A stretch of 64,000 nucleotides of DNA. It comes from an uncultured Desulfatibacillum sp. Its GTDB lineage: Bacteria > Desulfobacterota > Desulfobacteria > Desulfobacterales > SpSt-501. Both the position numbers and the translations under genes were made by a program. Positions 1 through 64,000 of this stretch are shown here, in pieces (position 1 is the stretch's first letter; each line of letters begins with the position of its first letter). Where the stretch lies: NCBI GenBank assembly GCA_964573635.1, contig CAZNKG010000007.1, positions 15,993 through 79,992 on the forward strand, written 5' to 3'. The notes under the pieces are model-generated. The model saw nothing but the letters and a program-made list of their open reading frames with translations, was not told the DNA's origin and did not search any database.

Positions 1-270
1 TTCATAGGCGAGGAACTGCCAGGTGCACCCCCCGCAGCGTCCGAAGTAGGGGCACGGCGCGGCGACCCGGTCGGCCGACGGCGAGCGGATCTCCACCAGG
101 CGGGCCTCGGCGTAGTTCCGGCGCCGCCGGACCACCCGGATGAGCGCCCGATCCCCCGGGACGACCCCGTCGATGAAAATCGCAAGCCCCTCCCGGCGCG
201 CGATGCCCCGCCCCCCGAAGGCGAGGCCCGTCACGTCGATTTCGAAGGGGGGCGCGGCGGCTTTCTTCAT
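1..270 (-). CDS. 23S rRNA (uracil-5-)-methyltransferase RlmD/RumA family, N-terminal fragment (TRAM domain plus Fe-S Cys cluster); continues beyond the window edge
   Basis: Absent from the ORF track because it has no stop inside the window. My reverse-strand translation from the ATG at 270-268 reads MKKAAAPPFEIDVTGLAFGGRGIARREGLAIFIDGVVPGDRALIRVVRRRRNYAEARLVEIRSPSADRVAAPCPYFGRCGGCTWQ. This is a TRAM-like barrel followed by the CPxFxxCGGC motif typical of RumA-type methyltransferases. The ATG overlaps the TGA stop of the upstream amidohydrolase (ATGA). Confidence 0.6.
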   Translation of the reverse strand, partial: MKKAAAPPFEIDVTGLAFGGRGIARREGLAIFIDGVVPGDRALIRVVRRRRNYAEARLVEIRSPSADRVAAPCPYFGRCGGCTWQFLAYE

Positions 271-1583
271 GCGGCGGCCTCGCGATCGGCGGTCCGGCCG
301 GAGCCATCTCCGGGCGGCGGCCCGGGCTCGCCGCATGGGGGCCAGGGCGCCCACCTGCCGGCGACGACCACGGCTCGGAGGCGCGCGAGGGACTCCGGCA
401 ATCCATCGGGCGGGCCCGGCACGGCGATAAACGAGGCCGTGCGCCCCGCGGCGAGCTCGCCGCCGTCGAGCCCGAGCAGCCGCGCCCCGTTGCGGCTCGC
501 GCAGGCGACCGCCTCCTCCACGCGGAAGCCGGCCTGCATGAAGAGGCGCAGCTCCACGCCGAGCGCCGGGCCGTGCGCCACCCCGGGGCTTCCGGCGTCG
601 GTCCCGGCGGCCACCGCGACACCGATGGCGCGCGCCAGCCGCAGCTGCTCGAGCTGGTGCTCGAGCGTGCGGCGGGCGACGTCCGCCGGCTGCCCGGCGG
701 CGGCGAGCGCCTCGGCATAGGCGTGCATGGTGACCGCCGTGGGGACCCAAAAGACGCCCCGCGCCGCCATGCGCTCCAGGTTCTCCCGCCCCATGAAGAA
801 CCCGTGCTCGATCGACAGGCAGCCGGCTTCGACCGCCGCGCGCACGGGCTCGCGCCCGTTGGCGTGCACCATGAGGCCGAGCCCCCGACGCCGCGCGGCG
901 GCGCAGGCGGCGGCGATCTCCACCGCGTCGAACTGGGGCGCCGTCTGCCGGCCGTAGACGGTCAAGCTGTTCAACCCGGATTGGACGACCTTGAGGAAGT
1001 CGACGCGTTTCACGTTTGCGGCGAGCTCCGCCAGGCTGCGCCCCGCCGGCAGGGCCCGCCCGATCAAGCTCCCGTAGCGCCCCGGGCGGTGCCAGGCCGG
1101 CCCTCCGCTGCTGACGGCGACCGGCGGCAGTCCGGCCGCCCGCGCGTCGGGGCCGCAGCGGAAGCGCCGGGCGATGCCGCCGCGGTCGCCGCCGTCGCGC
1201 ACGGCCAGGACGCCGGCGGCAAAATGCCGCCTCAGGTGCGCGGCCACCGCCGCGGCAAGCTCCGCCCTTCCGGCCCGCAGCTGCCGGAGGCGCCGCTGCG
1301 GATCGAGGGTCCCCGACAGGCATAAATGCACATGGCCGTCGACCAGCCCCGGCAGGATCGTGCAGCCGCTCAGGTCGACGCAGCCGCTGCCCGCTCCGGC
1401 CCCTTCGGCCGGGCGGCGCGTTCCGAGGGCCCGGATGCGCCCCCCCTCGATCTCGAGGCGCACCCCCGGCTGCGCCGGGCGGCCGCTGCCGTCGATCAGC
1501 CAGCCGGCCTCGACCGTGAGCGCACCGGCGGCGGCGGCCCGGGGGCCGGTCCGGTTCCCGGCCTGGTCTTGGACATTTCCCAT
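267..1583 (-). CDS. metal-dependent amidohydrolase family protein
   Basis: ORF 267..1691 (-). It carries the amidohydrolase signature PGLVDGHVHL plus downstream MVHANG and GTDAGSPGVAHG motifs. I prefer the ATG at 1583 (MGNVQDQ...) because the track start at 1691 is a TTG encoding an Arg-rich leader. The start is uncertain. Confidence 0.75.
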   Translation of the reverse strand: MGNVQDQAGNRTGPRAAAAGALTVEAGWLIDGSGRPAQPGVRLEIEGGRIRALGTRRPAEGAGAGSGCVDLSGCTILPGLVDGHVHLCLSGTLDPQRRLRQLRAGRAELAAAVAAHLRRHFAAGVLAVRDGGDRGGIARRFRCGPDARAAGLPPVAVSSGGPAWHRPGRYGSLIGRALPAGRSLAELAANVKRVDFLKVVQSGLNSLTVYGRQTAPQFDAVEIAAACAAARRRGLGLMVHANGREPVRAAVEAGCLSIEHGFFMGRENLERMAARGVFWVPTAVTMHAYAEALAAAGQPADVARRTLEHQLEQLRLARAIGVAVAAGTDAGSPGVAHGPALGVELRLFMQAGFRVEEAVACASRNGARLLGLDGGELAAGRTASFIAVPGPPDGLPESLARLRAVVVAGRWAPWPPCGEPGPPPGDGSGRTADREAAA

Positions 1584-1726
1584 TTGATTGCTATAGTAGC
1601 CTCGAAGCGCCGGTCTCAACCGCCGGCGCGCGGTGCGCCGGACGGATGCGCGCCGCTTGCGATTGTAGACGGGCGACTTGATGTAGATCAATGCCGGCGA
1701 CGGCTGTTTCGAGATAAAACCACTCC

Positions 1727-2305
1727 ATGCCTCACCGCCTCCAGAACCCGGACGCCAAGCCGATCACCTCGCAGGCGATGGACCAAGCCTTCGCCGCCGA
1801 GGTGGCCCGCCGTTCGGGGACGAACCTCAATCTGTGCTGGCACTGCCGCACCTGCGCGAGCGGCTGCCCTTTCTCCCAGGCGATGGACCTCTTTCCGAAC
1901 GAAGTGATCCGCCTGGTGCAGCTCGGCCAGAAGCGGGAGGCGCTCGAGTGCGGCGGGATCTGGATCTGCGTGGGCTGCAACACCTGCTCGATCCAGTGCC
2001 CGAACGCCATCGACATCCCGGCAGTGAACGATGCGCTGCGCCACATGGCCCTCGAGGAGGGCCGCACCGTGGCCGAGCCCGACATTCTCAAGTTCCACCG
2101 CGAGGTCGTCGACTCCATCAAGCGCTACGGCCGCACCCACAAGCTCGAGATCATGGTGCGCTTCAAGCTGAAGAAGCGCGACTGGCTGAACGACCTGTCG
2201 ATCGGCTGGAAGCTCCTCTCCCGCGGCAAGCTCGAGTTCCTGCCGTCCAAAATCAAGGACCTGAAAGCCGTCCGCCGGATCCTGCTGCGGCGGCGGCGGA
2301 GGTGA
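1727..2305 (+). CDS. HdrC-like 4Fe-4S dicluster protein (heterodisulfide reductase subunit C family)
   Basis: Two ferredoxin-type motifs, CWHCRTCASGCP and CVGCNTCSIQCP. The size (192 aa) and position directly upstream of an HdrB-like CCG protein fit the family. Confidence 0.75.
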   Translation: MPHRLQNPDAKPITSQAMDQAFAAEVARRSGTNLNLCWHCRTCASGCPFSQAMDLFPNEVIRLVQLGQKREALECGGIWICVGCNTCSIQCPNAIDIPAVNDALRHMALEEGRTVAEPDILKFHREVVDSIKRYGRTHKLEIMVRFKLKKRDWLNDLSIGWKLLSRGKLEFLPSKIKDLKAVRRILLRRRRR

Positions 2306-2309
2306 CCCG

Positions 2310-3173
2310 ATGCCGGATTCCGGCCCCGTCACGCTGAGCTACTTTCCCGGCTGTTCGCTCGCGACCACCGCCCGCGAAAACAACGCCTCCCTCACGGCCT
2401 TCCTGGAGCGGCTCGGCATCGAGCTGGTCGAGCTGGAGGACTGGAACTGCTGCGGAAGCTCCTCGCTCCACAGCCTGGACGCCGAGGCGGCCTTCCTGCT
2501 GCCCGCCCGCAACCTCTCGCTCGCGCCGGCCGGCCGGCCGCTGCTGATCGCCTGCCCGAGCTGCATGCTGCGCATGCGCCAGGCGCAGCTGCGCCTGGCG
2601 GCCGACCCCGATGCGCGGGCGCGCTACCGCGAGCATTTCGGGCGCGAGGCGGACCTCGACCTGGAGGTCGTCCACTTCTTCGAGGTCATCGAGCGCAGCG
2701 CGCCGCGGCTCGTCTCCACCCTCGGACCGGAGCCGCTCAAGGGCGTGCGCTTCGCGCCCTACTACGGCTGCATGCTGGCGCGGCCGCCGTCCATGCGCCA
2801 CGAAAAAAACTACCACGGCCTGCTCGAGCGGATCCTGACGCGCCTGGGCGCCGCCGTGGTCGCCTGGCCTTTCGCCGCGCGCTGCTGCGGGACCTTTCTC
2901 ACCGCCGCGCGGCCGGAAGTGGTCATCCCGCTCGTCAACCGCATCGTCGACGGCGCGCGCGCCGCGGGGGCCAACTGCATCGTGACCGCCTGCGCCATGT
3001 GCCACATGAACCTCGAATCCCGCTGCACGAGCCGCCGCCCCGTGCCGGTGCTGCATTTCTCCGAGGCGCTGGCGCTGGCCATGGGGGTCGACAACGGCGC
3101 GGTCGCGGCCTGGCTCGCGCGCCATCTGATCGATCCCCGGCCGCTGTTCAAGGAGCTCAACCTGATCGCCTGA
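2310..3173 (+). CDS. HdrB-like CCG-domain protein (heterodisulfide reductase subunit B family)
   Basis: Begins SYFPGCSL and carries two Cys-rich CCG-type motifs, DWNCCGSS and FAARCCGTF, plus CIVTACAMCHMNLE. It starts 4 nt after the HdrC-like stop. Confidence 0.75.
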   Translation: MPDSGPVTLSYFPGCSLATTARENNASLTAFLERLGIELVELEDWNCCGSSSLHSLDAEAAFLLPARNLSLAPAGRPLLIACPSCMLRMRQAQLRLAADPDARARYREHFGREADLDLEVVHFFEVIERSAPRLVSTLGPEPLKGVRFAPYYGCMLARPPSMRHEKNYHGLLERILTRLGAAVVAWPFAARCCGTFLTAARPEVVIPLVNRIVDGARAAGANCIVTACAMCHMNLESRCTSRRPVPVLHFSEALALAMGVDNGAVAAWLARHLIDPRPLFKELNLIA

Positions 3174-4047
3174 CGGGGCCGGTTGCCGCCCGGCTCATGG
3201 GCGCAGGCAGGTGCCGGTCGATAAACCCCCGCACGGCGCCGGGGTAGCCCGGGTCCAGGCTGGAATCGCTGTGGCCGGCATCCGGGGCGATGAAGAGCTC
3301 GCAGCGCCCGGGCGGAAAGGCCTGCTGCAGGCGCTTGGCGAAGGCGAGCGGGAAGCGCCGGTCGCGGGCCCCGTGGATCAGCAACACCGGGGCGCGGATC
3401 GCCGGGGCGAGCACGGCGGGGCTGATGCGCTTCAGGCCGCCGCGGTACCAGACGTTCATCCAAAAGATGATCATCGGCCCGAACGCGAACCCGAAGAAGC
3501 GGTTGAACCAACGGTAGAGGCTCCGGAGCGCCTCCTCCGTGTCGGCGTAGGCCGCCTCCAGCAAGAGCAGCCGCACCCGCTCCGGCCGCCGTGCGGCGGC
3601 GATCGCCGCCGCGGCGGCGCCCGCCGAATGGCCGTAGAGCAGCACCGGCTCCCCGACCCAATCCATGACCGCCTCGATGTCTTCGGCCATTTTGACGGCG
3701 TTCATCATGCGGCAGCGGCTGGAGTTGCCGTGGTCGCGCGCGCTGTGGATCACCGCGGTGAACCCCATGCCCCCGAAGATCCTCGCCCGGCGAACCATCC
3801 GGTCCCGGTTGCGCCCCCAGCCATGCGCGAGCAGGACGACGCCGCGCGGCACGGCGGGCGGATCGATCCGCCAGACCTCCAGCCTTCCCCCGCCGCGGGC
3901 GGGAATGAAGGTATCGGTGACGCGGCCCCAGTCCGGCGGGTCGTGAACCGGCCGGCGCGGCAGCTCCTGGGCGAGAAAGGCGAAGAGGATCGACAGCAGG
4001 AGGTAGGCGAGCGCCCCGCCTGCGATCAGCATGGCGAGCGTCAGCAT
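3157..4047 (-). CDS. alpha/beta-fold hydrolase with N-terminal membrane anchor
   Basis: N-terminal hydrophobic helix (LTLAMLIAGGALAYLLLSILFAFLA), an HGWG oxyanion motif, a GHSAGAAAA nucleophile elbow, and C-terminal LIHGARD and GH motifs. Confidence 0.7.
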   Translation of the reverse strand: MLTLAMLIAGGALAYLLLSILFAFLAQELPRRPVHDPPDWGRVTDTFIPARGGGRLEVWRIDPPAVPRGVVLLAHGWGRNRDRMVRRARIFGGMGFTAVIHSARDHGNSSRCRMMNAVKMAEDIEAVMDWVGEPVLLYGHSAGAAAAAIAAARRPERVRLLLLEAAYADTEEALRSLYRWFNRFFGFAFGPMIIFWMNVWYRGGLKRISPAVLAPAIRAPVLLIHGARDRRFPLAFAKRLQQAFPPGRCELFIAPDAGHSDSSLDPGYPGAVRGFIDRHLPAPMSRAATGPVRRSG

Positions 4048-4068
4048 GCGTCCTCCGCCGCCGCGCCG

Positions 4069-5328
4069 TTACCGCTGGGGCAGCCCAAGCAATTCCCTCC
4101 TCAAGAGATCGAGCGCCTGCATCGCGAAGAGCCGCTTGGCCGCGGAGCGGTCGGCGGGGCGAAGCCCGAGGCGCCGGCCCCATGCGCCGCCGGGGGAGGC
4201 GAGCCCGATGCAGAGCGTGCCGACCGGCTTGTCGGGCGACCCCCCGCCGGGCCCGGCGATCCCGCTGGTGGCGACCGCATGGGTCGCCTCGCCGAGGCGT
4301 TTTACGCCCGCGGCCATTTCACGCGCGGTTTCGGGGGAGACGGCCCCGAAGCGGGCGATCGTCTCCGCAGGCACCGCGAGCAGCCTCGTCTTGGCCGCGT
4401 TCGCATAGGCGACCACCGACAGGCGGAAGTAATCGGAGCTTCCGGGGACCTCGGTCAGCTCGTGCGCGATCAGCCCCCCGGTGCAGCTCTCCGCCACAGC
4501 GAGCGAAGCGCCCCGTTCCCGCAGCAGACGGCCGACGGCGGCCGCCATCGTCTCGCCGGCATCCGAAAAGACGAGGTCGCCCAGCCGCTCCGCGCTCCAG
4601 GCGGCGGCTTCCGCCAGCCGGCGCGCGAGCGCCGGCGGGTCGGGGGCGGCGGCGCTGAGCGTGATCTGGATCTCGGGAAAGTCCGCCCGCAATCCCAGCC
4701 GGACCGACGGAAAGCGCGCCGCGAGCCCGGCGAGCCGCTCGTCGGCAAGCGACTCGGTGATCCCGAAACAGCGCAGCGTGCGCCGGCCGAGGAAAACCCG
4801 CCCGCCGCCGAGCGCGGCGCCGACCCGCGGCAGCACGTGCTCATCGAGCAGCACGCGCATTTCGCGCGGAACGCCCGGCAGGAAAAAGAACCGGCAGCGG
4901 CCGATCGTCCGGACGAACCCCGGCGCGGTGCCGACGCGGTTGACGAGGGGTTCGGCGGAGGCCGGAAGCAGCGCCTGCCGGCGCGCCGAGGCGGGCATGG
5001 GGCGGCCCTGGGTGCGATAGAAGTCCTCGATCGACTCGAGCGCCGCGGGGCTCAACTCCAGCCCGCAGCCGGCCGCCGCGGCCGCCGCCGCCGCGGTGAG
5101 GTCATCCACCGTGGGCCCGAGGCCCCCGGTGACGACGGCGATCTCCGACCGGCCGCCGATTTCGCGCATCACCGCGGCGAGCTCCGCCGCATCGTCGCCG
5201 ACGGCGTGGATCCGCGCGACCGTCGCCCCGGCCTCCTCGAGGCGCCGGGCGATATGGGCCGAGTTGGAATCCACCAGTGCGCCCGAGCGGATCTCTTCGC
5301 CGGTCGCCAGGATCTCTGCACGCATCAT
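4069..5328 (-). CDS. cinA: CinA-family competence/damage-inducible protein (MoCF-binding domain plus PncC-type NMN amidohydrolase domain)
   Basis: The N-terminus AEILATGEEIRSGALVDSNSAHIARRLEEAG and the GGLGPTVDD motif are typical of CinA. The C-terminal half (AVAESCTGGLIAHELTEVPGSSDYF) is the CinA/PncC deamidase signature. Confidence 0.85.
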   Translation of the reverse strand: MMRAEILATGEEIRSGALVDSNSAHIARRLEEAGATVARIHAVGDDAAELAAVMREIGGRSEIAVVTGGLGPTVDDLTAAAAAAAAGCGLELSPAALESIEDFYRTQGRPMPASARRQALLPASAEPLVNRVGTAPGFVRTIGRCRFFFLPGVPREMRVLLDEHVLPRVGAALGGGRVFLGRRTLRCFGITESLADERLAGLAARFPSVRLGLRADFPEIQITLSAAAPDPPALARRLAEAAAWSAERLGDLVFSDAGETMAAAVGRLLRERGASLAVAESCTGGLIAHELTEVPGSSDYFRLSVVAYANAAKTRLLAVPAETIARFGAVSPETAREMAAGVKRLGEATHAVATSGIAGPGGGSPDKPVGTLCIGLASPGGAWGRRLGLRPADRSAAKRLFAMQALDLLRRELLGLPQR

Positions 5329-5361
5329 CGAACCGTAGCCGTTCGCCCCCCTCGGCTCCGC

Positions 5362-6240
5362 TCAGCCCGGAGGCTGCAGGACGAACATCGCCGGCGACAC
5401 CGGCACATCGGCCCAGTAGTTCTCCACCACGAGCAGCGCCTCGGTGCCTTCGCCGTTCAAGACCGTCAAGCGCTGCGGCACGCGGTATGGGCCGACCCGC
5501 TGCATCTCGACGAAATCGGCCCGATACCGCAGGCCGCCGCCGGAGTCGTAGAGCTCCGTGAACCGGGCCGTGTCGCGGTCCGCGTCGAAGTGGATGCGCT
5601 GGCGCGGGCGGCCGGCCTCCGACAGCGCGAGCACCCGCCCGCCCCCGCCGGGATGGGCGGGGTCGAGCCGAACGGCGCGGTGCTCGGCGAGCGGCACCCG
5701 GCCGCAGAGCAAGGTCACGATCTCGCCGACGCGGATCGGTATGGCGAGAAGCCGCTTCAGGTCGGGGTCGGCGGTGCGGTAGCGCTGGACGGGGTTGGCG
5801 GGGTCCTGGGGATCCTGGACATACAGGAATTCGCCGTCGGTCGCCATCCGCAGCGCCGGAAAACCCGCGGCGGTGAGCACGATGCTGAGCCGGCGCGGGT
5901 CCTCGCCGACCCAGGCGATTCGTCCGTCGAGCTGGAGCCGGCCCCCCTGGCGAACCGTGAGCCGCCCGATCCCCTTGAAGCTGCGCAGCGGGTCGTTCGC
6001 CCGCCGCAGCCCCTCGAGCAGCGCCAGCGCCTCGGGCGTCGCGGCGTCCCGTTCCGCTTCCGGCGGCGGCCCCGTCTCCGGACCGGGCAGGTGGGCGCAC
6101 CCGGCCGCGGCGAAAACCGCCGCCGCCAGCGCCGCACGGACCAATCGCCCCGCCGCGCGGCCCGCCGCGCCCCGCCGTCTGCGCCCGTCCATCGGCATTC
6201 CCCTTTGCGGCCGCCGCCGCCCGTCGCTTGAGAAAGCCAT
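5362..6240 (-). CDS. LolB-like / DUF4292-type outer-membrane lipoprotein
   Basis: Signal peptide with lipobox (AVFAAAGC). The body resembles LolB/DUF4292 proteins, which commonly sit next to TPR lipoproteins. The ATG at 6240 shares one base with the TGA of the upstream TPR gene (TGATG). Internal Met starts at 6198 or 6192 are possible. Confidence 0.55.
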   Translation of the reverse strand: MAFSSDGRRRPQRGMPMDGRRRRGAAGRAAGRLVRAALAAAVFAAAGCAHLPGPETGPPPEAERDAATPEALALLEGLRRANDPLRSFKGIGRLTVRQGGRLQLDGRIAWVGEDPRRLSIVLTAAGFPALRMATDGEFLYVQDPQDPANPVQRYRTADPDLKRLLAIPIRVGEIVTLLCGRVPLAEHRAVRLDPAHPGGGGRVLALSEAGRPRQRIHFDADRDTARFTELYDSGGGLRYRADFVEMQRVGPYRVPQRLTVLNGEGTEALLVVENYWADVPVSPAMFVLQPPG

Positions 6241-7997
6241 CAGCGCCGTCCGCTCAGGCCGCGGATCTTTTCCCGAAGCGCCGCCGCCTCCTTCGCCTTG
6301 GCGGGGTCCTTCGCCTTCTTGGAAAGCGCCCGTTGGTAGTACGTCATCGCCTTGGCCTTGTCATGCAGCCGAAGGTAGGTGTCGCCGATGTGCTCGAGGA
6401 TCGTCGGGTCGTCCGGCACCAGCGCGGCGGCTTTCTTGAGAAAGTGCAGCGCCCGGCGGAAATCGCCCTTCTGGTGGTACACCCATCCCAGGCTGTCGGT
6501 GATGTACCCGTCGTCGGGCTTCAGCTCCAGGGCCTTCCGGATGAGCTGCTCGGCCTCGTCGAGGTTCTCGCCGAGCTCGGCGTAAGTGTAGCCGATGTAG
6601 TTGAGCGCGCTCGCGTTCTGCGGGTCCACCTCCAGGACGCGTCGCATCGCCTCGATGGAGGCCGCCTTGTCTCCGCGCTTGTCGAGAATGACGCCCAGCC
6701 GAAACAGGAAGCGCGAGTTCCGCGGGTCTTTTTCGAGCGCCTGGCGCAGGGCGCCTTCGGCCTCCTCCAGCCGGCCGGCCTCTTCGTAAATCGTGGCCGT
6801 GTAGAATTTCAGGTCCAGGTTTTCGGGGTTGCGCCGCAGCGCGTCGGCGAGCGTCGCCACGGCCGCGTCGGTCTGCCCCTGCTCCTGGAGGATGATCGCC
6901 GTGTGGACGAGGGCGTCCTGGTGGAAGCGCGACTCGGGGGTCACCCGCCGGAACTCCGGCAGCGCCTCGCCGTACTTCTTGAGGCCGAAGAGCGAAAACC
7001 CCTTGAGGTGGTGCAGGTCGGGGCTCTCCGGGGCGCCGAGCAAAAGGCCCTGGATGAGGAAGAGCGCCTCGTCGAAGCGTTTCGGATCGACATAGCCCTG
7101 CACGAGCTGCAGGATGACCTCGAACTCGGTGAGGCTCCTGCCCCCCAGCCGGCGCAGGATCGCCTCGGCCTCGGCCCGGCCGCCATCCTGCCGGTGGTAC
7201 AGCGCGAGGGCGAGAAGCGCCCGGCTGTTGTCCGGATCGCGCGCCAGGATCTCCTGGCAGAGGCGCTGCACTTCCAGGCTTTTCCGGCGGCCCTGGCTCT
7301 GGGCGATGCGCAGCAGCTCGAACAGCGGGTCGACCCCCTCCGGATCGAGCTCGGCGGCCCGGCGCAGCGCCTGCACGGCGGCTTCGGTCCGCCCGCGCGC
7401 GAGATGCACGCGCCCCAGCATGAAATGCGCCTCGTAGGCGCCGGGAAAGCGCTCGATCATCCCCTTGAGCACCCGCTCGGCGCTTTGGGGGTCCTTGGCG
7501 TCCAGGTAGAGCCCGGCCAGGACGGGATAGATTTTCTCGTCGTCGGGGTTGAGGCGGATCGCCCGCTCAAACCCCTGGATGGCCTTCGCGGTTTCGCGGC
7601 GCATCTGCCGGATGCTGCCGTAGAGCACCCATCCGGCGGCATCGTCCGGGTGTTCGGCGAGCAGCTCTTCGACCACGGCGAGCGCGTTTTCCTCCTCCTT
7701 GTTCTGGAGGAACACCCCGGCCAGCTCGCGCTTGAGATAGGCCGAATCGGGGTCGAGCTGGATGGCCCGGCGCAGCAGCATAATCGACTGATCGAACCGA
7801 CCGGCCCGCCGCTCGCGCTGCGCGGAGAGAAACAGAAACGCCGCGTTTTCGGGGAGTTCCAGGGCGGCGGACGGCGCGGCGGCTGCGGCGGGCGCCGGCG
7901 CCGGCGGCCCGATCGGCGGAGGCTCCACGGGGGGATGGCCGGCGCAACCGGCCATCCAGGCCGCGGCGGCGGCCGCAATGCATCGAAGAAATCTCAT
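6240..7997 (-). CDS. TPR-repeat lipoprotein
   Basis: ORF 6240..8108 (-). Multiple canonical TPR units (for example ALNYIGYTYAELGENLDEAEQLIRKALELKPDD). I place the start at the ATG at 7997 (MRFLRCIAAAAAAWMAGC, a signal peptide plus lipobox), which avoids overlap with the sigma-factor gene. Confidence 0.8.
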   Translation of the reverse strand: MRFLRCIAAAAAAWMAGCAGHPPVEPPPIGPPAPAPAAAAAPSAALELPENAAFLFLSAQRERRAGRFDQSIMLLRRAIQLDPDSAYLKRELAGVFLQNKEEENALAVVEELLAEHPDDAAGWVLYGSIRQMRRETAKAIQGFERAIRLNPDDEKIYPVLAGLYLDAKDPQSAERVLKGMIERFPGAYEAHFMLGRVHLARGRTEAAVQALRRAAELDPEGVDPLFELLRIAQSQGRRKSLEVQRLCQEILARDPDNSRALLALALYHRQDGGRAEAEAILRRLGGRSLTEFEVILQLVQGYVDPKRFDEALFLIQGLLLGAPESPDLHHLKGFSLFGLKKYGEALPEFRRVTPESRFHQDALVHTAIILQEQGQTDAAVATLADALRRNPENLDLKFYTATIYEEAGRLEEAEGALRQALEKDPRNSRFLFRLGVILDKRGDKAASIEAMRRVLEVDPQNASALNYIGYTYAELGENLDEAEQLIRKALELKPDDGYITDSLGWVYHQKGDFRRALHFLKKAAALVPDDPTILEHIGDTYLRLHDKAKAMTYYQRALSKKAKDPAKAKEAAALREKIRGLSGRR

Positions 7998-8091
7998 CCC
8001 TCGAGATCCTGGCATGGGGAAAAGCGTTGCGGATCGGCTGATCCGCGGCGCCGGCGCCTGGGGCAGCGGCCGCCGCGCGGACGCGCCCGGG

Positions 8092-9198
<1,107 letters not shown>

Positions 9199-9278
9199 GG
9201 CGAGGCCACCTGGTTGCATGAAACCCGGCGCAAAAAGGTGATGACAGCACCGCGGTCATGTGATAGCAATCGCAGCCG

Positions 9279-9352
<74 letters not shown>

Positions 9353-9593
9353 CCGCCGACGACCGGGGATCGCACCGCAGACAGCCGCAGGCCCGGTGCG
9401 TCAATTTCGACCGCCGGGCGGAAGACCGCCTGCGAAGGGTCTACTATACATCAACCGCCGCAAATAGCAAATGCTATTTGCTTTCCGCATGTCCGTTCAC
9501 GGACGGCGGCGCTGCAACCGGCAGGGCTCCGCCCGGTGCGCGTTCCGCACGGCGTCAATTCCTCATCGATGGGGCGGCCGCGGGAGGAAACCG

Positions 9594-9791
9594 ATGGCTT
9601 ATCTGGTTCAGCTGATCAAAGTGCTCTCGGTCCTGGCCGGGGCCGTCCTGCTGGGGCAGTGGTTCCTCGCCGAAGTGAAAAAGGCCCGCCGGCATAACCT
9701 CCCCTGGTTCCGCGCGTACTTGACCCCCCCCGGGCTCCTGGTCATGGCCGCGCTGCTGCTGCCGCTCGCTTACTGGCTCTGGCGACGCTGA
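9594..9791 (+). CDS. small membrane protein, 65 aa (hypothetical)
   Basis: GGGAGG Shine-Dalgarno at 9582-9587, 6 nt upstream of the ATG. Two hydrophobic helices (LIKVLSVLAGAVLLGQWFL and GLLVMAALLLPLAYWLW). Codon use is GC3-rich. The track ORF 9471..9791 has an implausible Arg-rich leader. Confidence 0.45.
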   Translation: MAYLVQLIKVLSVLAGAVLLGQWFLAEVKKARRHNLPWFRAYLTPPGLLVMAALLLPLAYWLWRR

Positions 9792-10283
9792 CGGCGCACG
9801 GCGGCGTGCATCCAGCCCGCAGAGCAGCATGAACGGCGCGGCGACCGCCGCATCCAGCAGGAAGCCCGCGGCCATCAGAAGCAGCGTGGCCGCCAGCTTG
9901 AGCAAGCGCATGCCCGTGCGTCGCAAGGCGTTTCGTCTCCCCCCGTGCGCGCTTTCCCGGCCCGACCATCCGAACCGCGACCCCGCCCGGCGGCCGCTGG
10001 TTTAACAAAATTTCCGACCGGAATCAACCCGTTCGGCCGGCCGCGGGAAAACGAGCATCCGGCCGCCGGGAACGCCGCGCGGCGATTGGCAGGCGCCGCA
10101 TATTCAATAAGGATGGGAGTACGGTTGGGAGCCGCGCAACGCCGGATCACAACCTCGAGACGCCGTGCATCCACCGCCTGTCGGGCGCCGATGACCGTGC
10201 GGATACCGGGCCCGCATTCAAGATTCCCAGCCCCCCGGGCGATAATCATTTGCGGATAAGGGTGTTGTTCACCAGGAGGGGCC

Positions 10284-12476
10284 ATGGCCGCGCCGGCTTC
10301 AGCACAGACGATTCCGCCTCCAGGCGAATCCCGGCTGGATTCGAAGCTATTGCTGCGCGCCTTGATCGAGCTCAACATCGCCCGCAAGAACCTGCTGAGC
10401 TATCCCGAGGGGCATCACCAGGTCGGGGCGAGCGCGCAGCGCGCCTTCCGGCACTTGCGGGCCCTTCTCGACCAGTGCGGCAACGTATCGATCGGCGTTC
10501 TGCGCGAAGGCATCGTGATCGCCGGCGAGCGCCTGGAGCCCGGAAATCCGATCCTCCGCGACCTCGCCGCGGCGCTGCGCGAGCGCCGGGTCGCCCGCGT
10601 GGACATCGACCACCGGATAAACCCGGAAGACACCCTGGCCCTTCTGCGGCTGATCGCCGGCGCCCCCGCCGACCCCGCGGCGGACCCTGAGGCGGAGGCG
10701 CCCAAGGCGGCCGAGCTCCGTTCGGTCCGGGTGCATTTCATCGACTATTCCCTGCTGCATCATGAAGAGCTCCCGGCGGGAAACCGCGCGCTCCCGGAGG
10801 CCCGATCCATTTGGCACGACTTCGTGCGGCTGATCGGCTCGGGCACTCTCACGGAATCCCCGTCCGGAAAGGTCCTCGACGATGATCCCGATCCGACGCC
10901 GGAGGAGATCGCCCGGTTCGTCAACCGGCGGGCGGAGATCGATCCCGGCCCGCTCCAGAGCTATGAGCAGGCGATCCAGAACCACCTGCAGCGCATCGGC
11001 TCGACCCCCATGCTCGACAGCGCCAAGCCCGAGATCCGGGCGCGCTTCCGAAAATTCATCGAAAGCCTCAACCCCAAACTGAGAACGCAGTTCCTGTCGG
11101 TCACGTTCGACCATTTCCACCTGCATGCGGCGCGCCCCGGCGCCGAGGCGGCCTTCGGCGACCTCCACTACGCCGTCGTGATCGAAATGCTGATCCAGGC
11201 CAACGCCGACGGCAAGGAGATCTCCCCCTCGCTGATCAACCTGCTGCGCAAGATGGCCGCGGCCGAGGCCACGGCCTCGGCGGGCGCGGGCTCGGAAGCG
11301 CTGGAGCGCTTGGCCGGGGACCTCGAACACCTTCGGGCGCTCGCTCCCTCCGGCGGGCTGCTGCGGCCCGAGGCCTATGCCGCCTATGTCGCTCCCGACT
11401 ACGATGCGACCCTGCAGGCGTTGATTCCGAACCAGCGCGGCACGGACGAACCGACGGCCCAGCCCCTCGACACCGCGGCCCACCTTGAAAGCCTGAGCGC
11501 CGAGAGCCTTGCCCGGCGGCTGGGCGACGCCTTTCTCGGGCTGCTGCAGCAGGCGGCCGATTGCGACCTCTTTCGCGAACACGCCCGCAACCTCATCCTC
11601 GTCGCGGAGGACCTGGCCCGCTGCGGGGAGTGCGCCCGGCTGCTTGACATTCTCCGCTTTTTCCAGTCGCGGGCGGACGGCGGCCCGCCGGAGGGAGCCG
11701 CGGAAATCGCGCGCAAGTGCCTGGAGGAGCTGCGCCGCCCCGGCGTCATCAACGCCGTGCTCGAGCACATCGAAAAGTCGGCGCCGGCCGCCTCCCCCGT
11801 CGAGGTGGAGCTCGCGACCGCTCTCGGCCCGGCGGCCGCCGCAGAGGCGCTCGGCCGCTTCCTCTCGCGCCGCCATCCGGCGATTCTGGAGATCCTCAAG
11901 GCGCTGGCGGCCTCCTTCCCGCAAAAGGTGTCCCACGAGCTCTCCCGGCGCCTGCGCGGCGTGGACCCCGCGCAGTTCGACGATCTCGCGGCGGTCATCG
12001 CTCGGCTGAGCCCGGAGCGCATCGAGGGCCTGCTCGCCCCCTTCCTGGACCACGCCGACCGCCGCATCCGGCAGGAGGCGCTGGCCGCCCTGGTGCGGCA
12101 AAGACACCCCGGAGCGCTCGGCCGCCTCGAGGCCCTCCTCGGCTCCCGCAACCCGGCCGAGGTGTCGGCCGCGGCCGGGCTGGTCGTGAAATACGGCGTG
12201 CGCGAAATGGTGCCGCCGATGACGCGCATCCTCGGCCGCCGGTTCCTGTTTTTCCGGACGGACCTCGACCGCGCCGAAAAACTCATCGCCGCCATGGCGC
12301 GCGTGGCCGACCCGTTCCCGCGCGACGAGCTGCGGCGGCTGCTCGGGCGGAAAATCTCGACCCATCCCCGGAGGCTGCGGAAAATCCGCGAGTATCTGAA
12401 CCCTTCGGCAGGCCGCCGGGCCCCGGGGGCGCCGCCCGCGGTAGGCCGGCCGCCGGAGAAAACCCCGGGAGCATGA
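10284..12476 (+). CDS. large protein of unknown function with C-terminal HEAT-like repeats and an N-terminal module shared with the downstream HD-GYP protein
   Basis: AGGAGG SD at 10274-10279. The C-terminal region has HEAT/PBS-lyase-like repeats (DHADRRIRQEALAALVRQRHPGALGRLEALLGSRNPAEVSAAAGLVVKYG). N-terminal residues about 20-125 align by eye with the N-terminus of the next gene. No catalytic motif recognised. Confidence 0.6.
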   Translation: MAAPASAQTIPPPGESRLDSKLLLRALIELNIARKNLLSYPEGHHQVGASAQRAFRHLRALLDQCGNVSIGVLREGIVIAGERLEPGNPILRDLAAALRERRVARVDIDHRINPEDTLALLRLIAGAPADPAADPEAEAPKAAELRSVRVHFIDYSLLHHEELPAGNRALPEARSIWHDFVRLIGSGTLTESPSGKVLDDDPDPTPEEIARFVNRRAEIDPGPLQSYEQAIQNHLQRIGSTPMLDSAKPEIRARFRKFIESLNPKLRTQFLSVTFDHFHLHAARPGAEAAFGDLHYAVVIEMLIQANADGKEISPSLINLLRKMAAAEATASAGAGSEALERLAGDLEHLRALAPSGGLLRPEAYAAYVAPDYDATLQALIPNQRGTDEPTAQPLDTAAHLESLSAESLARRLGDAFLGLLQQAADCDLFREHARNLILVAEDLARCGECARLLDILRFFQSRADGGPPEGAAEIARKCLEELRRPGVINAVLEHIEKSAPAASPVEVELATALGPAAAAEALGRFLSRRHPAILEILKALAASFPQKVSHELSRRLRGVDPAQFDDLAAVIARLSPERIEGLLAPFLDHADRRIRQEALAALVRQRHPGALGRLEALLGSRNPAEVSAAAGLVVKYGVREMVPPMTRILGRRFLFFRTDLDRAEKLIAAMARVADPFPRDELRRLLGRKISTHPRRLRKIREYLNPSAGRRAPGAPPAVGRPPEKTPGA

Positions 12477-13681
12477 CGACGCGCGCACCCAGCCACCCGA
12501 TCGAACGCGTGCTGCGGGCCATCAACGCCGCCACCACCCATCTGCGCCTCTATGCCGAAGACCACCCCGTGGTGGCGCAAAGCATGGAGACGGCCTTCAG
12601 GGAGCTGGCGCATTTCGTCGGCGACCGCGAGGAGACGACCCTGCTGCGGGTCGATGACCAGTGGGTCTGGAAGGAGCGCCCCCTCGCCGCGAGCGGGCAG
12701 CGCTACGGCCGGTTGATGAAGGAGCTGGAGGAGCGCGGAATCGAGAGCATCACCTTCCGCCGCGGCGTGCGCCGCGACGAGTTCCATTCCTTTCTGAAAT
12801 CGATGGCGCGCGGCGGCGGCGAAGGCGGCGGCGAAACGATCTCCTGCGGCCGGCTGATCCTCCGCGCGGAGGCGCCCGAACCGCCTCCCAGCCCCCAGGC
12901 CGAGGATCGCTTCGGCCAGTACCTGGATGTTCGCCGGCAGAAATACGACGATCTGAAAGCGATCGCTCACCAGATCCGGCGGCAGCGGAAGATCGACATC
13001 CGGGGGGTGGAGGACGTGGTCGGCGCCTTCATCAAGGGCTTCGCCGGCGGGGTGAGCCCGATCCGGCTGCTGCTCGATCTGCGCAGCGCCGACGAGTACA
13101 CCTACACCCACATGGTCAACGTCTGCATCCTCACGATGAGCCAGGCCGAGGCGCTGGGATTCCGCGGGCCCCGGCTGTACGAAATCGGTGTCGCGGCCAT
13201 CCTGCATGACGCCGGCAAGCTGTTCATCCCCGGAGAAATCCTGAACAAGCCCGGACGCCTCACGCCGGAGGAGCGCACCGTCATCGAAACCCACAGCGCC
13301 CGGGGCGCCAATTTCATCCTGAGCCAGGCGGCGATCCCCCGCCTGGCGGTCGTCGCCGCGCTGGAGCACCACATCCGCTTCGACGGCACGGGCTATCCGA
13401 ACATCGGCAACGGGTACCGTGCCAACATCGTCAGCCAAATGATCGCCATCGCCGACGTCTTCGACGCCATGCGCAGCCGGCGCCCCTACAAGGAGCCCGC
13501 GCCGCTGGAGGTGATCGTCCGCATTCTGAACGACGGGAAGGGCGCCGGCTTCAACCCGACGCTCGTCGAAAGCTTTCTGCGGCTCATCGCCCGGACCCCC
13601 GGCGCACCCCGCTCCGCCGGACGCTCCCCCGACGCGGCACCCGCCGCCGCCCGGACGCCATCGCACCCCGGGCCCGTTTGA
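12473..13681 (+). CDS. HD-GYP domain c-di-GMP phosphodiesterase family protein
   Basis: The ATG at 12473 overlaps the upstream TGA (ATGA). HD motif AAILHDAGK and the HHxxxDGxGYP motif (EHHIRFDGTGYP, about nt 13366-13398). The track ORF 11717..13681 is an over-extension in the same frame. Confidence 0.85.
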   Translation: MTTRAPSHPIERVLRAINAATTHLRLYAEDHPVVAQSMETAFRELAHFVGDREETTLLRVDDQWVWKERPLAASGQRYGRLMKELEERGIESITFRRGVRRDEFHSFLKSMARGGGEGGGETISCGRLILRAEAPEPPPSPQAEDRFGQYLDVRRQKYDDLKAIAHQIRRQRKIDIRGVEDVVGAFIKGFAGGVSPIRLLLDLRSADEYTYTHMVNVCILTMSQAEALGFRGPRLYEIGVAAILHDAGKLFIPGEILNKPGRLTPEERTVIETHSARGANFILSQAAIPRLAVVAALEHHIRFDGTGYPNIGNGYRANIVSQMIAIADVFDAMRSRRPYKEPAPLEVIVRILNDGKGAGFNPTLVESFLRLIARTPGAPRSAGRSPDAAPAAARTPSHPGPV

Positions 13682-13862
13682 CGCCGCGGCCGCCCGAGCC
13701 GGCGGCGGCCAAGCCGGCATCCGGCCGTCGGCCAAGACGCCCGCCGACTTCACAGGCGCGCCCGCTTCCCGGCCTCGGGTCCGCCGCGGATGATCGGCCG
13801 GCAAGTCCGAAAGCCGCGCCACGCCGGATCACGGCCCCGCGGCGCCGTGGTTCCCCAGCCGG

Positions 13863-14513
13863 TTAGAACCACGGGATCAACCCCGAAGGATCCGTCACCA
13901 GGATCTGAGCGCCGGCGGCCACGAGCTCCTCGGCCGTCCGGAAGCCCCAGAGGGCGCCGACCGGGACCATCCCCGCCGCCCGCGCGGCCTGGATGTCGAC
14001 GGCGCTATCCCCCACCAGCAGGCAGCTGGCCGGCGGCAGGCCGAGCTCGCGGGCGATCGCGAGCGCCCCGGAGGGGTCCGGCTTCCGGGGGCGCCCGGGG
14101 GCGCCGCCGACCACGCAGCGGAACCCCTGCCCGGGCAGAAGCGCGGCGAGGATCGCCTCGGCGGCCGCCTGCGGCTTGTTGGTCAACACCGCGGTCACGA
14201 GGCCGGCCGCGCCGATCGCGGCGAGCAGCTCCGGGACCCCGGGGTAGGGCCGGGTCTTGGCAATCCAGCGGCGCGCGTACTCGCGGCGCATCTCCTCGGC
14301 GAACCGGTCAAGCTCGCTTTCGTCCGTGAGGGTGAAGGGCAGCGCGCGCCGGACGAGCATCTCGATCCCGTCCCCCACGAAATGCCGGTAGGCCTTCGGC
14401 CGGTGGGCGGGAAGCCGGTTTCTCTCGAGCACCGCGTTCATGGCATCGGCCAGGTCCTGCAGGGTGTCGAGAAGGGTCCCGTCCAAGTCGAAGATCACTG
14501 CCCGGAAGCTCAT
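13863..14513 (-). CDS. HAD-superfamily hydrolase, phosphoglycolate phosphatase-like
   Basis: Starts MSFRAVIFDLDGTLLDT (DxDGT HAD motif I). Downstream motifs VLTNK and VGDSAVDIQAARAAGM. GGGAGG SD upstream of the ATG at 14513. Confidence 0.8.
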   Translation of the reverse strand: MSFRAVIFDLDGTLLDTLQDLADAMNAVLERNRLPAHRPKAYRHFVGDGIEMLVRRALPFTLTDESELDRFAEEMRREYARRWIAKTRPYPGVPELLAAIGAAGLVTAVLTNKPQAAAEAILAALLPGQGFRCVVGGAPGRPRKPDPSGALAIARELGLPPASCLLVGDSAVDIQAARAAGMVPVGALWGFRTAEELVAAGAQILVTDPSGLIPWF

Positions 14514-14687
14514 GGGGTCGCCTCCCGTCCGTTCCGCCCCCCGGGGCGCTCCGCGGCGCCGCGGAACGCCCCCCATCCGGCTGCGGCCAAACAGGCCTCG
14601 GGCCGTCAGGCCGGCAGGCTGCAGGACGACATGGTTCAGGCCGTCAGCCGGGGCGCGGCGGCGGAGCGGCCGGCCGGCTCCGCCCGG

Positions 14688-16037
14688 TCAGACCAGGCCC
14701 TGGTCGAGCATCGCGTTCACCACCTTGAGAAAGCCGGCGATGTTGGCCCCCGAGAGGTAGTCGCCGGGCCGTCCGTACTCGGCGGCCGCCTCCAGGCAAG
14801 TGCGGTGGATACCCTGCATGATGGCCTTCAGCCGCTGGTCCACCTCTTCGCGGGACCAGTTGAGCCGCATGCTGTTCTGCGCCATTTCGAGCCCGGACAC
14901 GGCGACCCCGCCGGCGTTGGCGGCCTTCCCCGGAGCGTAGAGCACGCCGCTGTCGCGGAACACTTCGACCGCCTCCGGCGTCGAGGCCATCGAGGCCCCC
15001 TCGGCGATCAGGCCGACGCCGGCCCGGATCAGGTTGGCGGCGTCCGCGCGCCCGATCTCGTTCTCGGTGGCGCAGGGGAAGGCGCAGTCGGCCGGGTGGG
15101 TCCACAGCGGGTTGAATTCCCGGTGCGATTCGCGCTCGACGAAGACCGCCTGCGAGTACTTGTCCACGTATTCGCTGATCCGCGCCCGGCGGAGGTTCTT
15201 GAGCCGCTTGACGAAATCGAGCTTGCCGCGGTCGATGCCCTCTTCGTCGAAGATGTACCCGGAGGAATCGGAGAGGGTCACCACCTTGGCGCCCGCCTCG
15301 ATCAGCTTCTCGGCGGCGTGCTGGGCGACGTTGCCGGCCCCGGAGACGAGGCAGACCTTGCCCGCGAGGCTCTCACGCCGCGTGGCGAGCATCTCCGCGG
15401 CGAAATAAACGAGGCCGTAGCCGGTGGCCTCGCGGCGCACGAGGCTCCCGCCCCAGTTGAGGCTCTTGCCAGTGAAGGCCCCGGTGAACTCGTTGGAGAG
15501 CTTCTTGGTCATCCCGAAGAGGTAGCCGATCTCGCGGGCGCCGACCCCGATGTCCCCCTCGGGGATGTCGCGGTAGGGCCCGATGTGCCGGAAGAGCTCG
15601 GCGGCGAAGCTCTGGCAGAAGCGCATGATTTCATTGTCCGATTTCCCCTTGGGTTCGAAATCGGCGCCGCCCTGGGCCCCGCCCAGATTCAGGGTCGTGA
15701 GCGAGTTCTTGAAGACCTGCTCGAAGGCGAGGAACTTCATGATGCTCAGGTTCACGGCCGGGTGGAAGCGCAGGCCCCCCTTGTAGGGCCCGATGGCGCT
15801 GTTCATCTCCACCCGGAAGCCGCGGTGGACGTGCGCCTGGCCGTGGTCGTCCATCCAGGGCACCCGGAAGAGAATGATCCGCTCGGGCTCGACCAGCCGC
15901 TCCAGGATGGCGTTACGGCGGTACTCGGGATGGCGCTCCAGCACGGGGATGACGGCGTCGAACACTTCCTGCACGGCCTGCCGGAATTCCTTCTCCCCGG
16001 GGTCGCGCGCGGTGACGGTTCTCAGGATATCAGACAT
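14688..16037 (-). CDS. gdhA: NADP-specific glutamate dehydrogenase
   Basis: 449 aa with the hallmark Glu/Leu/Phe/Val dehydrogenase segment NSAIGPYKGGLRFHP and the GGADFEPKGKSD active-site region. Co-linear with bacterial GdhA from end to end. Confidence 0.92.
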   Translation of the reverse strand: MSDILRTVTARDPGEKEFRQAVQEVFDAVIPVLERHPEYRRNAILERLVEPERIILFRVPWMDDHGQAHVHRGFRVEMNSAIGPYKGGLRFHPAVNLSIMKFLAFEQVFKNSLTTLNLGGAQGGADFEPKGKSDNEIMRFCQSFAAELFRHIGPYRDIPEGDIGVGAREIGYLFGMTKKLSNEFTGAFTGKSLNWGGSLVRREATGYGLVYFAAEMLATRRESLAGKVCLVSGAGNVAQHAAEKLIEAGAKVVTLSDSSGYIFDEEGIDRGKLDFVKRLKNLRRARISEYVDKYSQAVFVERESHREFNPLWTHPADCAFPCATENEIGRADAANLIRAGVGLIAEGASMASTPEAVEVFRDSGVLYAPGKAANAGGVAVSGLEMAQNSMRLNWSREEVDQRLKAIMQGIHRTCLEAAAEYGRPGDYLSGANIAGFLKVVNAMLDQGLV

Positions 16038-16083
16038 GGAATCCCTCCTTCAATCGATTCGGTTCTCAGCCGCGGGCCGGCCT

Positions 16084-17667
16084 TCAGGCATCGATGATCG
16101 CCAGCGCCTCCTCGCGGAAGGCGTCCATGACGTAGGGGATGCCCGTCACCTTGGCGCACTCCTCGGTGAGCGCGACGAGGTCCGCGCGGCTGATGTACTT
16201 CACCTCCCAGCTGCGGCTGCCCGCCATGAGCTGCTGCAGCCCGACGCGGAGCTTGTCGACGGCGTTGAAGATCCCGATGGCCCCCAGCGGAAACCGGTCG
16301 ACCTCCGCGCCGTACTTTTCGCGCAGCACCTCGTAGTTCATGAAAATCTCCTCCTTGGTCATCCCGAAGCGGGAGACCGTCTTCGGCAGCCCTTCGTCTT
16401 CTCCGCGCAGCCATTTTTCGGCATTCTTGCCCACCATGCCGGGGATCATCAGCGCGCGTCCCATGCAGACGGCCTTGCAGTACGGGGCGCCCAGGGCGAG
16501 CGCCTTGAAGACATGGTCCTCGCTCGAAAACCCGCCCGCGAAGGCGATGTCGGGAACCGGCAGGCCGCGGGCGGCGAGGCGCTGACAGAGCTCGTAGGCC
16601 ATCGCGTGCAGGTAGATGGCGGGAATGCCCCACTCGCTCATCATGCGCCACGGGCTCATGCCGGTCCCGCCGGGGGCGCCGTCGATCGTGAGCAGGTCGA
16701 TGCCGGCGTCGCTCGACCAGCGGATGGCCATGGCCAGCTCCCGCATCGGGTAGGCCCCGGTTTTGAGGGTGACGCGCTTCGCGCCGAGCTTCCGCAGCCG
16801 CGCGACCTCCTGCATGAACCCCTCGCGGTCGACGAACCCCAGCCGCGAGTGGCGCTCGAACTGCTTGAGCGGCCCGGCCTTGAAGGCCGCCTGGTGCGCC
16901 GGCAGATCCGGGTCGGGGGTCACGATGTAGCCGCGCCGCTTGAGCTCGATCGCGCGGGCGAGCGAGTTGACCTTGATCTCTCCACCGATGCACTTGGCCC
17001 CCTGCCCCCACTTGAGCTCGATGGTCTCGACGCCGAGCTTCTCGACCGCGTATTCGGCCACCCCCAGCCGGGTGTCCTCGACGTTCATCTGCACGAGGAT
17101 GTCCCCGTAGCCCTCGTGGTAGCGGCGGTATTCCCGCACCCGGCGCTCGAGCTCCGGGGACTTCACGACCTTGCCCTGCCCGTTCAGCTCGAGGTCCGGG
17201 TCGATCCCGCAGACGTTCTCGCCGCACACGATGCTGATTCCGGAGATCGCGGCGCCGACGGCGAAGTGCTCCCAGTTCTTGCGCGCGATGTCCGTGCTTC
17301 CGAGGGCCCCGGTGAAGATGGGGGCCTTCATCCGCACCCCCGCCCCGGCGCCGAAGACCGTCTGGGTGTCCACGTTCGGGAAGGTGGCCTGGTCGGGGTC
17401 GGCCGCCACCCCCTTGGCCCCGAGCGCGTAGCCCATGATGTTCAGGTGGGAGTAGTCCACCGGGTAGTCCTTGTCGGCCCCGGCGGTCACGCTGCCGAAG
17501 GGCTCCGGGTAGAGCACCTCGCGGCCGCGGAACGTGGCCCGGAACATATCGCAGTTTCCCCGGCAGCCGTCGATGCAGCGGCTGCAGATCCCCGATTGGG
17601 GCGCGACGTTGCGCGAGCGGTTGGCGGTCTGTAGAGCGTCGTTGGCGTTGGGTCGCTGCAGGTTCAT
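16084..17667 (-). CDS. FMN-binding glutamate synthase family protein (GltB central-domain-like) with N-terminal Cys cluster
   Basis: N-terminal CSRCIDGCRGNC cluster followed by a glutamate-synthase FMN-domain-like body (ITIDGAPGGTGMSPW, FAGGFSSEDHVFKALALGA). Confidence 0.75.
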   Translation of the reverse strand: MNLQRPNANDALQTANRSRNVAPQSGICSRCIDGCRGNCDMFRATFRGREVLYPEPFGSVTAGADKDYPVDYSHLNIMGYALGAKGVAADPDQATFPNVDTQTVFGAGAGVRMKAPIFTGALGSTDIARKNWEHFAVGAAISGISIVCGENVCGIDPDLELNGQGKVVKSPELERRVREYRRYHEGYGDILVQMNVEDTRLGVAEYAVEKLGVETIELKWGQGAKCIGGEIKVNSLARAIELKRRGYIVTPDPDLPAHQAAFKAGPLKQFERHSRLGFVDREGFMQEVARLRKLGAKRVTLKTGAYPMRELAMAIRWSSDAGIDLLTIDGAPGGTGMSPWRMMSEWGIPAIYLHAMAYELCQRLAARGLPVPDIAFAGGFSSEDHVFKALALGAPYCKAVCMGRALMIPGMVGKNAEKWLRGEDEGLPKTVSRFGMTKEEIFMNYEVLREKYGAEVDRFPLGAIGIFNAVDKLRVGLQQLMAGSRSWEVKYISRADLVALTEECAKVTGIPYVMDAFREEALAIIDA

Positions 17668-17822
17668 GGGGTTCCTCCCTCCTCGAGTTAGATCGCGCGC
17701 GCCGGCACAGGAGCGGCCGGGCCGCAGGGTATCGAAGCTCCGCGCCTAGTAGAAGCAGGCGGCGGATTAGTCAAGCGCCGGCTTGCCTGGAATTCGCCCT
17801 CAGGCGGTGTTAGAGTCCACCC

Positions 17823-18725
17823 ATGGAACCGCCCCCGCTCGACGCGGCGATCGACCGCTTCCTCGATTACCTGCTGATCGAAAAAGGGCTGGCGCGCACC
17901 ACCCTTGAATCCTACAGCCGCGACCTCCAGCGCTACGCCGCTTTTCTCTCCCGCAGCGGCCGGGCCGGCGTCTCGGACGAGGACGCCCCCCTGCTGCTCC
18001 GGCACCTGATCGAGCTGCGCGGCTCAGGACTGAACGCGCGCTCCCGCGCGCGCCACCTCGTCACCCTGCGGGGGTTTTATCGCTTCCTGCACCGCGAGGG
18101 ATTTCTCGCCCGGGACCCCGCCCGGCTGATCGAGCTCCCCAAAACGGTGCTCAAGCTCCCGGACGTGCTCTCCGTCGAGCAGGTGCGGCGCCTGTTGAAC
18201 GCGCCCTCGGGCGACGCCCCGGCCGGCATCCGCGATGCCGCCATGCTCGAGGTGCTCTACGCCGCCGGGCTGAGGGTCTCCGAGCTGGTCGGGCTGAAGA
18301 CCGCCGACGTCCACCTGGATGCCGGGTTCGTCCGGGTGCTCGGCAAGGGCGCCAAGGAGCGGGTCGTACCGATCGGCCAGTACGCCCGCGAAAGGGTCCT
18401 CTTCTACCTCGAGCACGCCCGCGGCCGCCTCCTCAAGGGGCGCGCCAGCGCCTTTCTTTTCATCGGCCGCGGCGGCCGGCCGCTCACCCGCCAGGGCTTC
18501 TGGAAGATTCTCAAGGGCTACGCCGCCGCCGCCGGCCTCCTCCAGCGCGTCACCCCGCACAGCCTGCGCCACTCCTTCGCCAGCCATCTGCTCGAGCGCG
18601 GGGCCGACCTGCGCGCCGTGCAGATGATGCTGGGCCACGCCGACATCGCGACCACCCAGATCTACACCCATGTCGCCGCCGAGCGGCTGAAGGCGCTGCA
18701 CCGCCGCTTCCATCCGCGCGGCTGA
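17823..18725 (+). CDS. xerD: site-specific tyrosine recombinase XerD
   Basis: Full-length co-linearity with XerD as I remember the E. coli protein: MLEVLYAAGLRVSELVGL, VLGKGAKERVVPIG, HSLRHSFASHLLERGADLRAVQMMLGHADIATTQIYTHV, and the C-terminal ERLKALHRRFHPRG. Confidence 0.88.
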   Translation: MEPPPLDAAIDRFLDYLLIEKGLARTTLESYSRDLQRYAAFLSRSGRAGVSDEDAPLLLRHLIELRGSGLNARSRARHLVTLRGFYRFLHREGFLARDPARLIELPKTVLKLPDVLSVEQVRRLLNAPSGDAPAGIRDAAMLEVLYAAGLRVSELVGLKTADVHLDAGFVRVLGKGAKERVVPIGQYARERVLFYLEHARGRLLKGRASAFLFIGRGGRPLTRQGFWKILKGYAAAAGLLQRVTPHSLRHSFASHLLERGADLRAVQMMLGHADIATTQIYTHVAAERLKALHRRFHPRG

Positions 18726-18896
18726 CGGCGGCCCGCAGCCGGCCTCCGGCCTGCGGAGCGTCCCGCCTCCGGCCGTCGGCCCGGCGCGTGGGAGGCGGCC
18801 CTCGCGTGCGGGCGCGAATTGGAGTTGTCAAAACGAGCCTGAATGGGTAAGAAAACCATCTCACCGGAGGCCCGGTGATGGGAAGGAGGCCTGCGC

Positions 18897-20537
18897 GTGA
18901 CCCAGGGGAACAAAGCGATCGGATGGTGGCACCCCGGCGGGCAGCCGCCGGAGCCGGCCGCAAACGTCCTGTGGCGGCTGGTCGGCGACGTCACCCGGCC
19001 GGTCTTCGTCGCCGAACGGGAGGGGGCCGCGGTGGCCGGTCAAAGCGGCTCGGCCATCCTCGGAGAGCGGCTTTTCGGGCTGCGCGACGTTCTGCCGCTT
19101 ACGGCCTATGCCGCGCCGCTGCATCCGCGGATGCTCGGCGATCCGGGGTTTCGCCGCGACTACGGCCTCAAGTACGCCTACGTCGCCGGCGAGATGGCGA
19201 ACGGCATCTCCTCCGTGCGCATGCTGATCGAGCTCGGCCGGGCCGGCATGCTCGGCGTCTTCGGCGCCGGGGGGCTCCCCCTCTCCGAGGTGGAAGCGGC
19301 CGTCCAGCGCCTGCAGGCCCACCGGCCGGAGATCCCCTTCGGCGTCAACCTGATCCACAGCCCGCTCGAGCCGGAGCTCGAGACGGCCCTGGTCGAGCTC
19401 TTCCTGAAAACCGGGGTCCGGCTGGTCAGCGCCTCGGCGTTCATCGACCTGACCCTCCCGCTCGTCTGGTACCGCGCCGCGGGGCTGCACCGCGACGCGG
19501 CCGGCCGCGTCGCGAGCCCCCACCGGATCCTCGCCAAGGTCTCCCGCGAGGAGGTCGCGCGCCGCTTCCTCTCGCCGGCGCCGCCGAAGCTTCTCGCCCA
19601 GCTCGCGGCCGCCGGCCGGATCACGGCCGAAGAGGCGCGGCTCGCCGCGGAGATTCCCGTCGCCGACGACCTCACGGCCGAGGCGGACTCCGGCGGGCAC
19701 ACCGACAACCGGCCGGCCATCGCGCTGCTGCCCGCCATGATGTCTTTGCGCGACGAAATGGCGCGCCGATTCGGTTTCGGCAGGGTGCCGCGCGTGGGCC
19801 TGGGCGGCGGGATCGCGACGCCGGAATCGCTCGCCGCCGCTTACGCCCTGGGGGCGGCTTACGCGGTCACCGGCTCGATCAACCAGGCCTGCGTCGAGGC
19901 CGGCACCTCCGCGGCGGTCGGCGAGCTTCTGGCCGAGGCGGGGCCGGCCGACGTGGCCATGGCGCCTTCGGCGGACATGTTCGAGCTCGGGGGAAAAGTC
20001 CAGGTCCTGAAGCGCGGGACCATGTTCCCCCTGCGCGCCGCGCGGCTCTTCGAGCTCTACGCGAGCCACGAGCGCTACGAGCTGATTCCCGCGCGGCTGC
20101 GCGCGACGCTCGAGCGGGACTACTTCCGCCGCTCATTCGAGGCGCAATGGGAGGAGACCCGGCGCTTCTTCGCCGCCCGCGACCCGCGGCAGATCGAAAA
20201 GGCCGAAAAAGACCCCAAGCACAAGATGGCGCTCGTCTTCCGCTCCTACCTCGGCCAGTCATCGGCCTGGGCCGTCGCCGGCGATCCGGATCGACGGGTC
20301 GACTACCAGATCTGGTGCGGCCCGGCCATGGGGGCCTTCAACCAGTGGGTGAAGGGGTCGTTCCTTGAGTCGCCGTCCAACCGGCGCACGGCCGTAGTCG
20401 CCATGAACCTGCTCTACGGCGCCGCCGTGGCCACTCGGGCGGCATGGCTCAAAGCCCAGGGGGCCGAGATGGCGCCGGAGACCGGGGCGCTGCGGCCGCT
20501 GCCGCTGGAGGATATAATCGCCCGGCTGGCCGATTGA
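18897..20537 (+). CDS. pfaD: PfaD-family trans-acting enoyl reductase (FMN, 2-nitropropane-dioxygenase-like) of PUFA/polyketide-type synthases
   Basis: GTG start preceded by GGAAGGAGG at 18880-18888. Typical PfaD segments are YAYVAGEMANGISSVRMLIELGRAGMLGVFGAGGL and EADSGGHTD. At 546 aa the size matches the PfaD family. Confidence 0.88.
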   Translation: MTQGNKAIGWWHPGGQPPEPAANVLWRLVGDVTRPVFVAEREGAAVAGQSGSAILGERLFGLRDVLPLTAYAAPLHPRMLGDPGFRRDYGLKYAYVAGEMANGISSVRMLIELGRAGMLGVFGAGGLPLSEVEAAVQRLQAHRPEIPFGVNLIHSPLEPELETALVELFLKTGVRLVSASAFIDLTLPLVWYRAAGLHRDAAGRVASPHRILAKVSREEVARRFLSPAPPKLLAQLAAAGRITAEEARLAAEIPVADDLTAEADSGGHTDNRPAIALLPAMMSLRDEMARRFGFGRVPRVGLGGGIATPESLAAAYALGAAYAVTGSINQACVEAGTSAAVGELLAEAGPADVAMAPSADMFELGGKVQVLKRGTMFPLRAARLFELYASHERYELIPARLRATLERDYFRRSFEAQWEETRRFFAARDPRQIEKAEKDPKHKMALVFRSYLGQSSAWAVAGDPDRRVDYQIWCGPAMGAFNQWVKGSFLESPSNRRTAVVAMNLLYGAAVATRAAWLKAQGAEMAPETGALRPLPLEDIIARLAD

Positions 20538-20650
20538 GCCTTGAAATCCCGCGTTTCATCAGATATGTTTCCATTTTGACAGTGACTTCAGCCCCCGGTG
20601 AGGCCCTCCGGCCTTAAGCGGTCTATTTGCGGACTTACAGGATACATGGC

Positions 20651-23600
20651 GTGAACACCAAACCGGACGCGCAGCGCCCCGTCGCCGTCATCGGAATGAG
20701 CTGCTATTTCCCCCGGGCGTCGGGGCTGAAATCCTACTGGCGCCTGCTCTTCCGGGGCGAGGACGCCATCACCGAGGTCCCGCCGAGCCATTGGTCGCGG
20801 GAGGAGTACTTCGACCCCGACCCCAAGGCTGCCGACCGCGTCTACTGCACGCGCGGGGGATTTCTCGACGCCATTCCGTTCGACCCCTCCGAATTCGGCA
20901 TTCCGCCCGCCGCCTTGGAGGCGACCGACAGCTCGCAGCTGCTCGCCCTCGTGGCGGCCAAGGCGGCGCTCGCGGATGCCGGACGGACGGCCGACCCCGC
21001 CCGCACGAGCGTCATCCTCGGGGTGACCGGGACCCAGGAGCTCGTCATCCCCCTCGGCGCGCGGCTGGGCCATCCCCGCTGGCGCCGCGCACTCGAGGCC
21101 GCCGGGGTCGACGCTGAAACCTCCCGCAAGGTCCTCGCCGGGATCGCCGCCTCCTACGTCGACTGGCAGGAGAGCTCCTTTCCGGGCCTGCTCGGCAACG
21201 TGGTCGCCGGACGCATCTGCAACCGCTTGAACCTGGGCGGAACCAACTGCGTCGTGGACGCGGCCTGCGCGAGCTCGCTCGCCGCGGTGCATCTCGCCCT
21301 GCTCGAGCTCGAAAGCGGCCGGAGCGACCTGGTGGTCACCGGCGGCGTCGACACGCTGAACGACATCTTCATGCACATGTGCTTCGCCAAGACCCGGACC
21401 CTCTCCCCGACCGGCGATGCGCGGCCCTTTTCGGCCCGGGCCGACGGCACGGTCCTCGGCGAGGGAGTGGGGCTCGTCGTGCTCAAGCGCCTCGAGGATG
21501 CCGAGCGCGACGGAAACCGCATCTACGCGGTCATCCGCGGGATCGGATCCTCGAGCGACGGCCGCTCCCAGAGCATTTACGCCCCGCGGGCGGAGGGCCA
21601 GCTCGAGGCCCTGCGCGCCGCCTACGCCGCCGCCGGGATCGATCCGGCGAGCGTCGCGCTGATCGAAGCGCACGGCACGGGCACCCGCGTCGGCGACAAG
21701 GTGGAGTTCGAGGCGCTCTGCCGGCTGCGGGAGGCTGCCGGCGGAAACGGCCGCCGCTGCGCCCTGGGCTCGGTGAAGTCCAACATCGGCCACACGAAGG
21801 CCGCGGCCGGCGCTGCCGGGCTGATCAAGGCGGCGCTCGCCCTCCATTGGAAGGTCCTGCCGCCGACGCTCAAGGCCGACCCGCCCGACCCGGCGCTCGG
21901 CATCGACGACTCGCCCTTCTTCCTGCCCGCCGCGCCGCGCCCCTGGTTCACCGCGGAGGGGCTTCCGCGCCGCGCCGGGGTGAGCGCCTTCGGATTCGGC
22001 GGCAGCAATTTCCACCTCGTCCTCGAGGAGCACGGGCCGCGGAAGAGCGCCGTCGCCTGGGACGGATCGGTCGAGCTTCTCGCCTTTTCGTCGGACGACC
22101 CCGGCGCGCTCCGGGCGGCCCTCGCCCGCTTCCGCCGCGGCGTGGAATCCCCGGAAGCCGCGGCGTGGATCGCCGCGGAAGCCGCGCGCGGCCGGGCCGC
22201 CTTTTCGGCCGCGCACGCCCACCGGCTGCTGATCGTTCTCACGTCCTCGGGCGGCGCGGCGGCCGCCCTCGACCGGGCGCTCGCCCGCCTCGCGCACCCG
22301 CCGGGGGATCCGAACCCCCCGGACGACGATATCTTTTACGGCCATGCGGGCGCCGCGCGCGGCCGGCTTGCCTTCCTTTTCCCGGGGCAGGGCAGCCAGT
22401 ACCCCGACATGGGCCGCGACCTCGTCTGCCTCTTTCCCCAAGCCATGGCCGCGATCGAGGCCGCGGACCGCCGCCTGCCGGCAGCAATCGCCCCGGGGCC
22501 GCGCATTTTTCCGCTCCCGGGCGTTTCGGCCGCGGAGGCCGAAAGCGCCCTGCGAGAGACCCGCATCGCCCAGCCCGCGCTCGCCGCCGCAAGCCTTGCC
22601 ATGCTCGCAACCCTGCGCCATTTCGGCATCCGCCCGGACGCCGCCGCGGGACACAGCTTCGGCGAGCTCACCGCCCTCTGCGCCGCGGGCTGGATGCCGG
22701 CCGAGAGCCTTTTCGACCTAGCGGCCGCCCGCGGCGCGGCCATGACCCCGGCCGCCGGCGCCGACCCCGGGTGCATGCTCGCCGTCCGGGCCCCGCTCGC
22801 CGAGATCGAAGCCGTGCTGGCGGAGGCGGGCGCCGACGTCGTCCTGGCCAACCGCAACAGCCCCATCCAGGGCGTTTTGAGCGGTCCGGCGGAGGCGATC
22901 GCCGGCGTGGCCGAGCTCTTGCGCCGCAAACGGATCGCGGCCAAGCCCATCCCGGTTGCCGGGGCCTTCCACAGCCCGTGCATGCGCGCGGCGCTCCCGC
23001 CCTTCCTGAACCAGCTCACCGCGCTGCCGCTCGCCCCGGCGGATATTCCGGTCTACTCGAACACCACGGGCGGGCCCTATCCCCCGGAGGCCGAAGCCGC
23101 GCGCCGAATCCTGGGACGGCACCTGCTCGAGCCGGTGAACTTCGTCGCCGAAATCGAGGCGATGTACGCCGCGGGATGCCGCACCTTCGTCGAGGTCGGG
23201 CCGCGGGCCGTCCTGACCGGGCTGGTGAGGGCGATTCTCGCCGGCAAAAGCCACCAGGCGATCGCCCTGGACGCCTCCGGCGGCCGCGAAAACGGGCTCG
23301 CCGACCTGGCCCGCACCCTCTGTCGGCTGGCGGCGCTCGGCTTTCCCGTGCACCTCGACCAGTGGGAGGAGGCCCCCCCTGCGGCGCCCCGGGCACCGCG
23401 GATGCAGGTCATGCTGAGCGGCGCCAACTACCGGGCCGCCCGGACCCGTGCGCCGGCGGCCGTCCCCCCCCCCGCGCCGCCGGAGCGAACCGTTGAACGC
23501 GCAGACGCGCTGCCCGATTCATCCGGCAGGCGGCCGCAGCCACCGCAGGATTTTTTGACCGAAGGACGCATGAAGAAAGATCCGCCCCTTGAGCTCAACG

Positions 23601-26600
23601 CCGCCCTCCAATCGGTAAAAGAGGGCGTGCACGCCATTCAAGCCATCCAGCTTCAAACCGCCGAGGCCCATCGGAAATTCCTTGAAACCCAGAGCGAGGC
23701 GAGCCGCATCCTGCTCGAGCTCGTGCGGGGCGCCGGGCTTGCGGCGGCGGCCGTCGCCGAGCAGGCGGCGGCGCAGACCCCGCCCGCCCTGCCGCGGACG
23801 GAAGCCCTGGCGCCGCCCCCCCCGGCCGCGCCCGCCTCCGTCCCGGCCGCTGCGCCGCCTCCGCCGCCGGCCGCCGAGATCCCGGCCGCCGCGGCCCCTG
23901 CGGCCGACGCCCCCTCGCCAATCGAGAAGGTCCTGCTCGCCGTGGTGAGCGAGCTCACGGGCTACCCGGCCGCCATGCTCGGCCTGGACCTCGACATCGA
24001 GGCCGACCTCGGCATCGACTCCATCAAGCGCGTCGAAATCCTCTCCGCCCTGGAGGAGCGCCTCCCCGGCCTGCCCCCCGTCGCCCCCGAGGAGATGGGC
24101 CGGTTGAAAACCCTGGGCCAGATCGCCGCGCGCCTGGAGGGCGCCCGCCCGCCGGAAACCGGCCCCGCGCGCACGCCGGCGCCGCCGGAGGCCGCCTCCC
24201 CGTCCGCCTGTCAGCCGGATGTCGTCTCCACGCTGCTCGCCGTGGTGAGCGAGCTCACGGGCTACCCGGCCGCCATGCTCGGCCTGGACCTCGACATCGA
24301 GGCCGACCTCGGCATCGACTCCATCAAGCGCGTCGAAATCCTCTCCGCCCTGGAGGAGCGCCTCCCCGGCCTGCCCCCCGTCGCCCCCGAGGAGATGGGC
24401 CGGTTGAAAACCCTGGGCCAGATCGCCGCGCGCCTGGACCTTACTCCGCAGGGCCTTTCCGCCGCGCCATCCCCCGCCGCGCCCCCCCCGCCGGCCGAGG
24501 CTTGCCGCGACGGCGCGCCGGCCGCCCCCCCGGCGCCCGTGCTGCGGCGGACGGTCGAGCCGGTCGACGCCCCCGCACCGGCCGAGACCCCGATCCGCAT
24601 CCCCAAGGGCCGCAAGGTCTTCGTCACCGATGACCGCACGGGGCTCGCGCCGGCCATCGTCGACGCGCTGAGCGCCATGGGCATCAGCACGGTCCTGATT
24701 TCCATCGACATCCTGAAGTTCAAGAAGGACCTGCCGCACGCCGGGGGGCTGATCATCGTCCACAACCCCGGGGCAGCCGACCCGGACGCCGAGATCCGGC
24801 ATGCCTTCGAGCTCACCCATGTCCTCGCGCGCGACCTGCTGGAATCCGCCCGTCTGGAAGGGGCCTTTTTCGCGACCGTGACGCGTCTGGACGGCGCCTT
24901 CGGCTTCGGCGGCCGGCCGCTCGCCCGCCCCGAGCAGGGCGCGCTCGCGGGGCTCGCCAAGACCGCGGCGCTCGAGTGGCCGGATGTACGCTGCCACGCT
25001 CTGGATCTTTCTCCGGAGTGGCTCGACCACCGCGCGGCCGCGGCCGCGGTGCTGCGGGAGGTGATGGCCCGCGGGCCGGTCGAGGTGGGGCTGGCGGAGG
25101 GGCGCCGCCGGACGCTCGCCCTGCTCCCCGCGCCCGACCTCCCAGGCGGCATGCCCCTTGCGGCGGACGATGTGCTGGTCGCCAGCGGCGGGGCGCGCGG
25201 CATCACCGCCGACTGCCTGATCGAGATCGCCCGCCGCATCCGGCCGACCCTGGTGCTTTTCGGACGCTCCCCCGATCCCGTCGCGGAGCCCGGCTATCTC
25301 GCCGGGATCACCGAAGAGGCCGAACTGAAGCAGGCGCTCCTCGCGCACGAATTCAACGGCCGCGGCGCGCGGCCGGCCGAGATCGAGCGGCGCCTGGGCG
25401 CGCTGCGGGCGAACCGCGAGATCGCCGCCACCCTGAAGGCCTTGGCGGCGTCCGGGGTGCGTGCGGAGTACCGCCGCGTCGACGTCCGCGACGCGGAGGC
25501 GGTCGGCCGGGCCATCGAGGCGGTGCGCGCCCGCTTCGGCCCCATCCGCGGGCTCGTGCACGGCGCCGGGGTCATCGCCGACCGTCTGATCGCCGAGAAG
25601 ACCATCGAGCAGTTCGACCGCGTCTTCGCCACCAAGGTCGCCGGATTCCGCGCCCTCGTCCGGGCCGCCCGCCCCGACGAGCTGCGGGTGATCGTGCTCT
25701 TTTCCTCCATCACGGCCCGCCTCGGCAACAAGGGGCAGGCGGATTACGCCATGGCGAACGAAGCCCTGAACAAGATGGCGCAGGCGGAAGCGCGGCGCCG
25801 GCCCGCCTGCCGGGTGGTCGCGGTGAACTGGGGGCCTTGGGCGGCGGGCATGGTCGGGCCGGCCCTGCGCCGGGAGTTCGCGCGCCAGGGGGTCCCGCTC
25901 CTCGATTCCCCCTCGGGGGCCGCGGCGCTCCTGCACGCGATCGCGCAGGCGCCCGGCGGCCCGGTCGAGGTCGTGGTCGGCGGCAGCCCCGACCCCGAGA
26001 CGACCGCCCCGGCCGCGCGGCCCCGGGCCTCGGAGCTCTCCCTGCTGTTCGAGCGCGAGATCGACCTCGAGGAATGCCCGGTCCTCGCCTCGCACGTCAT
26101 CGACGGGCACGCCGTCGTGCCCATGGCCCTCATGTCCGAGTGGTTCGGGCACGGCGCGCTGCACGAAAACCCGGGCCTCGTGCTGCACGGACTCGATGAG
26201 CTGCGGGTCCTGAACGGCATCCGCATGACCGAGCGCACCAAGCTCATCCGCCTCATGGCCGGGAAGATGCGGCGCCGGGAGGGGCGCTACGAAATCGACC
26301 TCGAGCTGCGCAACGGCCTGCGGGAGGGCCGCGACCTGATCCACTCGCGCGCCCGGGCGATCCTCGTCGACGACCTGTCCCCGCCGCCGGCCTACTCGCT
26401 GCCGCCGGCGCTCGCCGTCCGGGACTATTCCCGCAGCGTCGAGGAGATCTACGCGCGTATCCTCTTCCACGGCCGCGACCTGCACGGGCTGCGCCGGGTC
26501 CTGTGCTGCAACCCATGCGGCATGGTGGCCGAGGCCGCCGGCGCCCCGTCGCCCGAAGCCTGGCTCAAATCCCCGCTGCGCAACGGCTGGCTCGGCGACC

Positions 26601-26905
26601 CGCTCGCGCTCGACACCGCCTTTCAGATGGCGAGCCTCTGGTGCTACGAGCAGCACGGCACCGTATCGCTGCCCAGCCACGCGCAGGCCTACCGGCAGTA
26701 TCGGGCGGCCTTCCCGGCCGATGGGGTCACCATCGTGCTGGAGGTCCGGGAGGCGACCGCCCGAAAGCTGCGCGGCGATCTCTTCTTCCTCGATGCGGAC
26801 GGCGTCCTGGTGGCGCGGCTCACCGGCCTCGAGGCCGTGATGGACCCGCTGCTGAACCGCGCGTTCAAGCCGGAGGGGGCCGGGGCGGCATCGGGGCCGG
26901 CGTGA
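20651..26905 (+). CDS. pfaA: PfaA-like iterative type I synthase, domain order KS-AT-ACP-ACP-KR-DH
   Basis: KS: DAACASS with Cys codon at 21266-21268, plus GSNFHLVLEEH. AT: GQGSQY, and GHSFGE with Ser codon at 22655-22657. Two ACPs: LGIDSIKRVE, with Ser codons at 24020-24022 and 24320-24322. KR: SGGARGIT and YAMANE. PKS-type DH: HVIDGHAVVP, with His codon at 26093-26095. The start is either the GTG at 20651 (AGGA 9 nt upstream) or the TTG at 20627. Confidence 0.9.
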   Translation: MNTKPDAQRPVAVIGMSCYFPRASGLKSYWRLLFRGEDAITEVPPSHWSREEYFDPDPKAADRVYCTRGGFLDAIPFDPSEFGIPPAALEATDSSQLLALVAAKAALADAGRTADPARTSVILGVTGTQELVIPLGARLGHPRWRRALEAAGVDAETSRKVLAGIAASYVDWQESSFPGLLGNVVAGRICNRLNLGGTNCVVDAACASSLAAVHLALLELESGRSDLVVTGGVDTLNDIFMHMCFAKTRTLSPTGDARPFSARADGTVLGEGVGLVVLKRLEDAERDGNRIYAVIRGIGSSSDGRSQSIYAPRAEGQLEALRAAYAAAGIDPASVALIEAHGTGTRVGDKVEFEALCRLREAAGGNGRRCALGSVKSNIGHTKAAAGAAGLIKAALALHWKVLPPTLKADPPDPALGIDDSPFFLPAAPRPWFTAEGLPRRAGVSAFGFGGSNFHLVLEEHGPRKSAVAWDGSVELLAFSSDDPGALRAALARFRRGVESPEAAAWIAAEAARGRAAFSAAHAHRLLIVLTSSGGAAAALDRALARLAHPPGDPNPPDDDIFYGHAGAARGRLAFLFPGQGSQYPDMGRDLVCLFPQAMAAIEAADRRLPAAIAPGPRIFPLPGVSAAEAESALRETRIAQPALAAASLAMLATLRHFGIRPDAAAGHSFGELTALCAAGWMPAESLFDLAAARGAAMTPAAGADPGCMLAVRAPLAEIEAVLAEAGADVVLANRNSPIQGVLSGPAEAIAGVAELLRRKRIAAKPIPVAGAFHSPCMRAALPPFLNQLTALPLAPADIPVYSNTTGGPYPPEAEAARRILGRHLLEPVNFVAEIEAMYAAGCRTFVEVGPRAVLTGLVRAILAGKSHQAIALDASGGRENGLADLARTLCRLAALGFPVHLDQWEEAPPAAPRAPRMQVMLSGANYRAARTRAPAAVPPPAPPERTVERADALPDSSGRRPQPPQDFLTEGRMKKDPPLELNAALQSVKEGVHAIQAIQLQTAEAHRKFLETQSEASRILLELVRGAGLAAAAVAEQAAAQTPPALPRTEALAPPPPAAPASVPAAAPPPPPAAEIPAAAAPAADAPSPIEKVLLAVVSELTGYPAAMLGLDLDIEADLGIDSIKRVEILSALEERLPGLPPVAPEEMGRLKTLGQIAARLEGARPPETGPARTPAPPEAASPSACQPDVVSTLLAVVSELTGYPAAMLGLDLDIEADLGIDSIKRVEILSALEERLPGLPPVAPEEMGRLKTLGQIAARLDLTPQGLSAAPSPAAPPPPAEACRDGAPAAPPAPVLRRTVEPVDAPAPAETPIRIPKGRKVFVTDDRTGLAPAIVDALSAMGISTVLISIDILKFKKDLPHAGGLIIVHNPGAADPDAEIRHAFELTHVLARDLLESARLEGAFFATVTRLDGAFGFGGRPLARPEQGALAGLAKTAALEWPDVRCHALDLSPEWLDHRAAAAAVLREVMARGPVEVGLAEGRRRTLALLPAPDLPGGMPLAADDVLVASGGARGITADCLIEIARRIRPTLVLFGRSPDPVAEPGYLAGITEEAELKQALLAHEFNGRGARPAEIERRLGALRANREIAATLKALAASGVRAEYRRVDVRDAEAVGRAIEAVRARFGPIRGLVHGAGVIADRLIAEKTIEQFDRVFATKVAGFRALVRAARPDELRVIVLFSSITARLGNKGQADYAMANEALNKMAQAEARRRPACRVVAVNWGPWAAGMVGPALRREFARQGVPLLDSPSGAAALLHAIAQAPGGPVEVVVGGSPDPETTAPAARPRASELSLLFEREIDLEECPVLASHVIDGHAVVPMALMSEWFGHGALHENPGLVLHGLDELRVLNGIRMTERTKLIRLMAGKMRRREGRYEIDLELRNGLREGRDLIHSRARAILVDDLSPPPAYSLPPALAVRDYSRSVEEIYARILFHGRDLHGLRRVLCCNPCGMVAEAAGAPSPEAWLKSPLRNGWLGDPLALDTAFQMASLWCYEQHGTVSLPSHAQAYRQYRAAFPADGVTIVLEVREATARKLRGDLFFLDADGVLVARLTGLEAVMDPLLNRAFKPEGAGAASGPA
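23933..24438. repeat. tandem duplication of the ACP-domain coding unit inside the pfaA-like gene (300-bp period)
   Basis: By direct comparison, nt 23933-24138 and 24233-24438 are identical base for base (206 bp). The linkers between and after the copies differ. Confidence 0.95.
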
Positions 26906-26923
26906 GCCCGCCGGCCGAAAGGT

Positions 26924-27361
26924 TCAGCGCGGCTCGGGGGCGAAGGCGAAGAGGTCGAGCTTGATGATGCGGAAGACCGCCTGGCCGAGCGCCAGGACCC
27001 CGCCGGCCGGGTCGAGGATGTCGGCGCGGACGAAGCACAGCCTCCCGGTGCGATGGGTGGTCCAGGCGCGGCAGGTGAAAAACGCCCCCTTGGCCGGAGC
27101 GGTGTAGTGCATGTTCAGATCGATGGTCGTGCAGTTGAACCCGGGGTCGAGCTCGGTCAACACGGCGCAGGCCATCGTCGTGTCCGCCAGCGTGAAGAGG
27201 ATGCCCCCGTGGGGCTGGTCGGCGAAAGGCCAGCAGACCTGCGGCCGCGGCGCGAGCCGCGCGGCGGCCCGGCCCTCCCCGGCCTGCGTGATGCGGATGC
27301 CGAGGGTCGCGTAGAGATCGTTGCGGTTCAGCTGCTCCAGGAATTCGGGGGTGATCTCCAT
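26924..27361 (-). CDS. PaaI/4-hydroxybenzoyl-CoA-thioesterase-type hotdog-fold thioesterase
   Basis: 145 aa, pattern LGIRITQAGEGRAAARL...HGGILFTLADTTMACAV...TIDLNMHY, typical of PaaI-family hotdog thioesterases. Convergent with pfaA, with 18 nt between the stops. Confidence 0.8.
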   Translation of the reverse strand: MEITPEFLEQLNRNDLYATLGIRITQAGEGRAAARLAPRPQVCWPFADQPHGGILFTLADTTMACAVLTELDPGFNCTTIDLNMHYTAPAKGAFFTCRAWTTHRTGRLCFVRADILDPAGGVLALGQAVFRIIKLDLFAFAPEPR

Positions 27362-27375
27362 CCGCTCCGCCCGCT

Positions 27376-28002
27376 TTAACCGGCGTCCGGCCGGCCGGCA
27401 TTCCGCCGGACGCGGCGCATTCCGGGGCTGGTGTGCAGGTACATCAGCGCCGAACGGCGGCCGGCCTCGATGAACGCGGCCTCAAGCGCCTCGAACAGGA
27501 CCGGCCGGTCCGGCCAGGTGAACGCCCGCCGCTCCGCCTCGAGCGCCGCCCATTCCCCGGCCGCCTGCGGGCGGTTTTCGAACGCCGCCCGGCGGGCCGC
27601 ATCGCAGAGAAACATCTGGCAGACGATCGGCTTCAGCTGCCAGCGGCATCCTCGCGGCCCGAGATAGACGCACCGGGTGCCGGTGTTCTCGCGCTCAAGG
27701 AGCTCGATCATCCCGGCGGTCTGCCCGGCGTCCGACAAAAGGACGTTCACCACCACGTCGCCGAAGAAGACGACGATCCCCTCCCGCGAGCAGCAGGCGC
27801 TCAAACGGCTGGCGTAGCAACGGCGGCGGCAGAAACCGTCGACGTGCTCCTCGAGAAAACGGGCGGCCCGCCGCCGGAAATCGAGGTAGCCGCCGCAGTC
27901 CCGCAGCAGCGCCGCGCGCCCGGCGGGGGAGAGCCCGTCGAGGTGGCCGGCCACGATCGAAAACGCCTCGATCTGCTCGCGGTGATACGGGTTCGCGACC
28001 AT
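27376..28002 (-). CDS. Cys-rich protein, YkgJ/UPF0153-like putative Fe-S or zinc-binding protein (hypothetical)
   Basis: 208 aa with Cys clusters FCRRRCYASRLSACC and CVYLGPRGCRWQLKPIVCQMFLC, reminiscent of the CxxCxxCC (YkgJ) family. Co-directional with the thioesterase and 14 nt upstream of it. Confidence 0.45.
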   Translation of the reverse strand: MVANPYHREQIEAFSIVAGHLDGLSPAGRAALLRDCGGYLDFRRRAARFLEEHVDGFCRRRCYASRLSACCSREGIVVFFGDVVVNVLLSDAGQTAGMIELLERENTGTRCVYLGPRGCRWQLKPIVCQMFLCDAARRAAFENRPQAAGEWAALEAERRAFTWPDRPVLFEALEAAFIEAGRRSALMYLHTSPGMRRVRRNAGRPDAG

Positions 28003-28102
28003 TGCGGGAACCGGACCTTAACCGCCCGCGCCGGCGGTGTCAAGCGCGGGGCGGCGCCCGGATTGACAAGCGGCCGGGGTCTCGGCTAACAGGCATCCTG
28101 CC

Positions 28103-29269
28103 ATGAACCCCACCCGCTGCGAGGTCCTGGTCGCCGGCGCCGGCCCGGCGGGATCGACGGCCGCCGGCCTGCTCGCCGCCGCCGGCCTGGCGGTCGTGCT
28201 GCTGGACGCCGAGCGCTTCCCGCGCCCGAAGCTCTGCGGCGGCCTGATCACCGCCAAGACGATCCGGCTTCTCGAGGCGCTCTTCGGGGTCGGCGCCCGG
28301 GCCCTCGGCGCCGCCGGCGTGATCCACACCGCCAGCCGGCGCTACCGGGTGAGCGGCCGCCGCGGGCAATCCATCGACGGGGTGCTCGAACACCCGTTTC
28401 ACCTCGTCGACCGCTTGGCCTACGACGACTTCTGGCTGCGCCGCGCGACCGCGGCCGGGGCCGACTTCCGCCCCGGGACCGCCGTCGCCGCCGTGGACCC
28501 CGACCTCCGGGTGGTCACGGCGAAAAACGGCGAGTCCTTCCGGGCCGAGATCATCATCGGGGCCGACGGCGTCGCGAGCCGGGTGCGCCGGGCGCTCGAG
28601 CGCGCCGCGCGCATTCCCGCCTCCAAGCGGCACGAGACCGCCGTCGCGCTCGAAGCGGCCGCACCCCGCGGGCCGCGGACGGCGTATGCCGATCAGCCGG
28701 TCATCGCCTACGGCCATCTCCCCTGGGGCTACGCCTGGTCGTTTCCGGGGCCCGCCGCGCAGCTGATCGGCATGGCCGGCCTCAAGAAAAAGGCCGGCCG
28801 CCGCCTGCGCTCGAGCTTCCAAGCGTTTCTGGCCGCTCAGCCCCTGCCCCCGGGGGCGGTGCCGAGAGCCGCGAGCCGGGAGATCCCCTACGGCAACTAC
28901 CTGCGGCGGCCGGGCTGGGACCGGGTGCTCCTCGTGGGCGACGCCGGGGGAATGGCCGACCCCTTCCTGGGCGAGGGCATCTACTACGCGCACCGCAGCG
29001 CGGCGCTCGCCGCGCGGGCGGTCATCGACTGGCGCGCGCGGCCCGAGCGGGCGATCGCGGCCTATACCGCGGCCTACCGCGCGACGATCTACCCGGAGCT
29101 CCACTATGCCCGCGCCGGCCGCCAGGTGATCTTCGCCCTGCCGCCGGCTTTTTACTTCCCGCTGCTCGCCGCCTTCCTGCGCGGCGCCCCGCGGGTCTGC
29201 GAGGAGACCATCCAGGGCGAGCGCAGCTTCCGCTGGTTCCGGCGCTTCGCCGGCAAACGCTTCCCGTAG
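28103..29269 (+). CDS. geranylgeranyl-reductase-family FAD-dependent oxidoreductase
   Basis: N-terminal dinucleotide fold VLVAGAGPAGSTAAGLLA, the PKLCGGLIT motif, GADGVASRVR, and VGDAGGMADPFLGEGIYYA. This is the standard motif set of the geranylgeranyl reductase family. Confidence 0.8.
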   Translation: MNPTRCEVLVAGAGPAGSTAAGLLAAAGLAVVLLDAERFPRPKLCGGLITAKTIRLLEALFGVGARALGAAGVIHTASRRYRVSGRRGQSIDGVLEHPFHLVDRLAYDDFWLRRATAAGADFRPGTAVAAVDPDLRVVTAKNGESFRAEIIIGADGVASRVRRALERAARIPASKRHETAVALEAAAPRGPRTAYADQPVIAYGHLPWGYAWSFPGPAAQLIGMAGLKKKAGRRLRSSFQAFLAAQPLPPGAVPRAASREIPYGNYLRRPGWDRVLLVGDAGGMADPFLGEGIYYAHRSAALAARAVIDWRARPERAIAAYTAAYRATIYPELHYARAGRQVIFALPPAFYFPLLAAFLRGAPRVCEETIQGERSFRWFRRFAGKRFP

Positions 29270-29386
29270 CCGGGGAAGCGTTCCGCGCCCGTTGCCTTCG
29301 CGCGGAGCGGTGATTACTATCGCCGTCGCGACCCTGGCAAACGCAGCCGAAAGTTACGACGGCATCCGCCTGAAAGGAGCGTTCCG

Positions 29387-29683
29387 ATGAAGCATTTCAC
29401 CGCATGGATGGCGGCGGCGATTCTCGCCGCCTCCGCCGGCATGGCCGCCGGCCAGGCCAAGTTCCACGGCGTGGAGCTTCCCGACCCCAAGCGCTACAAC
29501 GCGCACTTCGGCGACATCGACAAGAGCGGCGACCGGCTCGTGAACTGGGAGGAGTTCAAGGCGTTCTTCCCCCAGGCCGAGCCCAAGGTGTTCGACGCGA
29601 TCGACCTGGATCAAAGCCGGGCGATCGATCACGACGAGTGGCACAAGTTCAAGGAGGCCCACGGGTTGAAGCACCAGGATTGA
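29387..29683 (+). CDS. secreted EF-hand calcium-binding protein (two EF loops)
   Basis: Signal peptide MKHFTAWMAAAILAASAGMAAG, then two EF-hand loops, DIDKSGDRLVNWEEF and DLDQSRAIDHDEW. Confidence 0.7.
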   Translation: MKHFTAWMAAAILAASAGMAAGQAKFHGVELPDPKRYNAHFGDIDKSGDRLVNWEEFKAFFPQAEPKVFDAIDLDQSRAIDHDEWHKFKEAHGLKHQD

Positions 29684-29750
29684 GGTCTTGGTTTAATCCC
29701 GGCCGCGGCCCCCGCCGGCGCCGCGGCCGGCGTTCCGGAGGAGGCCCCCG

Positions 29751-31043
29751 ATGCGCTATGCGCCGATCGACCCCGCGCTCTTCGTCGAAAACCGGCGCAA
29801 GCTCGCCGGCCGCATCCCGCCGAAGGCGCTCGTCGTCCTGCACTCGAACGACGTCATGCCCAAAAGCGCCGACGGGGTGCACCCCTTCGTGCAGCAGACC
29901 GACCTCTTCTATCTCTGCGGCATCGACCAGGAGGAGACCGTCCTGCTCCTTTTTCCCGACGCCCGGGAAGAGCGGCACCGCGAGGTCCTCTTCGTGCGCG
30001 AAACCAGCCCGCAGATCGAGCTGTGGGAGGGCAAGCGCCTCACGCGGGAGGAGGCCCGGGCGGTGTCCGGCGTGGCGCACGTCTGCGGGACGGCCGAGTT
30101 CGACGCCCTCTTCCGCGCGCTCGCCCTGCAGGCCGAGCGGATCTACCTCAACGCGAACGAGCACCTGCGGGCGTCGAGCCCGGTCGAGACCCGGGATGCC
30201 CGCTTCGCCAAGCGGTGCCGGGAGGCGTTTCCCCTGCACCGCTACGAGCGCCTGGCGCCCATCATGCATGCGCTGCGGGCGATCAAGTCCCCCGTCGAGA
30301 TCGCGCTGATCCGCGAGGCGGCCGCGATCACCGCCGCCGCCTTCCGGCGCCTGCTCGGCTTCATCCGGCCGGGGGTCTGGGAGTTCGAGATCGAGGCCGA
30401 AATCGTCCACGAGTTCCTGCGCCGGCGCTCGCGCGGCCCGGCCTTTCAGACCATCGCCGCCTCCGGCCCCGGGGCCTGCACCCTGCACTACGTCTCGAAC
30501 GACCGGCGCCTGCAGGACGGCGAGCTGGTGCTGCTCGACTTCGGCGCGGAATACGCGAACTACAGCGCCGATCTCAGCCGCACGCTGCCCGTGAACGGAC
30601 GCTTCACCCCGCGGCAGCGCCAGGTCTACGACGCCGTGCTGCGCGTCCAGAAGGCCGCCATCGAGATGCTGCGGCCGGGAAACACCCTGGAGACCTACCA
30701 CGCCGAAGTCGGCCGGCGCATGGAATCCGAGCTGATCGGCCTCGGGCTGCTCGATCCGGCCGCCGTCGCCGCCCAATCCCCGGAGAAGCCGCTCTACCGC
30801 GACTACTTCCCCCACGGGACCTCCCACCACCTCGGGCTGGACGTCCACGACGTGGGCGACAAACACCGGCCCTTCGAAGCCGGCATGGTGCTCACCTGCG
30901 AGCCGGGGATCTACATCCGCGAGGAGGGCATCGGCGTGCGCATCGAAAACGACATCCTGATCACCGACGAAGGCCCGCTGGACCTGACCGCCGGGGTGCC
31001 CCGCGAGGCCGAGGAGATCGAGGCGCTCATGGCCGGCGCCTGA
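29751..31043 (+). CDS. pepP: Xaa-Pro aminopeptidase (M24B family)
   Basis: N-terminal creatinase/prolidase domain and C-terminal M24 domain, with metal ligands in LLDFGAEYANYSADLSRT, HGTSHHLGLDVHD and EPGIYI...GVRIEND. Confidence 0.85.
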   Translation: MRYAPIDPALFVENRRKLAGRIPPKALVVLHSNDVMPKSADGVHPFVQQTDLFYLCGIDQEETVLLLFPDAREERHREVLFVRETSPQIELWEGKRLTREEARAVSGVAHVCGTAEFDALFRALALQAERIYLNANEHLRASSPVETRDARFAKRCREAFPLHRYERLAPIMHALRAIKSPVEIALIREAAAITAAAFRRLLGFIRPGVWEFEIEAEIVHEFLRRRSRGPAFQTIAASGPGACTLHYVSNDRRLQDGELVLLDFGAEYANYSADLSRTLPVNGRFTPRQRQVYDAVLRVQKAAIEMLRPGNTLETYHAEVGRRMESELIGLGLLDPAAVAAQSPEKPLYRDYFPHGTSHHLGLDVHDVGDKHRPFEAGMVLTCEPGIYIREEGIGVRIENDILITDEGPLDLTAGVPREAEEIEALMAGA

Positions 31044-31087
31044 CGGCGCCGGGCAGGCCGCCCGCAACCGCGGATCGGGCCAAAATC

Positions 31088-32197
31088 ATGGGAAAAGCGC
31101 TCGTCATCGCCGGCGCCGGACACGCCCACCTCGCGGTGCTGAAGCACCTCGAGGAGCTCACCGCCCGCGGCCACCGCGTGACCGTGGTCGGCCCCGGACG
31201 CTTCCACTACTACTCCGGCATGGGGCCGGGGATGCTCGCGGGGATCTACCGTCCCGAGGAGATCCGCTTCGATGTGGCCGCCATGGCCCGGCGGCGGGGG
31301 GCGGCGTTCGTGGAAGACCGCGTGGTCCGCATCGACCCGCGGAAGCGGCGCATCGTGCTCGCAGGCGGCGCGGAGCTTCCCTACGATATCGCCTCCTTCA
31401 ACACCGGCAGCCACGTGCCGGTCGCCCCGCCGCTCCAGGGCGGCGGCGGGGCGCTCGTGCCGGTCAAGCCGATCGAAAACCTCCGCGACACCCGCGAGCG
31501 GATATCCGCCCGCCTGGCGGCCGGCGCCGACCTCGCGCTGGTCGTGGCCGGCGGCGGGGCGGCGGGGCTCGAGGTGGCGGCGAACCTCGCGCGCCTTTCC
31601 GCCGGCTTTCCGGGGCGCGCCGCCATCACCCTGGCGGCCGCCCGCCGGCTGATGCCCGAGGCCCCGCCCGGCGTCCGCCGGCGCGCGATGAAAAGCCTCT
31701 CGCGCCGCGGGGTGGCGGTGCGCGAGGGGGCGCGCGTCAACGCCTTCCGGGACCGGACGGCGGAGCTTGCGAGCGGCGACCGGCTCGCCTGCGATTTCCT
31801 GTTTCTCGCCGCGGGGGTGCGCCCCGGGCCGCTTTTCGCGGCGTCGGGGATTCCCACCGGCGGCGACGGCGGGCTGCTCGTCAACGCCCGGCTGCAGTCG
31901 GTCGCGCACCCGGAGATCTTCGGCGGGGGGGACTGCATCTGCTTCGGGCCCCGCCCGATCGCGCGCGTCGGGGTCTATGCCGTGCGCCAGAACCCGATCC
32001 TGCGCGCCAATCTCGCCGCCGCGCTCGACGGCGGCCGGCTCCTCGAATTCCAGCCGCAGAAAGACTACCTGCTCGCTTTCAACCTGGGCGACGGCACGGC
32101 CATCGTGTGCTGGAAGGGGCTCGTCTTCGGCGGGCGCCTCGGCTTTCTTCTGAAGGACTACCTCGACCGGCGCTTCATGCGGATGTTTCGGGAGTGA
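31088..32197 (+). CDS. FAD-dependent pyridine nucleotide-disulfide oxidoreductase family protein
   Basis: The start MGKALVIAGAGHAHLAVLK...YYSGMGPGMLAGIY resembles, from memory, the subfamily often found N-terminal to or next to SelD. A second dinucleotide fold is LVVAGGGAAGLE. The track ORF 30023..32197 over-extends, so I use the ATG at 31088. Confidence 0.7.
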   Translation: MGKALVIAGAGHAHLAVLKHLEELTARGHRVTVVGPGRFHYYSGMGPGMLAGIYRPEEIRFDVAAMARRRGAAFVEDRVVRIDPRKRRIVLAGGAELPYDIASFNTGSHVPVAPPLQGGGGALVPVKPIENLRDTRERISARLAAGADLALVVAGGGAAGLEVAANLARLSAGFPGRAAITLAAARRLMPEAPPGVRRRAMKSLSRRGVAVREGARVNAFRDRTAELASGDRLACDFLFLAAGVRPGPLFAASGIPTGGDGGLLVNARLQSVAHPEIFGGGDCICFGPRPIARVGVYAVRQNPILRANLAAALDGGRLLEFQPQKDYLLAFNLGDGTAIVCWKGLVFGGRLGFLLKDYLDRRFMRMFRE

Positions 32198-32237
32198 GCG
32201 GCCCCGCCGGGGCGAACCGGCCCTCGCAACGCGGGCG

Positions 32238-34295
32238 TCAGCCGGCGGCGCCCGACCGCAGGTGGATCTCGCGCTGCGGAAAGGGGATGTCGATCCCCGC
32301 CTGCTTGAGCGCCTCGAAGATCGAAAAATAGAGGTTGCTCTGCACCACCCGCTCGGCGTGCAGGCGGATGTCTATCGGCACCACCAGCAGAAAGTCGAGC
32401 GCGCTCTCCCCGAAGCCCTTGAAAAGGACCCGGGGCTTCTCCCCGCGCGCGACCGTGGGCTCGGCCTCGGCGGCCGCGAGCAGGATCCTTTCGACCTCGC
32501 GCGGGTCGGCGCTGTAGGCGACCCCCACCGGAAGCGCGCTCCAGACGAGCGGCGAGGAGAGCGAGTAGTTCGCCACCGTGTTCGACAAGAGCGTCGAGTT
32601 CGGGATGAGGTATTCGACGTTGCCGCGGGTGCGGACCCGGGTGGACATTAGGTGGATGTCCGTCACGACGCCGAGCTCGGCATCGACCTTGATCCAGTCC
32701 CCTTTGCGGATCCTGCCGGCGAAGATGATGATCAGCCCCGAGATGAGGTGCGCGGCCATGTTCTGCAGCCCCAGGCCGATCCCCACCCCGATCGCGCCCG
32801 CGAAGACCAGGAGGACGCTCAGGTCCACCCCGAGCGTGTTCAGCGCGGCGAGCAGCCCGATGCCGGTCGCCGCGAGCCCCACGAGGGTGTTGATCGCGTA
32901 GCCGGGGCCGGCCGCGACCCCGAGCGCCGGGTAGACCTTGAAGTCCAGGGCGGCCTTGAGCAGCTGCGCGCCGTAGATGAAGAAGAGCAGCACGAGCAGC
33001 GCCTGGATCACGGTCCAGAGGGTGAGCGCGCTTCCGCCCACCCGCAGCACCTGGAAGGAGAGCAGGCGCGCGATCGGCTCGAGCAGGCCGATCATGTTGA
33101 GCAGGAGGCTTGCGGCGGCGACCACGGCGCCATACAGGATGAACCGCTGCGCGGAGCGGATGAAGCCGTGGGCCGATTCGGTCGATCCCGGCGCCCGGGC
33201 GGCCCACCGGTTCAAACCCAGCCGCAGGGCGTGGTAGACGAGCGCGAGCAGGACGAGGGCGCCGACCGTGGACCAGATCTTGACCAGCAGCAGGCGCCCG
33301 AGGGCCCGGTACCCGAAGCACCAGGCGAGCGCGAGCACGAAGGAGAGCCCGATCAACGGGTAGTAGTAGCGCTTCAGGATGCCGGCGTAGCGCCGGTAGC
33401 TCGCATAGGGCAGCTCGGGCAGGAAGGCGACGAGCGACCGCTTCTGGATCACCAGGAGCAGGAAAAGGCAGACGAGCGAAATCGAGAAAGCGAAGCGCAG
33501 GAAGGCGAGCACGTCCCGGCGGAAGACGAAGGCCTCCGCCGCGGCGAGCAGGCTGAGGCAGGCGGCGGCGTAGAAAATCAGCAGTCGCAGCCAGCGGAAC
33601 ACCCGCGGGCCCTGCGCCGCCGTGACCGCGAAGAGCCCGCCCGCCAAAAGCTCTTCGAAAAAGCGGACGGCAAGCGCGGCGCCGGCCCAGATCCAGAGCA
33701 GGCTGCCGGCCAGCCGGAACCAGGCGGCGTTGTAGATGATCGCCTGGTTTATGAGCGTGTAGGCCCCGAGCAGGAGGAGCGGGATCGCGGCCGCCACGAC
33801 CACCCGCACCGCCGCGAGCAGCACGGGAGGGACCCCCGGCGGCAGCCGCCGGCCATAGGGCTCGGCGAGCGCGGCGATCCGCCGCATGACGCGCTGCCGG
33901 CCGAAGAGGCTGTAGATCACGGCGGCGAGAAAGGTTGTGATCAGAATCGAGCCGGCGATCCCGAGCAGGCGGCCGTGGGCCGCGACCTCGCGCATCAGCT
34001 CCGGGACCCGCAGGGGCAGCGCCAGGATCCAAGCGACCAGGTAGTCGATGGTCTGGAAGTCCCAGCCGAGCGGGGAGCGGACGAACAGCGATGCCGCCTG
34101 CTTCTGGAGCTCGAGCTTCACCTCGGCGGCCTCCCGGGTGATCGTCTCGCCGACCTTGTCGGGCAGGGCGATCGCCGGCGGGGCCGGTTCGGCCGCCGCG
34201 GCGGGTGCGCTCGGCTCTTCGGCGCCGGCCGCGGCCGCGAAGGCGAGCAGGAGCGCGCCGAAGACAAGCGCCGCGATGGCGGGCAGCGATCTCAC
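32238..34295 (-). CDS. mechanosensitive ion channel family protein (MscS/MscK-like, multi-TM, periplasmic N-terminal domain)
   Basis: Signal peptide, about 10 hydrophobic helices, and the conserved MscS core (FAGAIGVGIGLGLQNMAAHLISGLIIIFAGRIRKGDWI) with a C-terminal beta domain. Confidence 0.85.
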   Translation of the reverse strand: MRSLPAIAALVFGALLLAFAAAAGAEEPSAPAAAAEPAPPAIALPDKVGETITREAAEVKLELQKQAASLFVRSPLGWDFQTIDYLVAWILALPLRVPELMREVAAHGRLLGIAGSILITTFLAAVIYSLFGRQRVMRRIAALAEPYGRRLPPGVPPVLLAAVRVVVAAAIPLLLLGAYTLINQAIIYNAAWFRLAGSLLWIWAGAALAVRFFEELLAGGLFAVTAAQGPRVFRWLRLLIFYAAACLSLLAAAEAFVFRRDVLAFLRFAFSISLVCLFLLLVIQKRSLVAFLPELPYASYRRYAGILKRYYYPLIGLSFVLALAWCFGYRALGRLLLVKIWSTVGALVLLALVYHALRLGLNRWAARAPGSTESAHGFIRSAQRFILYGAVVAAASLLLNMIGLLEPIARLLSFQVLRVGGSALTLWTVIQALLVLLFFIYGAQLLKAALDFKVYPALGVAAGPGYAINTLVGLAATGIGLLAALNTLGVDLSVLLVFAGAIGVGIGLGLQNMAAHLISGLIIIFAGRIRKGDWIKVDAELGVVTDIHLMSTRVRTRGNVEYLIPNSTLLSNTVANYSLSSPLVWSALPVGVAYSADPREVERILLAAAEAEPTVARGEKPRVLFKGFGESALDFLLVVPIDIRLHAERVVQSNLYFSIFEALKQAGIDIPFPQREIHLRSGAAG

Positions 34296-34298
34296 GGC

Positions 34299-35087
34299 CT
34301 ACCGCGCGGAGAGGAACTCGAGGAGGTGGCGGTTGAACCGCTCGGCCGCCTCGATGTTGTTCAGGTGGAGCATCTTGGGGATCACGGCGAGCTGCGCGCC
34401 GGGGATGCGCGCCTGGATCGCCTGGGAGGCGGCGAGCGGCGTCCCGGGGTCATCCTCGCCGACGATGACGAGCGTCGGCCGGTCGATCTCCTGCAGCCGC
34501 TCGAGGGTCTTCAGCCCCCGGAGGGCCTCGGTGCAGGCGGCGTAGCCCTCGACGGGGGTCGCGAGGAACTGGCGGCGGATGGCCTGCACCTCGGGGGGGT
34601 TGCGCTTGAGAAACGGCGGCGTGAACCAGCGGGCGAGCGTGCCCTCCACGAGCGCCGCGAGCCCCTCGCGCCGGGCGGTGTCGATGCGCTCCTGGATGAC
34701 GGGCTGGGCCGCGGCGGGGATCTCCGCCGAGGTGCTGCACAGGACCAGGCGCGAGAGCCGCTCCGGGTGGGCCAGCGCGAGCATCTGGCCGATCATACCG
34801 CCCAGGGAGAGGCCGACGAAGTGCACCGTCTCGATCGCGAGCGCATCGAGCAGCGCCACGGCGTCGTCGGCGAGCGCTTCGAGCGTGTAGGGCCCCGGCG
34901 GCGTCTGGCTGCCGCCGTGGCCGCGGATGTCGTAGCGCAGGACCCGGAAGTGCGGCTCCAGGGCCGGGAGCTGCGGCCCCCACATGACCGCGCTCGAGCC
35001 GAGGCAGTGGCTCAACATCACGACGGGGGCGCCCGCGGCCCCGGAGAGCTCGAACCAGGTGGCGATCGTTCGCGTTGGCTTCAGCAT
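34299..35087 (-). CDS. alpha/beta hydrolase, 3-oxoadipate enol-lactonase (PcaD)-like
   Basis: AGGAGG SD upstream of the ATG at 35087 (MLKPTR...). Motifs include VVMLSHCLG, YDIRGHGGS, the nucleophile elbow GLSLGG, a GEDD segment and a C-terminal His. The track ORF 34299..35957 is over-extended. Confidence 0.7.
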   Translation of the reverse strand: MLKPTRTIATWFELSGAAGAPVVMLSHCLGSSAVMWGPQLPALEPHFRVLRYDIRGHGGSQTPPGPYTLEALADDAVALLDALAIETVHFVGLSLGGMIGQMLALAHPERLSRLVLCSTSAEIPAAAQPVIQERIDTARREGLAALVEGTLARWFTPPFLKRNPPEVQAIRRQFLATPVEGYAACTEALRGLKTLERLQEIDRPTLVIVGEDDPGTPLAASQAIQARIPGAQLAVIPKMLHLNNIEAAERFNRHLLEFLSAR

Positions 35088-35140
35088 GCCAGCTCCTCCT
35101 GACATGGCGCCTTCCGGCGCCGCTATCGGGGCAAGGGCGT

Positions 35141-36142
35141 TCAGGCCGGAAGCGGCCGGCGGCACAGCTCCCCGGCGACCTGTTCGATCAGGCGCGCGAG
35201 CTTCCGCGAGTCGTGCCGCACCACGCCGCCGGAGGCGTCCAGCAGATCCGCGGCGTAGATTCGGCGGTCCCCCCAGCAGGGCTCCCCGCGGTCGATCTCG
35301 ACGAATTCGGCCTTCTGGGCCCGGTACTGCTCGATGACCTCCGCGGGGGGCCGCGTCGCGTTGTAGAGCACGACATCCACCGGCCGGCCGAGGAAGCGCT
35401 CGAGGTGGACGATGAAATCCCAGCCCGAGAAGTTGTGCGTCTCGCCGAACTTCGTCATGATGTTGACGACGTAGACGATGCGCGCGCGGCTCTTGCGGAA
35501 GGCCTCCTTCACCCCCGGCACGATCAGCCCGGAGATGATGCTGGTGAAGAGGTCCCCCGGGCCGATGACGATCAAGTCGGCCCACCAGGCGGCATCGATC
35601 ACCGGCGGGTAGACCCCGATCGCGTCGCTGTGGTGCGGAACGAGGAAGACGTCGCGGATCTTCTCGCGCTGCGTCCCGCGCGGCACGTCGATCGCTTTCT
35701 CGCCGAAGATGCGGGTCCCGTCGGTCAGCTCGGCGACGAGGGTCGCCGGGTCGATGGTCACCGGCAGGATGCGCCCGCGCACGTCGAGGATCTCGGCGAG
35801 CGCCTGCACCCCGGCAGGGAAGCTCCCGGTGTAGCGCGAGAGCATCGTGAGCAGCATGTTGCCGGCGTTGTGCCCCTTCAGGCGCCGGTCCTCGATGAAG
35901 CGCTTGAGCAGGAGCGCGCGCGCCATCTCGCGGTGCGGCGAGAGCGCGACGATGCACTTCAGGATGTCGCCCGGCGGCAGGATGCCGAGCTCGTCGCGCA
36001 GCCGGCCCGTGCTGCCGCCGCTGTCCACCATCGAGACCACCGCGGTGATCTCGATGCCGGCGACGTCCCGCAGCCCGGAGAGCAGCGCGAACTGGCCGCT
36101 GCCGCCGCCGAGGGTCAGCACCTTGACGGGCTCATGCTCCAT
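35141..36142 (-). CDS. YvcK/CofD-family protein (gluconeogenesis factor-like)
   Basis: Starts KVLTLGGGSGQFALLSGL, then VSMVDSGGSTGRLRDELGILPPGD, the YvcK family signature. Its start overlaps the 3-prime end of the AOR gene by 11 nt. Confidence 0.8.
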   Translation of the reverse strand: MEHEPVKVLTLGGGSGQFALLSGLRDVAGIEITAVVSMVDSGGSTGRLRDELGILPPGDILKCIVALSPHREMARALLLKRFIEDRRLKGHNAGNMLLTMLSRYTGSFPAGVQALAEILDVRGRILPVTIDPATLVAELTDGTRIFGEKAIDVPRGTQREKIRDVFLVPHHSDAIGVYPPVIDAAWWADLIVIGPGDLFTSIISGLIVPGVKEAFRKSRARIVYVVNIMTKFGETHNFSGWDFIVHLERFLGRPVDVVLYNATRPPAEVIEQYRAQKAEFVEIDRGEPCWGDRRIYAADLLDASGGVVRHDSRKLARLIEQVAGELCRRPLPA

Positions 36143-38045
36143 GGGCGCTCAAGAGCTCCTCGACCCACTCGAGCCCCGCGGCGAGAAGCCTCCCCGGAAG
36201 CGGGCGGCCGCTCGCCGGGTCGCAGCCGACCAGGTCGTAGTATTTTCTCCGGGCCGCGTCGAACTCCTCGGCCGTGAAGATCCGCCGGCCGCGGTCGGGA
36301 CCGCCCGCCTTGGGCTCGAAGAGCCGCCCCGGCAGCCGATCGTCGGCGGTCGTGAACCCCTCGCGGGCGTTGAAGGCCCGGGCGATGAGCGTCCCGCGCT
36401 CGGCGGACTGCATCAAATCGTAGAGGCTCGCCTCCCAGCCGGTCGCCGCGCGGATGCAGCCGACGAGGGTCTCGATCGGCATGGCCCCGCGCGGGGCGAA
36501 GCCGAAGACGCAAAGCCCCAGCGCGTCGAGCATTTTCCAGTAGGTTTCGAGCGCGGCGAAGCTGCGCAGCTTATCGTTCGAAAGCGCCGTCGCCGGCATG
36601 CCGCGCAGGATGCCGAGCGGGGCGGCCGACTTGAGCGACCAGGAGGCCTCGTCGACGAAACTCGGGTCGTGCGGCGCGTTCATGTGGTCGGCGCCGTAGG
36701 TGCACAGCGCGTAGCTCAAGCCGACCCCGGCCTTGATCCGCGGGTCGTGCAGCGGCAGCTCCTGCCCCTTGACGCAGAGGCAGAAGGGCGCGTCGGCGAC
36801 CCCCCACGCGGCGGCGAGCCGCGCCGTTCCCTCGGCGAGAAGATCGCCGAAGCCCTCGCGCCGCGCGGTCATCTCGAGCAGCCGCAGCATCAGGGCGGGA
36901 TCGCCGAAGGCGAGCTCGATCCCGCCGGTGTCCCGCGCGGTGATGATCCCCTTCTCGAAGCACTCGCAGGCGAAGGCGATCGTCATGCCGGCGGAGATCG
37001 TGTCCATGCCGGTGCGGTTGCAGATCTCGTTGCCCTTGGCGACGGCTTTCAGGTCGAGGATCCGCAGGTTGGTCCCCAGGGCGGCGATCGTCTCGTACTC
37101 CGGCCCGCCGTAGCGGCCGTCGACCCCGTAGACCGGGTCCTCGAGGGCGATTCCCCGCTTGCACATGATCGGGCAGGCGTGGCAGCCCTTGCGCTTCTTG
37201 AGCAGCAGCCGGTTGTAGCGCTCGCCGCCCATCGCCGCCGCGTCGTCGAGGGAGCCGGCGCGGAAATTGTCGACCGGCAGCCCGCCGGCCGCCGAAAGGA
37301 GCTCGGGGAAGGCGGTCGTACCGTAGGTGTAGAGCGCGTCCCCGGCGGGGTTGTCGCGGAAGCTCTTGGCGTAGCCGGTCGCCGTGCGGCGCAGGAACTC
37401 CGGATCGTGAAGCGCGATCTCGCCGCCGCCGAGGGCGGCGACCCCTCGCAAGTTCTTCGACCCCATGACCGCGCCGAAGCCGTTGCGCCCGTTGAAGTGG
37501 CCGAGGTTGTTTCCGATGTTCGCGAAGCGCACGCGCCGCATCCCGGCGGGGCCGGCCTGGGCGACGCGGATCTTGTCGCTTCCGTGCGCGCGCCGCACCC
37601 CCTCCTCGAAGGCCGCCGTCTCGACCATGGCAAGCTCCCCGGCCTCGCGGATCTCGGCGCGCCCGTCGGTCACCCAGAGGTAGACCGGCACCTCCGCGCG
37701 GCCGCGGATCACCACGGCGTCGAACCCCGCCTTTTTCAGCTCCGGCCCGAAGAAGCCGGCGGCCTCCGACTCGCCGGCGCGCCCGGTGAGCGGGCTCTTT
37801 CCCACGGCGGCGAACCGGCAGGCGGCGGCGATGGGCACGCCGGTCATGACCCCGGTGGCGAGCACGAGGACATTCTCCTTGGCGAGCGCATCCACCCCGG
37901 CGGCCATCCCCTGCATGAGGTAATGGTAGCCGATCCCGCGGCCGCCGAGGTAGGCCCGGTAGAAGAGCGGGTCGGGCGTTTCGACCTCGACGGCCTGCCG
38001 GTCGAGATCAACGTGCAGGATCCTGCCGACGAATCCCAGGGACAT
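36132..38045 (-). CDS. aor: aldehyde:ferredoxin oxidoreductase (tungstopterin AOR family)
   Basis: N-terminal GRILHVDL...YLGGRGIGYHYL, the Fe-S and pterin-binding region RKGCHACPIMCKR, and the GGPEYETIAALG motif characteristic of bona fide AOR enzymes. Confidence 0.88.
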   Translation of the reverse strand: MSLGFVGRILHVDLDRQAVEVETPDPLFYRAYLGGRGIGYHYLMQGMAAGVDALAKENVLVLATGVMTGVPIAAACRFAAVGKSPLTGRAGESEAAGFFGPELKKAGFDAVVIRGRAEVPVYLWVTDGRAEIREAGELAMVETAAFEEGVRRAHGSDKIRVAQAGPAGMRRVRFANIGNNLGHFNGRNGFGAVMGSKNLRGVAALGGGEIALHDPEFLRRTATGYAKSFRDNPAGDALYTYGTTAFPELLSAAGGLPVDNFRAGSLDDAAAMGGERYNRLLLKKRKGCHACPIMCKRGIALEDPVYGVDGRYGGPEYETIAALGTNLRILDLKAVAKGNEICNRTGMDTISAGMTIAFACECFEKGIITARDTGGIELAFGDPALMLRLLEMTARREGFGDLLAEGTARLAAAWGVADAPFCLCVKGQELPLHDPRIKAGVGLSYALCTYGADHMNAPHDPSFVDEASWSLKSAAPLGILRGMPATALSNDKLRSFAALETYWKMLDALGLCVFGFAPRGAMPIETLVGCIRAATGWEASLYDLMQSAERGTLIARAFNAREGFTTADDRLPGRLFEPKAGGPDRGRRIFTAEEFDAARRKYYDLVGCDPASGRPLPGRLLAAGLEWVEELLSAHGA

Positions 38046-38328
38046 TCGCGGACCTCCGCTGCCGGTGAAATCCGGGCCGCATCGAGCGCCGCCGGGCGAC
38101 CGCGGGCTCGTGCGCCGGCGCGACGGCGGGTGTTCGAGCGGCCTTCGCCCTTTGAATATCCGGCAGGGCTTGAGGTGTCAAGCGCTCCGCGATGGACCCC
38201 GGCGCGGGGACGGCCCGCTTGACCCCCGCGGTGGATCGGCCTATAGTCCCGCCGCCGCCCCCCTCGAAGGCGCCGGCCCGGCGGGACGCGGCGGGCGGGA
38301 AAATAACGATTCGGAAGGAGCAACCCCC

Positions 38329-39264
38329 ATGAAGGTAGCCGTCATCGGAACGGGAGTGATGGGGCGCGGCTGGATCACCCAGTGCGCCATGACCGGAAAC
38401 GAGGTGCACTGCTGGGATGCGAACGCCGAGATCCTGGCCGGGACCGTCGCGGCCTGCATCGATCTGGCCTCCAAGACCGCCAAGCGCTTCAAGATGGCCG
38501 ACCCCGAGCTTCCCGCCCAGACCGGCCGGCGCATCACGACCTACACCGACAAGGCGGCCTTCATGGAGGCGGCCAAGGGCTGCGAGGTCTTCCTGGAGGT
38601 GATCTTCGAGGACATGAACCTCAAGCGCCGCGTTCTGGGCGAGCTTCTGCCGCAGCTGCCCGAGAAGGTCGTCTTCTGGTCGAACACCTCGAGCCTCGAC
38701 ATCGACGTGATGGCCGAGGCCGGGGGGCGTCCCGACCGCTCGATCATCACCCACGGCTTCAACCCCGTGCCGATGATGGCCGGGGTGGAGGTCGTCCCGG
38801 GGGTCAAGACCAGCGCCGCGACCATCGAGTTCACGCGCCGGGCCCTGCTGGAGATGAAGAAGGTGCCGTTCCTCGCGCCCAACATCCCCGGGTTCTGGGT
38901 GAACCGCCTGCTGCTGCCCTGGATCCTCGACGCCCTGCGCCTCCTCGAGCAGGGGAAGATCAAGGTGGAGGACGGGGACCTCGGGCTGAACACGAGCCTC
39001 GGCCATCCCCAGGGGGTCTTCAAGCTCCTCGACTTCGTGAGCACGGCGACCACCCTGAGGGTCGCGCTCGAGATGTACCGCGCCTCCAACGACCCGCGGC
39101 TCTACCCGCCGCTCATCCTGATGCGGATGGTGAAGAACGGGGAGTTCGGCGCGACCGTCGGCAAGGGGTGCTACGACTGGAGCGACCCGCGCAATCCCAA
39201 GGCGCGCGACCTGTCGCACTACGTGGTGGGCGCGGCGGAGGACATGACCGCCCCTTTGACGTAA
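38329..39264 (+). CDS. 3-hydroxyacyl-CoA dehydrogenase family protein (NAD-binding)
   Basis: GGAAGGAG SD at 38313-38320. Starts MKVAVIGTGVMGRGW (Rossmann fold). The EVIFEDMNLKR and NTSSL motifs are typical of HCDH/Hbd-type enzymes. Confidence 0.75.
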   Translation: MKVAVIGTGVMGRGWITQCAMTGNEVHCWDANAEILAGTVAACIDLASKTAKRFKMADPELPAQTGRRITTYTDKAAFMEAAKGCEVFLEVIFEDMNLKRRVLGELLPQLPEKVVFWSNTSSLDIDVMAEAGGRPDRSIITHGFNPVPMMAGVEVVPGVKTSAATIEFTRRALLEMKKVPFLAPNIPGFWVNRLLLPWILDALRLLEQGKIKVEDGDLGLNTSLGHPQGVFKLLDFVSTATTLRVALEMYRASNDPRLYPPLILMRMVKNGEFGATVGKGCYDWSDPRNPKARDLSHYVVGAAEDMTAPLT

Positions 39265-39311
39265 CCCGCGGCGCCCCCTGGGGTTAGCGGGGGGCGTTCC
39301 AGGAGGCCCGC

Positions 39312-39497
39312 TTGACCCCCCAGGAGATCCGCGAGGCCCTCGCGCAGGTCGAGGCCGAGATCCGCGAGGTCGAACGGCGCTTGCCGGCCCACTCGGCCAA
39401 GCCGCCGATCATGCAGGCGCTCTTCGAGCTCGAGGACCGGCGCGACGCGCTGTTGAAAGCCCTGGCCGCGGCGGAGGAAAAGCCGCCCCCGGCCTGA
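39312..39497 (+). CDS. small helical protein, 61 aa (hypothetical)
   Basis: TTG start with a perfect AGGAGG at 39301-39306 (5-nt spacer). The sequence is charged and coiled-coil-like (EIREALAQVEAEIREVERRL...LFELEDRRDALLKAL). No family recognised. Confidence 0.4.
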   Translation: MTPQEIREALAQVEAEIREVERRLPAHSAKPPIMQALFELEDRRDALLKALAAAEEKPPPA

Positions 39498-39514
39498 CGC
39501 CGGCCGCCGGGGGG

Positions 39515-40348
39515 CTAGGCCGCGGCCATCTGGTCAGCGATGGCCGCAAAGGCCGCGGCGACCTCCGAGTCGGTGTAGGAGTCGGTGAAGCACTTCCCCG
39601 AGTCGCCGCAGGCCACCATGCGCGGGTCGATGGGGATGCGCCCCAGGAAGCGGATCCCCGCCGCCTTCGCCGTGCGCTCCCCCCCGCCCGCACCGAAAAG
39701 GTCGATCCGTCCGGAGCAGTGCGGGCAGGTGAGCCCGCTCATGTTCTCAACCAGGCCGAAGATCTCGAGGTTCACCGCGCGGCAGAAGTTGATCGACTTG
39801 CGCACGTCGGCGAGCGCCACCTCCTGGGGGGTGGTCACGATGATCGCCTGCGCGTCGCTGATCTGCTGCGCCACGGTGAGCGGCTCGTCGCCGGTCCCCG
39901 GCGGCGAGTCGATCACCAGGTAGTCGAGCTCGCCCCACTCGACGTCGCCGATGAACTGCCGGATCGCGGAAAACTTGAGCGGCCCGCGCCAGATCACCGC
40001 GTCGTCGCGGCTGGGAAGGAAGGACTCGACCGAGATCGCCGCCAGGTTGTCCGAGTAGCGCATCGGGGTGAGCTTCCGGGCGGCGTTGACCTCCGGGTGC
40101 CCCTCCAGCCCGAGCATGCGCGGCACGTCGGGGCCGTGCAGGTCGACATCCATGATGCCGACCCGGAATCCCTTGCGCGCGAGCGCGAGCGACAGGTTGA
40201 CGCTCGTGCTGGTCTTGCCGACCCCGCCCTTGCCGCTCATCACGATGAATTTCTTCCGAATCCGGTCAAGGGAGCGCTTCACCTGGGCGTCCTGCTCCGC
40301 CTGCTGCTGCTTCGGGCTCTTCGGCATCTTGTCGAGAATATCCGCCAT
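39515..40348 (-). CDS. apbC: Mrp/NBP35/ApbC-family Fe-S cluster carrier ATPase
   Basis: Deviant Walker A SGKGGVGKTSTSVNLS, plus DVDLHGPDVPRM, DYLVIDSPPGTGDE and the C-terminal CPHCSGRIDLFG motif. I place the start at the ATG at 40348 (MADILDK). Confidence 0.85.
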   Translation of the reverse strand: MADILDKMPKSPKQQQAEQDAQVKRSLDRIRKKFIVMSGKGGVGKTSTSVNLSLALARKGFRVGIMDVDLHGPDVPRMLGLEGHPEVNAARKLTPMRYSDNLAAISVESFLPSRDDAVIWRGPLKFSAIRQFIGDVEWGELDYLVIDSPPGTGDEPLTVAQQISDAQAIIVTTPQEVALADVRKSINFCRAVNLEIFGLVENMSGLTCPHCSGRIDLFGAGGGERTAKAAGIRFLGRIPIDPRMVACGDSGKCFTDSYTDSEVAAAFAAIADQMAAA

Positions 40349-40551
40349 GGCTGGACCTTTCCTTTCGCTGGTTCGCACAACGACGCCCGGGAAAATGATC
40401 CGTCCGGAACGGTTTGTCAAGCGGGCGGCGCCGCCGCGCCCCGCGGGCCGGCGGCCTCAAGCCGGCCCCGCGATCTGCCGATAACCGAAGCGTTGAAGCC
40501 CGCGGCGGGAGGCCCGCGCGCTTCGGCCCATCACCTCGGCGGGGGAAGGCT

Positions 40552-43077
40552 ATGGCGGCATCTCATGCGCGGCGCGGCTCCGGACGCCGGCCGGCCCGGT
40601 TCGGGTCCCTGCGCGCGGCGCTTTTGGTCATCGTCCTCACGGCGGCGCTTTTCGCCGCCGCAGTCGATCTCGCCCCGGAAAACCAGCTCGCGTTAGGGGG
40701 CGCCGGCCTGGCGGCCATGCTCCTCGCCGGCTCGCTGCGGGGTTCGCACCCGGACGCCGGCCGCCTCCTCGTCCTGCTGATCGGCGCCTTCGTCAGCCTG
40801 CGCTATTGGCTGTTCCGCACGACCCAGACGCTCGGATTCCCCGGCCCGCTGGATTTCGTCTTCGTGCTCCTGCTCTACGCCGCCGAAACCTACGGCATCG
40901 CCTCGCACTTCTTCGGCATGTTCGTCAACCTCGCCCCGCTCGCCCGCCGGTCGCCGCCGCTGCCGCAGGACCCGGAAAGGCTTCCGACAGTCGACGTCCT
41001 GGTTCCGACTTTCGACGAACCGGCCGCCGTGGTCTTCGTCACCCTGACGGCCTGCACCCAGCTCGACTACCCGCGCGAGAAACTGAACGTCTACCTGCTC
41101 GACGACGGCGCCACGGCGGCCAAGCTGAACGACCCCGACCCGGAGAAGGCCCTGGCCGCCAGGCGGCGGCGCGCCGAATTCGAATCGATGGCCGCGCGGC
41201 TGGGCGTCCGCTACCTGAGCCGCCCGGACAACCGCGCGGCCAAGGCGGGCAACCTCAATCACGGCATCTTCCAGTGCGCCGGCGGCGACGAGGCCCCCGG
41301 GGCCGAGAAACAGGCCTGCATCAACGCCGCCCTGGGGATGAGCTGCGGCGAGCTCGTGCTGATCCTCGACTGCGACCATGTCCCCACGCGCGATTTCCTC
41401 CGCCGCACGGTCGGGTTCTTCCTCGAAGACGACAATCTCGCCTTCGTCCAGACCCCCCACCGCTTCATCAACCCGACCGCCGTCGAGAGGAACCTGGGGC
41501 TCTCCGAGGCCGCCCCGGCCGAAAGCGAGATGTTCTACGGCGCGGTCCACCCGGGGCTCGACCTCTGGAACGCCTCCTTCTTCTGCGGCTCGGCGGCGCT
41601 GCTGCGCCGCCGGCATCTCGCGGCGATCGGGGGGATATCCGGGCAGACCGTCACCGAGGACGCCGAGACGGCGCTCCTGCTGCACGCCCGCGGGCACGGC
41701 AGCGTCTACCTGAACCGCCCGATGGCGGTCGGCCTCTCGCCGGAGACCTTCGAGGACTTCATCCGGCAGCGGCGCCGCTGGGCGCAGGGCATGGTGCAGC
41801 TGTTGCGGCTGAAGCACCCGCTGCGCCTTCCGGGGCTGACGCCGGCCCAGCGGCTGTGCTACCTGCAGGCCTGCCTGCACTGGCTCTTCGGGCCGGCGCG
41901 GGTCGTCTTCCTCGCCGCGCCGCTGCTCTTCCTCATCGCGGGGCTCAAGGTCTACAACGCCTCGCTGGAGCAGGTTCTCGCCTACACCCTGCCGCACCTC
42001 GCCGCCGCCCATCTCGTCGCCAATCATCTTTACGGCGAGCGGCGCCACCCCTTCTTCTCGGAGCTCTTCGAGACGATCCAGGGCGTTTTCCTCGCCCCCG
42101 CCGTGCTCGCGGCCCTGATCGACCCGCGGCGGCCGAAGTTCCGGGTGACGCCCAAGACCGCCGAGTTGGACCGCGACCGGCTGAGCCCTCTCGCCGCGCC
42201 CTTCTACGCCCTGTTTCTCCTGGCCCTCGCCGCGGTCCCCCTCGGGCTTCAGCGGCTTTCCGGCCGCCCGCTCGAGTTCGACGCCGCGCTCATCTGCCTC
42301 GCATGGAACGGCTTCAACTTGATCCTGATCCTCTGCTGCCTGGGAGTGGTCTGGAACCGGCGGCAATTGCGCCGCGCGCACCGCCACCCCACGCGCGAGC
42401 CGGTGATCCTCAAGCGCGAGAACGGCGCCTACCTCCCGGCCCGGCTGATCAACCTCTCCCTCACCGGGGTCGCCGTGGCGCTCGCCGCGGAGCAGGGGGT
42501 CGCGGACGCCCGCCTGGTGATGGAGGCCGTCGACAGCGACGGCCGCACCACCCGGCTGCCGCTGCGGGTGCGCCGCCGCGAGGCCGTCGCCGGCGAGTGG
42601 GTTCTCGGCTGCGATTTCGAGGGGGCGGCGGAGCGGCTCGAGCAGATCATCGGCTTCGTTTACGGCGACAGCCGGCGGTACCGCTACTTCGCCGAAGCGG
42701 GGGGGCGGAAGCCCGCCCATTCCCTGAAGGCGCTCGCGCTCCTGATCGCGGCCGGGCTGCGCGGAGCCGGCTTCACCCTCTGGGGGATTTCTCTTTTTTT
42801 GCTGGACACGCTACGCAAAATCGGAGTAAAGACCCTCCGTTGGCGATATCCGGCAATCGAAAGGGAATCCCGCCATGAAGGTGCTGCAAGCCCTCCTGCT
42901 CGTCCCGTTTCTTCTGGCATGGCACGCCGACCGGGCGGCGGCGGAGACGATCCGCATGCCCCTGCGGAATCTGGCGCCGGTCCAGGACGCCAAACTGCAG
43001 GGGACCAAGGACAGCCGCCGGCTGGCCATACCCGTCCCCGCGCGTTGGAAGGTCAACGCGGCCACCCTCCGGTTTAA
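40552..43077 (+). CDS. bcsA: cellulose synthase catalytic subunit BcsA (GT2, UDP-forming) with C-terminal PilZ domain; the 3-prime end is questionable (see findings)
   Basis: GT2 and BcsA motifs VLVPTFDEP, LLDDG, ILDCDHVP, QTPHRF, TEDAET and QRRRWAQG (QxxRW). PilZ motifs RRAHRHPTR (RxxxR) and NLSLTGVAV are at about nt 42358-42480. The frame stays open to 43077, overlapping bcsB by 203 nt. An alternative end at TAA 42827-42829 applies if the T7 run at 42794-42800 is really T6. Confidence 0.88.
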   Translation: MAASHARRGSGRRPARFGSLRAALLVIVLTAALFAAAVDLAPENQLALGGAGLAAMLLAGSLRGSHPDAGRLLVLLIGAFVSLRYWLFRTTQTLGFPGPLDFVFVLLLYAAETYGIASHFFGMFVNLAPLARRSPPLPQDPERLPTVDVLVPTFDEPAAVVFVTLTACTQLDYPREKLNVYLLDDGATAAKLNDPDPEKALAARRRRAEFESMAARLGVRYLSRPDNRAAKAGNLNHGIFQCAGGDEAPGAEKQACINAALGMSCGELVLILDCDHVPTRDFLRRTVGFFLEDDNLAFVQTPHRFINPTAVERNLGLSEAAPAESEMFYGAVHPGLDLWNASFFCGSAALLRRRHLAAIGGISGQTVTEDAETALLLHARGHGSVYLNRPMAVGLSPETFEDFIRQRRRWAQGMVQLLRLKHPLRLPGLTPAQRLCYLQACLHWLFGPARVVFLAAPLLFLIAGLKVYNASLEQVLAYTLPHLAAAHLVANHLYGERRHPFFSELFETIQGVFLAPAVLAALIDPRRPKFRVTPKTAELDRDRLSPLAAPFYALFLLALAAVPLGLQRLSGRPLEFDAALICLAWNGFNLILILCCLGVVWNRRQLRRAHRHPTREPVILKRENGAYLPARLINLSLTGVAVALAAEQGVADARLVMEAVDSDGRTTRLPLRVRRREAVAGEWVLGCDFEGAAERLEQIIGFVYGDSRRYRYFAEAGGRKPAHSLKALALLIAAGLRGAGFTLWGISLFLLDTLRKIGVKTLRWRYPAIERESRHEGAASPPARPVSSGMARRPGGGGDDPHAPAESGAGPGRQTAGDQGQPPAGHTRPRALEGQRGHPPV

Positions 43078-45124
43078 GTACGTCAACTCCTCGGCCCTCA
43101 TCCCGCAGAACTCGCGCCTGATCGTCATGGTGGGCGACCAGCCGCTCGCCCAGGTCCGTCTCGACCCGCAGGCCCCGGAGGGCGAGGTGACGGTCCCGAT
43201 CCCCGGCGCCCTGCTGCCGGAGGGCTACAACGATCTGACCTTCTGGGTGGTCCAGCACTACACCGAGGAGCACTGCGAGGACCCGTTCGCCCCGGAGCTG
43301 TGGACCTGGGTGGGGCTCGGGGAGGCTGAAATCGTCTTCGACGTCGAACCCCGGCCGGTCCCGCGGCGGATTTCGGCCGTGGCGGACTTTCTCTTCGACC
43401 CCAAGAACGCCTTCGACACGCGCGTGAACATCGTGATCCCGGAGATCCGGCCGGGCTGCCTCCAGGCCGCCGCGCTCGCGGCCGCGGGGATCGCGCTGCG
43501 CTACGAGTACCGCGTGCCCCAAATCTCCCTCTCCAGCCGCCCGCTGGCCGGCATGGACAACGTCCTGATCGCCCTGCGCCCGGAGCTCCCCGCGGCGCTC
43601 GGCGACGGCGCCGCGATCCCGCCGGGGGCGGCCATCGCCGTGGAGGACCCCGCCGCGGAGAAGACGCCCGGCGCGGGGGGGGCCGCGCCGCCCGCCCCCG
43701 GGCGCGCGCGGGTCGTTCTCACCGGCGACAGCGAGGCCGATTTGCTCACCGCGGCCAAGGCCTTCGCCGCCCTCAACGCCCCGCTTCCGGATTCGCCCGC
43801 GGCGGCCGTCGCCGACCTGAAGCTCCCCGAGGTGCGCGACCACATGATCGTCCGCGGGCTCGCCGCCGGAAAGAGCTACTCCTTCGCGAGCCTGGGAATC
43901 GGCACGAAAGAGTTCCGCAGCATTGCGCCGCCCGAGCTCGAGATCCCGCTGCGCCTGCCCTCCGATCTCTACCTTTCGCCCAACAAGTTCGCGAGCCTCG
44001 TCCTGCACATGGCCTACGACGCCGCCATGCGCTCGGACTCGGTTCTCAATTTCAGCCTGAACGGCCGCTTCATCAAGGGGGTCCACCTGGACAACCCGCG
44101 CGGCGACCACTTCCGCGCCTACAAGCTCGACATCCCCCTGTCGACCTTCCGGCCGGGATTGAACCGACTCGGCCTGCAGGCGGTCCTGACCCCGCTGCAC
44201 ACCGACAAGTGCAAGCTGATCCAGACTGAAAACCTGCGGCTATCGATCTACGACGACTCGCGGTTCGTGCTGCCGGATGTCCCCTTCTGGATCAAGATGC
44301 CCCAGCTCGAGGCCTTTTTCCAGGACGCCTTTCCCTTCGGACAGTGGCCGGACCTGCGCGAATCGGCCGTCGTGCTTAGCGAGAAGAGCTGGGAGGCCGC
44401 GTCGGCGGCGGTCAACGCCGTCGCCCTGTGCGCGCAGAAGATCGGCTTTCCGCCCTTCGAGCTCGACTGGGTCCTGGGGGCCGACACGGCCGCGCTGCCC
44501 CGCAAGGACCTGCTGCTCGCCGGCAGGCTTGAAAGCATACCGGCCGCGATCGCGGCGCGCATGCCGATCGCCGGCGTCGACCCGCTGCGGCTGACCTTCC
44601 ATGTCCAGGAGCGCCCCGCCCCGCGCGACGCCGAGCCGGTGCAGTTCTGGGCCCGGGTGGCCCCCGACCAGCCGGAGGTCCCCCGCAATCGGGAGGACCT
44701 GCTCACGCCGGCCGCCGTGCGCGCCGCGCTGCAGGGCCGCTTCGGGCCCGCACGCGCGGCGCTGATGCAGCTGCAGCATCCGCAGGCGCCGGAGCGCTCC
44801 ATCGTCGTGTTGACCGCCGGCAGCGCCCAAGACCTCGCCGCCGGCGGCCGGGCGCTCTGGCACGCCTCGGTCCAGGCCGCCGCCGCCGGGGACCTGACGC
44901 TCATCAACCTCGAGCGGCCCGAATTCCAGGCGCTCTCCCTGCAGATCGGGCCGAGCTACTACCTGGGGAACCCCGGGCGGATGCCGATCGTGCAGAACTT
45001 CATCAACACCCATCCGGTCCTCTCCCTGATCGGGGTGCTCGTGCTGCTGCTGATCTTCTGCGCCCTGCTGCTCGGCCTCGTCCGCAAGCGCCGCCGCCGC
45101 CGGCTGGAAACCGCAGCGCAGTAG
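42875..45124 (+). CDS. bcsB: cellulose synthase periplasmic subunit BcsB (cyclic-di-GMP-binding regulatory subunit family)
   Basis: Signal peptide MKVLQALLLVPFLLAWHADRAAA, a body of about 750 aa, and a single C-terminal TM anchor (VLSLIGVLVLLLIFCALLLGLVRKRRRRR). It lies directly after bcsA. Confidence 0.85.
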   Translation: MKVLQALLLVPFLLAWHADRAAAETIRMPLRNLAPVQDAKLQGTKDSRRLAIPVPARWKVNAATLRFKYVNSSALIPQNSRLIVMVGDQPLAQVRLDPQAPEGEVTVPIPGALLPEGYNDLTFWVVQHYTEEHCEDPFAPELWTWVGLGEAEIVFDVEPRPVPRRISAVADFLFDPKNAFDTRVNIVIPEIRPGCLQAAALAAAGIALRYEYRVPQISLSSRPLAGMDNVLIALRPELPAALGDGAAIPPGAAIAVEDPAAEKTPGAGGAAPPAPGRARVVLTGDSEADLLTAAKAFAALNAPLPDSPAAAVADLKLPEVRDHMIVRGLAAGKSYSFASLGIGTKEFRSIAPPELEIPLRLPSDLYLSPNKFASLVLHMAYDAAMRSDSVLNFSLNGRFIKGVHLDNPRGDHFRAYKLDIPLSTFRPGLNRLGLQAVLTPLHTDKCKLIQTENLRLSIYDDSRFVLPDVPFWIKMPQLEAFFQDAFPFGQWPDLRESAVVLSEKSWEAASAAVNAVALCAQKIGFPPFELDWVLGADTAALPRKDLLLAGRLESIPAAIAARMPIAGVDPLRLTFHVQERPAPRDAEPVQFWARVAPDQPEVPRNREDLLTPAAVRAALQGRFGPARAALMQLQHPQAPERSIVVLTAGSAQDLAAGGRALWHASVQAAAAGDLTLINLERPEFQALSLQIGPSYYLGNPGRMPIVQNFINTHPVLSLIGVLVLLLIFCALLLGLVRKRRRRRLETAAQ

Positions 45125-45153
45125 GGCCGCGGGGGACGGAAGGGGGGCAGACG

Positions 45154-46203
45154 ATGGCGCGCATCGCCAACGCCGCGATACAGGCACTCGCCGCGATGCT
45201 GGCGGCAGCCGGGGTGGCGTGCCTTCCGCCGGCCACCCCCGCCGCGGACTGGGAGCATTACCGGGCGGCCTTCATCACCCCGGACGGCCGGGTCACCGAC
45301 CCTTTTCAAAACGACGGCAGCCACTCGGAGGGACAGGGGTACGGGCTGCTGCTCGCCGTGGCGCACGGCGACCGCGCCACCTTCGAGCGCCTGCTGCGCT
45401 GGACGTTCGACAACCTCGGCGTCCGGCGCGACGCCCTCTTCGCCTGGTCCTGGGGCCGGCGCCCGAACGGCGACTGGAACATCGTCGACTACAACAACGC
45501 GAGCGACGGCGACGCGCTGATCGCTCTCGCGCTCGCGCGGGCGGCGGAGCGCTGGCGCCACCCCCCCTACCGCGAGGCGGCCGCGCGCATCGCCGCCGAC
45601 ATGCGCCGGCATCTCGCCGTCGCCGTCCAGGACCACCGCCTGATCGCCCCGGCCTATTACGGGTTCTCGCCGGAAGGCGCGCCGGTTTTCAACACGGGCT
45701 ATTTCGTCTTTCCGGCCTATGCGGCCTTCGCCGCCATCGACGAGCCGGCGTTCTGGCGCAGCGTGCGCGTCGACAGCCTGCGCGTGCTCGCGGCCGCGGC
45801 GCTCTCGCGCTTCCGCCTGCCCCCGGACTGGGTGGAGCTGCGGGAGGGCCGCGTCGCGATCCATGCCGCCCGCGGGCCGTTCTTCGGCTACGAGGCCATC
45901 CGCGCCCCGCTCTACCTGCTCTGGGAGGACGACCCGAAGCCCTTCTCGCTGTTCGGCGACTACCTCGATTTCGTCGAGCGCGCCGGCTACCTCCCCCGCC
46001 GGGTGAACCTCGTGGAAGAGACGGTGGCGATGGAGGAGGCCCCGGCGGGCTTTGCGGCCGTCATGGCCGGCTGCGCCGAGCGGCTGGGCAAGGCGCCCCT
46101 CGCCGCGCGGCTCCGGCGGGCCGCCGCCGGCCGCATCGCGGCCGAGCCGCGGGACTATTTCTCCCACAGCCTCTACCTGCTCTCCGGAAGGAAGCCGGAG
46201 TGA
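45154..46203 (+). CDS. bcsZ: endo-1,4-beta-glucanase BcsZ (glycoside hydrolase family 8)
   Basis: SEGQGYGLLLAV (catalytic Glu region) and the GH8 signature-like NASDGDALIALALARAAERW. Signal peptide present. It occupies the expected operon position. Confidence 0.85.
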   Translation: MARIANAAIQALAAMLAAAGVACLPPATPAADWEHYRAAFITPDGRVTDPFQNDGSHSEGQGYGLLLAVAHGDRATFERLLRWTFDNLGVRRDALFAWSWGRRPNGDWNIVDYNNASDGDALIALALARAAERWRHPPYREAAARIAADMRRHLAVAVQDHRLIAPAYYGFSPEGAPVFNTGYFVFPAYAAFAAIDEPAFWRSVRVDSLRVLAAAALSRFRLPPDWVELREGRVAIHAARGPFFGYEAIRAPLYLLWEDDPKPFSLFGDYLDFVERAGYLPRRVNLVEETVAMEEAPAGFAAVMAGCAERLGKAPLAARLRRAAAGRIAAEPRDYFSHSLYLLSGRKPE

Positions 46204-49061
46204 GACCGACCTGCCGCCTGCTCACCGCTGTCGGCGCAGCGCTCGCGCTCGCGCTCTGCACCCCGGCGCCCGCCCGCTCCGCCGGGGTGGACCGCCGGCC
46301 CCACGACCAGCGCGTGGAAACCCGCCCCGACGAGCCTGCCGTCGAGCGCGAGCGGCACGAGCAGGCCGTCATCCAGCGGGAACTTGAGGCGCTGATCGAG
46401 GCGGGCCCCGATGCCGCACGGGTCGCAACCGTGCCGCCGGAGCCTTACGCGACTCCGGAGGATGCCGAGATCCTGGAAGGCTGGACGCCGCTCTCCTCCA
46501 CGGGAGCCGCCGCGCGGGCCGAGGCGCTGAGCCGCGATGCGGCGGACACGGTGCGGGGCTGGGAGCACTACGCCGCGAGGCGCCATGCCGCGGCGGCCGC
46601 CGCCTTCACCGCCGGGCTGGCGTCCGCCGACCCCGAGGAGGCCTCGAGCGCGCGCCTGGGGCTCGCCTACACGCAGATCCGCATGGGCCGGCGCGGCCGC
46701 GCCATCGAACACCTGGCGACGCTCGTCCGCGGCGGCTACCGCCTCGGCGAAACCCGGCCGATCCTGATCGGGCTGCTGATCCGCGAGGGGCGCTGGGGGG
46801 AAGCCGAGGCGCAGATCGCCCGCCTTCCGGCGCGCGAGCGCACGACCTGGGAGCGGCGCCTGCGGGAGGAGCGGCTGGTTTCGGCCGCCCGCCGCCTGCC
46901 CCCCGACGCCGACGCCGAAACGCTCGCGCAGTGGATCGACGCGGCGGTCGTCCGCGAGGCGGGCTGCCTGCGGCCGGACCTCCTGCACCCGGTGGGGCGG
47001 CGTCTCGAGGATGCCGGCCGGCCGGAGGCGGCCGCGGCCCTTTACCAGCACCTCCTGAACTGCGAGCTTCCGCCCGATCTAAGGCTGGGGATCGTCTCCC
47101 GGCTGGCCGACCTGCTTCCGGAGGAGGCGGCCCTCGCCGCCGTGGGCCGGGAGCAGGCCGTCCTTTCCCGCCGCGCGCCGGAGCGCCTGCCGGAGCTCCA
47201 TGAAATCGAGCGGCGGCTCCTCAAGCGCCGGCTGGCGCGCCTCGCGCCCGAGTCGGCCGCGGCGGCCGAAACGGCGGCGGCCATCCTGGATACCGCCCCG
47301 GAGGACCGCGAGGCCCGCACGGCCCTCGCCTGGCACCACTACCACGGCGGCCGCCCGGCCGAGGCCGAGGCGATCTTCGAGGCGCTCTGGCGCGCGGAGC
47401 CCTCCTCCAAGGAGCTCGCGCTCGCGCTCGGCTACGCGCGGCTGAACGCCGGCCGGCCCGCGGAGGCGCTCGAGCCCCTCGGCCGGGGCGCGGTGCCGGA
47501 GGACGCGGACACCCGGCGGCTGCGGGAGGCCGCCCTGCGCACGCTCGCCGCCGAGGCCGCCGCCACCTCCGACTGGGACCGGGCGGGGGAGGCCCTCGAA
47601 CAGCTGCTCGCGCTCGACCCGCAGGACCGCGAGGCAACCGAGTTTTTGGCCTGGACCCGCCTGCGACAGGGACGCCGGTCCGAAGCGCGGCCGCTCTTGG
47701 AGGAGAGCTTCGCGTCGCGGCCCGATCCCGGCCTCGCCGCCGGGCTCCTGGGGGTCTATGCCGCCGAGCCCGACCGCGGGGCGGCCGACGCCTTCGCCGA
47801 CCGGCTCGCCCGCGACCCCGACCCGGCGATCCGCGCCGCCGCCGGCGGGTTTTTCTTCGACCGCGGGGCGCCGCTGACCGCCGCCCAGCTCGACCCGGCG
47901 CCGGACCGCTGCTACACCCACGCCGACTCGCCGCGGCTGGAAACCTTCCTCTACCACCGCAGCCGGGACGGCCGGGACGGCCTCTCGCGGCTCGAAGAGA
48001 CCGCCTGGCCCGTCACGGCCGCGTTCGCCACCGAGCTCGGCCGCCAGTGGTCGGCCAGCCTCACCGGGCGCTATCTCTCAAGCGGAGAGGCGCCGGAGAG
48101 CCCCCGCGCCGGACGTTTTTTCCGATACCGCAACGGCGGCCCCGTGCGCCGCAGCCTCGTGGACGATCTCCTGGCGGCGCAGCCCGACGTCGGGCTCGAG
48201 CTGGAGGGCCGAACGCCCATCGCCCTGCATGTCGGAACCACCCCGATCGGCGCGCCCGTCGCGCCGACCCCCACCTTCTCCGCCCGGATCGGCTTCCCGG
48301 AGGCCTATCTCGAAATCCACCGCTGCAGCGTGAAGGACTCGATCCTCTCCTATGCCGGCCAACGGGACCCTTACGGGTCCGACGAGTGGGGGCGCGTCAC
48401 GCGCAACGGGGTCGAAGCCGGAAAAACCTGGGCGCTCGCCGGCCCGTGGTGGGTGAGTGCCGCGGCCGGGGCCGACGCCTACCGGGGGGAGAAAACCTGG
48501 GACAACCACGCGCTGCAGCTGAACGCCGCCCTCGGGCGGACCGACCGGATCGCGGCGGACGAGCTCTCGTACGGCCTTTTCGTGACCGCCCGGCATTTTC
48601 AACGCAACAGCGACTTCTTCACCTACGGCCACGGAGGCTACTACAGCCCCGAGCTGATGACGATGATCGGTCCCTTCGTGCGATTCCGCACCGCCGCCTG
48701 CCGCGACTTTTGGTTCGACCTGCAGCTCTCCGCCGGCTGGCTGCACCAGCGGCTCGACGCCAGCCCGGCCTACCCCCTGGCCGACCGGGGCACCGGCGGC
48801 CTCACGCCGGAGGCCGCCGCCGAGCTAAGCCGCGACTACGATGGGGACACCGACAACCAGATCGGCGTGAGCTTCCGGATCCAGGGGATGAAGCTCCTCA
48901 CCCCGCACGTCGCCGCCGGCGCGTTCGCCGCGGCGGACAACACCGCCGACCACCTGGAGTGGCGGGCCGGGGTGGGAGTCCAGATCTTCTTCGAGCCCCA
49001 GAACCTCTTCTGGACGCGCCGGGACATGCTCACGGAGTTCGGCGGCTGCAACAACCGCTGA
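46200..49061 (+). CDS. bcsC: cellulose synthase outer-membrane subunit BcsC (TPR region plus C-terminal beta-barrel)
   Basis: The GTG start at 46200 overlaps the bcsZ stop (GTGA), with GGAAGGAAG SD upstream. There is a signal peptide (LLTAVGAALALALCTPAPARSAG), N-terminal TPR repeats, and a C-terminal aromatic/Gly-rich barrel region (GGYYSPE..., ending FFEPQNLF...). The track ORF 45219..49061 over-extends. Confidence 0.8.
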   Translation: MRPTCRLLTAVGAALALALCTPAPARSAGVDRRPHDQRVETRPDEPAVERERHEQAVIQRELEALIEAGPDAARVATVPPEPYATPEDAEILEGWTPLSSTGAAARAEALSRDAADTVRGWEHYAARRHAAAAAAFTAGLASADPEEASSARLGLAYTQIRMGRRGRAIEHLATLVRGGYRLGETRPILIGLLIREGRWGEAEAQIARLPARERTTWERRLREERLVSAARRLPPDADAETLAQWIDAAVVREAGCLRPDLLHPVGRRLEDAGRPEAAAALYQHLLNCELPPDLRLGIVSRLADLLPEEAALAAVGREQAVLSRRAPERLPELHEIERRLLKRRLARLAPESAAAAETAAAILDTAPEDREARTALAWHHYHGGRPAEAEAIFEALWRAEPSSKELALALGYARLNAGRPAEALEPLGRGAVPEDADTRRLREAALRTLAAEAAATSDWDRAGEALEQLLALDPQDREATEFLAWTRLRQGRRSEARPLLEESFASRPDPGLAAGLLGVYAAEPDRGAADAFADRLARDPDPAIRAAAGGFFFDRGAPLTAAQLDPAPDRCYTHADSPRLETFLYHRSRDGRDGLSRLEETAWPVTAAFATELGRQWSASLTGRYLSSGEAPESPRAGRFFRYRNGGPVRRSLVDDLLAAQPDVGLELEGRTPIALHVGTTPIGAPVAPTPTFSARIGFPEAYLEIHRCSVKDSILSYAGQRDPYGSDEWGRVTRNGVEAGKTWALAGPWWVSAAAGADAYRGEKTWDNHALQLNAALGRTDRIAADELSYGLFVTARHFQRNSDFFTYGHGGYYSPELMTMIGPFVRFRTAACRDFWFDLQLSAGWLHQRLDASPAYPLADRGTGGLTPEAAAELSRDYDGDTDNQIGVSFRIQGMKLLTPHVAAGAFAAADNTADHLEWRAGVGVQIFFEPQNLFWTRRDMLTEFGGCNNR

Positions 49062-49082
49062 CGGCGACCGTGAGCCGCCCGC

Positions 49083-49973
49083 CTACTCCTCGACCTGCTG
49101 AATCCCCTCCAGGATCCAGAAGGCCTTCGCCGCGCCCTTTTCACGGCTGAAGTGCCAGATCTCGCGCACCGGGCGCGCCGGCTGCTCCGCCCCCCCCTCC
49201 CGCAGCGTCGGTTCGTAGAGCACGGAGGCGATCTCCCGGCCGCCCTCCTCCCGGACCTCGACCACGCGGGCGTTCAACAGCAGGATCTCCGTGCGGCCGG
49301 GCTCGGGGTCCTCCGCGGCCTGGCGGCGGATCTCGGCGAAAACCTCGGGGCTCGTGAACCCGCGGATGTCCTCGAGGTCCCGCCGGTCCCAGGAATCCTG
49401 CAGCCGCGTGAAGATGGCCTTGGCCCCTTTCAGGAACTCGTCGACGTCGAAGCCCGCCGGAACGGACGGGGCGCTTGCGCCGCCGGCCAGCCCGGAGGCG
49501 GCGCCGGCGCTCCCCCAGGCGGCGGCGTCGCCGCGCTCCAGGCCCGGAGCGGATCCGCCCCATCCGGCCGCCGCCCCCGCCGGCGCGCGGCGCGACCGCA
49601 GGAAGCGCATCAGCAAAAAGAGCCCGCCGCCCAGCAGCAGGATGTCGAGCAGCCCCGGACCGGCGAGGCCGTGCAGGCCGCCGCCGAACAGCAGCGAGCC
49701 GATCAGCCCGCCCATCAGCATCCCGCCCAGCATGCCGCCGAAGCGTCCGGGGGCGGCGCCGGCGCCCGGCCCCGCGAGGCCCGGCGCCGGGTTGGCCATG
49801 GAGGGCGATGACGGCGCCGGGGCAGGCGCGCTGCGCTGGTAGCTCGGCCGGCTGCCGAAGGAGCCTCCGCCCCCGAGCCGGCCCTTGGCCTCGGCCGCAC
49901 CGTCGAGAAGAAAAAGCAGCGCCACAAAGACCGCCGCGAACGCCATCCCCGCAAACACCGCGTTGCGTTTCAT
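49083..49973 (-). CDS. Tim44-like domain membrane protein
   Basis: I place the start at the ATG at 49973 (MKRNAVFAGMAFAAVFVALLFLL). Gly-rich linker and second TM helix, then a C-terminal Tim44-like domain (FDVDEFLKGAKAIFTRLQDSWDRRDLEDIRGFTSPEVFAEI...W). Confidence 0.7.
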   Translation of the reverse strand: MKRNAVFAGMAFAAVFVALLFLLDGAAEAKGRLGGGGSFGSRPSYQRSAPAPAPSSPSMANPAPGLAGPGAGAAPGRFGGMLGGMLMGGLIGSLLFGGGLHGLAGPGLLDILLLGGGLFLLMRFLRSRRAPAGAAAGWGGSAPGLERGDAAAWGSAGAASGLAGGASAPSVPAGFDVDEFLKGAKAIFTRLQDSWDRRDLEDIRGFTSPEVFAEIRRQAAEDPEPGRTEILLLNARVVEVREEGGREIASVLYEPTLREGGAEQPARPVREIWHFSREKGAAKAFWILEGIQQVEE

Positions 49974-50323
49974 TCGATCCACCTTGGGTGAAGGTTTCTG
50001 GCCAAGGGCCGCCGCCGGCTGCAGCGCGGCCCGATGTGATCGATTGATTACCATGCGGCGCCGCGCCTGGCAAGCCCTTTCGGGCCGCCCCCGGCCGGCG
50101 GACCCGGGAATTCATGAATTTCTAACCGCAACGCCATCATGAACTCAAACTGCCGCCGTAGCCTTGACCCGTCTCCCCGGGGGAGCGCCCATCGAAGCCG
50201 GAAGCGCGCGGCGCGCCGCCGCCCCGCCCGGGCGCGGCGCCCGGCGCGGGTTGCGCCGGTCGCCGGTCGTGCGGTAGGATGCGCCGCCGACGGCTTCCTG
50301 AACCCAATGCGTAGGAGGTTGTC

Positions 50324-51868
50324 ATGCGTTTGAAGTCCATCGGAAGGTTTGGCACGCTTTTGGTTTTGTCCATCTTCGTCCTGGCCGGCTGGGGGCTCGA
50401 GGTCCACGCCAAGCCGGCGCGCCAGAAAGTCAAGCACATCATCGTCTTCATCGGCGACGGCATGCAGCGCGAGCACGAGAACGCCGCCAGCCGCTACCTC
50501 TTCGGCCGGGAGGAGGCCCTCGCCTTCCACGCCTTTCCCTACTCGGGCTACGTCGCGACCTGGGACGTTTCGACCTACAACAAGTACGCCGCGAATCTGG
50601 GGGTCGCAGCCTATGCCCCCGCCGGGTTCAACCCCCTGGTGGGCTATGACCCCGCCAAGGGTGGGAAGAAGCCCTATCCCCTCCAGACGACGGGGATCGA
50701 CGACAGCTACTTCATCCCCGCCGGCGGGGCGAAGCCGTTTGCCACCGATTCGGCCTCGGCCGCCACGGCGCTTTTCGCCGGCATCAAGACCGACGACGGC
50801 AACATCGCCTGGCAGCCGGGCGACCCCCCCGACGGAGCGGTGCAGACGCTCGCCGAGCTCATGCGCGCGAAGACTGGGGCCGCGATCGGCGTGGTGAGCA
50901 CCGTCCCCTTCAGCCACGCGACCCCGGCCGGGTTGGTCAGCCACAACGTCAGCCGCAACAACTACCAGGCGATCGCCGCCGAGATCATCAACACGATCCG
51001 GCCGGAGGTGGTGATCGGCGGCGGGTACCCGGGCCAAACGGGCACCAATGCCTACAAATATATCGCCGAGGCCGAGTACTTGTTCCTCAAGTCCGCGGCC
51101 CCCGCGAACCCCTACGTCTTCGTCGAGCGCGCCGACGGGCTGGACGGCGCCGAGACGCTGCTCGCGGCGGCGGAGAGCGCGGCGGCGGCGGGGAAGAAGC
51201 TCTTCGGCCTTTTCGGCGGCCCGGGCGGGAACTTCGAGTCCCCGGTGGCCCACGACTTCCCCGAAACCCCGCTCGTCCTGCGGGCGACCGAGGAGAACCC
51301 GCTGCTGGCCGACGCGACGCTCGCGGCCCTGAAGGTCTTGAGCCGCGATCCGGACGGGTTTCTGCTGATGCTCGAGCAGGGCGACATCGACTGGGCGAAC
51401 CACGGAAACGACTTCAAGCGCATGGTGGGGACCATGTGGGACCTCCACCAGGCGGTCCAGGCCGCCGTGGACTTCGTCAACCGGCCAGACGACGAAATCA
51501 ACTGGGAAAACACGCTGCTGATCGTCACCTCCGACCACGGCAACAGCTACCTGCGGCTGAACGCGGTGCTCGAAGCCGGCGACCTGCCGCGCCAGGAGGG
51601 GGCGTGCGGCTATTCCAACGCCGCCTGCACCTACCCGGACGGCGAGGTGAGCTACCGCACGACCGACCACACCAACGAGCTCGTGATGCTCTACATCCAG
51701 GGCGGACCCGCCGCCCTCAAGATCAAAAGCTACGAGGGCAGCTGGTATCCCTGCACCCGGATCATCGACAACACCCAGCTTTTCCACTTTATGGCCGAAG
51801 CGGCCGGGGTCGCCGTCGACTCGACGCTCAGCCCCGCGATCAAGAAGGGCCGGTGCGGCGGCCGGTAG
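50324..51868 (+). CDS. alkaline phosphatase family protein (secreted)
   Basis: TAGGAGG SD. Signal peptide, then IVFIGDGMQ, the nucleophile region ATDSASAATALF, HATPAG, DWANHGND and TSDHGN motifs of the PhoA-type alkaline phosphatases. Confidence 0.8.
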   Translation: MRLKSIGRFGTLLVLSIFVLAGWGLEVHAKPARQKVKHIIVFIGDGMQREHENAASRYLFGREEALAFHAFPYSGYVATWDVSTYNKYAANLGVAAYAPAGFNPLVGYDPAKGGKKPYPLQTTGIDDSYFIPAGGAKPFATDSASAATALFAGIKTDDGNIAWQPGDPPDGAVQTLAELMRAKTGAAIGVVSTVPFSHATPAGLVSHNVSRNNYQAIAAEIINTIRPEVVIGGGYPGQTGTNAYKYIAEAEYLFLKSAAPANPYVFVERADGLDGAETLLAAAESAAAAGKKLFGLFGGPGGNFESPVAHDFPETPLVLRATEENPLLADATLAALKVLSRDPDGFLLMLEQGDIDWANHGNDFKRMVGTMWDLHQAVQAAVDFVNRPDDEINWENTLLIVTSDHGNSYLRLNAVLEAGDLPRQEGACGYSNAACTYPDGEVSYRTTDHTNELVMLYIQGGPAALKIKSYEGSWYPCTRIIDNTQLFHFMAEAAGVAVDSTLSPAIKKGRCGGR

Positions 51869-51992
51869 ATGCGCCGCCGCGGTTGCCTTCGCCGCCGGAG
51901 GAATTAAGTTTGGTCTCACTCGGGCCCGAAGGGCCGGGGGCGTACACCGCCCCCGGCCCGTGACTCCGGAAACAGCAACGAGGGGGGGCGGC

Positions 51993-52235
51993 ATGATCCG
52001 GATCTCGAAGGCGACGGGTTGGGATGTTCCGCAAGTGATCGATGCCGCCGAGCGCTTCTTCGGCCCGGCCGGGATCGGGCTGCCCGAGCGGGAGCGCGGG
52101 CCGTGCGGCATCGTTTTCGCCGGCGCGGACGGGTACGTCGCGGTGCAGGTCGTCGAGGAGGCGGCCGGCCGCCGGGTCGACGTCGAGAGCCGCGAATACG
52201 AATACCACGCCAAAAAGTTCCTCTCCGCCCTCTGA
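51993..52235 (+). CDS. small hypothetical protein, 80 aa
   Basis: G-rich SD (AGGGGGGG) ahead of the ATG at 51993. GC3-rich codons. No recognisable family. Confidence 0.35.
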   Translation: MIRISKATGWDVPQVIDAAERFFGPAGIGLPERERGPCGIVFAGADGYVAVQVVEEAAGRRVDVESREYEYHAKKFLSAL

Positions 52236-52441
52236 CCTTCCGCCGTGCCGTTCGCCGCCATCCGGTCTCCGGCCCGGCGCATCCCGGCGCGGTTGCTTTT
52301 TCCCCGCCCATGGCGTAACTGCTCAACCGGAAGGCGCGGAAGGCGCGGCGGCCCCCGGGATTGCCGGGAACAGCCCGCCCGCCGGCCGTGCGCCGCGTTG
52401 ATCATGCGGTCGCGGGCGAACCGCAGGCAAAGGAGAAGGCC

Positions 52442-52978
52442 ATGGCGGACATCAAGGGGCGCATGCTGCGGGCGGCCAAGCTGGAGGTCGGTCTCTACCG
52501 CGAGGTCGAGGCCGATCCGCAGGCCATGGGACAGGCCATGACGGTGGTCGTGCTCTCGGGGGTGGCGGCCGGGATCGGGTCGCTCGGGGTCCTGGGGTTC
52601 AACGGGCTGGTCATCGGCACCCTCTCGGCCCTCGTCGGCTGGTACGTCTGGGCCTACCTCACCTACCTGATCGGCACGCGTCTGCTGCCCGAGCCGCAGA
52701 CCCGCGCCACGCACCAGGAGCTGCTGCGCACCATCGGCTTCGCGAGCGCTCCGGGGCTGATCCGGGCTCTCGGGATCATCCCGGGGCTTCAGGCGCTCAC
52801 CTTCATCGTCGCCAGCCTCTGGACGCTCGCGGCCATGGTGATCGCCGTGCGCGAGGCGCTCGACTACACGAGCACGCTGCGCGCGGTGGGGGTCTGCGTC
52901 ATCGGGTGGATCGTCCAGTCCTTTCTCGCCTGGGTCTTCTTTTCGCTTTTCGGCGGCATGGGGACCCCGGCCGGCTGA
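52442..52978 (+). CDS. Yip1-domain family membrane protein
   Basis: AAGGAG SD at 52430-52435. N-terminal segment RMLRAAKLEVGLYREVEADPQAMGQA followed by 4-5 TM helices, the usual bacterial YIP1 architecture. Confidence 0.6.
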   Translation: MADIKGRMLRAAKLEVGLYREVEADPQAMGQAMTVVVLSGVAAGIGSLGVLGFNGLVIGTLSALVGWYVWAYLTYLIGTRLLPEPQTRATHQELLRTIGFASAPGLIRALGIIPGLQALTFIVASLWTLAAMVIAVREALDYTSTLRAVGVCVIGWIVQSFLAWVFFSLFGGMGTPAG

Positions 52979-53001
52979 GCGCCCCGCCGGGCGGCCGCCG
53001 G

Positions 53002-54078
53002 TCAGCGGGCGGAGGCCGGCCGCCGGAAATGGCGATAGAGCGTCACCGCCAGGGTCGCGGCCGTCAGCGGGATCACAAAGGCGAGCATCGTCCATCCGAA
53101 CGCGGCCTGGGCGTCGTGGTCGAGTGCTTCCAGAATCAGGTAGGCGACGTAGGCGGCGTAGTAGAAGAGAAAAAGCGCCCCTTCCCAGCGGTTGATCACA
53201 TGACCGGTGGCGAAGATCGGCAGGCAGGCGAGAGAGGCGGCGAGCATCACCGGGAGATCGAACCAGAGCGCCGCCGGGGACACCGCCACCCCGCCCGCGC
53301 TCACAAGGGCGGAGGCGCCCAGCACGCCCAGGATGTTGAAGATATTGCTTCCGACGACGTTTCCGACCGCGATGTCGCGCTCGCCGCGCCAGGCCGCGAG
53401 CAGCGAGGTCGCCGCCTCGGGCAGGCTGGTCCCGAAGGCGACGACCGTGAGCCCGATGATGAGCTCGCTCAAGCCGAGCGCCCGGGCGATGGCGACCGCC
53501 GCGTCGATCAGCCAGGCGGCCCCCGCGACCAGCAGGACCAGCCCCGCCGCCGCAAGGCCGATGCAGGCGGCGCTTCCCGTAGGCCAACCGCCGGCCGTCG
53601 GCTGCGGGAGGCCGGCGCCGCCCCCCTCCTCCCGCATCGCCCGCCTGACCTGGGCTCCGAGATAGACGGCGAGCAGACCGCTCAGGGCAAGCCCGTCGAG
53701 CCGACCGACACGGCCGTCGGCCGCGAGGAGCAGCAGCAGCAGGCCTGCGCCCAGCATGACCGGGACCTCCGTCCAGATCAGCCGCCGCGTGACCGCGAGC
53801 GGCGCGAGCAGCGCCGAGGCCCCGAGGATGAAGAGCACGTTCATGATGTTGCTGCCGACGACGTTTCCGAGGCTCACGTCCGCCCGGCCGAACCAGGCCG
53901 CCTTCACGCTGACGATCATTTCCGGCGAGCTCGTCCCGACAGCGACCACGGTCAGCCCCACCACGACCGGCTTGAGACCGAGCCGCAGCGCGAGGCGCGA
54001 GGCGCCGCGCACGAGCGCCTCGGCGCCGAGCAGAAGCAGCGCGAGGCCGGCGGCGAAATGGAACAGCGTCAGTCCCAC
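53002..54078 (-). CDS. CaCA-family calcium/cation antiporter (YrbG-like)
   Basis: Two alpha-repeat signatures, GTSSPEMIVS...GNVVGSNIMNVLFILG and GTSLPEAATS...GNVVGSNIFNILGVLG. I propose the GTG at 54078 as the start, overlapping the meaB stop by 10 nt. The track start at 54234 lies inside meaB. Confidence 0.8.
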   Translation of the reverse strand: MGLTLFHFAAGLALLLLGAEALVRGASRLALRLGLKPVVVGLTVVAVGTSSPEMIVSVKAAWFGRADVSLGNVVGSNIMNVLFILGASALLAPLAVTRRLIWTEVPVMLGAGLLLLLLAADGRVGRLDGLALSGLLAVYLGAQVRRAMREEGGGAGLPQPTAGGWPTGSAACIGLAAAGLVLLVAGAAWLIDAAVAIARALGLSELIIGLTVVAFGTSLPEAATSLLAAWRGERDIAVGNVVGSNIFNILGVLGASALVSAGGVAVSPAALWFDLPVMLAASLACLPIFATGHVINRWEGALFLFYYAAYVAYLILEALDHDAQAAFGWTMLAFVIPLTAATLAVTLYRHFRRPASAR

Positions 54079-55007
54079 GGCCGGCCCATGACGGCGGCAA
54101 TGATCCGCTCGGCCGCGGTGTAGGGGTCGACCGCGCGGCGGCCGAGCTCCTCGCGCAGGCGCGCCAGCCCGGGGGACTCCGCGAACAGCCGCCGGGCGGC
54201 CATCTCCATGACGATCTCGCGCAGCAGCCCCCACTCATCCGCCGCGCGGCGCGCCGCCATCCGGCCGTCGGCCTCGAGCGCGCCGCGCAGCGCCAGCAGC
54301 GCCTCCACCAGGCGGTCGACGCCCTGGTTGGCGGTGGCCACGGTCAGCAGCACCGGCGGCTTCGGGCCGCTGCGCCGGCCGGCCGCGAGCGACGCGAGCA
54401 TGGCGGCCAGCTCCTCGGCCCCGGGGAGATCGGCCTTGTTGACGACGTAGATATCGGCGATCTCGAGCAGGCCGGCCTTCATGGCCTGGATCTCGTCGCC
54501 CAGGCCGGGGACGCTCACGACCGCCGTCGCGTGGGCGCAGGCGGCGATCTCCACCTCGCCCTGCCCCGCCCCGACCGTCTCGATCAGGATCACGGCGCAC
54601 CCCATCGCGTCCATGACGAGCGCCGCCTCGCGCACGCTGCGGCCGATGCCGCCGCCGGGGCGTCCGCGCGAGGCCATGGAGCGGATGAAGACCCCCGGGT
54701 CGGCCGCGTGCGCCTGCATGCGGATGCGGTCGCCCAGGAGCGCGCCGCCGCTGTAAGGGCTCGAGGGGTCCACCGCCAGGACCCCCACCGTGAGTCCGCG
54801 GCCGCGCAGCCCCCCGATCAGCCGTGACACGAGCGTCGATTTCCCCGCGCCGGCCGGCCCGGTCACGCCGATCCGATAGGCCCGCCCGGTGTGGGGGTAG
54901 AGCGCCTTGAGCGCCTGCCGCCCGGCGGGATCGCCGCTCTCGAGCAGGGTGATCAGGCGCGCGGCGTCGAGCGGGCTTCCCTGGAGGATTTTTTCGATCG
55001 CGACCAT
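54069..55007 (-). CDS. meaB: MeaB/ArgK-family G3E GTPase (methylmalonyl-CoA mutase-associated chaperone family)
   Basis: Starts MVAIEKILQG at the ATG at 55007. P-loop GPAGAGKSTLV, then VDPSSPYSGGALLGDRIRM, ETVGAGQ and VNKAD motifs. The track ORF 54069..55895 over-extends through the next gene in another frame context. Confidence 0.85.
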   Translation of the reverse strand: MVAIEKILQGSPLDAARLITLLESGDPAGRQALKALYPHTGRAYRIGVTGPAGAGKSTLVSRLIGGLRGRGLTVGVLAVDPSSPYSGGALLGDRIRMQAHAADPGVFIRSMASRGRPGGGIGRSVREAALVMDAMGCAVILIETVGAGQGEVEIAACAHATAVVSVPGLGDEIQAMKAGLLEIADIYVVNKADLPGAEELAAMLASLAAGRRSGPKPPVLLTVATANQGVDRLVEALLALRGALEADGRMAARRAADEWGLLREIVMEMAARRLFAESPGLARLREELGRRAVDPYTAAERIIAAVMGRPWD

Positions 55008-55021
55008 GGCCGTTGCGCGAA

Positions 55022-55939
55022 TCACGCCACCGGGGTGAGCCACTCCTGAAAGCGCGTCTCCCGGCCCTCGACGAGCGCGCGGAAGAAGTCGGCGAACCGC
55101 CGCTCGACCGGTCCGGGAATCGGAGGAAGCTCGCGTTCTTCGATGCGCCGGACCGGCATCACCTTGAAGGGCGTGTTCACGAAGAAGATCTCCTCGGCCT
55201 CGAAGAGCAGCTCCGGCCGCAGGCGGCCTTCGTGCGCCTGGATCCCGAGGTGCGCGGCGGCCTCGAGCACGGAGCGGCGGGTCAGGCTTTCGAGCACGGT
55301 GCCGAGGCAAGGGGTGCAGAGCCGCCCCGCCTTGACCAGGAAGATCGACTCGGTTGCGCCCTCGGCGATGAAGCCCTGGGTGTCCAGCATGACGGCGTCC
55401 TCGAAGCCGCGCCGGCGGGCCTCCAGGCGCGCGACCATGCCGTTCAGGTAGTTCGCCGCCGCCTTGGCCTCGACCGGCACCGTCTGGGGGTCGAGCTTGC
55501 GCCAGCGCGAGATCGCCACCGTGGTGCCGCGGCCGAAATCGAAGCCGAGCCCCTTCAGGTCGGCGCCGGGGTCGAGGGCGAAGACGGCGACGGCGAGCGG
55601 GGCGTCGGGCGGCATGACATCGAGGGCGACCTGGGGATAGAAGCCGACCACCTTGACGACCCCGGAGGCCAGGCGGTTGCGGCGCACGGTCTCGGCGACC
55701 GCCGCGCAGAAATCGTCCTCGGCGAACGGCAGCCGCATGTCGAGGAGCGCGGCCGACCGGAAGAACCGCGCGGCGTGGTCCCGCAGCCTGAAAACGGCCG
55801 GTCCGCGGGGCGTGGCGTACAGGCTGAGCACCTCGAAGATGGTCGAGCCGCGCGCAAAACCGTGGCTCATCATGTGCACCTGGGCCTGCGGCCACGGCAC
55901 GAAGCGGCCGTCCAGATAGACCGTGCGCTCCTCCAGCAT
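55022..55939 (-). CDS. class IV (branched-chain amino acid / D-amino acid) aminotransferase
   Basis: GGAGG SD upstream of the ATG at 55939 (MLEERTVYLDGRFVP). Fold-type IV pattern: FEVL, the AKAAANYLNGMVARLEARRRGFEDAVMLD segment, EGATESIF and SLTRRSVLE. Confidence 0.8.
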   Translation of the reverse strand: MLEERTVYLDGRFVPWPQAQVHMMSHGFARGSTIFEVLSLYATPRGPAVFRLRDHAARFFRSAALLDMRLPFAEDDFCAAVAETVRRNRLASGVVKVVGFYPQVALDVMPPDAPLAVAVFALDPGADLKGLGFDFGRGTTVAISRWRKLDPQTVPVEAKAAANYLNGMVARLEARRRGFEDAVMLDTQGFIAEGATESIFLVKAGRLCTPCLGTVLESLTRRSVLEAAAHLGIQAHEGRLRPELLFEAEEIFFVNTPFKVMPVRRIEERELPPIPGPVERRFADFFRALVEGRETRFQEWLTPVA

Positions 55940-56022
55940 CGCTCCCTCCTCCCGGGTCATCCCGGCTTGCGGGCCCGCCCCCTTTGCGCCGCGCCGGGCC
56001 GGCCGGTTGGCGTCGCCGCGGC

Positions 56023-56661
56023 TCACGGCTCGAGGCCGAACCGCAGCCACTTGAAACGGTTCTGGGTCTCCGCCGGCACGTCGCGGCCGATGCGGCCCAT
56101 GAAGATGTTCTCCGGCTTCAGGCAGATGTTGGGCTCGTTCGTCTGATATTCGACGAAGCCGAACGGCTCGAAGAGCCGCTCCATCATGCGGCGGTACTCC
56201 GGCGCGCTCATCCGATTGCCGTCGAGATCCCAGGTCCACGAGTAGCCCACGAAATAGGCGATTTTCTCCTCGATCAGCGGGTGGATCATCATCATCCGGA
56301 CCAGGCTGCCGGCGATCCGCTGGTGACGCCAGTCGCGGCTCACCTCGATCGCGTTCACCTCCATCATCACCCGCGGCGCGAGCCGCGACCAGCGCTCGTC
56401 CGGGTCCGGGTAGGCGAGGACCGCAAAGCCGACGATGCGGCCGCCCTCGGCCACCGCCAGCACCACGTTCGCGTCCTCGGCCTCCGCCTTGCTCTCCAGG
56501 CTTTCGCGCCGGGTGTAGAGCGAGCGGTAGTGGGCGTGGGTGCCGAACTGCGGGTCGAAGACGAGCTGCCGGATCTCCGCGGCCCGGCAGAAGGCGCGCA
56601 CCGCCAGGCGCCCCCGGCCGGTTTCGAGAAGGATTTCGTGCTGCGGGCGGCGTCCTCCCAT
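56023..56661 (-). CDS. AcuA-like GNAT protein acetyltransferase
   Basis: The tail of track ORF 56023..57264. By eye it is co-linear with Bacillus AcuA as I remember it: IVGFAVLAYPDPDERWS, NAIEVSRDWRHQRIAGSL, YSWTWDLDGNRMSAPEYRRMMERLFEPFGF, and ENIFMGRIGRDVPAETQNRFKWLRF. The ATG at 56661 lies 2 nt after the upstream GNAT stop. Confidence 0.6.
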   Translation of the reverse strand: MGGRRPQHEILLETGRGRLAVRAFCRAAEIRQLVFDPQFGTHAHYRSLYTRRESLESKAEAEDANVVLAVAEGGRIVGFAVLAYPDPDERWSRLAPRVMMEVNAIEVSRDWRHQRIAGSLVRMMMIHPLIEEKIAYFVGYSWTWDLDGNRMSAPEYRRMMERLFEPFGFVEYQTNEPNICLKPENIFMGRIGRDVPAETQNRFKWLRFGLEP

Positions 56662-56663
56662 GT

Positions 56664-57218
56664 TCAGAAATCGCCCCAGTCGCGGTGCAGCCGCTTGGTC
56701 ATGATCAGAAGATCGTGCAGCTTTCCCCGCGGGTCGATCACGAAATCCTCCAGGATGCCTTTCTTGAAGAAGTCGAGCTTGTAGGCCGTCTCGATGGCCG
56801 CCGCCTCGATGCCGACCACGAAGTCGGCCCGGAGCTCGCGCAGCCCCTTGTCCATCGCCACGTGGATGAGGTCGAGCAGCATCCAGCTCCCGAGCCGCTT
56901 GGAGCGGTATTCCGGCATCACGATGATGCGCAGCCGCCCCTGGTGGTGGTAGCAGCCGGTCGGCCGGGTGTGCAGCCGGGCATGGGCCACGATGCGGCCG
57001 CCCGCGAGGGCGATGATCGAAAAAACCCCTTCGCGGCCCTGGACCCAGGCGCGGATCACCCCGGGGTCCATCACATCGTAGCGCATGTACCAGCGGTCTT
57101 CGTCGGGGATGTCGGCATAGAACTGCCTGAGCAGCGCCTCGTCCGCCTCGGCCAGGGGCCGGATCAGCGCCTCCTGGGCATCCTTGAGCACCACCTCTTT
57201 GGGGTATTTCACCGGCAC
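56664..57218 (-). CDS. GNAT-family N-acetyltransferase
   Basis: 184 aa with a GNAT core (LRIIVMPEYRSKRLGSWMLLDLIHVAMDKG is the acetyl-CoA-binding beta4-alpha3 region). Confidence 0.7.
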   Translation of the reverse strand: MPVKYPKEVVLKDAQEALIRPLAEADEALLRQFYADIPDEDRWYMRYDVMDPGVIRAWVQGREGVFSIIALAGGRIVAHARLHTRPTGCYHHQGRLRIIVMPEYRSKRLGSWMLLDLIHVAMDKGLRELRADFVVGIEAAAIETAYKLDFFKKGILEDFVIDPRGKLHDLLIMTKRLHRDWGDF

Positions 57219-57340
57219 GCTCCTCCTGTCGACGATGGACCCGTTTGCGGTGCGCCGCGGTCATGAGCGGCGTGCGGCGCGCGGTCAGCTAACCACCGCG
57301 CCGCAAGCCTGTCAAGAGCCTCGGCGCACATATTTTTCTC

Positions 57341-57375
57341 TTGACTCGGAGCGGATGTAGCTAATATATAGCTAC
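57341..57375 (+). promoter_or_regulatory. candidate sigma-70-type promoter for bamA with an overlapping inverted repeat (possible operator)
   Basis: TTGACT at 57341-57346. An AT-rich -10 candidate lies in TAATATATA (57362-57370), giving a spacer of 15-18 nt depending on which hexamer is used. The inverted repeat GTAGCTA-atata-TAGCTAC spans 57357-57375. All of this sits in a rare AT-rich island about 90-120 nt upstream of the bamA ATG (57462), which has an AGGAG SD at 57451-57455. Confidence 0.4.
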
Positions 57376-57461
57376 GTAAAGAATAAATCCGGTTCGGTCC
57401 GGGTCCGGGGCATTTGGTCCTTAAAATTCTGAAACCAATCGTAAAATAAAAGGAGACCATC

Positions 57462-58595
57462 ATGGCCGATCTGAGTTGGCTGCCGCGCGAGTCCGGCATC
57501 AAGGACCATTTCCTGTGGGGCGAGGAACACTTCTCCGACAAGGCCCCGGGGGTGATCTTCGAAAAGCGGCCCATCCTGGACCCCCAGGGCAACCCGATCA
57601 AGGACCTCTTCTCCGCCTGGATCACGCTCAACAACCCGGCGCAGTACAACTCCTACACCACGGAGATGGTCAAGGGGGTCATCGCCGGCTTCCAGCGCGC
57701 CTCGGCCGACCCGAACGTCGTCGCGGCCATTTTCACCGCCGCCGGCGACAAGGCCTTCTGCACCGGCGGCAACACGAAGGAATACGCCGAATACTACTCC
57801 GGCCGGCCGAGCGAGTACGGCCAGTACATGGACCTTTTCAACGCCATGGTCGACGCCATCCTCGCCTGCAAGAAGCCGACCATCTGCCGGGTGAACGGCA
57901 TGCGCGTCGCCGGCGGCCAGGAGATCGGCATGGCCTGCGACACGACGCTGGCGAGCGATCTCGCCATCTTCGGCCAAGCCGGCCCGCGGCACGGCTCCGC
58001 CCCGGACGGCGGCAGCACCGATTTCCTGCCCTGGATGGTGCCGATGGAGCTCGCCATGTGGAACTGCGTCTCCTGCGAGCTCTGGAGCGCCTACAAGATG
58101 CAGCGTTTGGGGCTGATCTCCAAGAGCATCCCGGTGATCTCCGAAAACGGGAAATGGGTCCGCAACCCGGCGGTGATCACGGACACCTACGTGCGCGACG
58201 GCGAAATCGTCTACGGGGAGTTCAAGGGCGGCGAGGAGGCCAAGAAGGCGCGCGAGTTCGTCCAGAAGGCCAAGACCGATTTCACCCTGCTCGACGCCGA
58301 GATCAACCGGATCCTGTGGACCTACACCAACCTCTTCCCGGGGTGCCTGATCAAGAGCGTCGAGGGGATCCGCCTCAAGAAGAAGTTCTTCTGGGACCAG
58401 GCCAAGGTGATCAACCGCCACTGGCTCGCCGCCAACATGAACTGCGAGGCCTATCTCGGCTTCAACGCCTTCAACACGAAGAAGCTCACCGGCAAGGATG
58501 TCATTGATTTCATCGAGTTCCGGCGGCTGCAGGCCCAGGGAGCCGCCTTCGACGCCGAGTTCATGGCCGCGGTGCTGGCCAAGCCGCAGAAATAG
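57462..58595 (+). CDS. bamA: 6-oxocyclohex-1-ene-1-carbonyl-CoA hydrolase (ring-cleaving BamA/Oah, crotonase superfamily)
   Basis: A 377-aa extended crotonase. It contains exact matches to the degenerate bamA marker primers as I recall them: SP9 CAGTACAAYTCCTACACVACBG at 57642-57663, and the reverse complement of ASP1 CMATGCCGATYTCCTGRC at 57916-57933, spaced about 290 bp apart. Protein segments NPAQYNSYTTEM and RVAGGQEIGMACD. Confidence 0.85.
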   Translation: MADLSWLPRESGIKDHFLWGEEHFSDKAPGVIFEKRPILDPQGNPIKDLFSAWITLNNPAQYNSYTTEMVKGVIAGFQRASADPNVVAAIFTAAGDKAFCTGGNTKEYAEYYSGRPSEYGQYMDLFNAMVDAILACKKPTICRVNGMRVAGGQEIGMACDTTLASDLAIFGQAGPRHGSAPDGGSTDFLPWMVPMELAMWNCVSCELWSAYKMQRLGLISKSIPVISENGKWVRNPAVITDTYVRDGEIVYGEFKGGEEAKKAREFVQKAKTDFTLLDAEINRILWTYTNLFPGCLIKSVEGIRLKKKFFWDQAKVINRHWLAANMNCEAYLGFNAFNTKKLTGKDVIDFIEFRRLQAQGAAFDAEFMAAVLAKPQK

Positions 58596-58628
58596 CCGCC
58601 GCCCGATTCCCATCGGCATGGAGGAGAG

Positions 58629-59378
58629 ATGCTCTTAGAAGGAAAAAACGCATTGGTCACCGGCGGGTCCCAGGGGATCGGCGCGGCGATCTCCATCGAG
58701 CTCGCCCGCGAGGGCGCCAACATCTGCTTCACCTACCGCAAGCACGAAGCCGAGGCCCGGGAATATGAGCGCGAGATCCGCGCCATGGGGCGCAAGGCGC
58801 TCGCCGTGAAGTGCGACATCGCCGTCTTCGCCGAGGCCGAGCAGGTGGTCCAGGCCGCCGTCCGGGAGCTCGGCGGCCTGCACATCCTCGTCAACAACGC
58901 CGGCATGAACTGGGACGGGGTGAGCTGGAAGATGAGCGAGGAGCAGTGGGACCGGGTGCTCGAGGTGAACCTCAAGGGCTACTTCAACTTCACCCGCCAC
59001 GCGGCGCCGCTGCTCAAGGACCAGAAGTACGGCCGGATCATCAACATCACCTCCATCAACGGCCTGCGCGGCAAGTTCGGGCAGACCAATTACTCGGCCT
59101 CCAAGGCCGGCATCATCGGCTACACGAAGGCGCTCGCCAAGGAGCTCGGCGCCTTCAACGTGACGGTGAACGCCGTCGCCCCGGGGCTGATCGAAACCGC
59201 GATGCTCAAGGAATCCGAGGCCCGCGACAAGATCGTGGACCTCGCCCTGGGCGAAAGCGCATTGAAGCGCGTCGGGCAGCCGGAGGACCTGGCCTACCTC
59301 GTGGCGTTCCTCGCCTCCGACAAGGCCCGGCACATCACCGGCGAAGTGATCAAGGTGGACGGGGGGCAGTACATTTAG
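58629..59378 (+). CDS. short-chain dehydrogenase/reductase (FabG-like 3-oxoacyl / 3-hydroxyacyl-thioester oxidoreductase)
   Basis: TGGSQGIG cofactor motif, NNAG, and the catalytic S...YSASK triad. 249 aa. GGAGGAG SD. Confidence 0.85.
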   Translation: MLLEGKNALVTGGSQGIGAAISIELAREGANICFTYRKHEAEAREYEREIRAMGRKALAVKCDIAVFAEAEQVVQAAVRELGGLHILVNNAGMNWDGVSWKMSEEQWDRVLEVNLKGYFNFTRHAAPLLKDQKYGRIINITSINGLRGKFGQTNYSASKAGIIGYTKALAKELGAFNVTVNAVAPGLIETAMLKESEARDKIVDLALGESALKRVGQPEDLAYLVAFLASDKARHITGEVIKVDGGQYI

Positions 59379-59438
59379 AGCGCCGCCGGCCCCGGCACCG
59401 GACACCCGGCATCTAACACGCATTATTGGAGAGCCGTC

Positions 59439-60605
59439 ATGGGCAAAGTTGCGATCATCGGCGTCGGACAGAGCGCCTTCGTCCGCGCCTACCCCGGATC
59501 GATCCGGGAGCTCGCCTTCGAGGGGTTCCGCGAGGCGATGCAGGACGCGCAGATCGGCACGCGCGACATCCAGGCCTCCGTCGTCTGCTCGGCGCCGGAA
59601 TACGACAAGCAGCGCTCCCCGGCGGGGGTCTTCGCCGAATACCTGGGCCTGAACCCCCAGCCGACCTTCTATGTCGAGAGCCTGTGCTCGTCGAGCAGCA
59701 CGGGGCTGCGCCTCGCCTACTCGCTGGTCGCCTCGGGGCTGCACGAGGTTGTCGCGGTCATCGGCTTCCAGAAGATGTCCGAGATCAGCTCCGCCGAGTC
59801 CCAGGAGCGCATGGGGCGCGGGGCCGACATCCAGTGGGAGAGCCCCTTCGGCACGATGATGCCGGCCTACTACGCCATGTACGCCCGCGCGCACATGGCC
59901 GCCTACGGCACCACCCTCGAGGACCTCGCGGCGATCCGCGTCAAGGCCGCGACCTACGGACAGCTGAACGACAAGGCGGTCTACCGCAAGCCGGTCAGCC
60001 TGGAAAACCTCATGAACCCCGAGGACCGCATGGCCGCTCCCGTGGCGAGCCCGCTGCGCGTGGGCGACTGCTGCGCGAACGCCGACGGCAGCTCCTGCCT
60101 CATCGTGGCGAACGAGGAGAAGGCCCGGGCCTTCTGCCAGAAGCCGGTGTGGATCCGCGGCCTGGGGGCGGCGACCACCCCCGTGAACCTCGCGGGCCGC
60201 GACCTGTTCACCGGGCTTTCCGTCGCCCGCGAAGCCGCGCGCCAGGCCTACCGCATGGCCGGGATCGGCCCCGGGGACGTCGACGTCGCCGAGGTGCACG
60301 ACTGCTTCACCATCGCCGAGATGATGGCCTACGAGGACCTGGGCTTCGCCAAGCCCGGCGAAGGCAGGGCGCTCATCGGGGCCCGCGAAACCTACAAGGA
60401 GGGCCGCATCCCGGTCAACGTCGACGGCGGCCTGCTCTCGAAGGGCCACCCGATCGGCGCGACCGGGGGCAGCCAGATCCGCACCATCGTGCTGCAGCTT
60501 CGCGGGGAAGCCGGCCCCATCCAGGTCGACAACCCGGAAATCGGCCTGGTCCACAACATCGGCGGGGTCGGGCTCTACGGCAACGTGACGATCCTCGGGC
60601 GCTGA
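59439..60605 (+). CDS. thiolase-family protein (SCP-x / BbsB-like, non-acetoacetyl type)
   Basis: Starts KVAIIGVGQSAF. Nucleophile Cys in VESLCSSSSTGL. C-terminal VHDCFT and GHPIGATGG motifs. Followed immediately by a DUF35 OB-fold partner. Confidence 0.85.
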   Translation: MGKVAIIGVGQSAFVRAYPGSIRELAFEGFREAMQDAQIGTRDIQASVVCSAPEYDKQRSPAGVFAEYLGLNPQPTFYVESLCSSSSTGLRLAYSLVASGLHEVVAVIGFQKMSEISSAESQERMGRGADIQWESPFGTMMPAYYAMYARAHMAAYGTTLEDLAAIRVKAATYGQLNDKAVYRKPVSLENLMNPEDRMAAPVASPLRVGDCCANADGSSCLIVANEEKARAFCQKPVWIRGLGAATTPVNLAGRDLFTGLSVAREAARQAYRMAGIGPGDVDVAEVHDCFTIAEMMAYEDLGFAKPGEGRALIGARETYKEGRIPVNVDGGLLSKGHPIGATGGSQIRTIVLQLRGEAGPIQVDNPEIGLVHNIGGVGLYGNVTILGR

Positions 60606-60651
60606 AACAGCCCCGCGCCGCGCGGATGGGGTTCTTCAAGGAGACCGCAAC

Positions 60652-61083
60652 ATGCCAGACAAAAAGGAAGACGACCGCTTCAAGAAGTTCGGGACCGTGA
60701 GCTTCACGTCCCTCACCCGGACGAACGACTTCATCGACCATCTCGAACAGGGGAAAGTCGCCGGGACCCGCTGCCTGGACTGCGGCCAGCACTTCTTCCC
60801 GCCCCGGGCCGACTGCCACAAGTGCCTGACGAGCCGCATGGAGTGGTTCGAGGTCGCGGGGGCCGGAAAGCTCGTGAGCTACAGCAAGCTCGAGTACGGC
60901 CCCATGGGCTTCCAGGACGACGTCCCCTACGCGATCGCCCTCCTGGACTACGGCCCTTACAAGGTCTTCGGCCGGATCGCCCGCGAGGTTCCGGAGGCGG
61001 AGATCGCCGTCGGCATGGCGATGAAGACGGTCGCGAACCGGCTGCCGAACGGCCAACTGAACTACGTGTTCGTGAAAGCCTAA
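60652..61083 (+). CDS. Zn-ribbon / OB-fold protein (DUF35 family, thiolase partner subunit)
   Basis: Rubredoxin-like CLDCGQHFFPPRADCHKC followed by an OB-fold segment (GKLVSYSKLEYGP...YAIALLDYGP...VFGRI). AAGGAGA SD. Confidence 0.8.
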   Translation: MPDKKEDDRFKKFGTVSFTSLTRTNDFIDHLEQGKVAGTRCLDCGQHFFPPRADCHKCLTSRMEWFEVAGAGKLVSYSKLEYGPMGFQDDVPYAIALLDYGPYKVFGRIAREVPEAEIAVGMAMKTVANRLPNGQLNYVFVKA

Positions 61084-61100
61084 AGGGGAGGACATTCGCC

Positions 61101-61871
61101 ATGGCCGATTTGAAATTCCTCAAGCTCGCGAAGGCCGACGGGGTGGCGCGCCTCACGCTCGCCCGCCCCAAGCACAACGTGCTCAACATCGAGATGATGC
61201 GGGAGCTGAACGCCGAGCTCGAAGCGCTTAAGGCCGACGCCGGCCTCAAGTGCGTGGTCATCGCCGGGGAGGGCCCGAGCTGGTGCGCGGGGGTCGAGGT
61301 CGCCGACCACAAGCCCGAACAGGTCGACGCCATGATCGCCACCTTCAACCGCATGCTCGAGCTGATCGAGGGCCAGGAGGTCCCGACCCTCGCCATGGTT
61401 CACGGCGCCTGCCTCGGCGGCGGCATGGAGGCCGCGATCGCCTGCGACATCGTCCTGGCCGGGAAGTCGGCCGCCTTCGGCCAGCCGGAGATCAAGCTGG
61501 GGTTCTTTCCCCCTTACGCCGCCATCCGGCTTCCCCGGCTGGTGGGCCCGGCCAAGGCGATCGAGATCTGCACCACGGGACGCCGCTACAGCGCCGAAGA
61601 GGCGCGGGCCATGGGGTTCGTGAGCGTCTGCGTCGAGGATGCGGCGCTCGCGGAGGCGACCGACAAGATGGTCCGGGAGATCCAGGCCGCCAGCCCGCTC
61701 ATCCTGCGGCTGAACAAGCGCGCCGTCAAGCAGCACCTCGGGCTCGGCTTCGAGGCGGCGATGAAGGGGGTGAGCGACCTCTTTCTGAACACGCTGATGA
61801 AGACCGCGGACACGCTGGAGGGGATCGCCAGCTTCGAGGAGAAGCGCAAACCCGTCTGGAAAAACAGCTGA
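61101..61871 (+). CDS. enoyl-CoA hydratase (crotonase), cyclohexa-1,5-diene-1-carbonyl-CoA hydratase (Dch)-like candidate
   Basis: 256 aa with AAGGGGAGG SD. Crotonase core with the pattern GPSWCAGVEVADHKPEQV...HGACLGGGMEAA...FGQPEIKLGFFPP...EGIASFEEKRKPVWKN. By memory this resembles Dch more than generic crotonases, so the substrate assignment is tentative. Confidence 0.6.
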   Translation: MADLKFLKLAKADGVARLTLARPKHNVLNIEMMRELNAELEALKADAGLKCVVIAGEGPSWCAGVEVADHKPEQVDAMIATFNRMLELIEGQEVPTLAMVHGACLGGGMEAAIACDIVLAGKSAAFGQPEIKLGFFPPYAAIRLPRLVGPAKAIEICTTGRRYSAEEARAMGFVSVCVEDAALAEATDKMVREIQAASPLILRLNKRAVKQHLGLGFEAAMKGVSDLFLNTLMKTADTLEGIASFEEKRKPVWKNS

Positions 61872-61882
61872 AGGGAGGCCGG

Positions 61883-63922
61883 ATGTCCCAGATCAGCAAA
61901 GTCGGCGTCATCGGCGCCGGCAACATGGGCAGCGGGATCGTGCAGAAGCTCGCGCAGGAAGGGCTGCCGGTGGTGATGGTCGATCTGAAGCAGGAGTTCG
62001 TCCAACGCGGGATGGAGACGATCCGCCGGCTGCTCGAGGAGGGGGTCGCGCGCCGGCTCTTCACCCCGGAGCAGGTCGCGGCGACTCTCGCCCGGATCCA
62101 GGGCACGACGGACTTCCAGGCCGTGGCCGACGCCGATCTCGTGATCGAGGCGGTCTTCGAGGACCAGAAAGTCAAGCGCGACCTCTTCGCCGAGCTTGAC
62201 CGGATCTGCGCGCCCAAGACCATCCTCGCCACCAACACCTCGAGCTTTTATGTGCGGGAGTTCGCCGAGAAGACCGGCCGCCCCGACCGCTTCATCGGCC
62301 TGCACTACTTCTATCACCCGGCCAAGAACCGGCTGCTCGAGGTGATCCCCCACGCCGGCACGAGCCCCGCGACGCTCGCCAAGGCGCTCGCCGCCGCCAA
62401 GCTCCACGGCAAGACCGCCATCGTGGTTAAGGACGCCCCGGGCTTCGCGGTGAACCGCTTCTTCGTCCCCTTCCTGAACGAGGCCGCGCGCATGCTGGCC
62501 GAGGGGATGGCGGACATCCCGACGATCGAGGAGGCGGCCAAGCGCGCCTTCAAGATCGGGATGGGGCCCTTCGAGCTGATGAACGTCACCGGGATTCCCA
62601 TCGCCGTGCACTCCTCGGCGACCCTCGGCCGGGAGCTCGGCCCCTTCTACGCGACCGCCCCGGCCATGAAGGCCCAGATGGAGAAAAAGGCGAACTGGGA
62701 CCTCTCCGGCCGCCCCGACGAGGCCAAGATCCCCCCGGTCGTCGAGCGCTTCTACGGCGTCTGCCTGGGGGTGGCCGCGGCCCTCGTGGACGAGGGGGTG
62801 GCCACCATCGAGGACACCGACCGCGGGGCGAAGATCGGCCTGCGCTGGGCGATGGGGCCCTTCGAGATCATGAACGCGATCGGCATCGAGCGCACCTACC
62901 GCGCGGTGGAGGCCCTCGGCCGCCGCCACCCCGATTTCAAGATGCCCGCCATTCTCGAAAAGCAGTTCCGCCTGGGGACGCCCTTCGCGTTCAATTTCGT
63001 CGACCTCGCGGTCGGCGACGGCATCGCCACCATCACGTTGAACCGGCCCGAGGCGATGAACGCGCTGAACGAAACCGTCGTCGACCAGCTCGCGGAGCGC
63101 TTCGCCCGCGCCGAGGCGGACCCGGCGGTCAAGGCGATCGTCTTCCAGGGGGCGGGCAAGGCGTTCGTCGCCGGCGCCGACATCCGCTACTTCGTCGAGA
63201 AGATCAAGGCCGGCCGCATCGCCGACATCGTCGCCTTCACCCGCCGCGGCCACGAGCTTTTCCTGCGGATCGAGGAATCGCCCAAGGTCACCATCGCGCT
63301 GCTCGACGGCCTGTCGATGGGCGGCGGCAGCGAGCTCGCCCTCGCCTGCCAGGCCATCGTGGCCACCCCGGCCGGCTCGATGGCCTTTCCCGAGACGGGG
63401 ATCGGCATCTTCCCCGGGCTGGGCGGGATGCTGCGCCTGGCGCGCCACGTCGGCCCGGCGCTCGCCAAATACTTCGTCTTCACCGGGGCGACGCTGCGCG
63501 CCGCCGACGCCCAGGCGCTCGGGATCGTGAGCCGCCTGGTCGAGCCGGCGGGGGTCGATGCCGCCGTGGCCGAACTCGCCGCCGCGGGCCGGCCCGACAA
63601 ATACCGGCCGCGGGAGCTCCCGCCCGCCTTCCAGGCCTTGGCCGCGCGCTTCGGCCCGGAGGAGGTCGCGGCCTGGCTCGCCGGCAAGGTGCCGGGGGGC
63701 CCGTCGGACGAGCAGACCGAGCGGATCGCCAAGGCGCTGCGCGCCAAGGCGCCGATCGCCCTCCGGATCGCCAACGCCATCATCGACCGCCAGGCCGGGG
63801 AGACGATGCTCGCGGCGGTCGAGACCGAGCTCGGCCGGCTGACGGAGATTTTCAGCACGCAGGACGCCCTCGAGGGGCTCGCATCGGTCGGCCGGAAGCG
63901 GCCGGAGTTCCGCGGGGCGTGA
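61883..63922 (+). CDS. bifunctional 3-hydroxyacyl-CoA dehydrogenase (N-terminal) / enoyl-CoA hydratase (C-terminal) fusion protein
   Basis: AAGGGAGG SD. N-terminus KVGVIGAGNMGSGI with EAVFEDQKVKR and NTSS. The C-terminal half is a crotonase fold (ITLNRPEAMNAL, GAGKAFVAGADI, GLSMGGGSELALAC, PETGIGIFPGLGG). The domain order is reversed relative to classic FadB. Confidence 0.85.
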   Translation: MSQISKVGVIGAGNMGSGIVQKLAQEGLPVVMVDLKQEFVQRGMETIRRLLEEGVARRLFTPEQVAATLARIQGTTDFQAVADADLVIEAVFEDQKVKRDLFAELDRICAPKTILATNTSSFYVREFAEKTGRPDRFIGLHYFYHPAKNRLLEVIPHAGTSPATLAKALAAAKLHGKTAIVVKDAPGFAVNRFFVPFLNEAARMLAEGMADIPTIEEAAKRAFKIGMGPFELMNVTGIPIAVHSSATLGRELGPFYATAPAMKAQMEKKANWDLSGRPDEAKIPPVVERFYGVCLGVAAALVDEGVATIEDTDRGAKIGLRWAMGPFEIMNAIGIERTYRAVEALGRRHPDFKMPAILEKQFRLGTPFAFNFVDLAVGDGIATITLNRPEAMNALNETVVDQLAERFARAEADPAVKAIVFQGAGKAFVAGADIRYFVEKIKAGRIADIVAFTRRGHELFLRIEESPKVTIALLDGLSMGGGSELALACQAIVATPAGSMAFPETGIGIFPGLGGMLRLARHVGPALAKYFVFTGATLRAADAQALGIVSRLVEPAGVDAAVAELAAAGRPDKYRPRELPPAFQALAARFGPEEVAAWLAGKVPGGPSDEQTERIAKALRAKAPIALRIANAIIDRQAGETMLAAVETELGRLTEIFSTQDALEGLASVGRKRPEFRGA

Positions 63923-64000
63923 TGACGGCCGACGCGGCGGCGGCAGAGCGGCTCGCCGGAGGTTGGGAAAAGCGCACGACCTGCGATGAGCCGCGCCTGA
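63922..64000 (+). CDS. start of an unidentified ORF running off the window
   Basis: The ATG shares one base with the preceding TGA (TGATG). It translates as MTADAAAAERLAGGWEKRTTCDEPRL. This is too short to classify. Confidence 0.25.
   Translation, partial: MTADAAAAERLAGGWEKRTTCDEPRL

Follow-up and report, generated by a model that had tools for sequence, protein, structure and literature searches.

The window analysed here, 64 kb out of a 175,115-bp source contig, carries a two-gene pfa locus on the forward strand. The first gene, pfaD (positions 18897-20537), encodes a PfaD-family trans-acting enoyl reductase (ER) of 546 amino acids, which scored 624.4 bits against TIGR02814 (cut-off 449.25) and matched FabD_helical_ins and NMO in Pfam. 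The second, pfaA (20627-26905), begins after a gap of 90 nt and encodes a PfaA-type megasynthase of 2092 amino acids (TIGR02813, 1351.6 bits; cut-off 1010.1). Both genes lie at the positions given in the initial annotation, and a GC3 of 0.91 speaks for genuine genes. IMG called both on the source contig as well, with identical coordinates for pfaD and with an alternative start at 20651 for pfaA, which would give a protein of 2084 amino acids.

The Pfam domains of PfaA follow the order KS (amino acids 17-416; ~20675-21874 nt), AT (583-869; ~22373-23233 nt), two PP-binding domains (ACP1, ~23930-24136 nt; ACP2, ~24230-24436 nt), KR (1520-1743; ~25184-25855 nt) and a PKS-type DH matching PS-DH (~1803-2070; ~26033-26836 nt), all on the forward strand. 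All its catalytic motifs are intact, namely those of the KS (DAACASS, HGTGT and KSNIGH), the AT (GHSFG and GAFHS), both ACPs (GIDSI), the KR (GGARGIT and YAMAN) and the DH (HVIDGHAVVP and DTAFQ). The two ACPs contain a 206-nt direct repeat with 100% identity. Model scores, domain order and intact motifs thus bear out the initial description of the locus as an ER plus a single KS-AT-ACP2-KR-DH megasynthase. PfaA has two ACPs in both pfaC-linked and pfaC-unlinked loci of its family, and the architecture of the window protein is unchanged relative to family members that have PfaC as a partner.

Downstream of pfaA lie three further genes. A hotdog-fold thioesterase of the 4HBT, PaaI/YbdB type (26924-27361, reverse strand; PF03061, 2e-11; TIGR00369, 53 bits, cut-off 36.6) is convergent with pfaA and 19 nt from its stop codon. 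The solved structures closest to it are 3nwz, 3dkz and HI1161, and among its solved-structure matches with E≤10 the best were PaaI/YbdB-type hotdogs and none was named PfaT or Orf6; the protein shares with PfaT/Orf6 the hotdog fold and the genetic linkage to pfa. It had been said earlier to occupy the place of pfaC. It is not a stand-in for PfaC, and pfa/ole operons, complete pfa systems among them, are known to include hotdog thioesterases as accessories (PMC6463001); it is likely an accessory or editing enzyme. The next gene (27376-28002, reverse strand) encodes a conserved cysteine-rich protein, here called hyp208, which by homology is a recurrent accessory of the Desulfobacterales pfa family. 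It had no match in Pfam, NCBIfam or PDB, has more than 1300 homologs with eight invariant cysteines, and gave an AF2 model (pLDDT 87, pTM 0.85) with no fold neighbour found in PDB. Binding of a metal or Fe-S cluster is possible. Homologs with 44-51% identity are neighbours of pfaA or, in complete clusters, separate it from pfaC, and the thioesterase adjoins hyp208 also in loci L002 (74% identity) and L210 (79% identity), where its position after pfaA is conserved too. As a protein whose family and fold have no known match, hyp208 is a concrete and cheap target for research on anaerobic PUFA/polyolefin synthesis. The third gene (28103-29269, forward strand) encodes an FAD-dependent oxidoreductase of the geranylgeranyl (GG)-reductase family (TIGR02032, 185.3 bits; cut-off 158.8). 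Its homologs are found between pfaA and pfaC in five related loci (L007, L008, L031, L032 and L078) and 3' of pfaA in four others (L002, L006, L009 and L210); its role in the pfa cluster is putative. On the other side of the locus, immediately 5' of pfaD, lies a gene for the tyrosine recombinase XerD (17823-18725, forward strand; TIGR02225, 360 bits, cut-off 330). A XerD homolog precedes pfaD in most related Desulfobacterales loci, making xerD a conserved synteny anchor that has no catalytic part in the system.

We searched the 64 kb by tblastn (E≤10) with a PfaC of KS-CLF-FabAx2 architecture (from L061) and a PfaBC (from L016) as queries, and the only hits were the KS and AT of PfaA. The whole window contains one KS and one AT, and there is no second KS/CLF or FabA-type DH, with no pfaC over the 37 kb downstream and 20 kb upstream of pfaD-pfaA. 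The annotated genes of the window include neither a PPTase nor an ole gene nor a DH of the FabA/FabZ type, and we found neither a dedicated pfaE (ACPS/Sfp-type PPTase) nor a separate PfaB AT. The previously reported lack of PfaB, PfaC/CLF and FabA-type dehydratase in the 64 kb therefore holds by both tblastn and annotation. Complete clusters of sister groups likewise have no PPTase or PfaB nearby, which is the norm in the Desulfobacterales pfa family. In addition, none of the best 120 PfaC matches lies on a contig of 175,115 bp, the size of the source contig.

We then compared the window with the pfa loci of its relatives (designated L followed by a number). The closest homologs of its PfaA are PfaAs of Desulfobacterales, and identity to proteins of Geomonas and Desulfococcus is 49-53%. 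The gene order HAD-GDH-GltS-like-xerD-pfaD-pfaA is common to the window and a clade with 60% identity. The pfaD-pfaA pair is a member of a large Desulfobacterales family, common among relatives of sulfate reducers, in which xerD-pfaD-pfaA synteny is kept and pfaC is often distant. Complete loci of this family have the order pfaD-pfaA-(hyp208 homolog/GG-reductase)-pfaC-oleABCD, and complete clusters of a sister group have pfaA-helicase-hyp212-pfaC-oleA-oleB-oleC-oleD, with OleC and OleD as the best curated matches in the ole segment. L085, L088 and L089 have the ole genes 3' of pfaC, and L084 and L086 have some of them. The nearest relative of the window, L210, has an identical layout without pfaC and with the thioesterase directly after pfaA; no pfaC is present on its 11-kb contig. 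At a dS of ~0.65 between the window and L210, dN/dS was 0.28 for pfaA, 0.18 for the thioesterase and 0.38 for both hyp208 and the GG-reductase gene (range across genes, 0.18-0.38), and the pfa genes of the window are under purifying selection. The window belongs to a clade of nine loci (98% bootstrap), in which it branches outside the other eight members. None of the nine has a linked pfaC, and over the tree pfaC-linked and -unlinked loci are interspersed.

Several relatives have an unlinked pfaC. In L064 a PfaBC is encoded 65 kb from pfaA on the same 761,554-bp contig, and L086 is an orphan pfaC-oleAB block. Within the window's own clade, the ~10 kb to each side of pfaA in L006 are free of pfaC. 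Members of its PfaA cluster (P0004) are on contigs of 116,011 and 173,904 bp, and members of a cluster of AT-less PfaC proteins (P0221) are on contigs of exactly these sizes. The PfaA and the AT-less PfaC of this clade hence appear to share two contigs, more than 10 kb apart, a match made by exact identity of contig size. This evidence comes from one sub-branch of the clade (L003/L006), and the window branches outside it. A further AT-less PfaC (P0487) is 68% identical to P0221 and has a higher GC bias; its divergence is that expected for another sub-branch of the window's clade. High-GC metagenomic PfaC loci had KS identities of ≤64% to the window's clade, and among the matches listed there were thus no close relatives. 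Since pfaC is missing from the 64 kb and yet occurs unlinked in relatives, its absence from the genome does not follow. The initial annotation had named a pfaC-type gene set elsewhere in the genome as the finding that would overturn its reading; among relatives, such genes are present in the clade (L006 lineage) and in L064 and L086.

We consider it reasonably probable that the window contains the PfaD/PfaA half, with accessories, of a Desulfobacterota pfa-type synthase of polyunsaturated chains, and that PfaC (KS-CLF with two FabA-type DHs) is encoded elsewhere in the genome, probably together with ole genes. We favour such a split synthase because the PfaA of the window has the same two-ACP architecture as members having PfaC, because in complete clusters pfaA and pfaC are separated by hyp208 and GG-reductase homologs, and because pfaC is unlinked in L064, L086 and the L006 lineage. 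The coupling of pfa and ole is established (PMC6463001, PMC3098273). Against it, no pfaC was found in the 64 kb of the window or on the 11-kb contig of L210, and a clade with only unlinked loci would also fit a clade-wide loss of pfaC with autonomous function in the other sub-branches. Going by what is established for the enzymology of PUFA synthases, both ACPs would be primed by a PPTase whose gene lies elsewhere, the AT would load malonyl units, and the KS of PfaA, and in some cycles the KS-CLF of PfaC, would carry out elongation, followed by reduction of the beta-keto group by the KR. In 'saturating' cycles the PKS-type DH would form a trans-2-enoyl intermediate for reduction by PfaD, and the cis double bonds retained in 'unsaturating' cycles would come from the FabA-type DH/isomerases of PfaC. 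The thioesterase would have a supporting, PfaT-like role, and in sister lineages OleA-D probably convert the acyl-ACP to a long polyolefin. A split synthase would be an ordinary finding, adding one more member to a widespread Desulfobacterota pfa(-ole) family that still awaits biochemical characterisation. It would also mean that 'two-gene pfa clusters' (e.g. Type J) found by genome mining can be halves, and that calls based on the local cluster alone can mislead.

Alternatively, the lineage of the window and L210 could have lost pfaC and ole, leaving PfaA and PfaD as an iterative, type-I FAS-like enzyme that makes saturated (or 3-hydroxy/trans-enoyl) long-chain acyl-ACP, which the thioesterase would release and the GG-reductase possibly modify. 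The initial annotation had likewise proposed a reduced, PfaC-independent synthase. Its anatomy holds, as does its chemistry if PfaC is truly absent: KS, AT, ACP, KR, PKS-type DH and trans-ER suffice for every step of a reducing cycle and have their motifs intact, and a PKS-type DH, the type that feeds an ER, leads with it to saturated chains, cis double bonds needing FabA-type DHs (PMC9667614). The missing pfaC on both sides of the pair, the layout that L210 keeps under purifying selection and the lack of a linked pfaC throughout the clade are consistent with autonomy, as are the KS/CLF-less pfa variants of Desulfobacula and Desulfospira and the proposal by Shulse & Allen that the pfa-like Type S is a possible core FAS of Desulfobacterium autotrophicum (PMC3098273). 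The step that lacks support is the one from absence in 64 kb to a reduced synthase, given that PfaA is unchanged from PfaC-partnered homologs, that the accessories are shared, with hotdog thioesterases occurring in complete pfa systems too (PMC6463001), and that pfaC exists, unlinked, in the L006 lineage and other relatives. We regard an autonomous synthase as rather unlikely. No PfaA-PfaD pair is known to function without PfaC, and we found none in the literature. If real, the autonomous form would be a self-sufficient two-protein 'minimal Pfa' with a hotdog thioesterase, hyp208 and a GG-reductase, by which an anaerobe would produce saturated or hydroxylated long-chain acids, and would imply that the KS of PfaA needs no KS-CLF partner; a genome truly lacking pfaC would be a natural test of chain building by PfaA and PfaD alone.

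Two further explanations fit less well. PfaD-PfaA might feed an acyl chain to an unlinked pathway other than PfaC/Ole. This could involve a type III PKS, an NRPS/PKS hybrid or glycolipid synthesis, in the manner of phenolic lipids, heterocyst glycolipids and zeamine-type hybrids. Pfa-like modules with varied domain losses have indeed been recruited repeatedly to hybrid pathways (PMC13291983, PMC3098273), and the GG-reductase-family protein and hyp208 are accessories that are otherwise unexplained. We consider such a supply role improbable, as no type III PKS, NRPS or glycosyltransferase gene adjoins pfaD-pfaA in the window or in any locus of the clade, and the gene neighbourhoods of the family favour pfaC and ole. 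The pair could also be a non-functional remnant of a partly transferred or decayed cluster, the explanation offered in 2011 for the two-gene Type J, which Shulse & Allen termed 'apparently partial' (PMC3098273). Here, the 6.3-kb open reading frame is intact with all catalytic motifs, the dN/dS values given above indicate selection, and xerD-pfaD-pfaA synteny across the order argues for vertical inheritance and not a recent partial transfer. A remnant hence appears close to refuted.

The initial annotation could not match the two-gene form with its accessory genes to a characterised system; that the form has no match at all would be too strong in view of Type J and Types I and K, all of them biochemically uncharacterised (PMC3098273). 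Type J of Planctomyces limnophilus has two genes, pfaD and then pfaA, with the same local content and order as in the window (ER, then KS-MAT-ACPn-KR) and a KS related to Type I (PMC3098273). In the window, too, neither pfaB nor pfaC adjoins the pair, which groups with Desulfobacterales MAGs. However, Type J is planctomycete and has three ACPs, whereas the PfaA of the window has two, and Type J was read as a partial transfer (PMC3098273), whereas the window pair appears to be vertically inherited beside xerD. Types I (Geobacter, Desulfuromonas, Pelobacter and Gemmata) and K (Desulfococcus oleovorans) described by Shulse & Allen in 2011 resemble the window in being deltaproteobacterial, with pfaD on the 5' side and a PfaA of the KS-MAT-ACPn-KR(-DH) type (PMC3098273). 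In these types a pfaBC fusion adjoins pfaA, whereas the window has no pfaC or pfaBC in 64 kb and the PfaC of its clade (P0221) lacks an AT and is unlinked. For Types I and K an association with ole olefin genes has been proposed (PMC3098273), and it is seen in the sister loci of the window as well. In Planctomycetaceae MAG relatives (L045, L048 and L054), pfaC lies directly 3' of pfaA.

Canonical PfaA proteins have 4-6 ACPs, with a separate PfaB AT, PfaC and PfaE clustered with PfaA, whereas the PfaA of the window has two ACPs and its neighbouring thioesterase is of the PaaI/YbdB type. PfaA and PfaD are nevertheless orthologous by curated models to those of the Shewanella/Photobacterium pfaABCDE, oleABCD and pfaT system, and both have an accessory hotdog thioesterase. 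In Shewanella/Photobacterium, Ole takes acyl chains from the Pfa ACPs to form a 31:9 hydrocarbon (PMC6463001). The resemblance to myxobacterial pfa1-pfa2 noted earlier lies in gene order, the pfa1-pfa2-pfa3 clusters of Sorangium and Aetherobacter having the same order of ER and KS-MAT-ACP-KR-DH. In these myxobacteria pfa3 (KS-CLF-DH2-AGPAT) directly follows pfa2, and the window has no such gene. The Hgl and Ars synthases retain a KS-CLF(-AT) partner or subunits resembling type I FAS, and their clusters include genes for glycosyltransferases or type III PKSs. The pfa genes of the window have none of these nearby. Hgl (Type F, heterocyst glycolipids) and Ars (Type P, Azotobacter phenolic lipids) are pfa-like systems with non-PUFA, largely saturated chains and no FabA-type DH/I (PMC3098273). 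A different arrangement occurs in Desulfobacula, Desulfospira joergensenii DSM 10085 and Desulfotignum, whose PfaA (~2500-2850 amino acids) carries a fused C-terminal FabA-type DH (PF07977) and no second KS. These loci share with the window the xerD-pfaD-pfaA backbone, two ACPs and the lack of a nearby KS-CLF, but the window PfaA has no fused FabA-like DH and is 41-43% identical to this form. Type S of Desulfobacterium autotrophicum possibly belongs with the fused form.

The DNA has a G+C content of about 71%, and GC3 analysis gave a clean gene map. On the forward strand, pfaD (18897-20537; 546 aa), encoding a trans-ER, is followed after a gap of 90 nt by pfaA (20627-26905; 2092 aa), and both products pass the cut-offs of curated family models (PfaD, TIGR02814, 624 bits versus 449; PfaA, TIGR02813, 1352 bits versus 1010). 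PfaA has the Pfam domain series KS, AT, two PP-binding domains, KR and PS-DH. Its catalytic motifs are all intact (KS Cys-His-His, AT GHSFG/GAFHS and both GIDSI serines), with YAMAN present in the KR domain and HVIDGHAVVP and DTAFQ in the DH domain. Next come a hotdog thioesterase gene convergent to pfaA (26924-27361), a gene on the reverse strand for a cysteine-rich protein of 208 aa without family match, called hyp208 (27376-28002), and a forward-strand gene for a flavoprotein of the geranylgeranyl-reductase (GG-reductase) family (28103-29269). Searching the 64-kb window by tblastn (E ≤ 10) with a PfaC of KS-CLF-FabAx2 architecture (from locus L061) and a PfaBC fusion (L016) identified no PfaC, the sole matches being PfaA's own KS and AT. 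Among the annotated genes of the window there is none for a PPTase, a second AT, an Ole protein or a DH of the FabA/FabZ type, and the locus as it stands there is neither a complete PUFA synthase nor a pfa-ole cluster. Profiles, motifs and tblastn thus bear out in full the gene content described in the initial annotation, an ER and KS-AT-ACP2-KR-DH pair with no PfaC, CLF or FabA-type DH in the window. A 206-nt direct repeat of 100% identity with a spacing of 300 nt (23933-24138 and 24233-24438) codes for the two ACPs, a sign of recent duplication or of concerted evolution; at such a spot, assembly software may also collapse or expand the number of ACPs. No Rfam element was detected between 17 and 30 kb, and promoter and terminator consensus matches around the locus showed no excess over a shuffled background.

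The window belongs to a contig of 175,115 bp from JGI metagenome 3300037465. The closest relative found, L210, is an 11-kb Logan contig with 71.7% GC and a PfaA C-terminus 73% identical to that of the window. It has the same layout of PfaA, thioesterase, hyp, GG-reductase, EF-hand, PepP and onward. With L210 as reference (dS ∼0.5-0.9), dN/dS was 0.28 for pfaA, 0.18 for the thioesterase gene, 0.38 for hyp208 and 0.38 for the GG-reductase gene, and 0.21 for the housekeeping gene of PepP beside the locus, so that the genes of the locus are kept by selection. These ratios and the intact catalytic motifs led us to reject the reading of the pair as a decaying, dead remnant, which we regard as extremely improbable. 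Apart from L210, the closest PfaA homologues share only ∼60% identity and belong to Desulfobacterales MAGs, with which the window has the order HAD-GDH-GltS-like-xerD-pfaD-pfaA in common. Two members of this 60%-identity clade carry a gene for a FabK-like enoyl-ACP reductase directly 3' of pfaA (L001:16624-18362 and L002:16371-17846; TIGR03151, 269-276 bits, under the cut-off), together with a methyltransferase gene in L001 and a second 4HBT thioesterase gene in L002; the window has none of these three genes.

We collected 80 related genome loci and mapped onto them second KS domains, FabA-type DH domains and the neighbours seen in the window. The order xerD-pfaD-pfaA is common to most of them across the whole order, which speaks for vertical inheritance of the pair; on this synteny we rejected a recent, partial horizontal transfer. 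The recombinase gene xerD, a housekeeping gene, lies at 17823-18725 on the forward strand in the window and directly 5' of pfaD in most of L001-L082. A PfaC or PfaBC is encoded 0 to ∼5.4 kb 3' of pfaA in 19 loci, often after intervening genes, among them homologues of the hyp208 or GG-reductase genes. The PfaA of 13 loci, from Desulfobacula, Desulfospira and others, ends in a fused FabA-type DH, and a second KS was not seen there (L062, L065-L068, L070-L072, L074-L076, L080 and L081; Desulfospira joergensenii DSM 10085, L068:9947-17668, is an example). Twenty-eight loci, the window included, extend 9 kb or more downstream and show no pfaC. The pfaC-linked, FabA-fused and pfaC-less loci interleave in a KS-AT tree. 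Nearly all PfaA members of any class have two ACPs, and ACP number was discarded as a marker of stand-alone versus partnered PfaA because it does not discriminate. The conserved gene order argues for a pfaD-pfaA pair at a fixed, vertically inherited chromosomal site and a pfaC(-ole) position that varies. The FabA-fused proteins have stop-to-stop ORFs of roughly 2350-2650 aa, similar FabA-carrying proteins reach ∼2810-2850 aa, and no second KS/CLF was seen up to 9 kb around the fused loci. By its domains, this variant would be a pfa system of two genes that has an isomerising DH and lacks a chain-length factor, possibly Type S of Shulse & Allen (PMC3098273).

In related loci, pfaC can be shown to be often unlinked from pfaA. 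L064 has no pfaC within 10 kb of pfaA; its contig of 761,554 bp does encode a PfaBC (P0146, 2357 aa), but ∼65 kb from pfaA and with OleB-, OleC- and OleD-like genes after it. In L086, an orphan pfaC-oleA-oleB block, the 8.5 kb upstream contain no pfaA. The clade of the window itself comprises the window, L001-L006, L029 and L034 (bootstrap 98%). Within it, the PfaA cluster P0004, which corresponds to L006, has a full-length member on a 173,904-bp ENA contig and two fragments on a 116,011-bp ENA contig, and members of the cluster P0221, made up of AT-less PfaC proteins, occur on ENA contigs with exactly these lengths, 116,011 and 173,904 bp. Chance is not a credible explanation for two exact size matches, from which we infer that the two clusters have members on the same contigs. 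As L006 lacks a pfaC within 9.8 kb upstream and 10.0 kb downstream of pfaA, pfaC would lie on the same contig more than 10 kb away. A third cluster look-up gave no additional shared contigs. A representative search with the DH-DH region of P0221 found P0487, an AT-less PfaC fragment 68% identical to P0221 with a stronger GC bias; this unplaced fragment, which has no genomic context, is suggestive of the PfaC of another sub-branch of the clade, at the expected divergence. The window is the first branch within its clade, and the presence of pfaC both in outgroups and inside the clade favours by parsimony, but does not prove, retention of pfaC in the window lineage. Among the best 120 of more than 7000 PfaC matches, none was on a contig of the size of the window's source (175,115 bp) or of those of L001, L002 and L004. 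We also searched JGI metagenomes for the invariant PfaC motif VMPGTLMY, back-translated with a GC3 bias; among the matches listed, none came from the window's sample (Ga0394876), and the 120 loci retrieved belong to other high-GC lineages with KS identities to the window of 64% or less. A high-GC JGI PfaBC considered as candidate partner, P0145, was dismissed because it is from a different sample.

Complete clusters of the group sister to the window's clade contain pfaA, a helicase gene, hyp211/212 (44-49% identical to hyp208), pfaC, oleA, oleB, oleC and oleD. Ole genes lie directly 3' of pfaC in several Desulfobacterales genomes (L084:17077-20825 and L085:15447-20271, with equivalents in L088 and L089); oleABCD are found in L085, L088 and L089, and L084 has only OleB-, OleC- and OleD-like genes. 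In the complete sister-group clusters, the curated families that matched best, under the equivalog cut-offs, were olefin beta-lactone synthetase and 2-alkyl-3-oxoalkanoate reductase. These clusters resemble Shewanella in pairing pfa with ole genes. There, OleA draws acyl chains from the Pfa ACPs to give a 31:9 hydrocarbon, supported by the accessory hotdog thioesterase PfaT (PMC6463001), and a pfa-ole link has also been suggested for the Type I clusters of deltaproteobacteria (PMC3098273). The gene content predicts that these uncultured relatives of sulfate reducers make long polyolefin hydrocarbons.

We consider it fairly probable that the window carries the PfaD/PfaA half of a synthase with its accessories, that PfaC, probably with ole genes, is encoded elsewhere, and that a polyunsaturated chain is made. 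The initial annotation had instead proposed an autonomous, reduced synthase of PfaA and PfaD that works without PfaC. That proposal is chemically coherent, as it is the PKS-type DH that supplies the ER with substrate, and PfaA and PfaD alone would therefore yield saturated chains (PMC9667614); moreover, the lineage of the window and L210 has a stable pfaC-less layout with the thioesterase directly 3' of pfaA, and relatives lacking KS/CLF exist in the family. However, no positive feature sets the PfaA of the window apart from PfaC-partnered PfaAs, and we hold an autonomous synthase to be rather unlikely. Supply of acyl chains to some other, unlinked pathway seems more doubtful still. Type J has the same two-gene pfaD-pfaA arrangement as the window; it is biochemically uncharacterised and was called 'apparently partial' (PMC3098273). 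By sequence and context, the pair is judged to belong with the deltaproteobacterial Type I/K group. Since domain losses, fusions and splits are already widely documented in pfa-like clusters (PMC3098273, PMC13291983), we rate the pair as one more pfa locus of a known kind.

The hyp208 family has more than 1300 homologues of 200-215 aa with eight invariant cysteines. Among the matches listed, none has a Pfam domain, and all those with a source name are 'hypothetical' except for one JGI label, 'Fe-S-cluster containing protein'. Searches of Pfam, NCBIfam and the PDB, the latter by sequence and by fold, gave no match for hyp208, and its AlphaFold (AF2) model is mostly helical and confident (pLDDT 87, pTM 0.85). 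The cysteine motifs presumably resemble the COG0727/YkgJ type, and from this pattern we infer a possible metal or Fe-S role. Of the 51 non-fused loci, 14 have a homologue close to pfaA, either next to it or between it and pfaC, compared with a single one among the 120 unrelated PfaC loci of high GC (homologues in L002, L013, L016, L049, L057, L060, L061, L085, L087-L089 and L210). In the high-GC relative L087, a homologue stands with Zn-ribbon, NifU_N and Nitro_FeMo-Co (dinitrogenase cofactor-binding-like) genes (L087:2631-4585) between a truncated pfaA and pfaBC, a neighbourhood that hints at an Fe-S-related role. The GG-reductase gene recurs between pfaA and pfaC in L007, L008, L031, L032 and L078, with homologues also inside or next to the pfa clusters of L002, L006, L009 and L210; the predicted enzyme could hydrogenate double bonds of a polyunsaturated product.

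Elsewhere in the window, two GC3-supported ORFs have no convincing family match (5362-6240, reverse strand, 292 aa; 10284-12476, forward strand, 730 aa), the only match of the latter being a weak HEAT-repeat. A bacterial cellulose synthase operon occupies 40414-49061 (forward strand) and encodes a PilZ-containing BcsA, BcsB, the GH8 endoglucanase BcsZ and a TPR/outer-membrane protein resembling BcsC. A beta-oxidation-type cluster at 57462-63922 (forward strand) encodes an enoyl-CoA hydratase, an SDR, a thiolase of the SCP-x type and its DUF35/ChsH2-like OB-fold partner, and a 3-hydroxyacyl-CoA dehydrogenase/hydratase fusion resembling FadB; another 3HCDH gene is located at 38065-39264. On the reverse strand (35141-38045), a gene for an aldehyde:ferredoxin oxidoreductase of the AOR family adjoins one for a homologue of the CofD-like 2-phospho-L-lactate transferase, and this CofD neighbour is also kept in L002.
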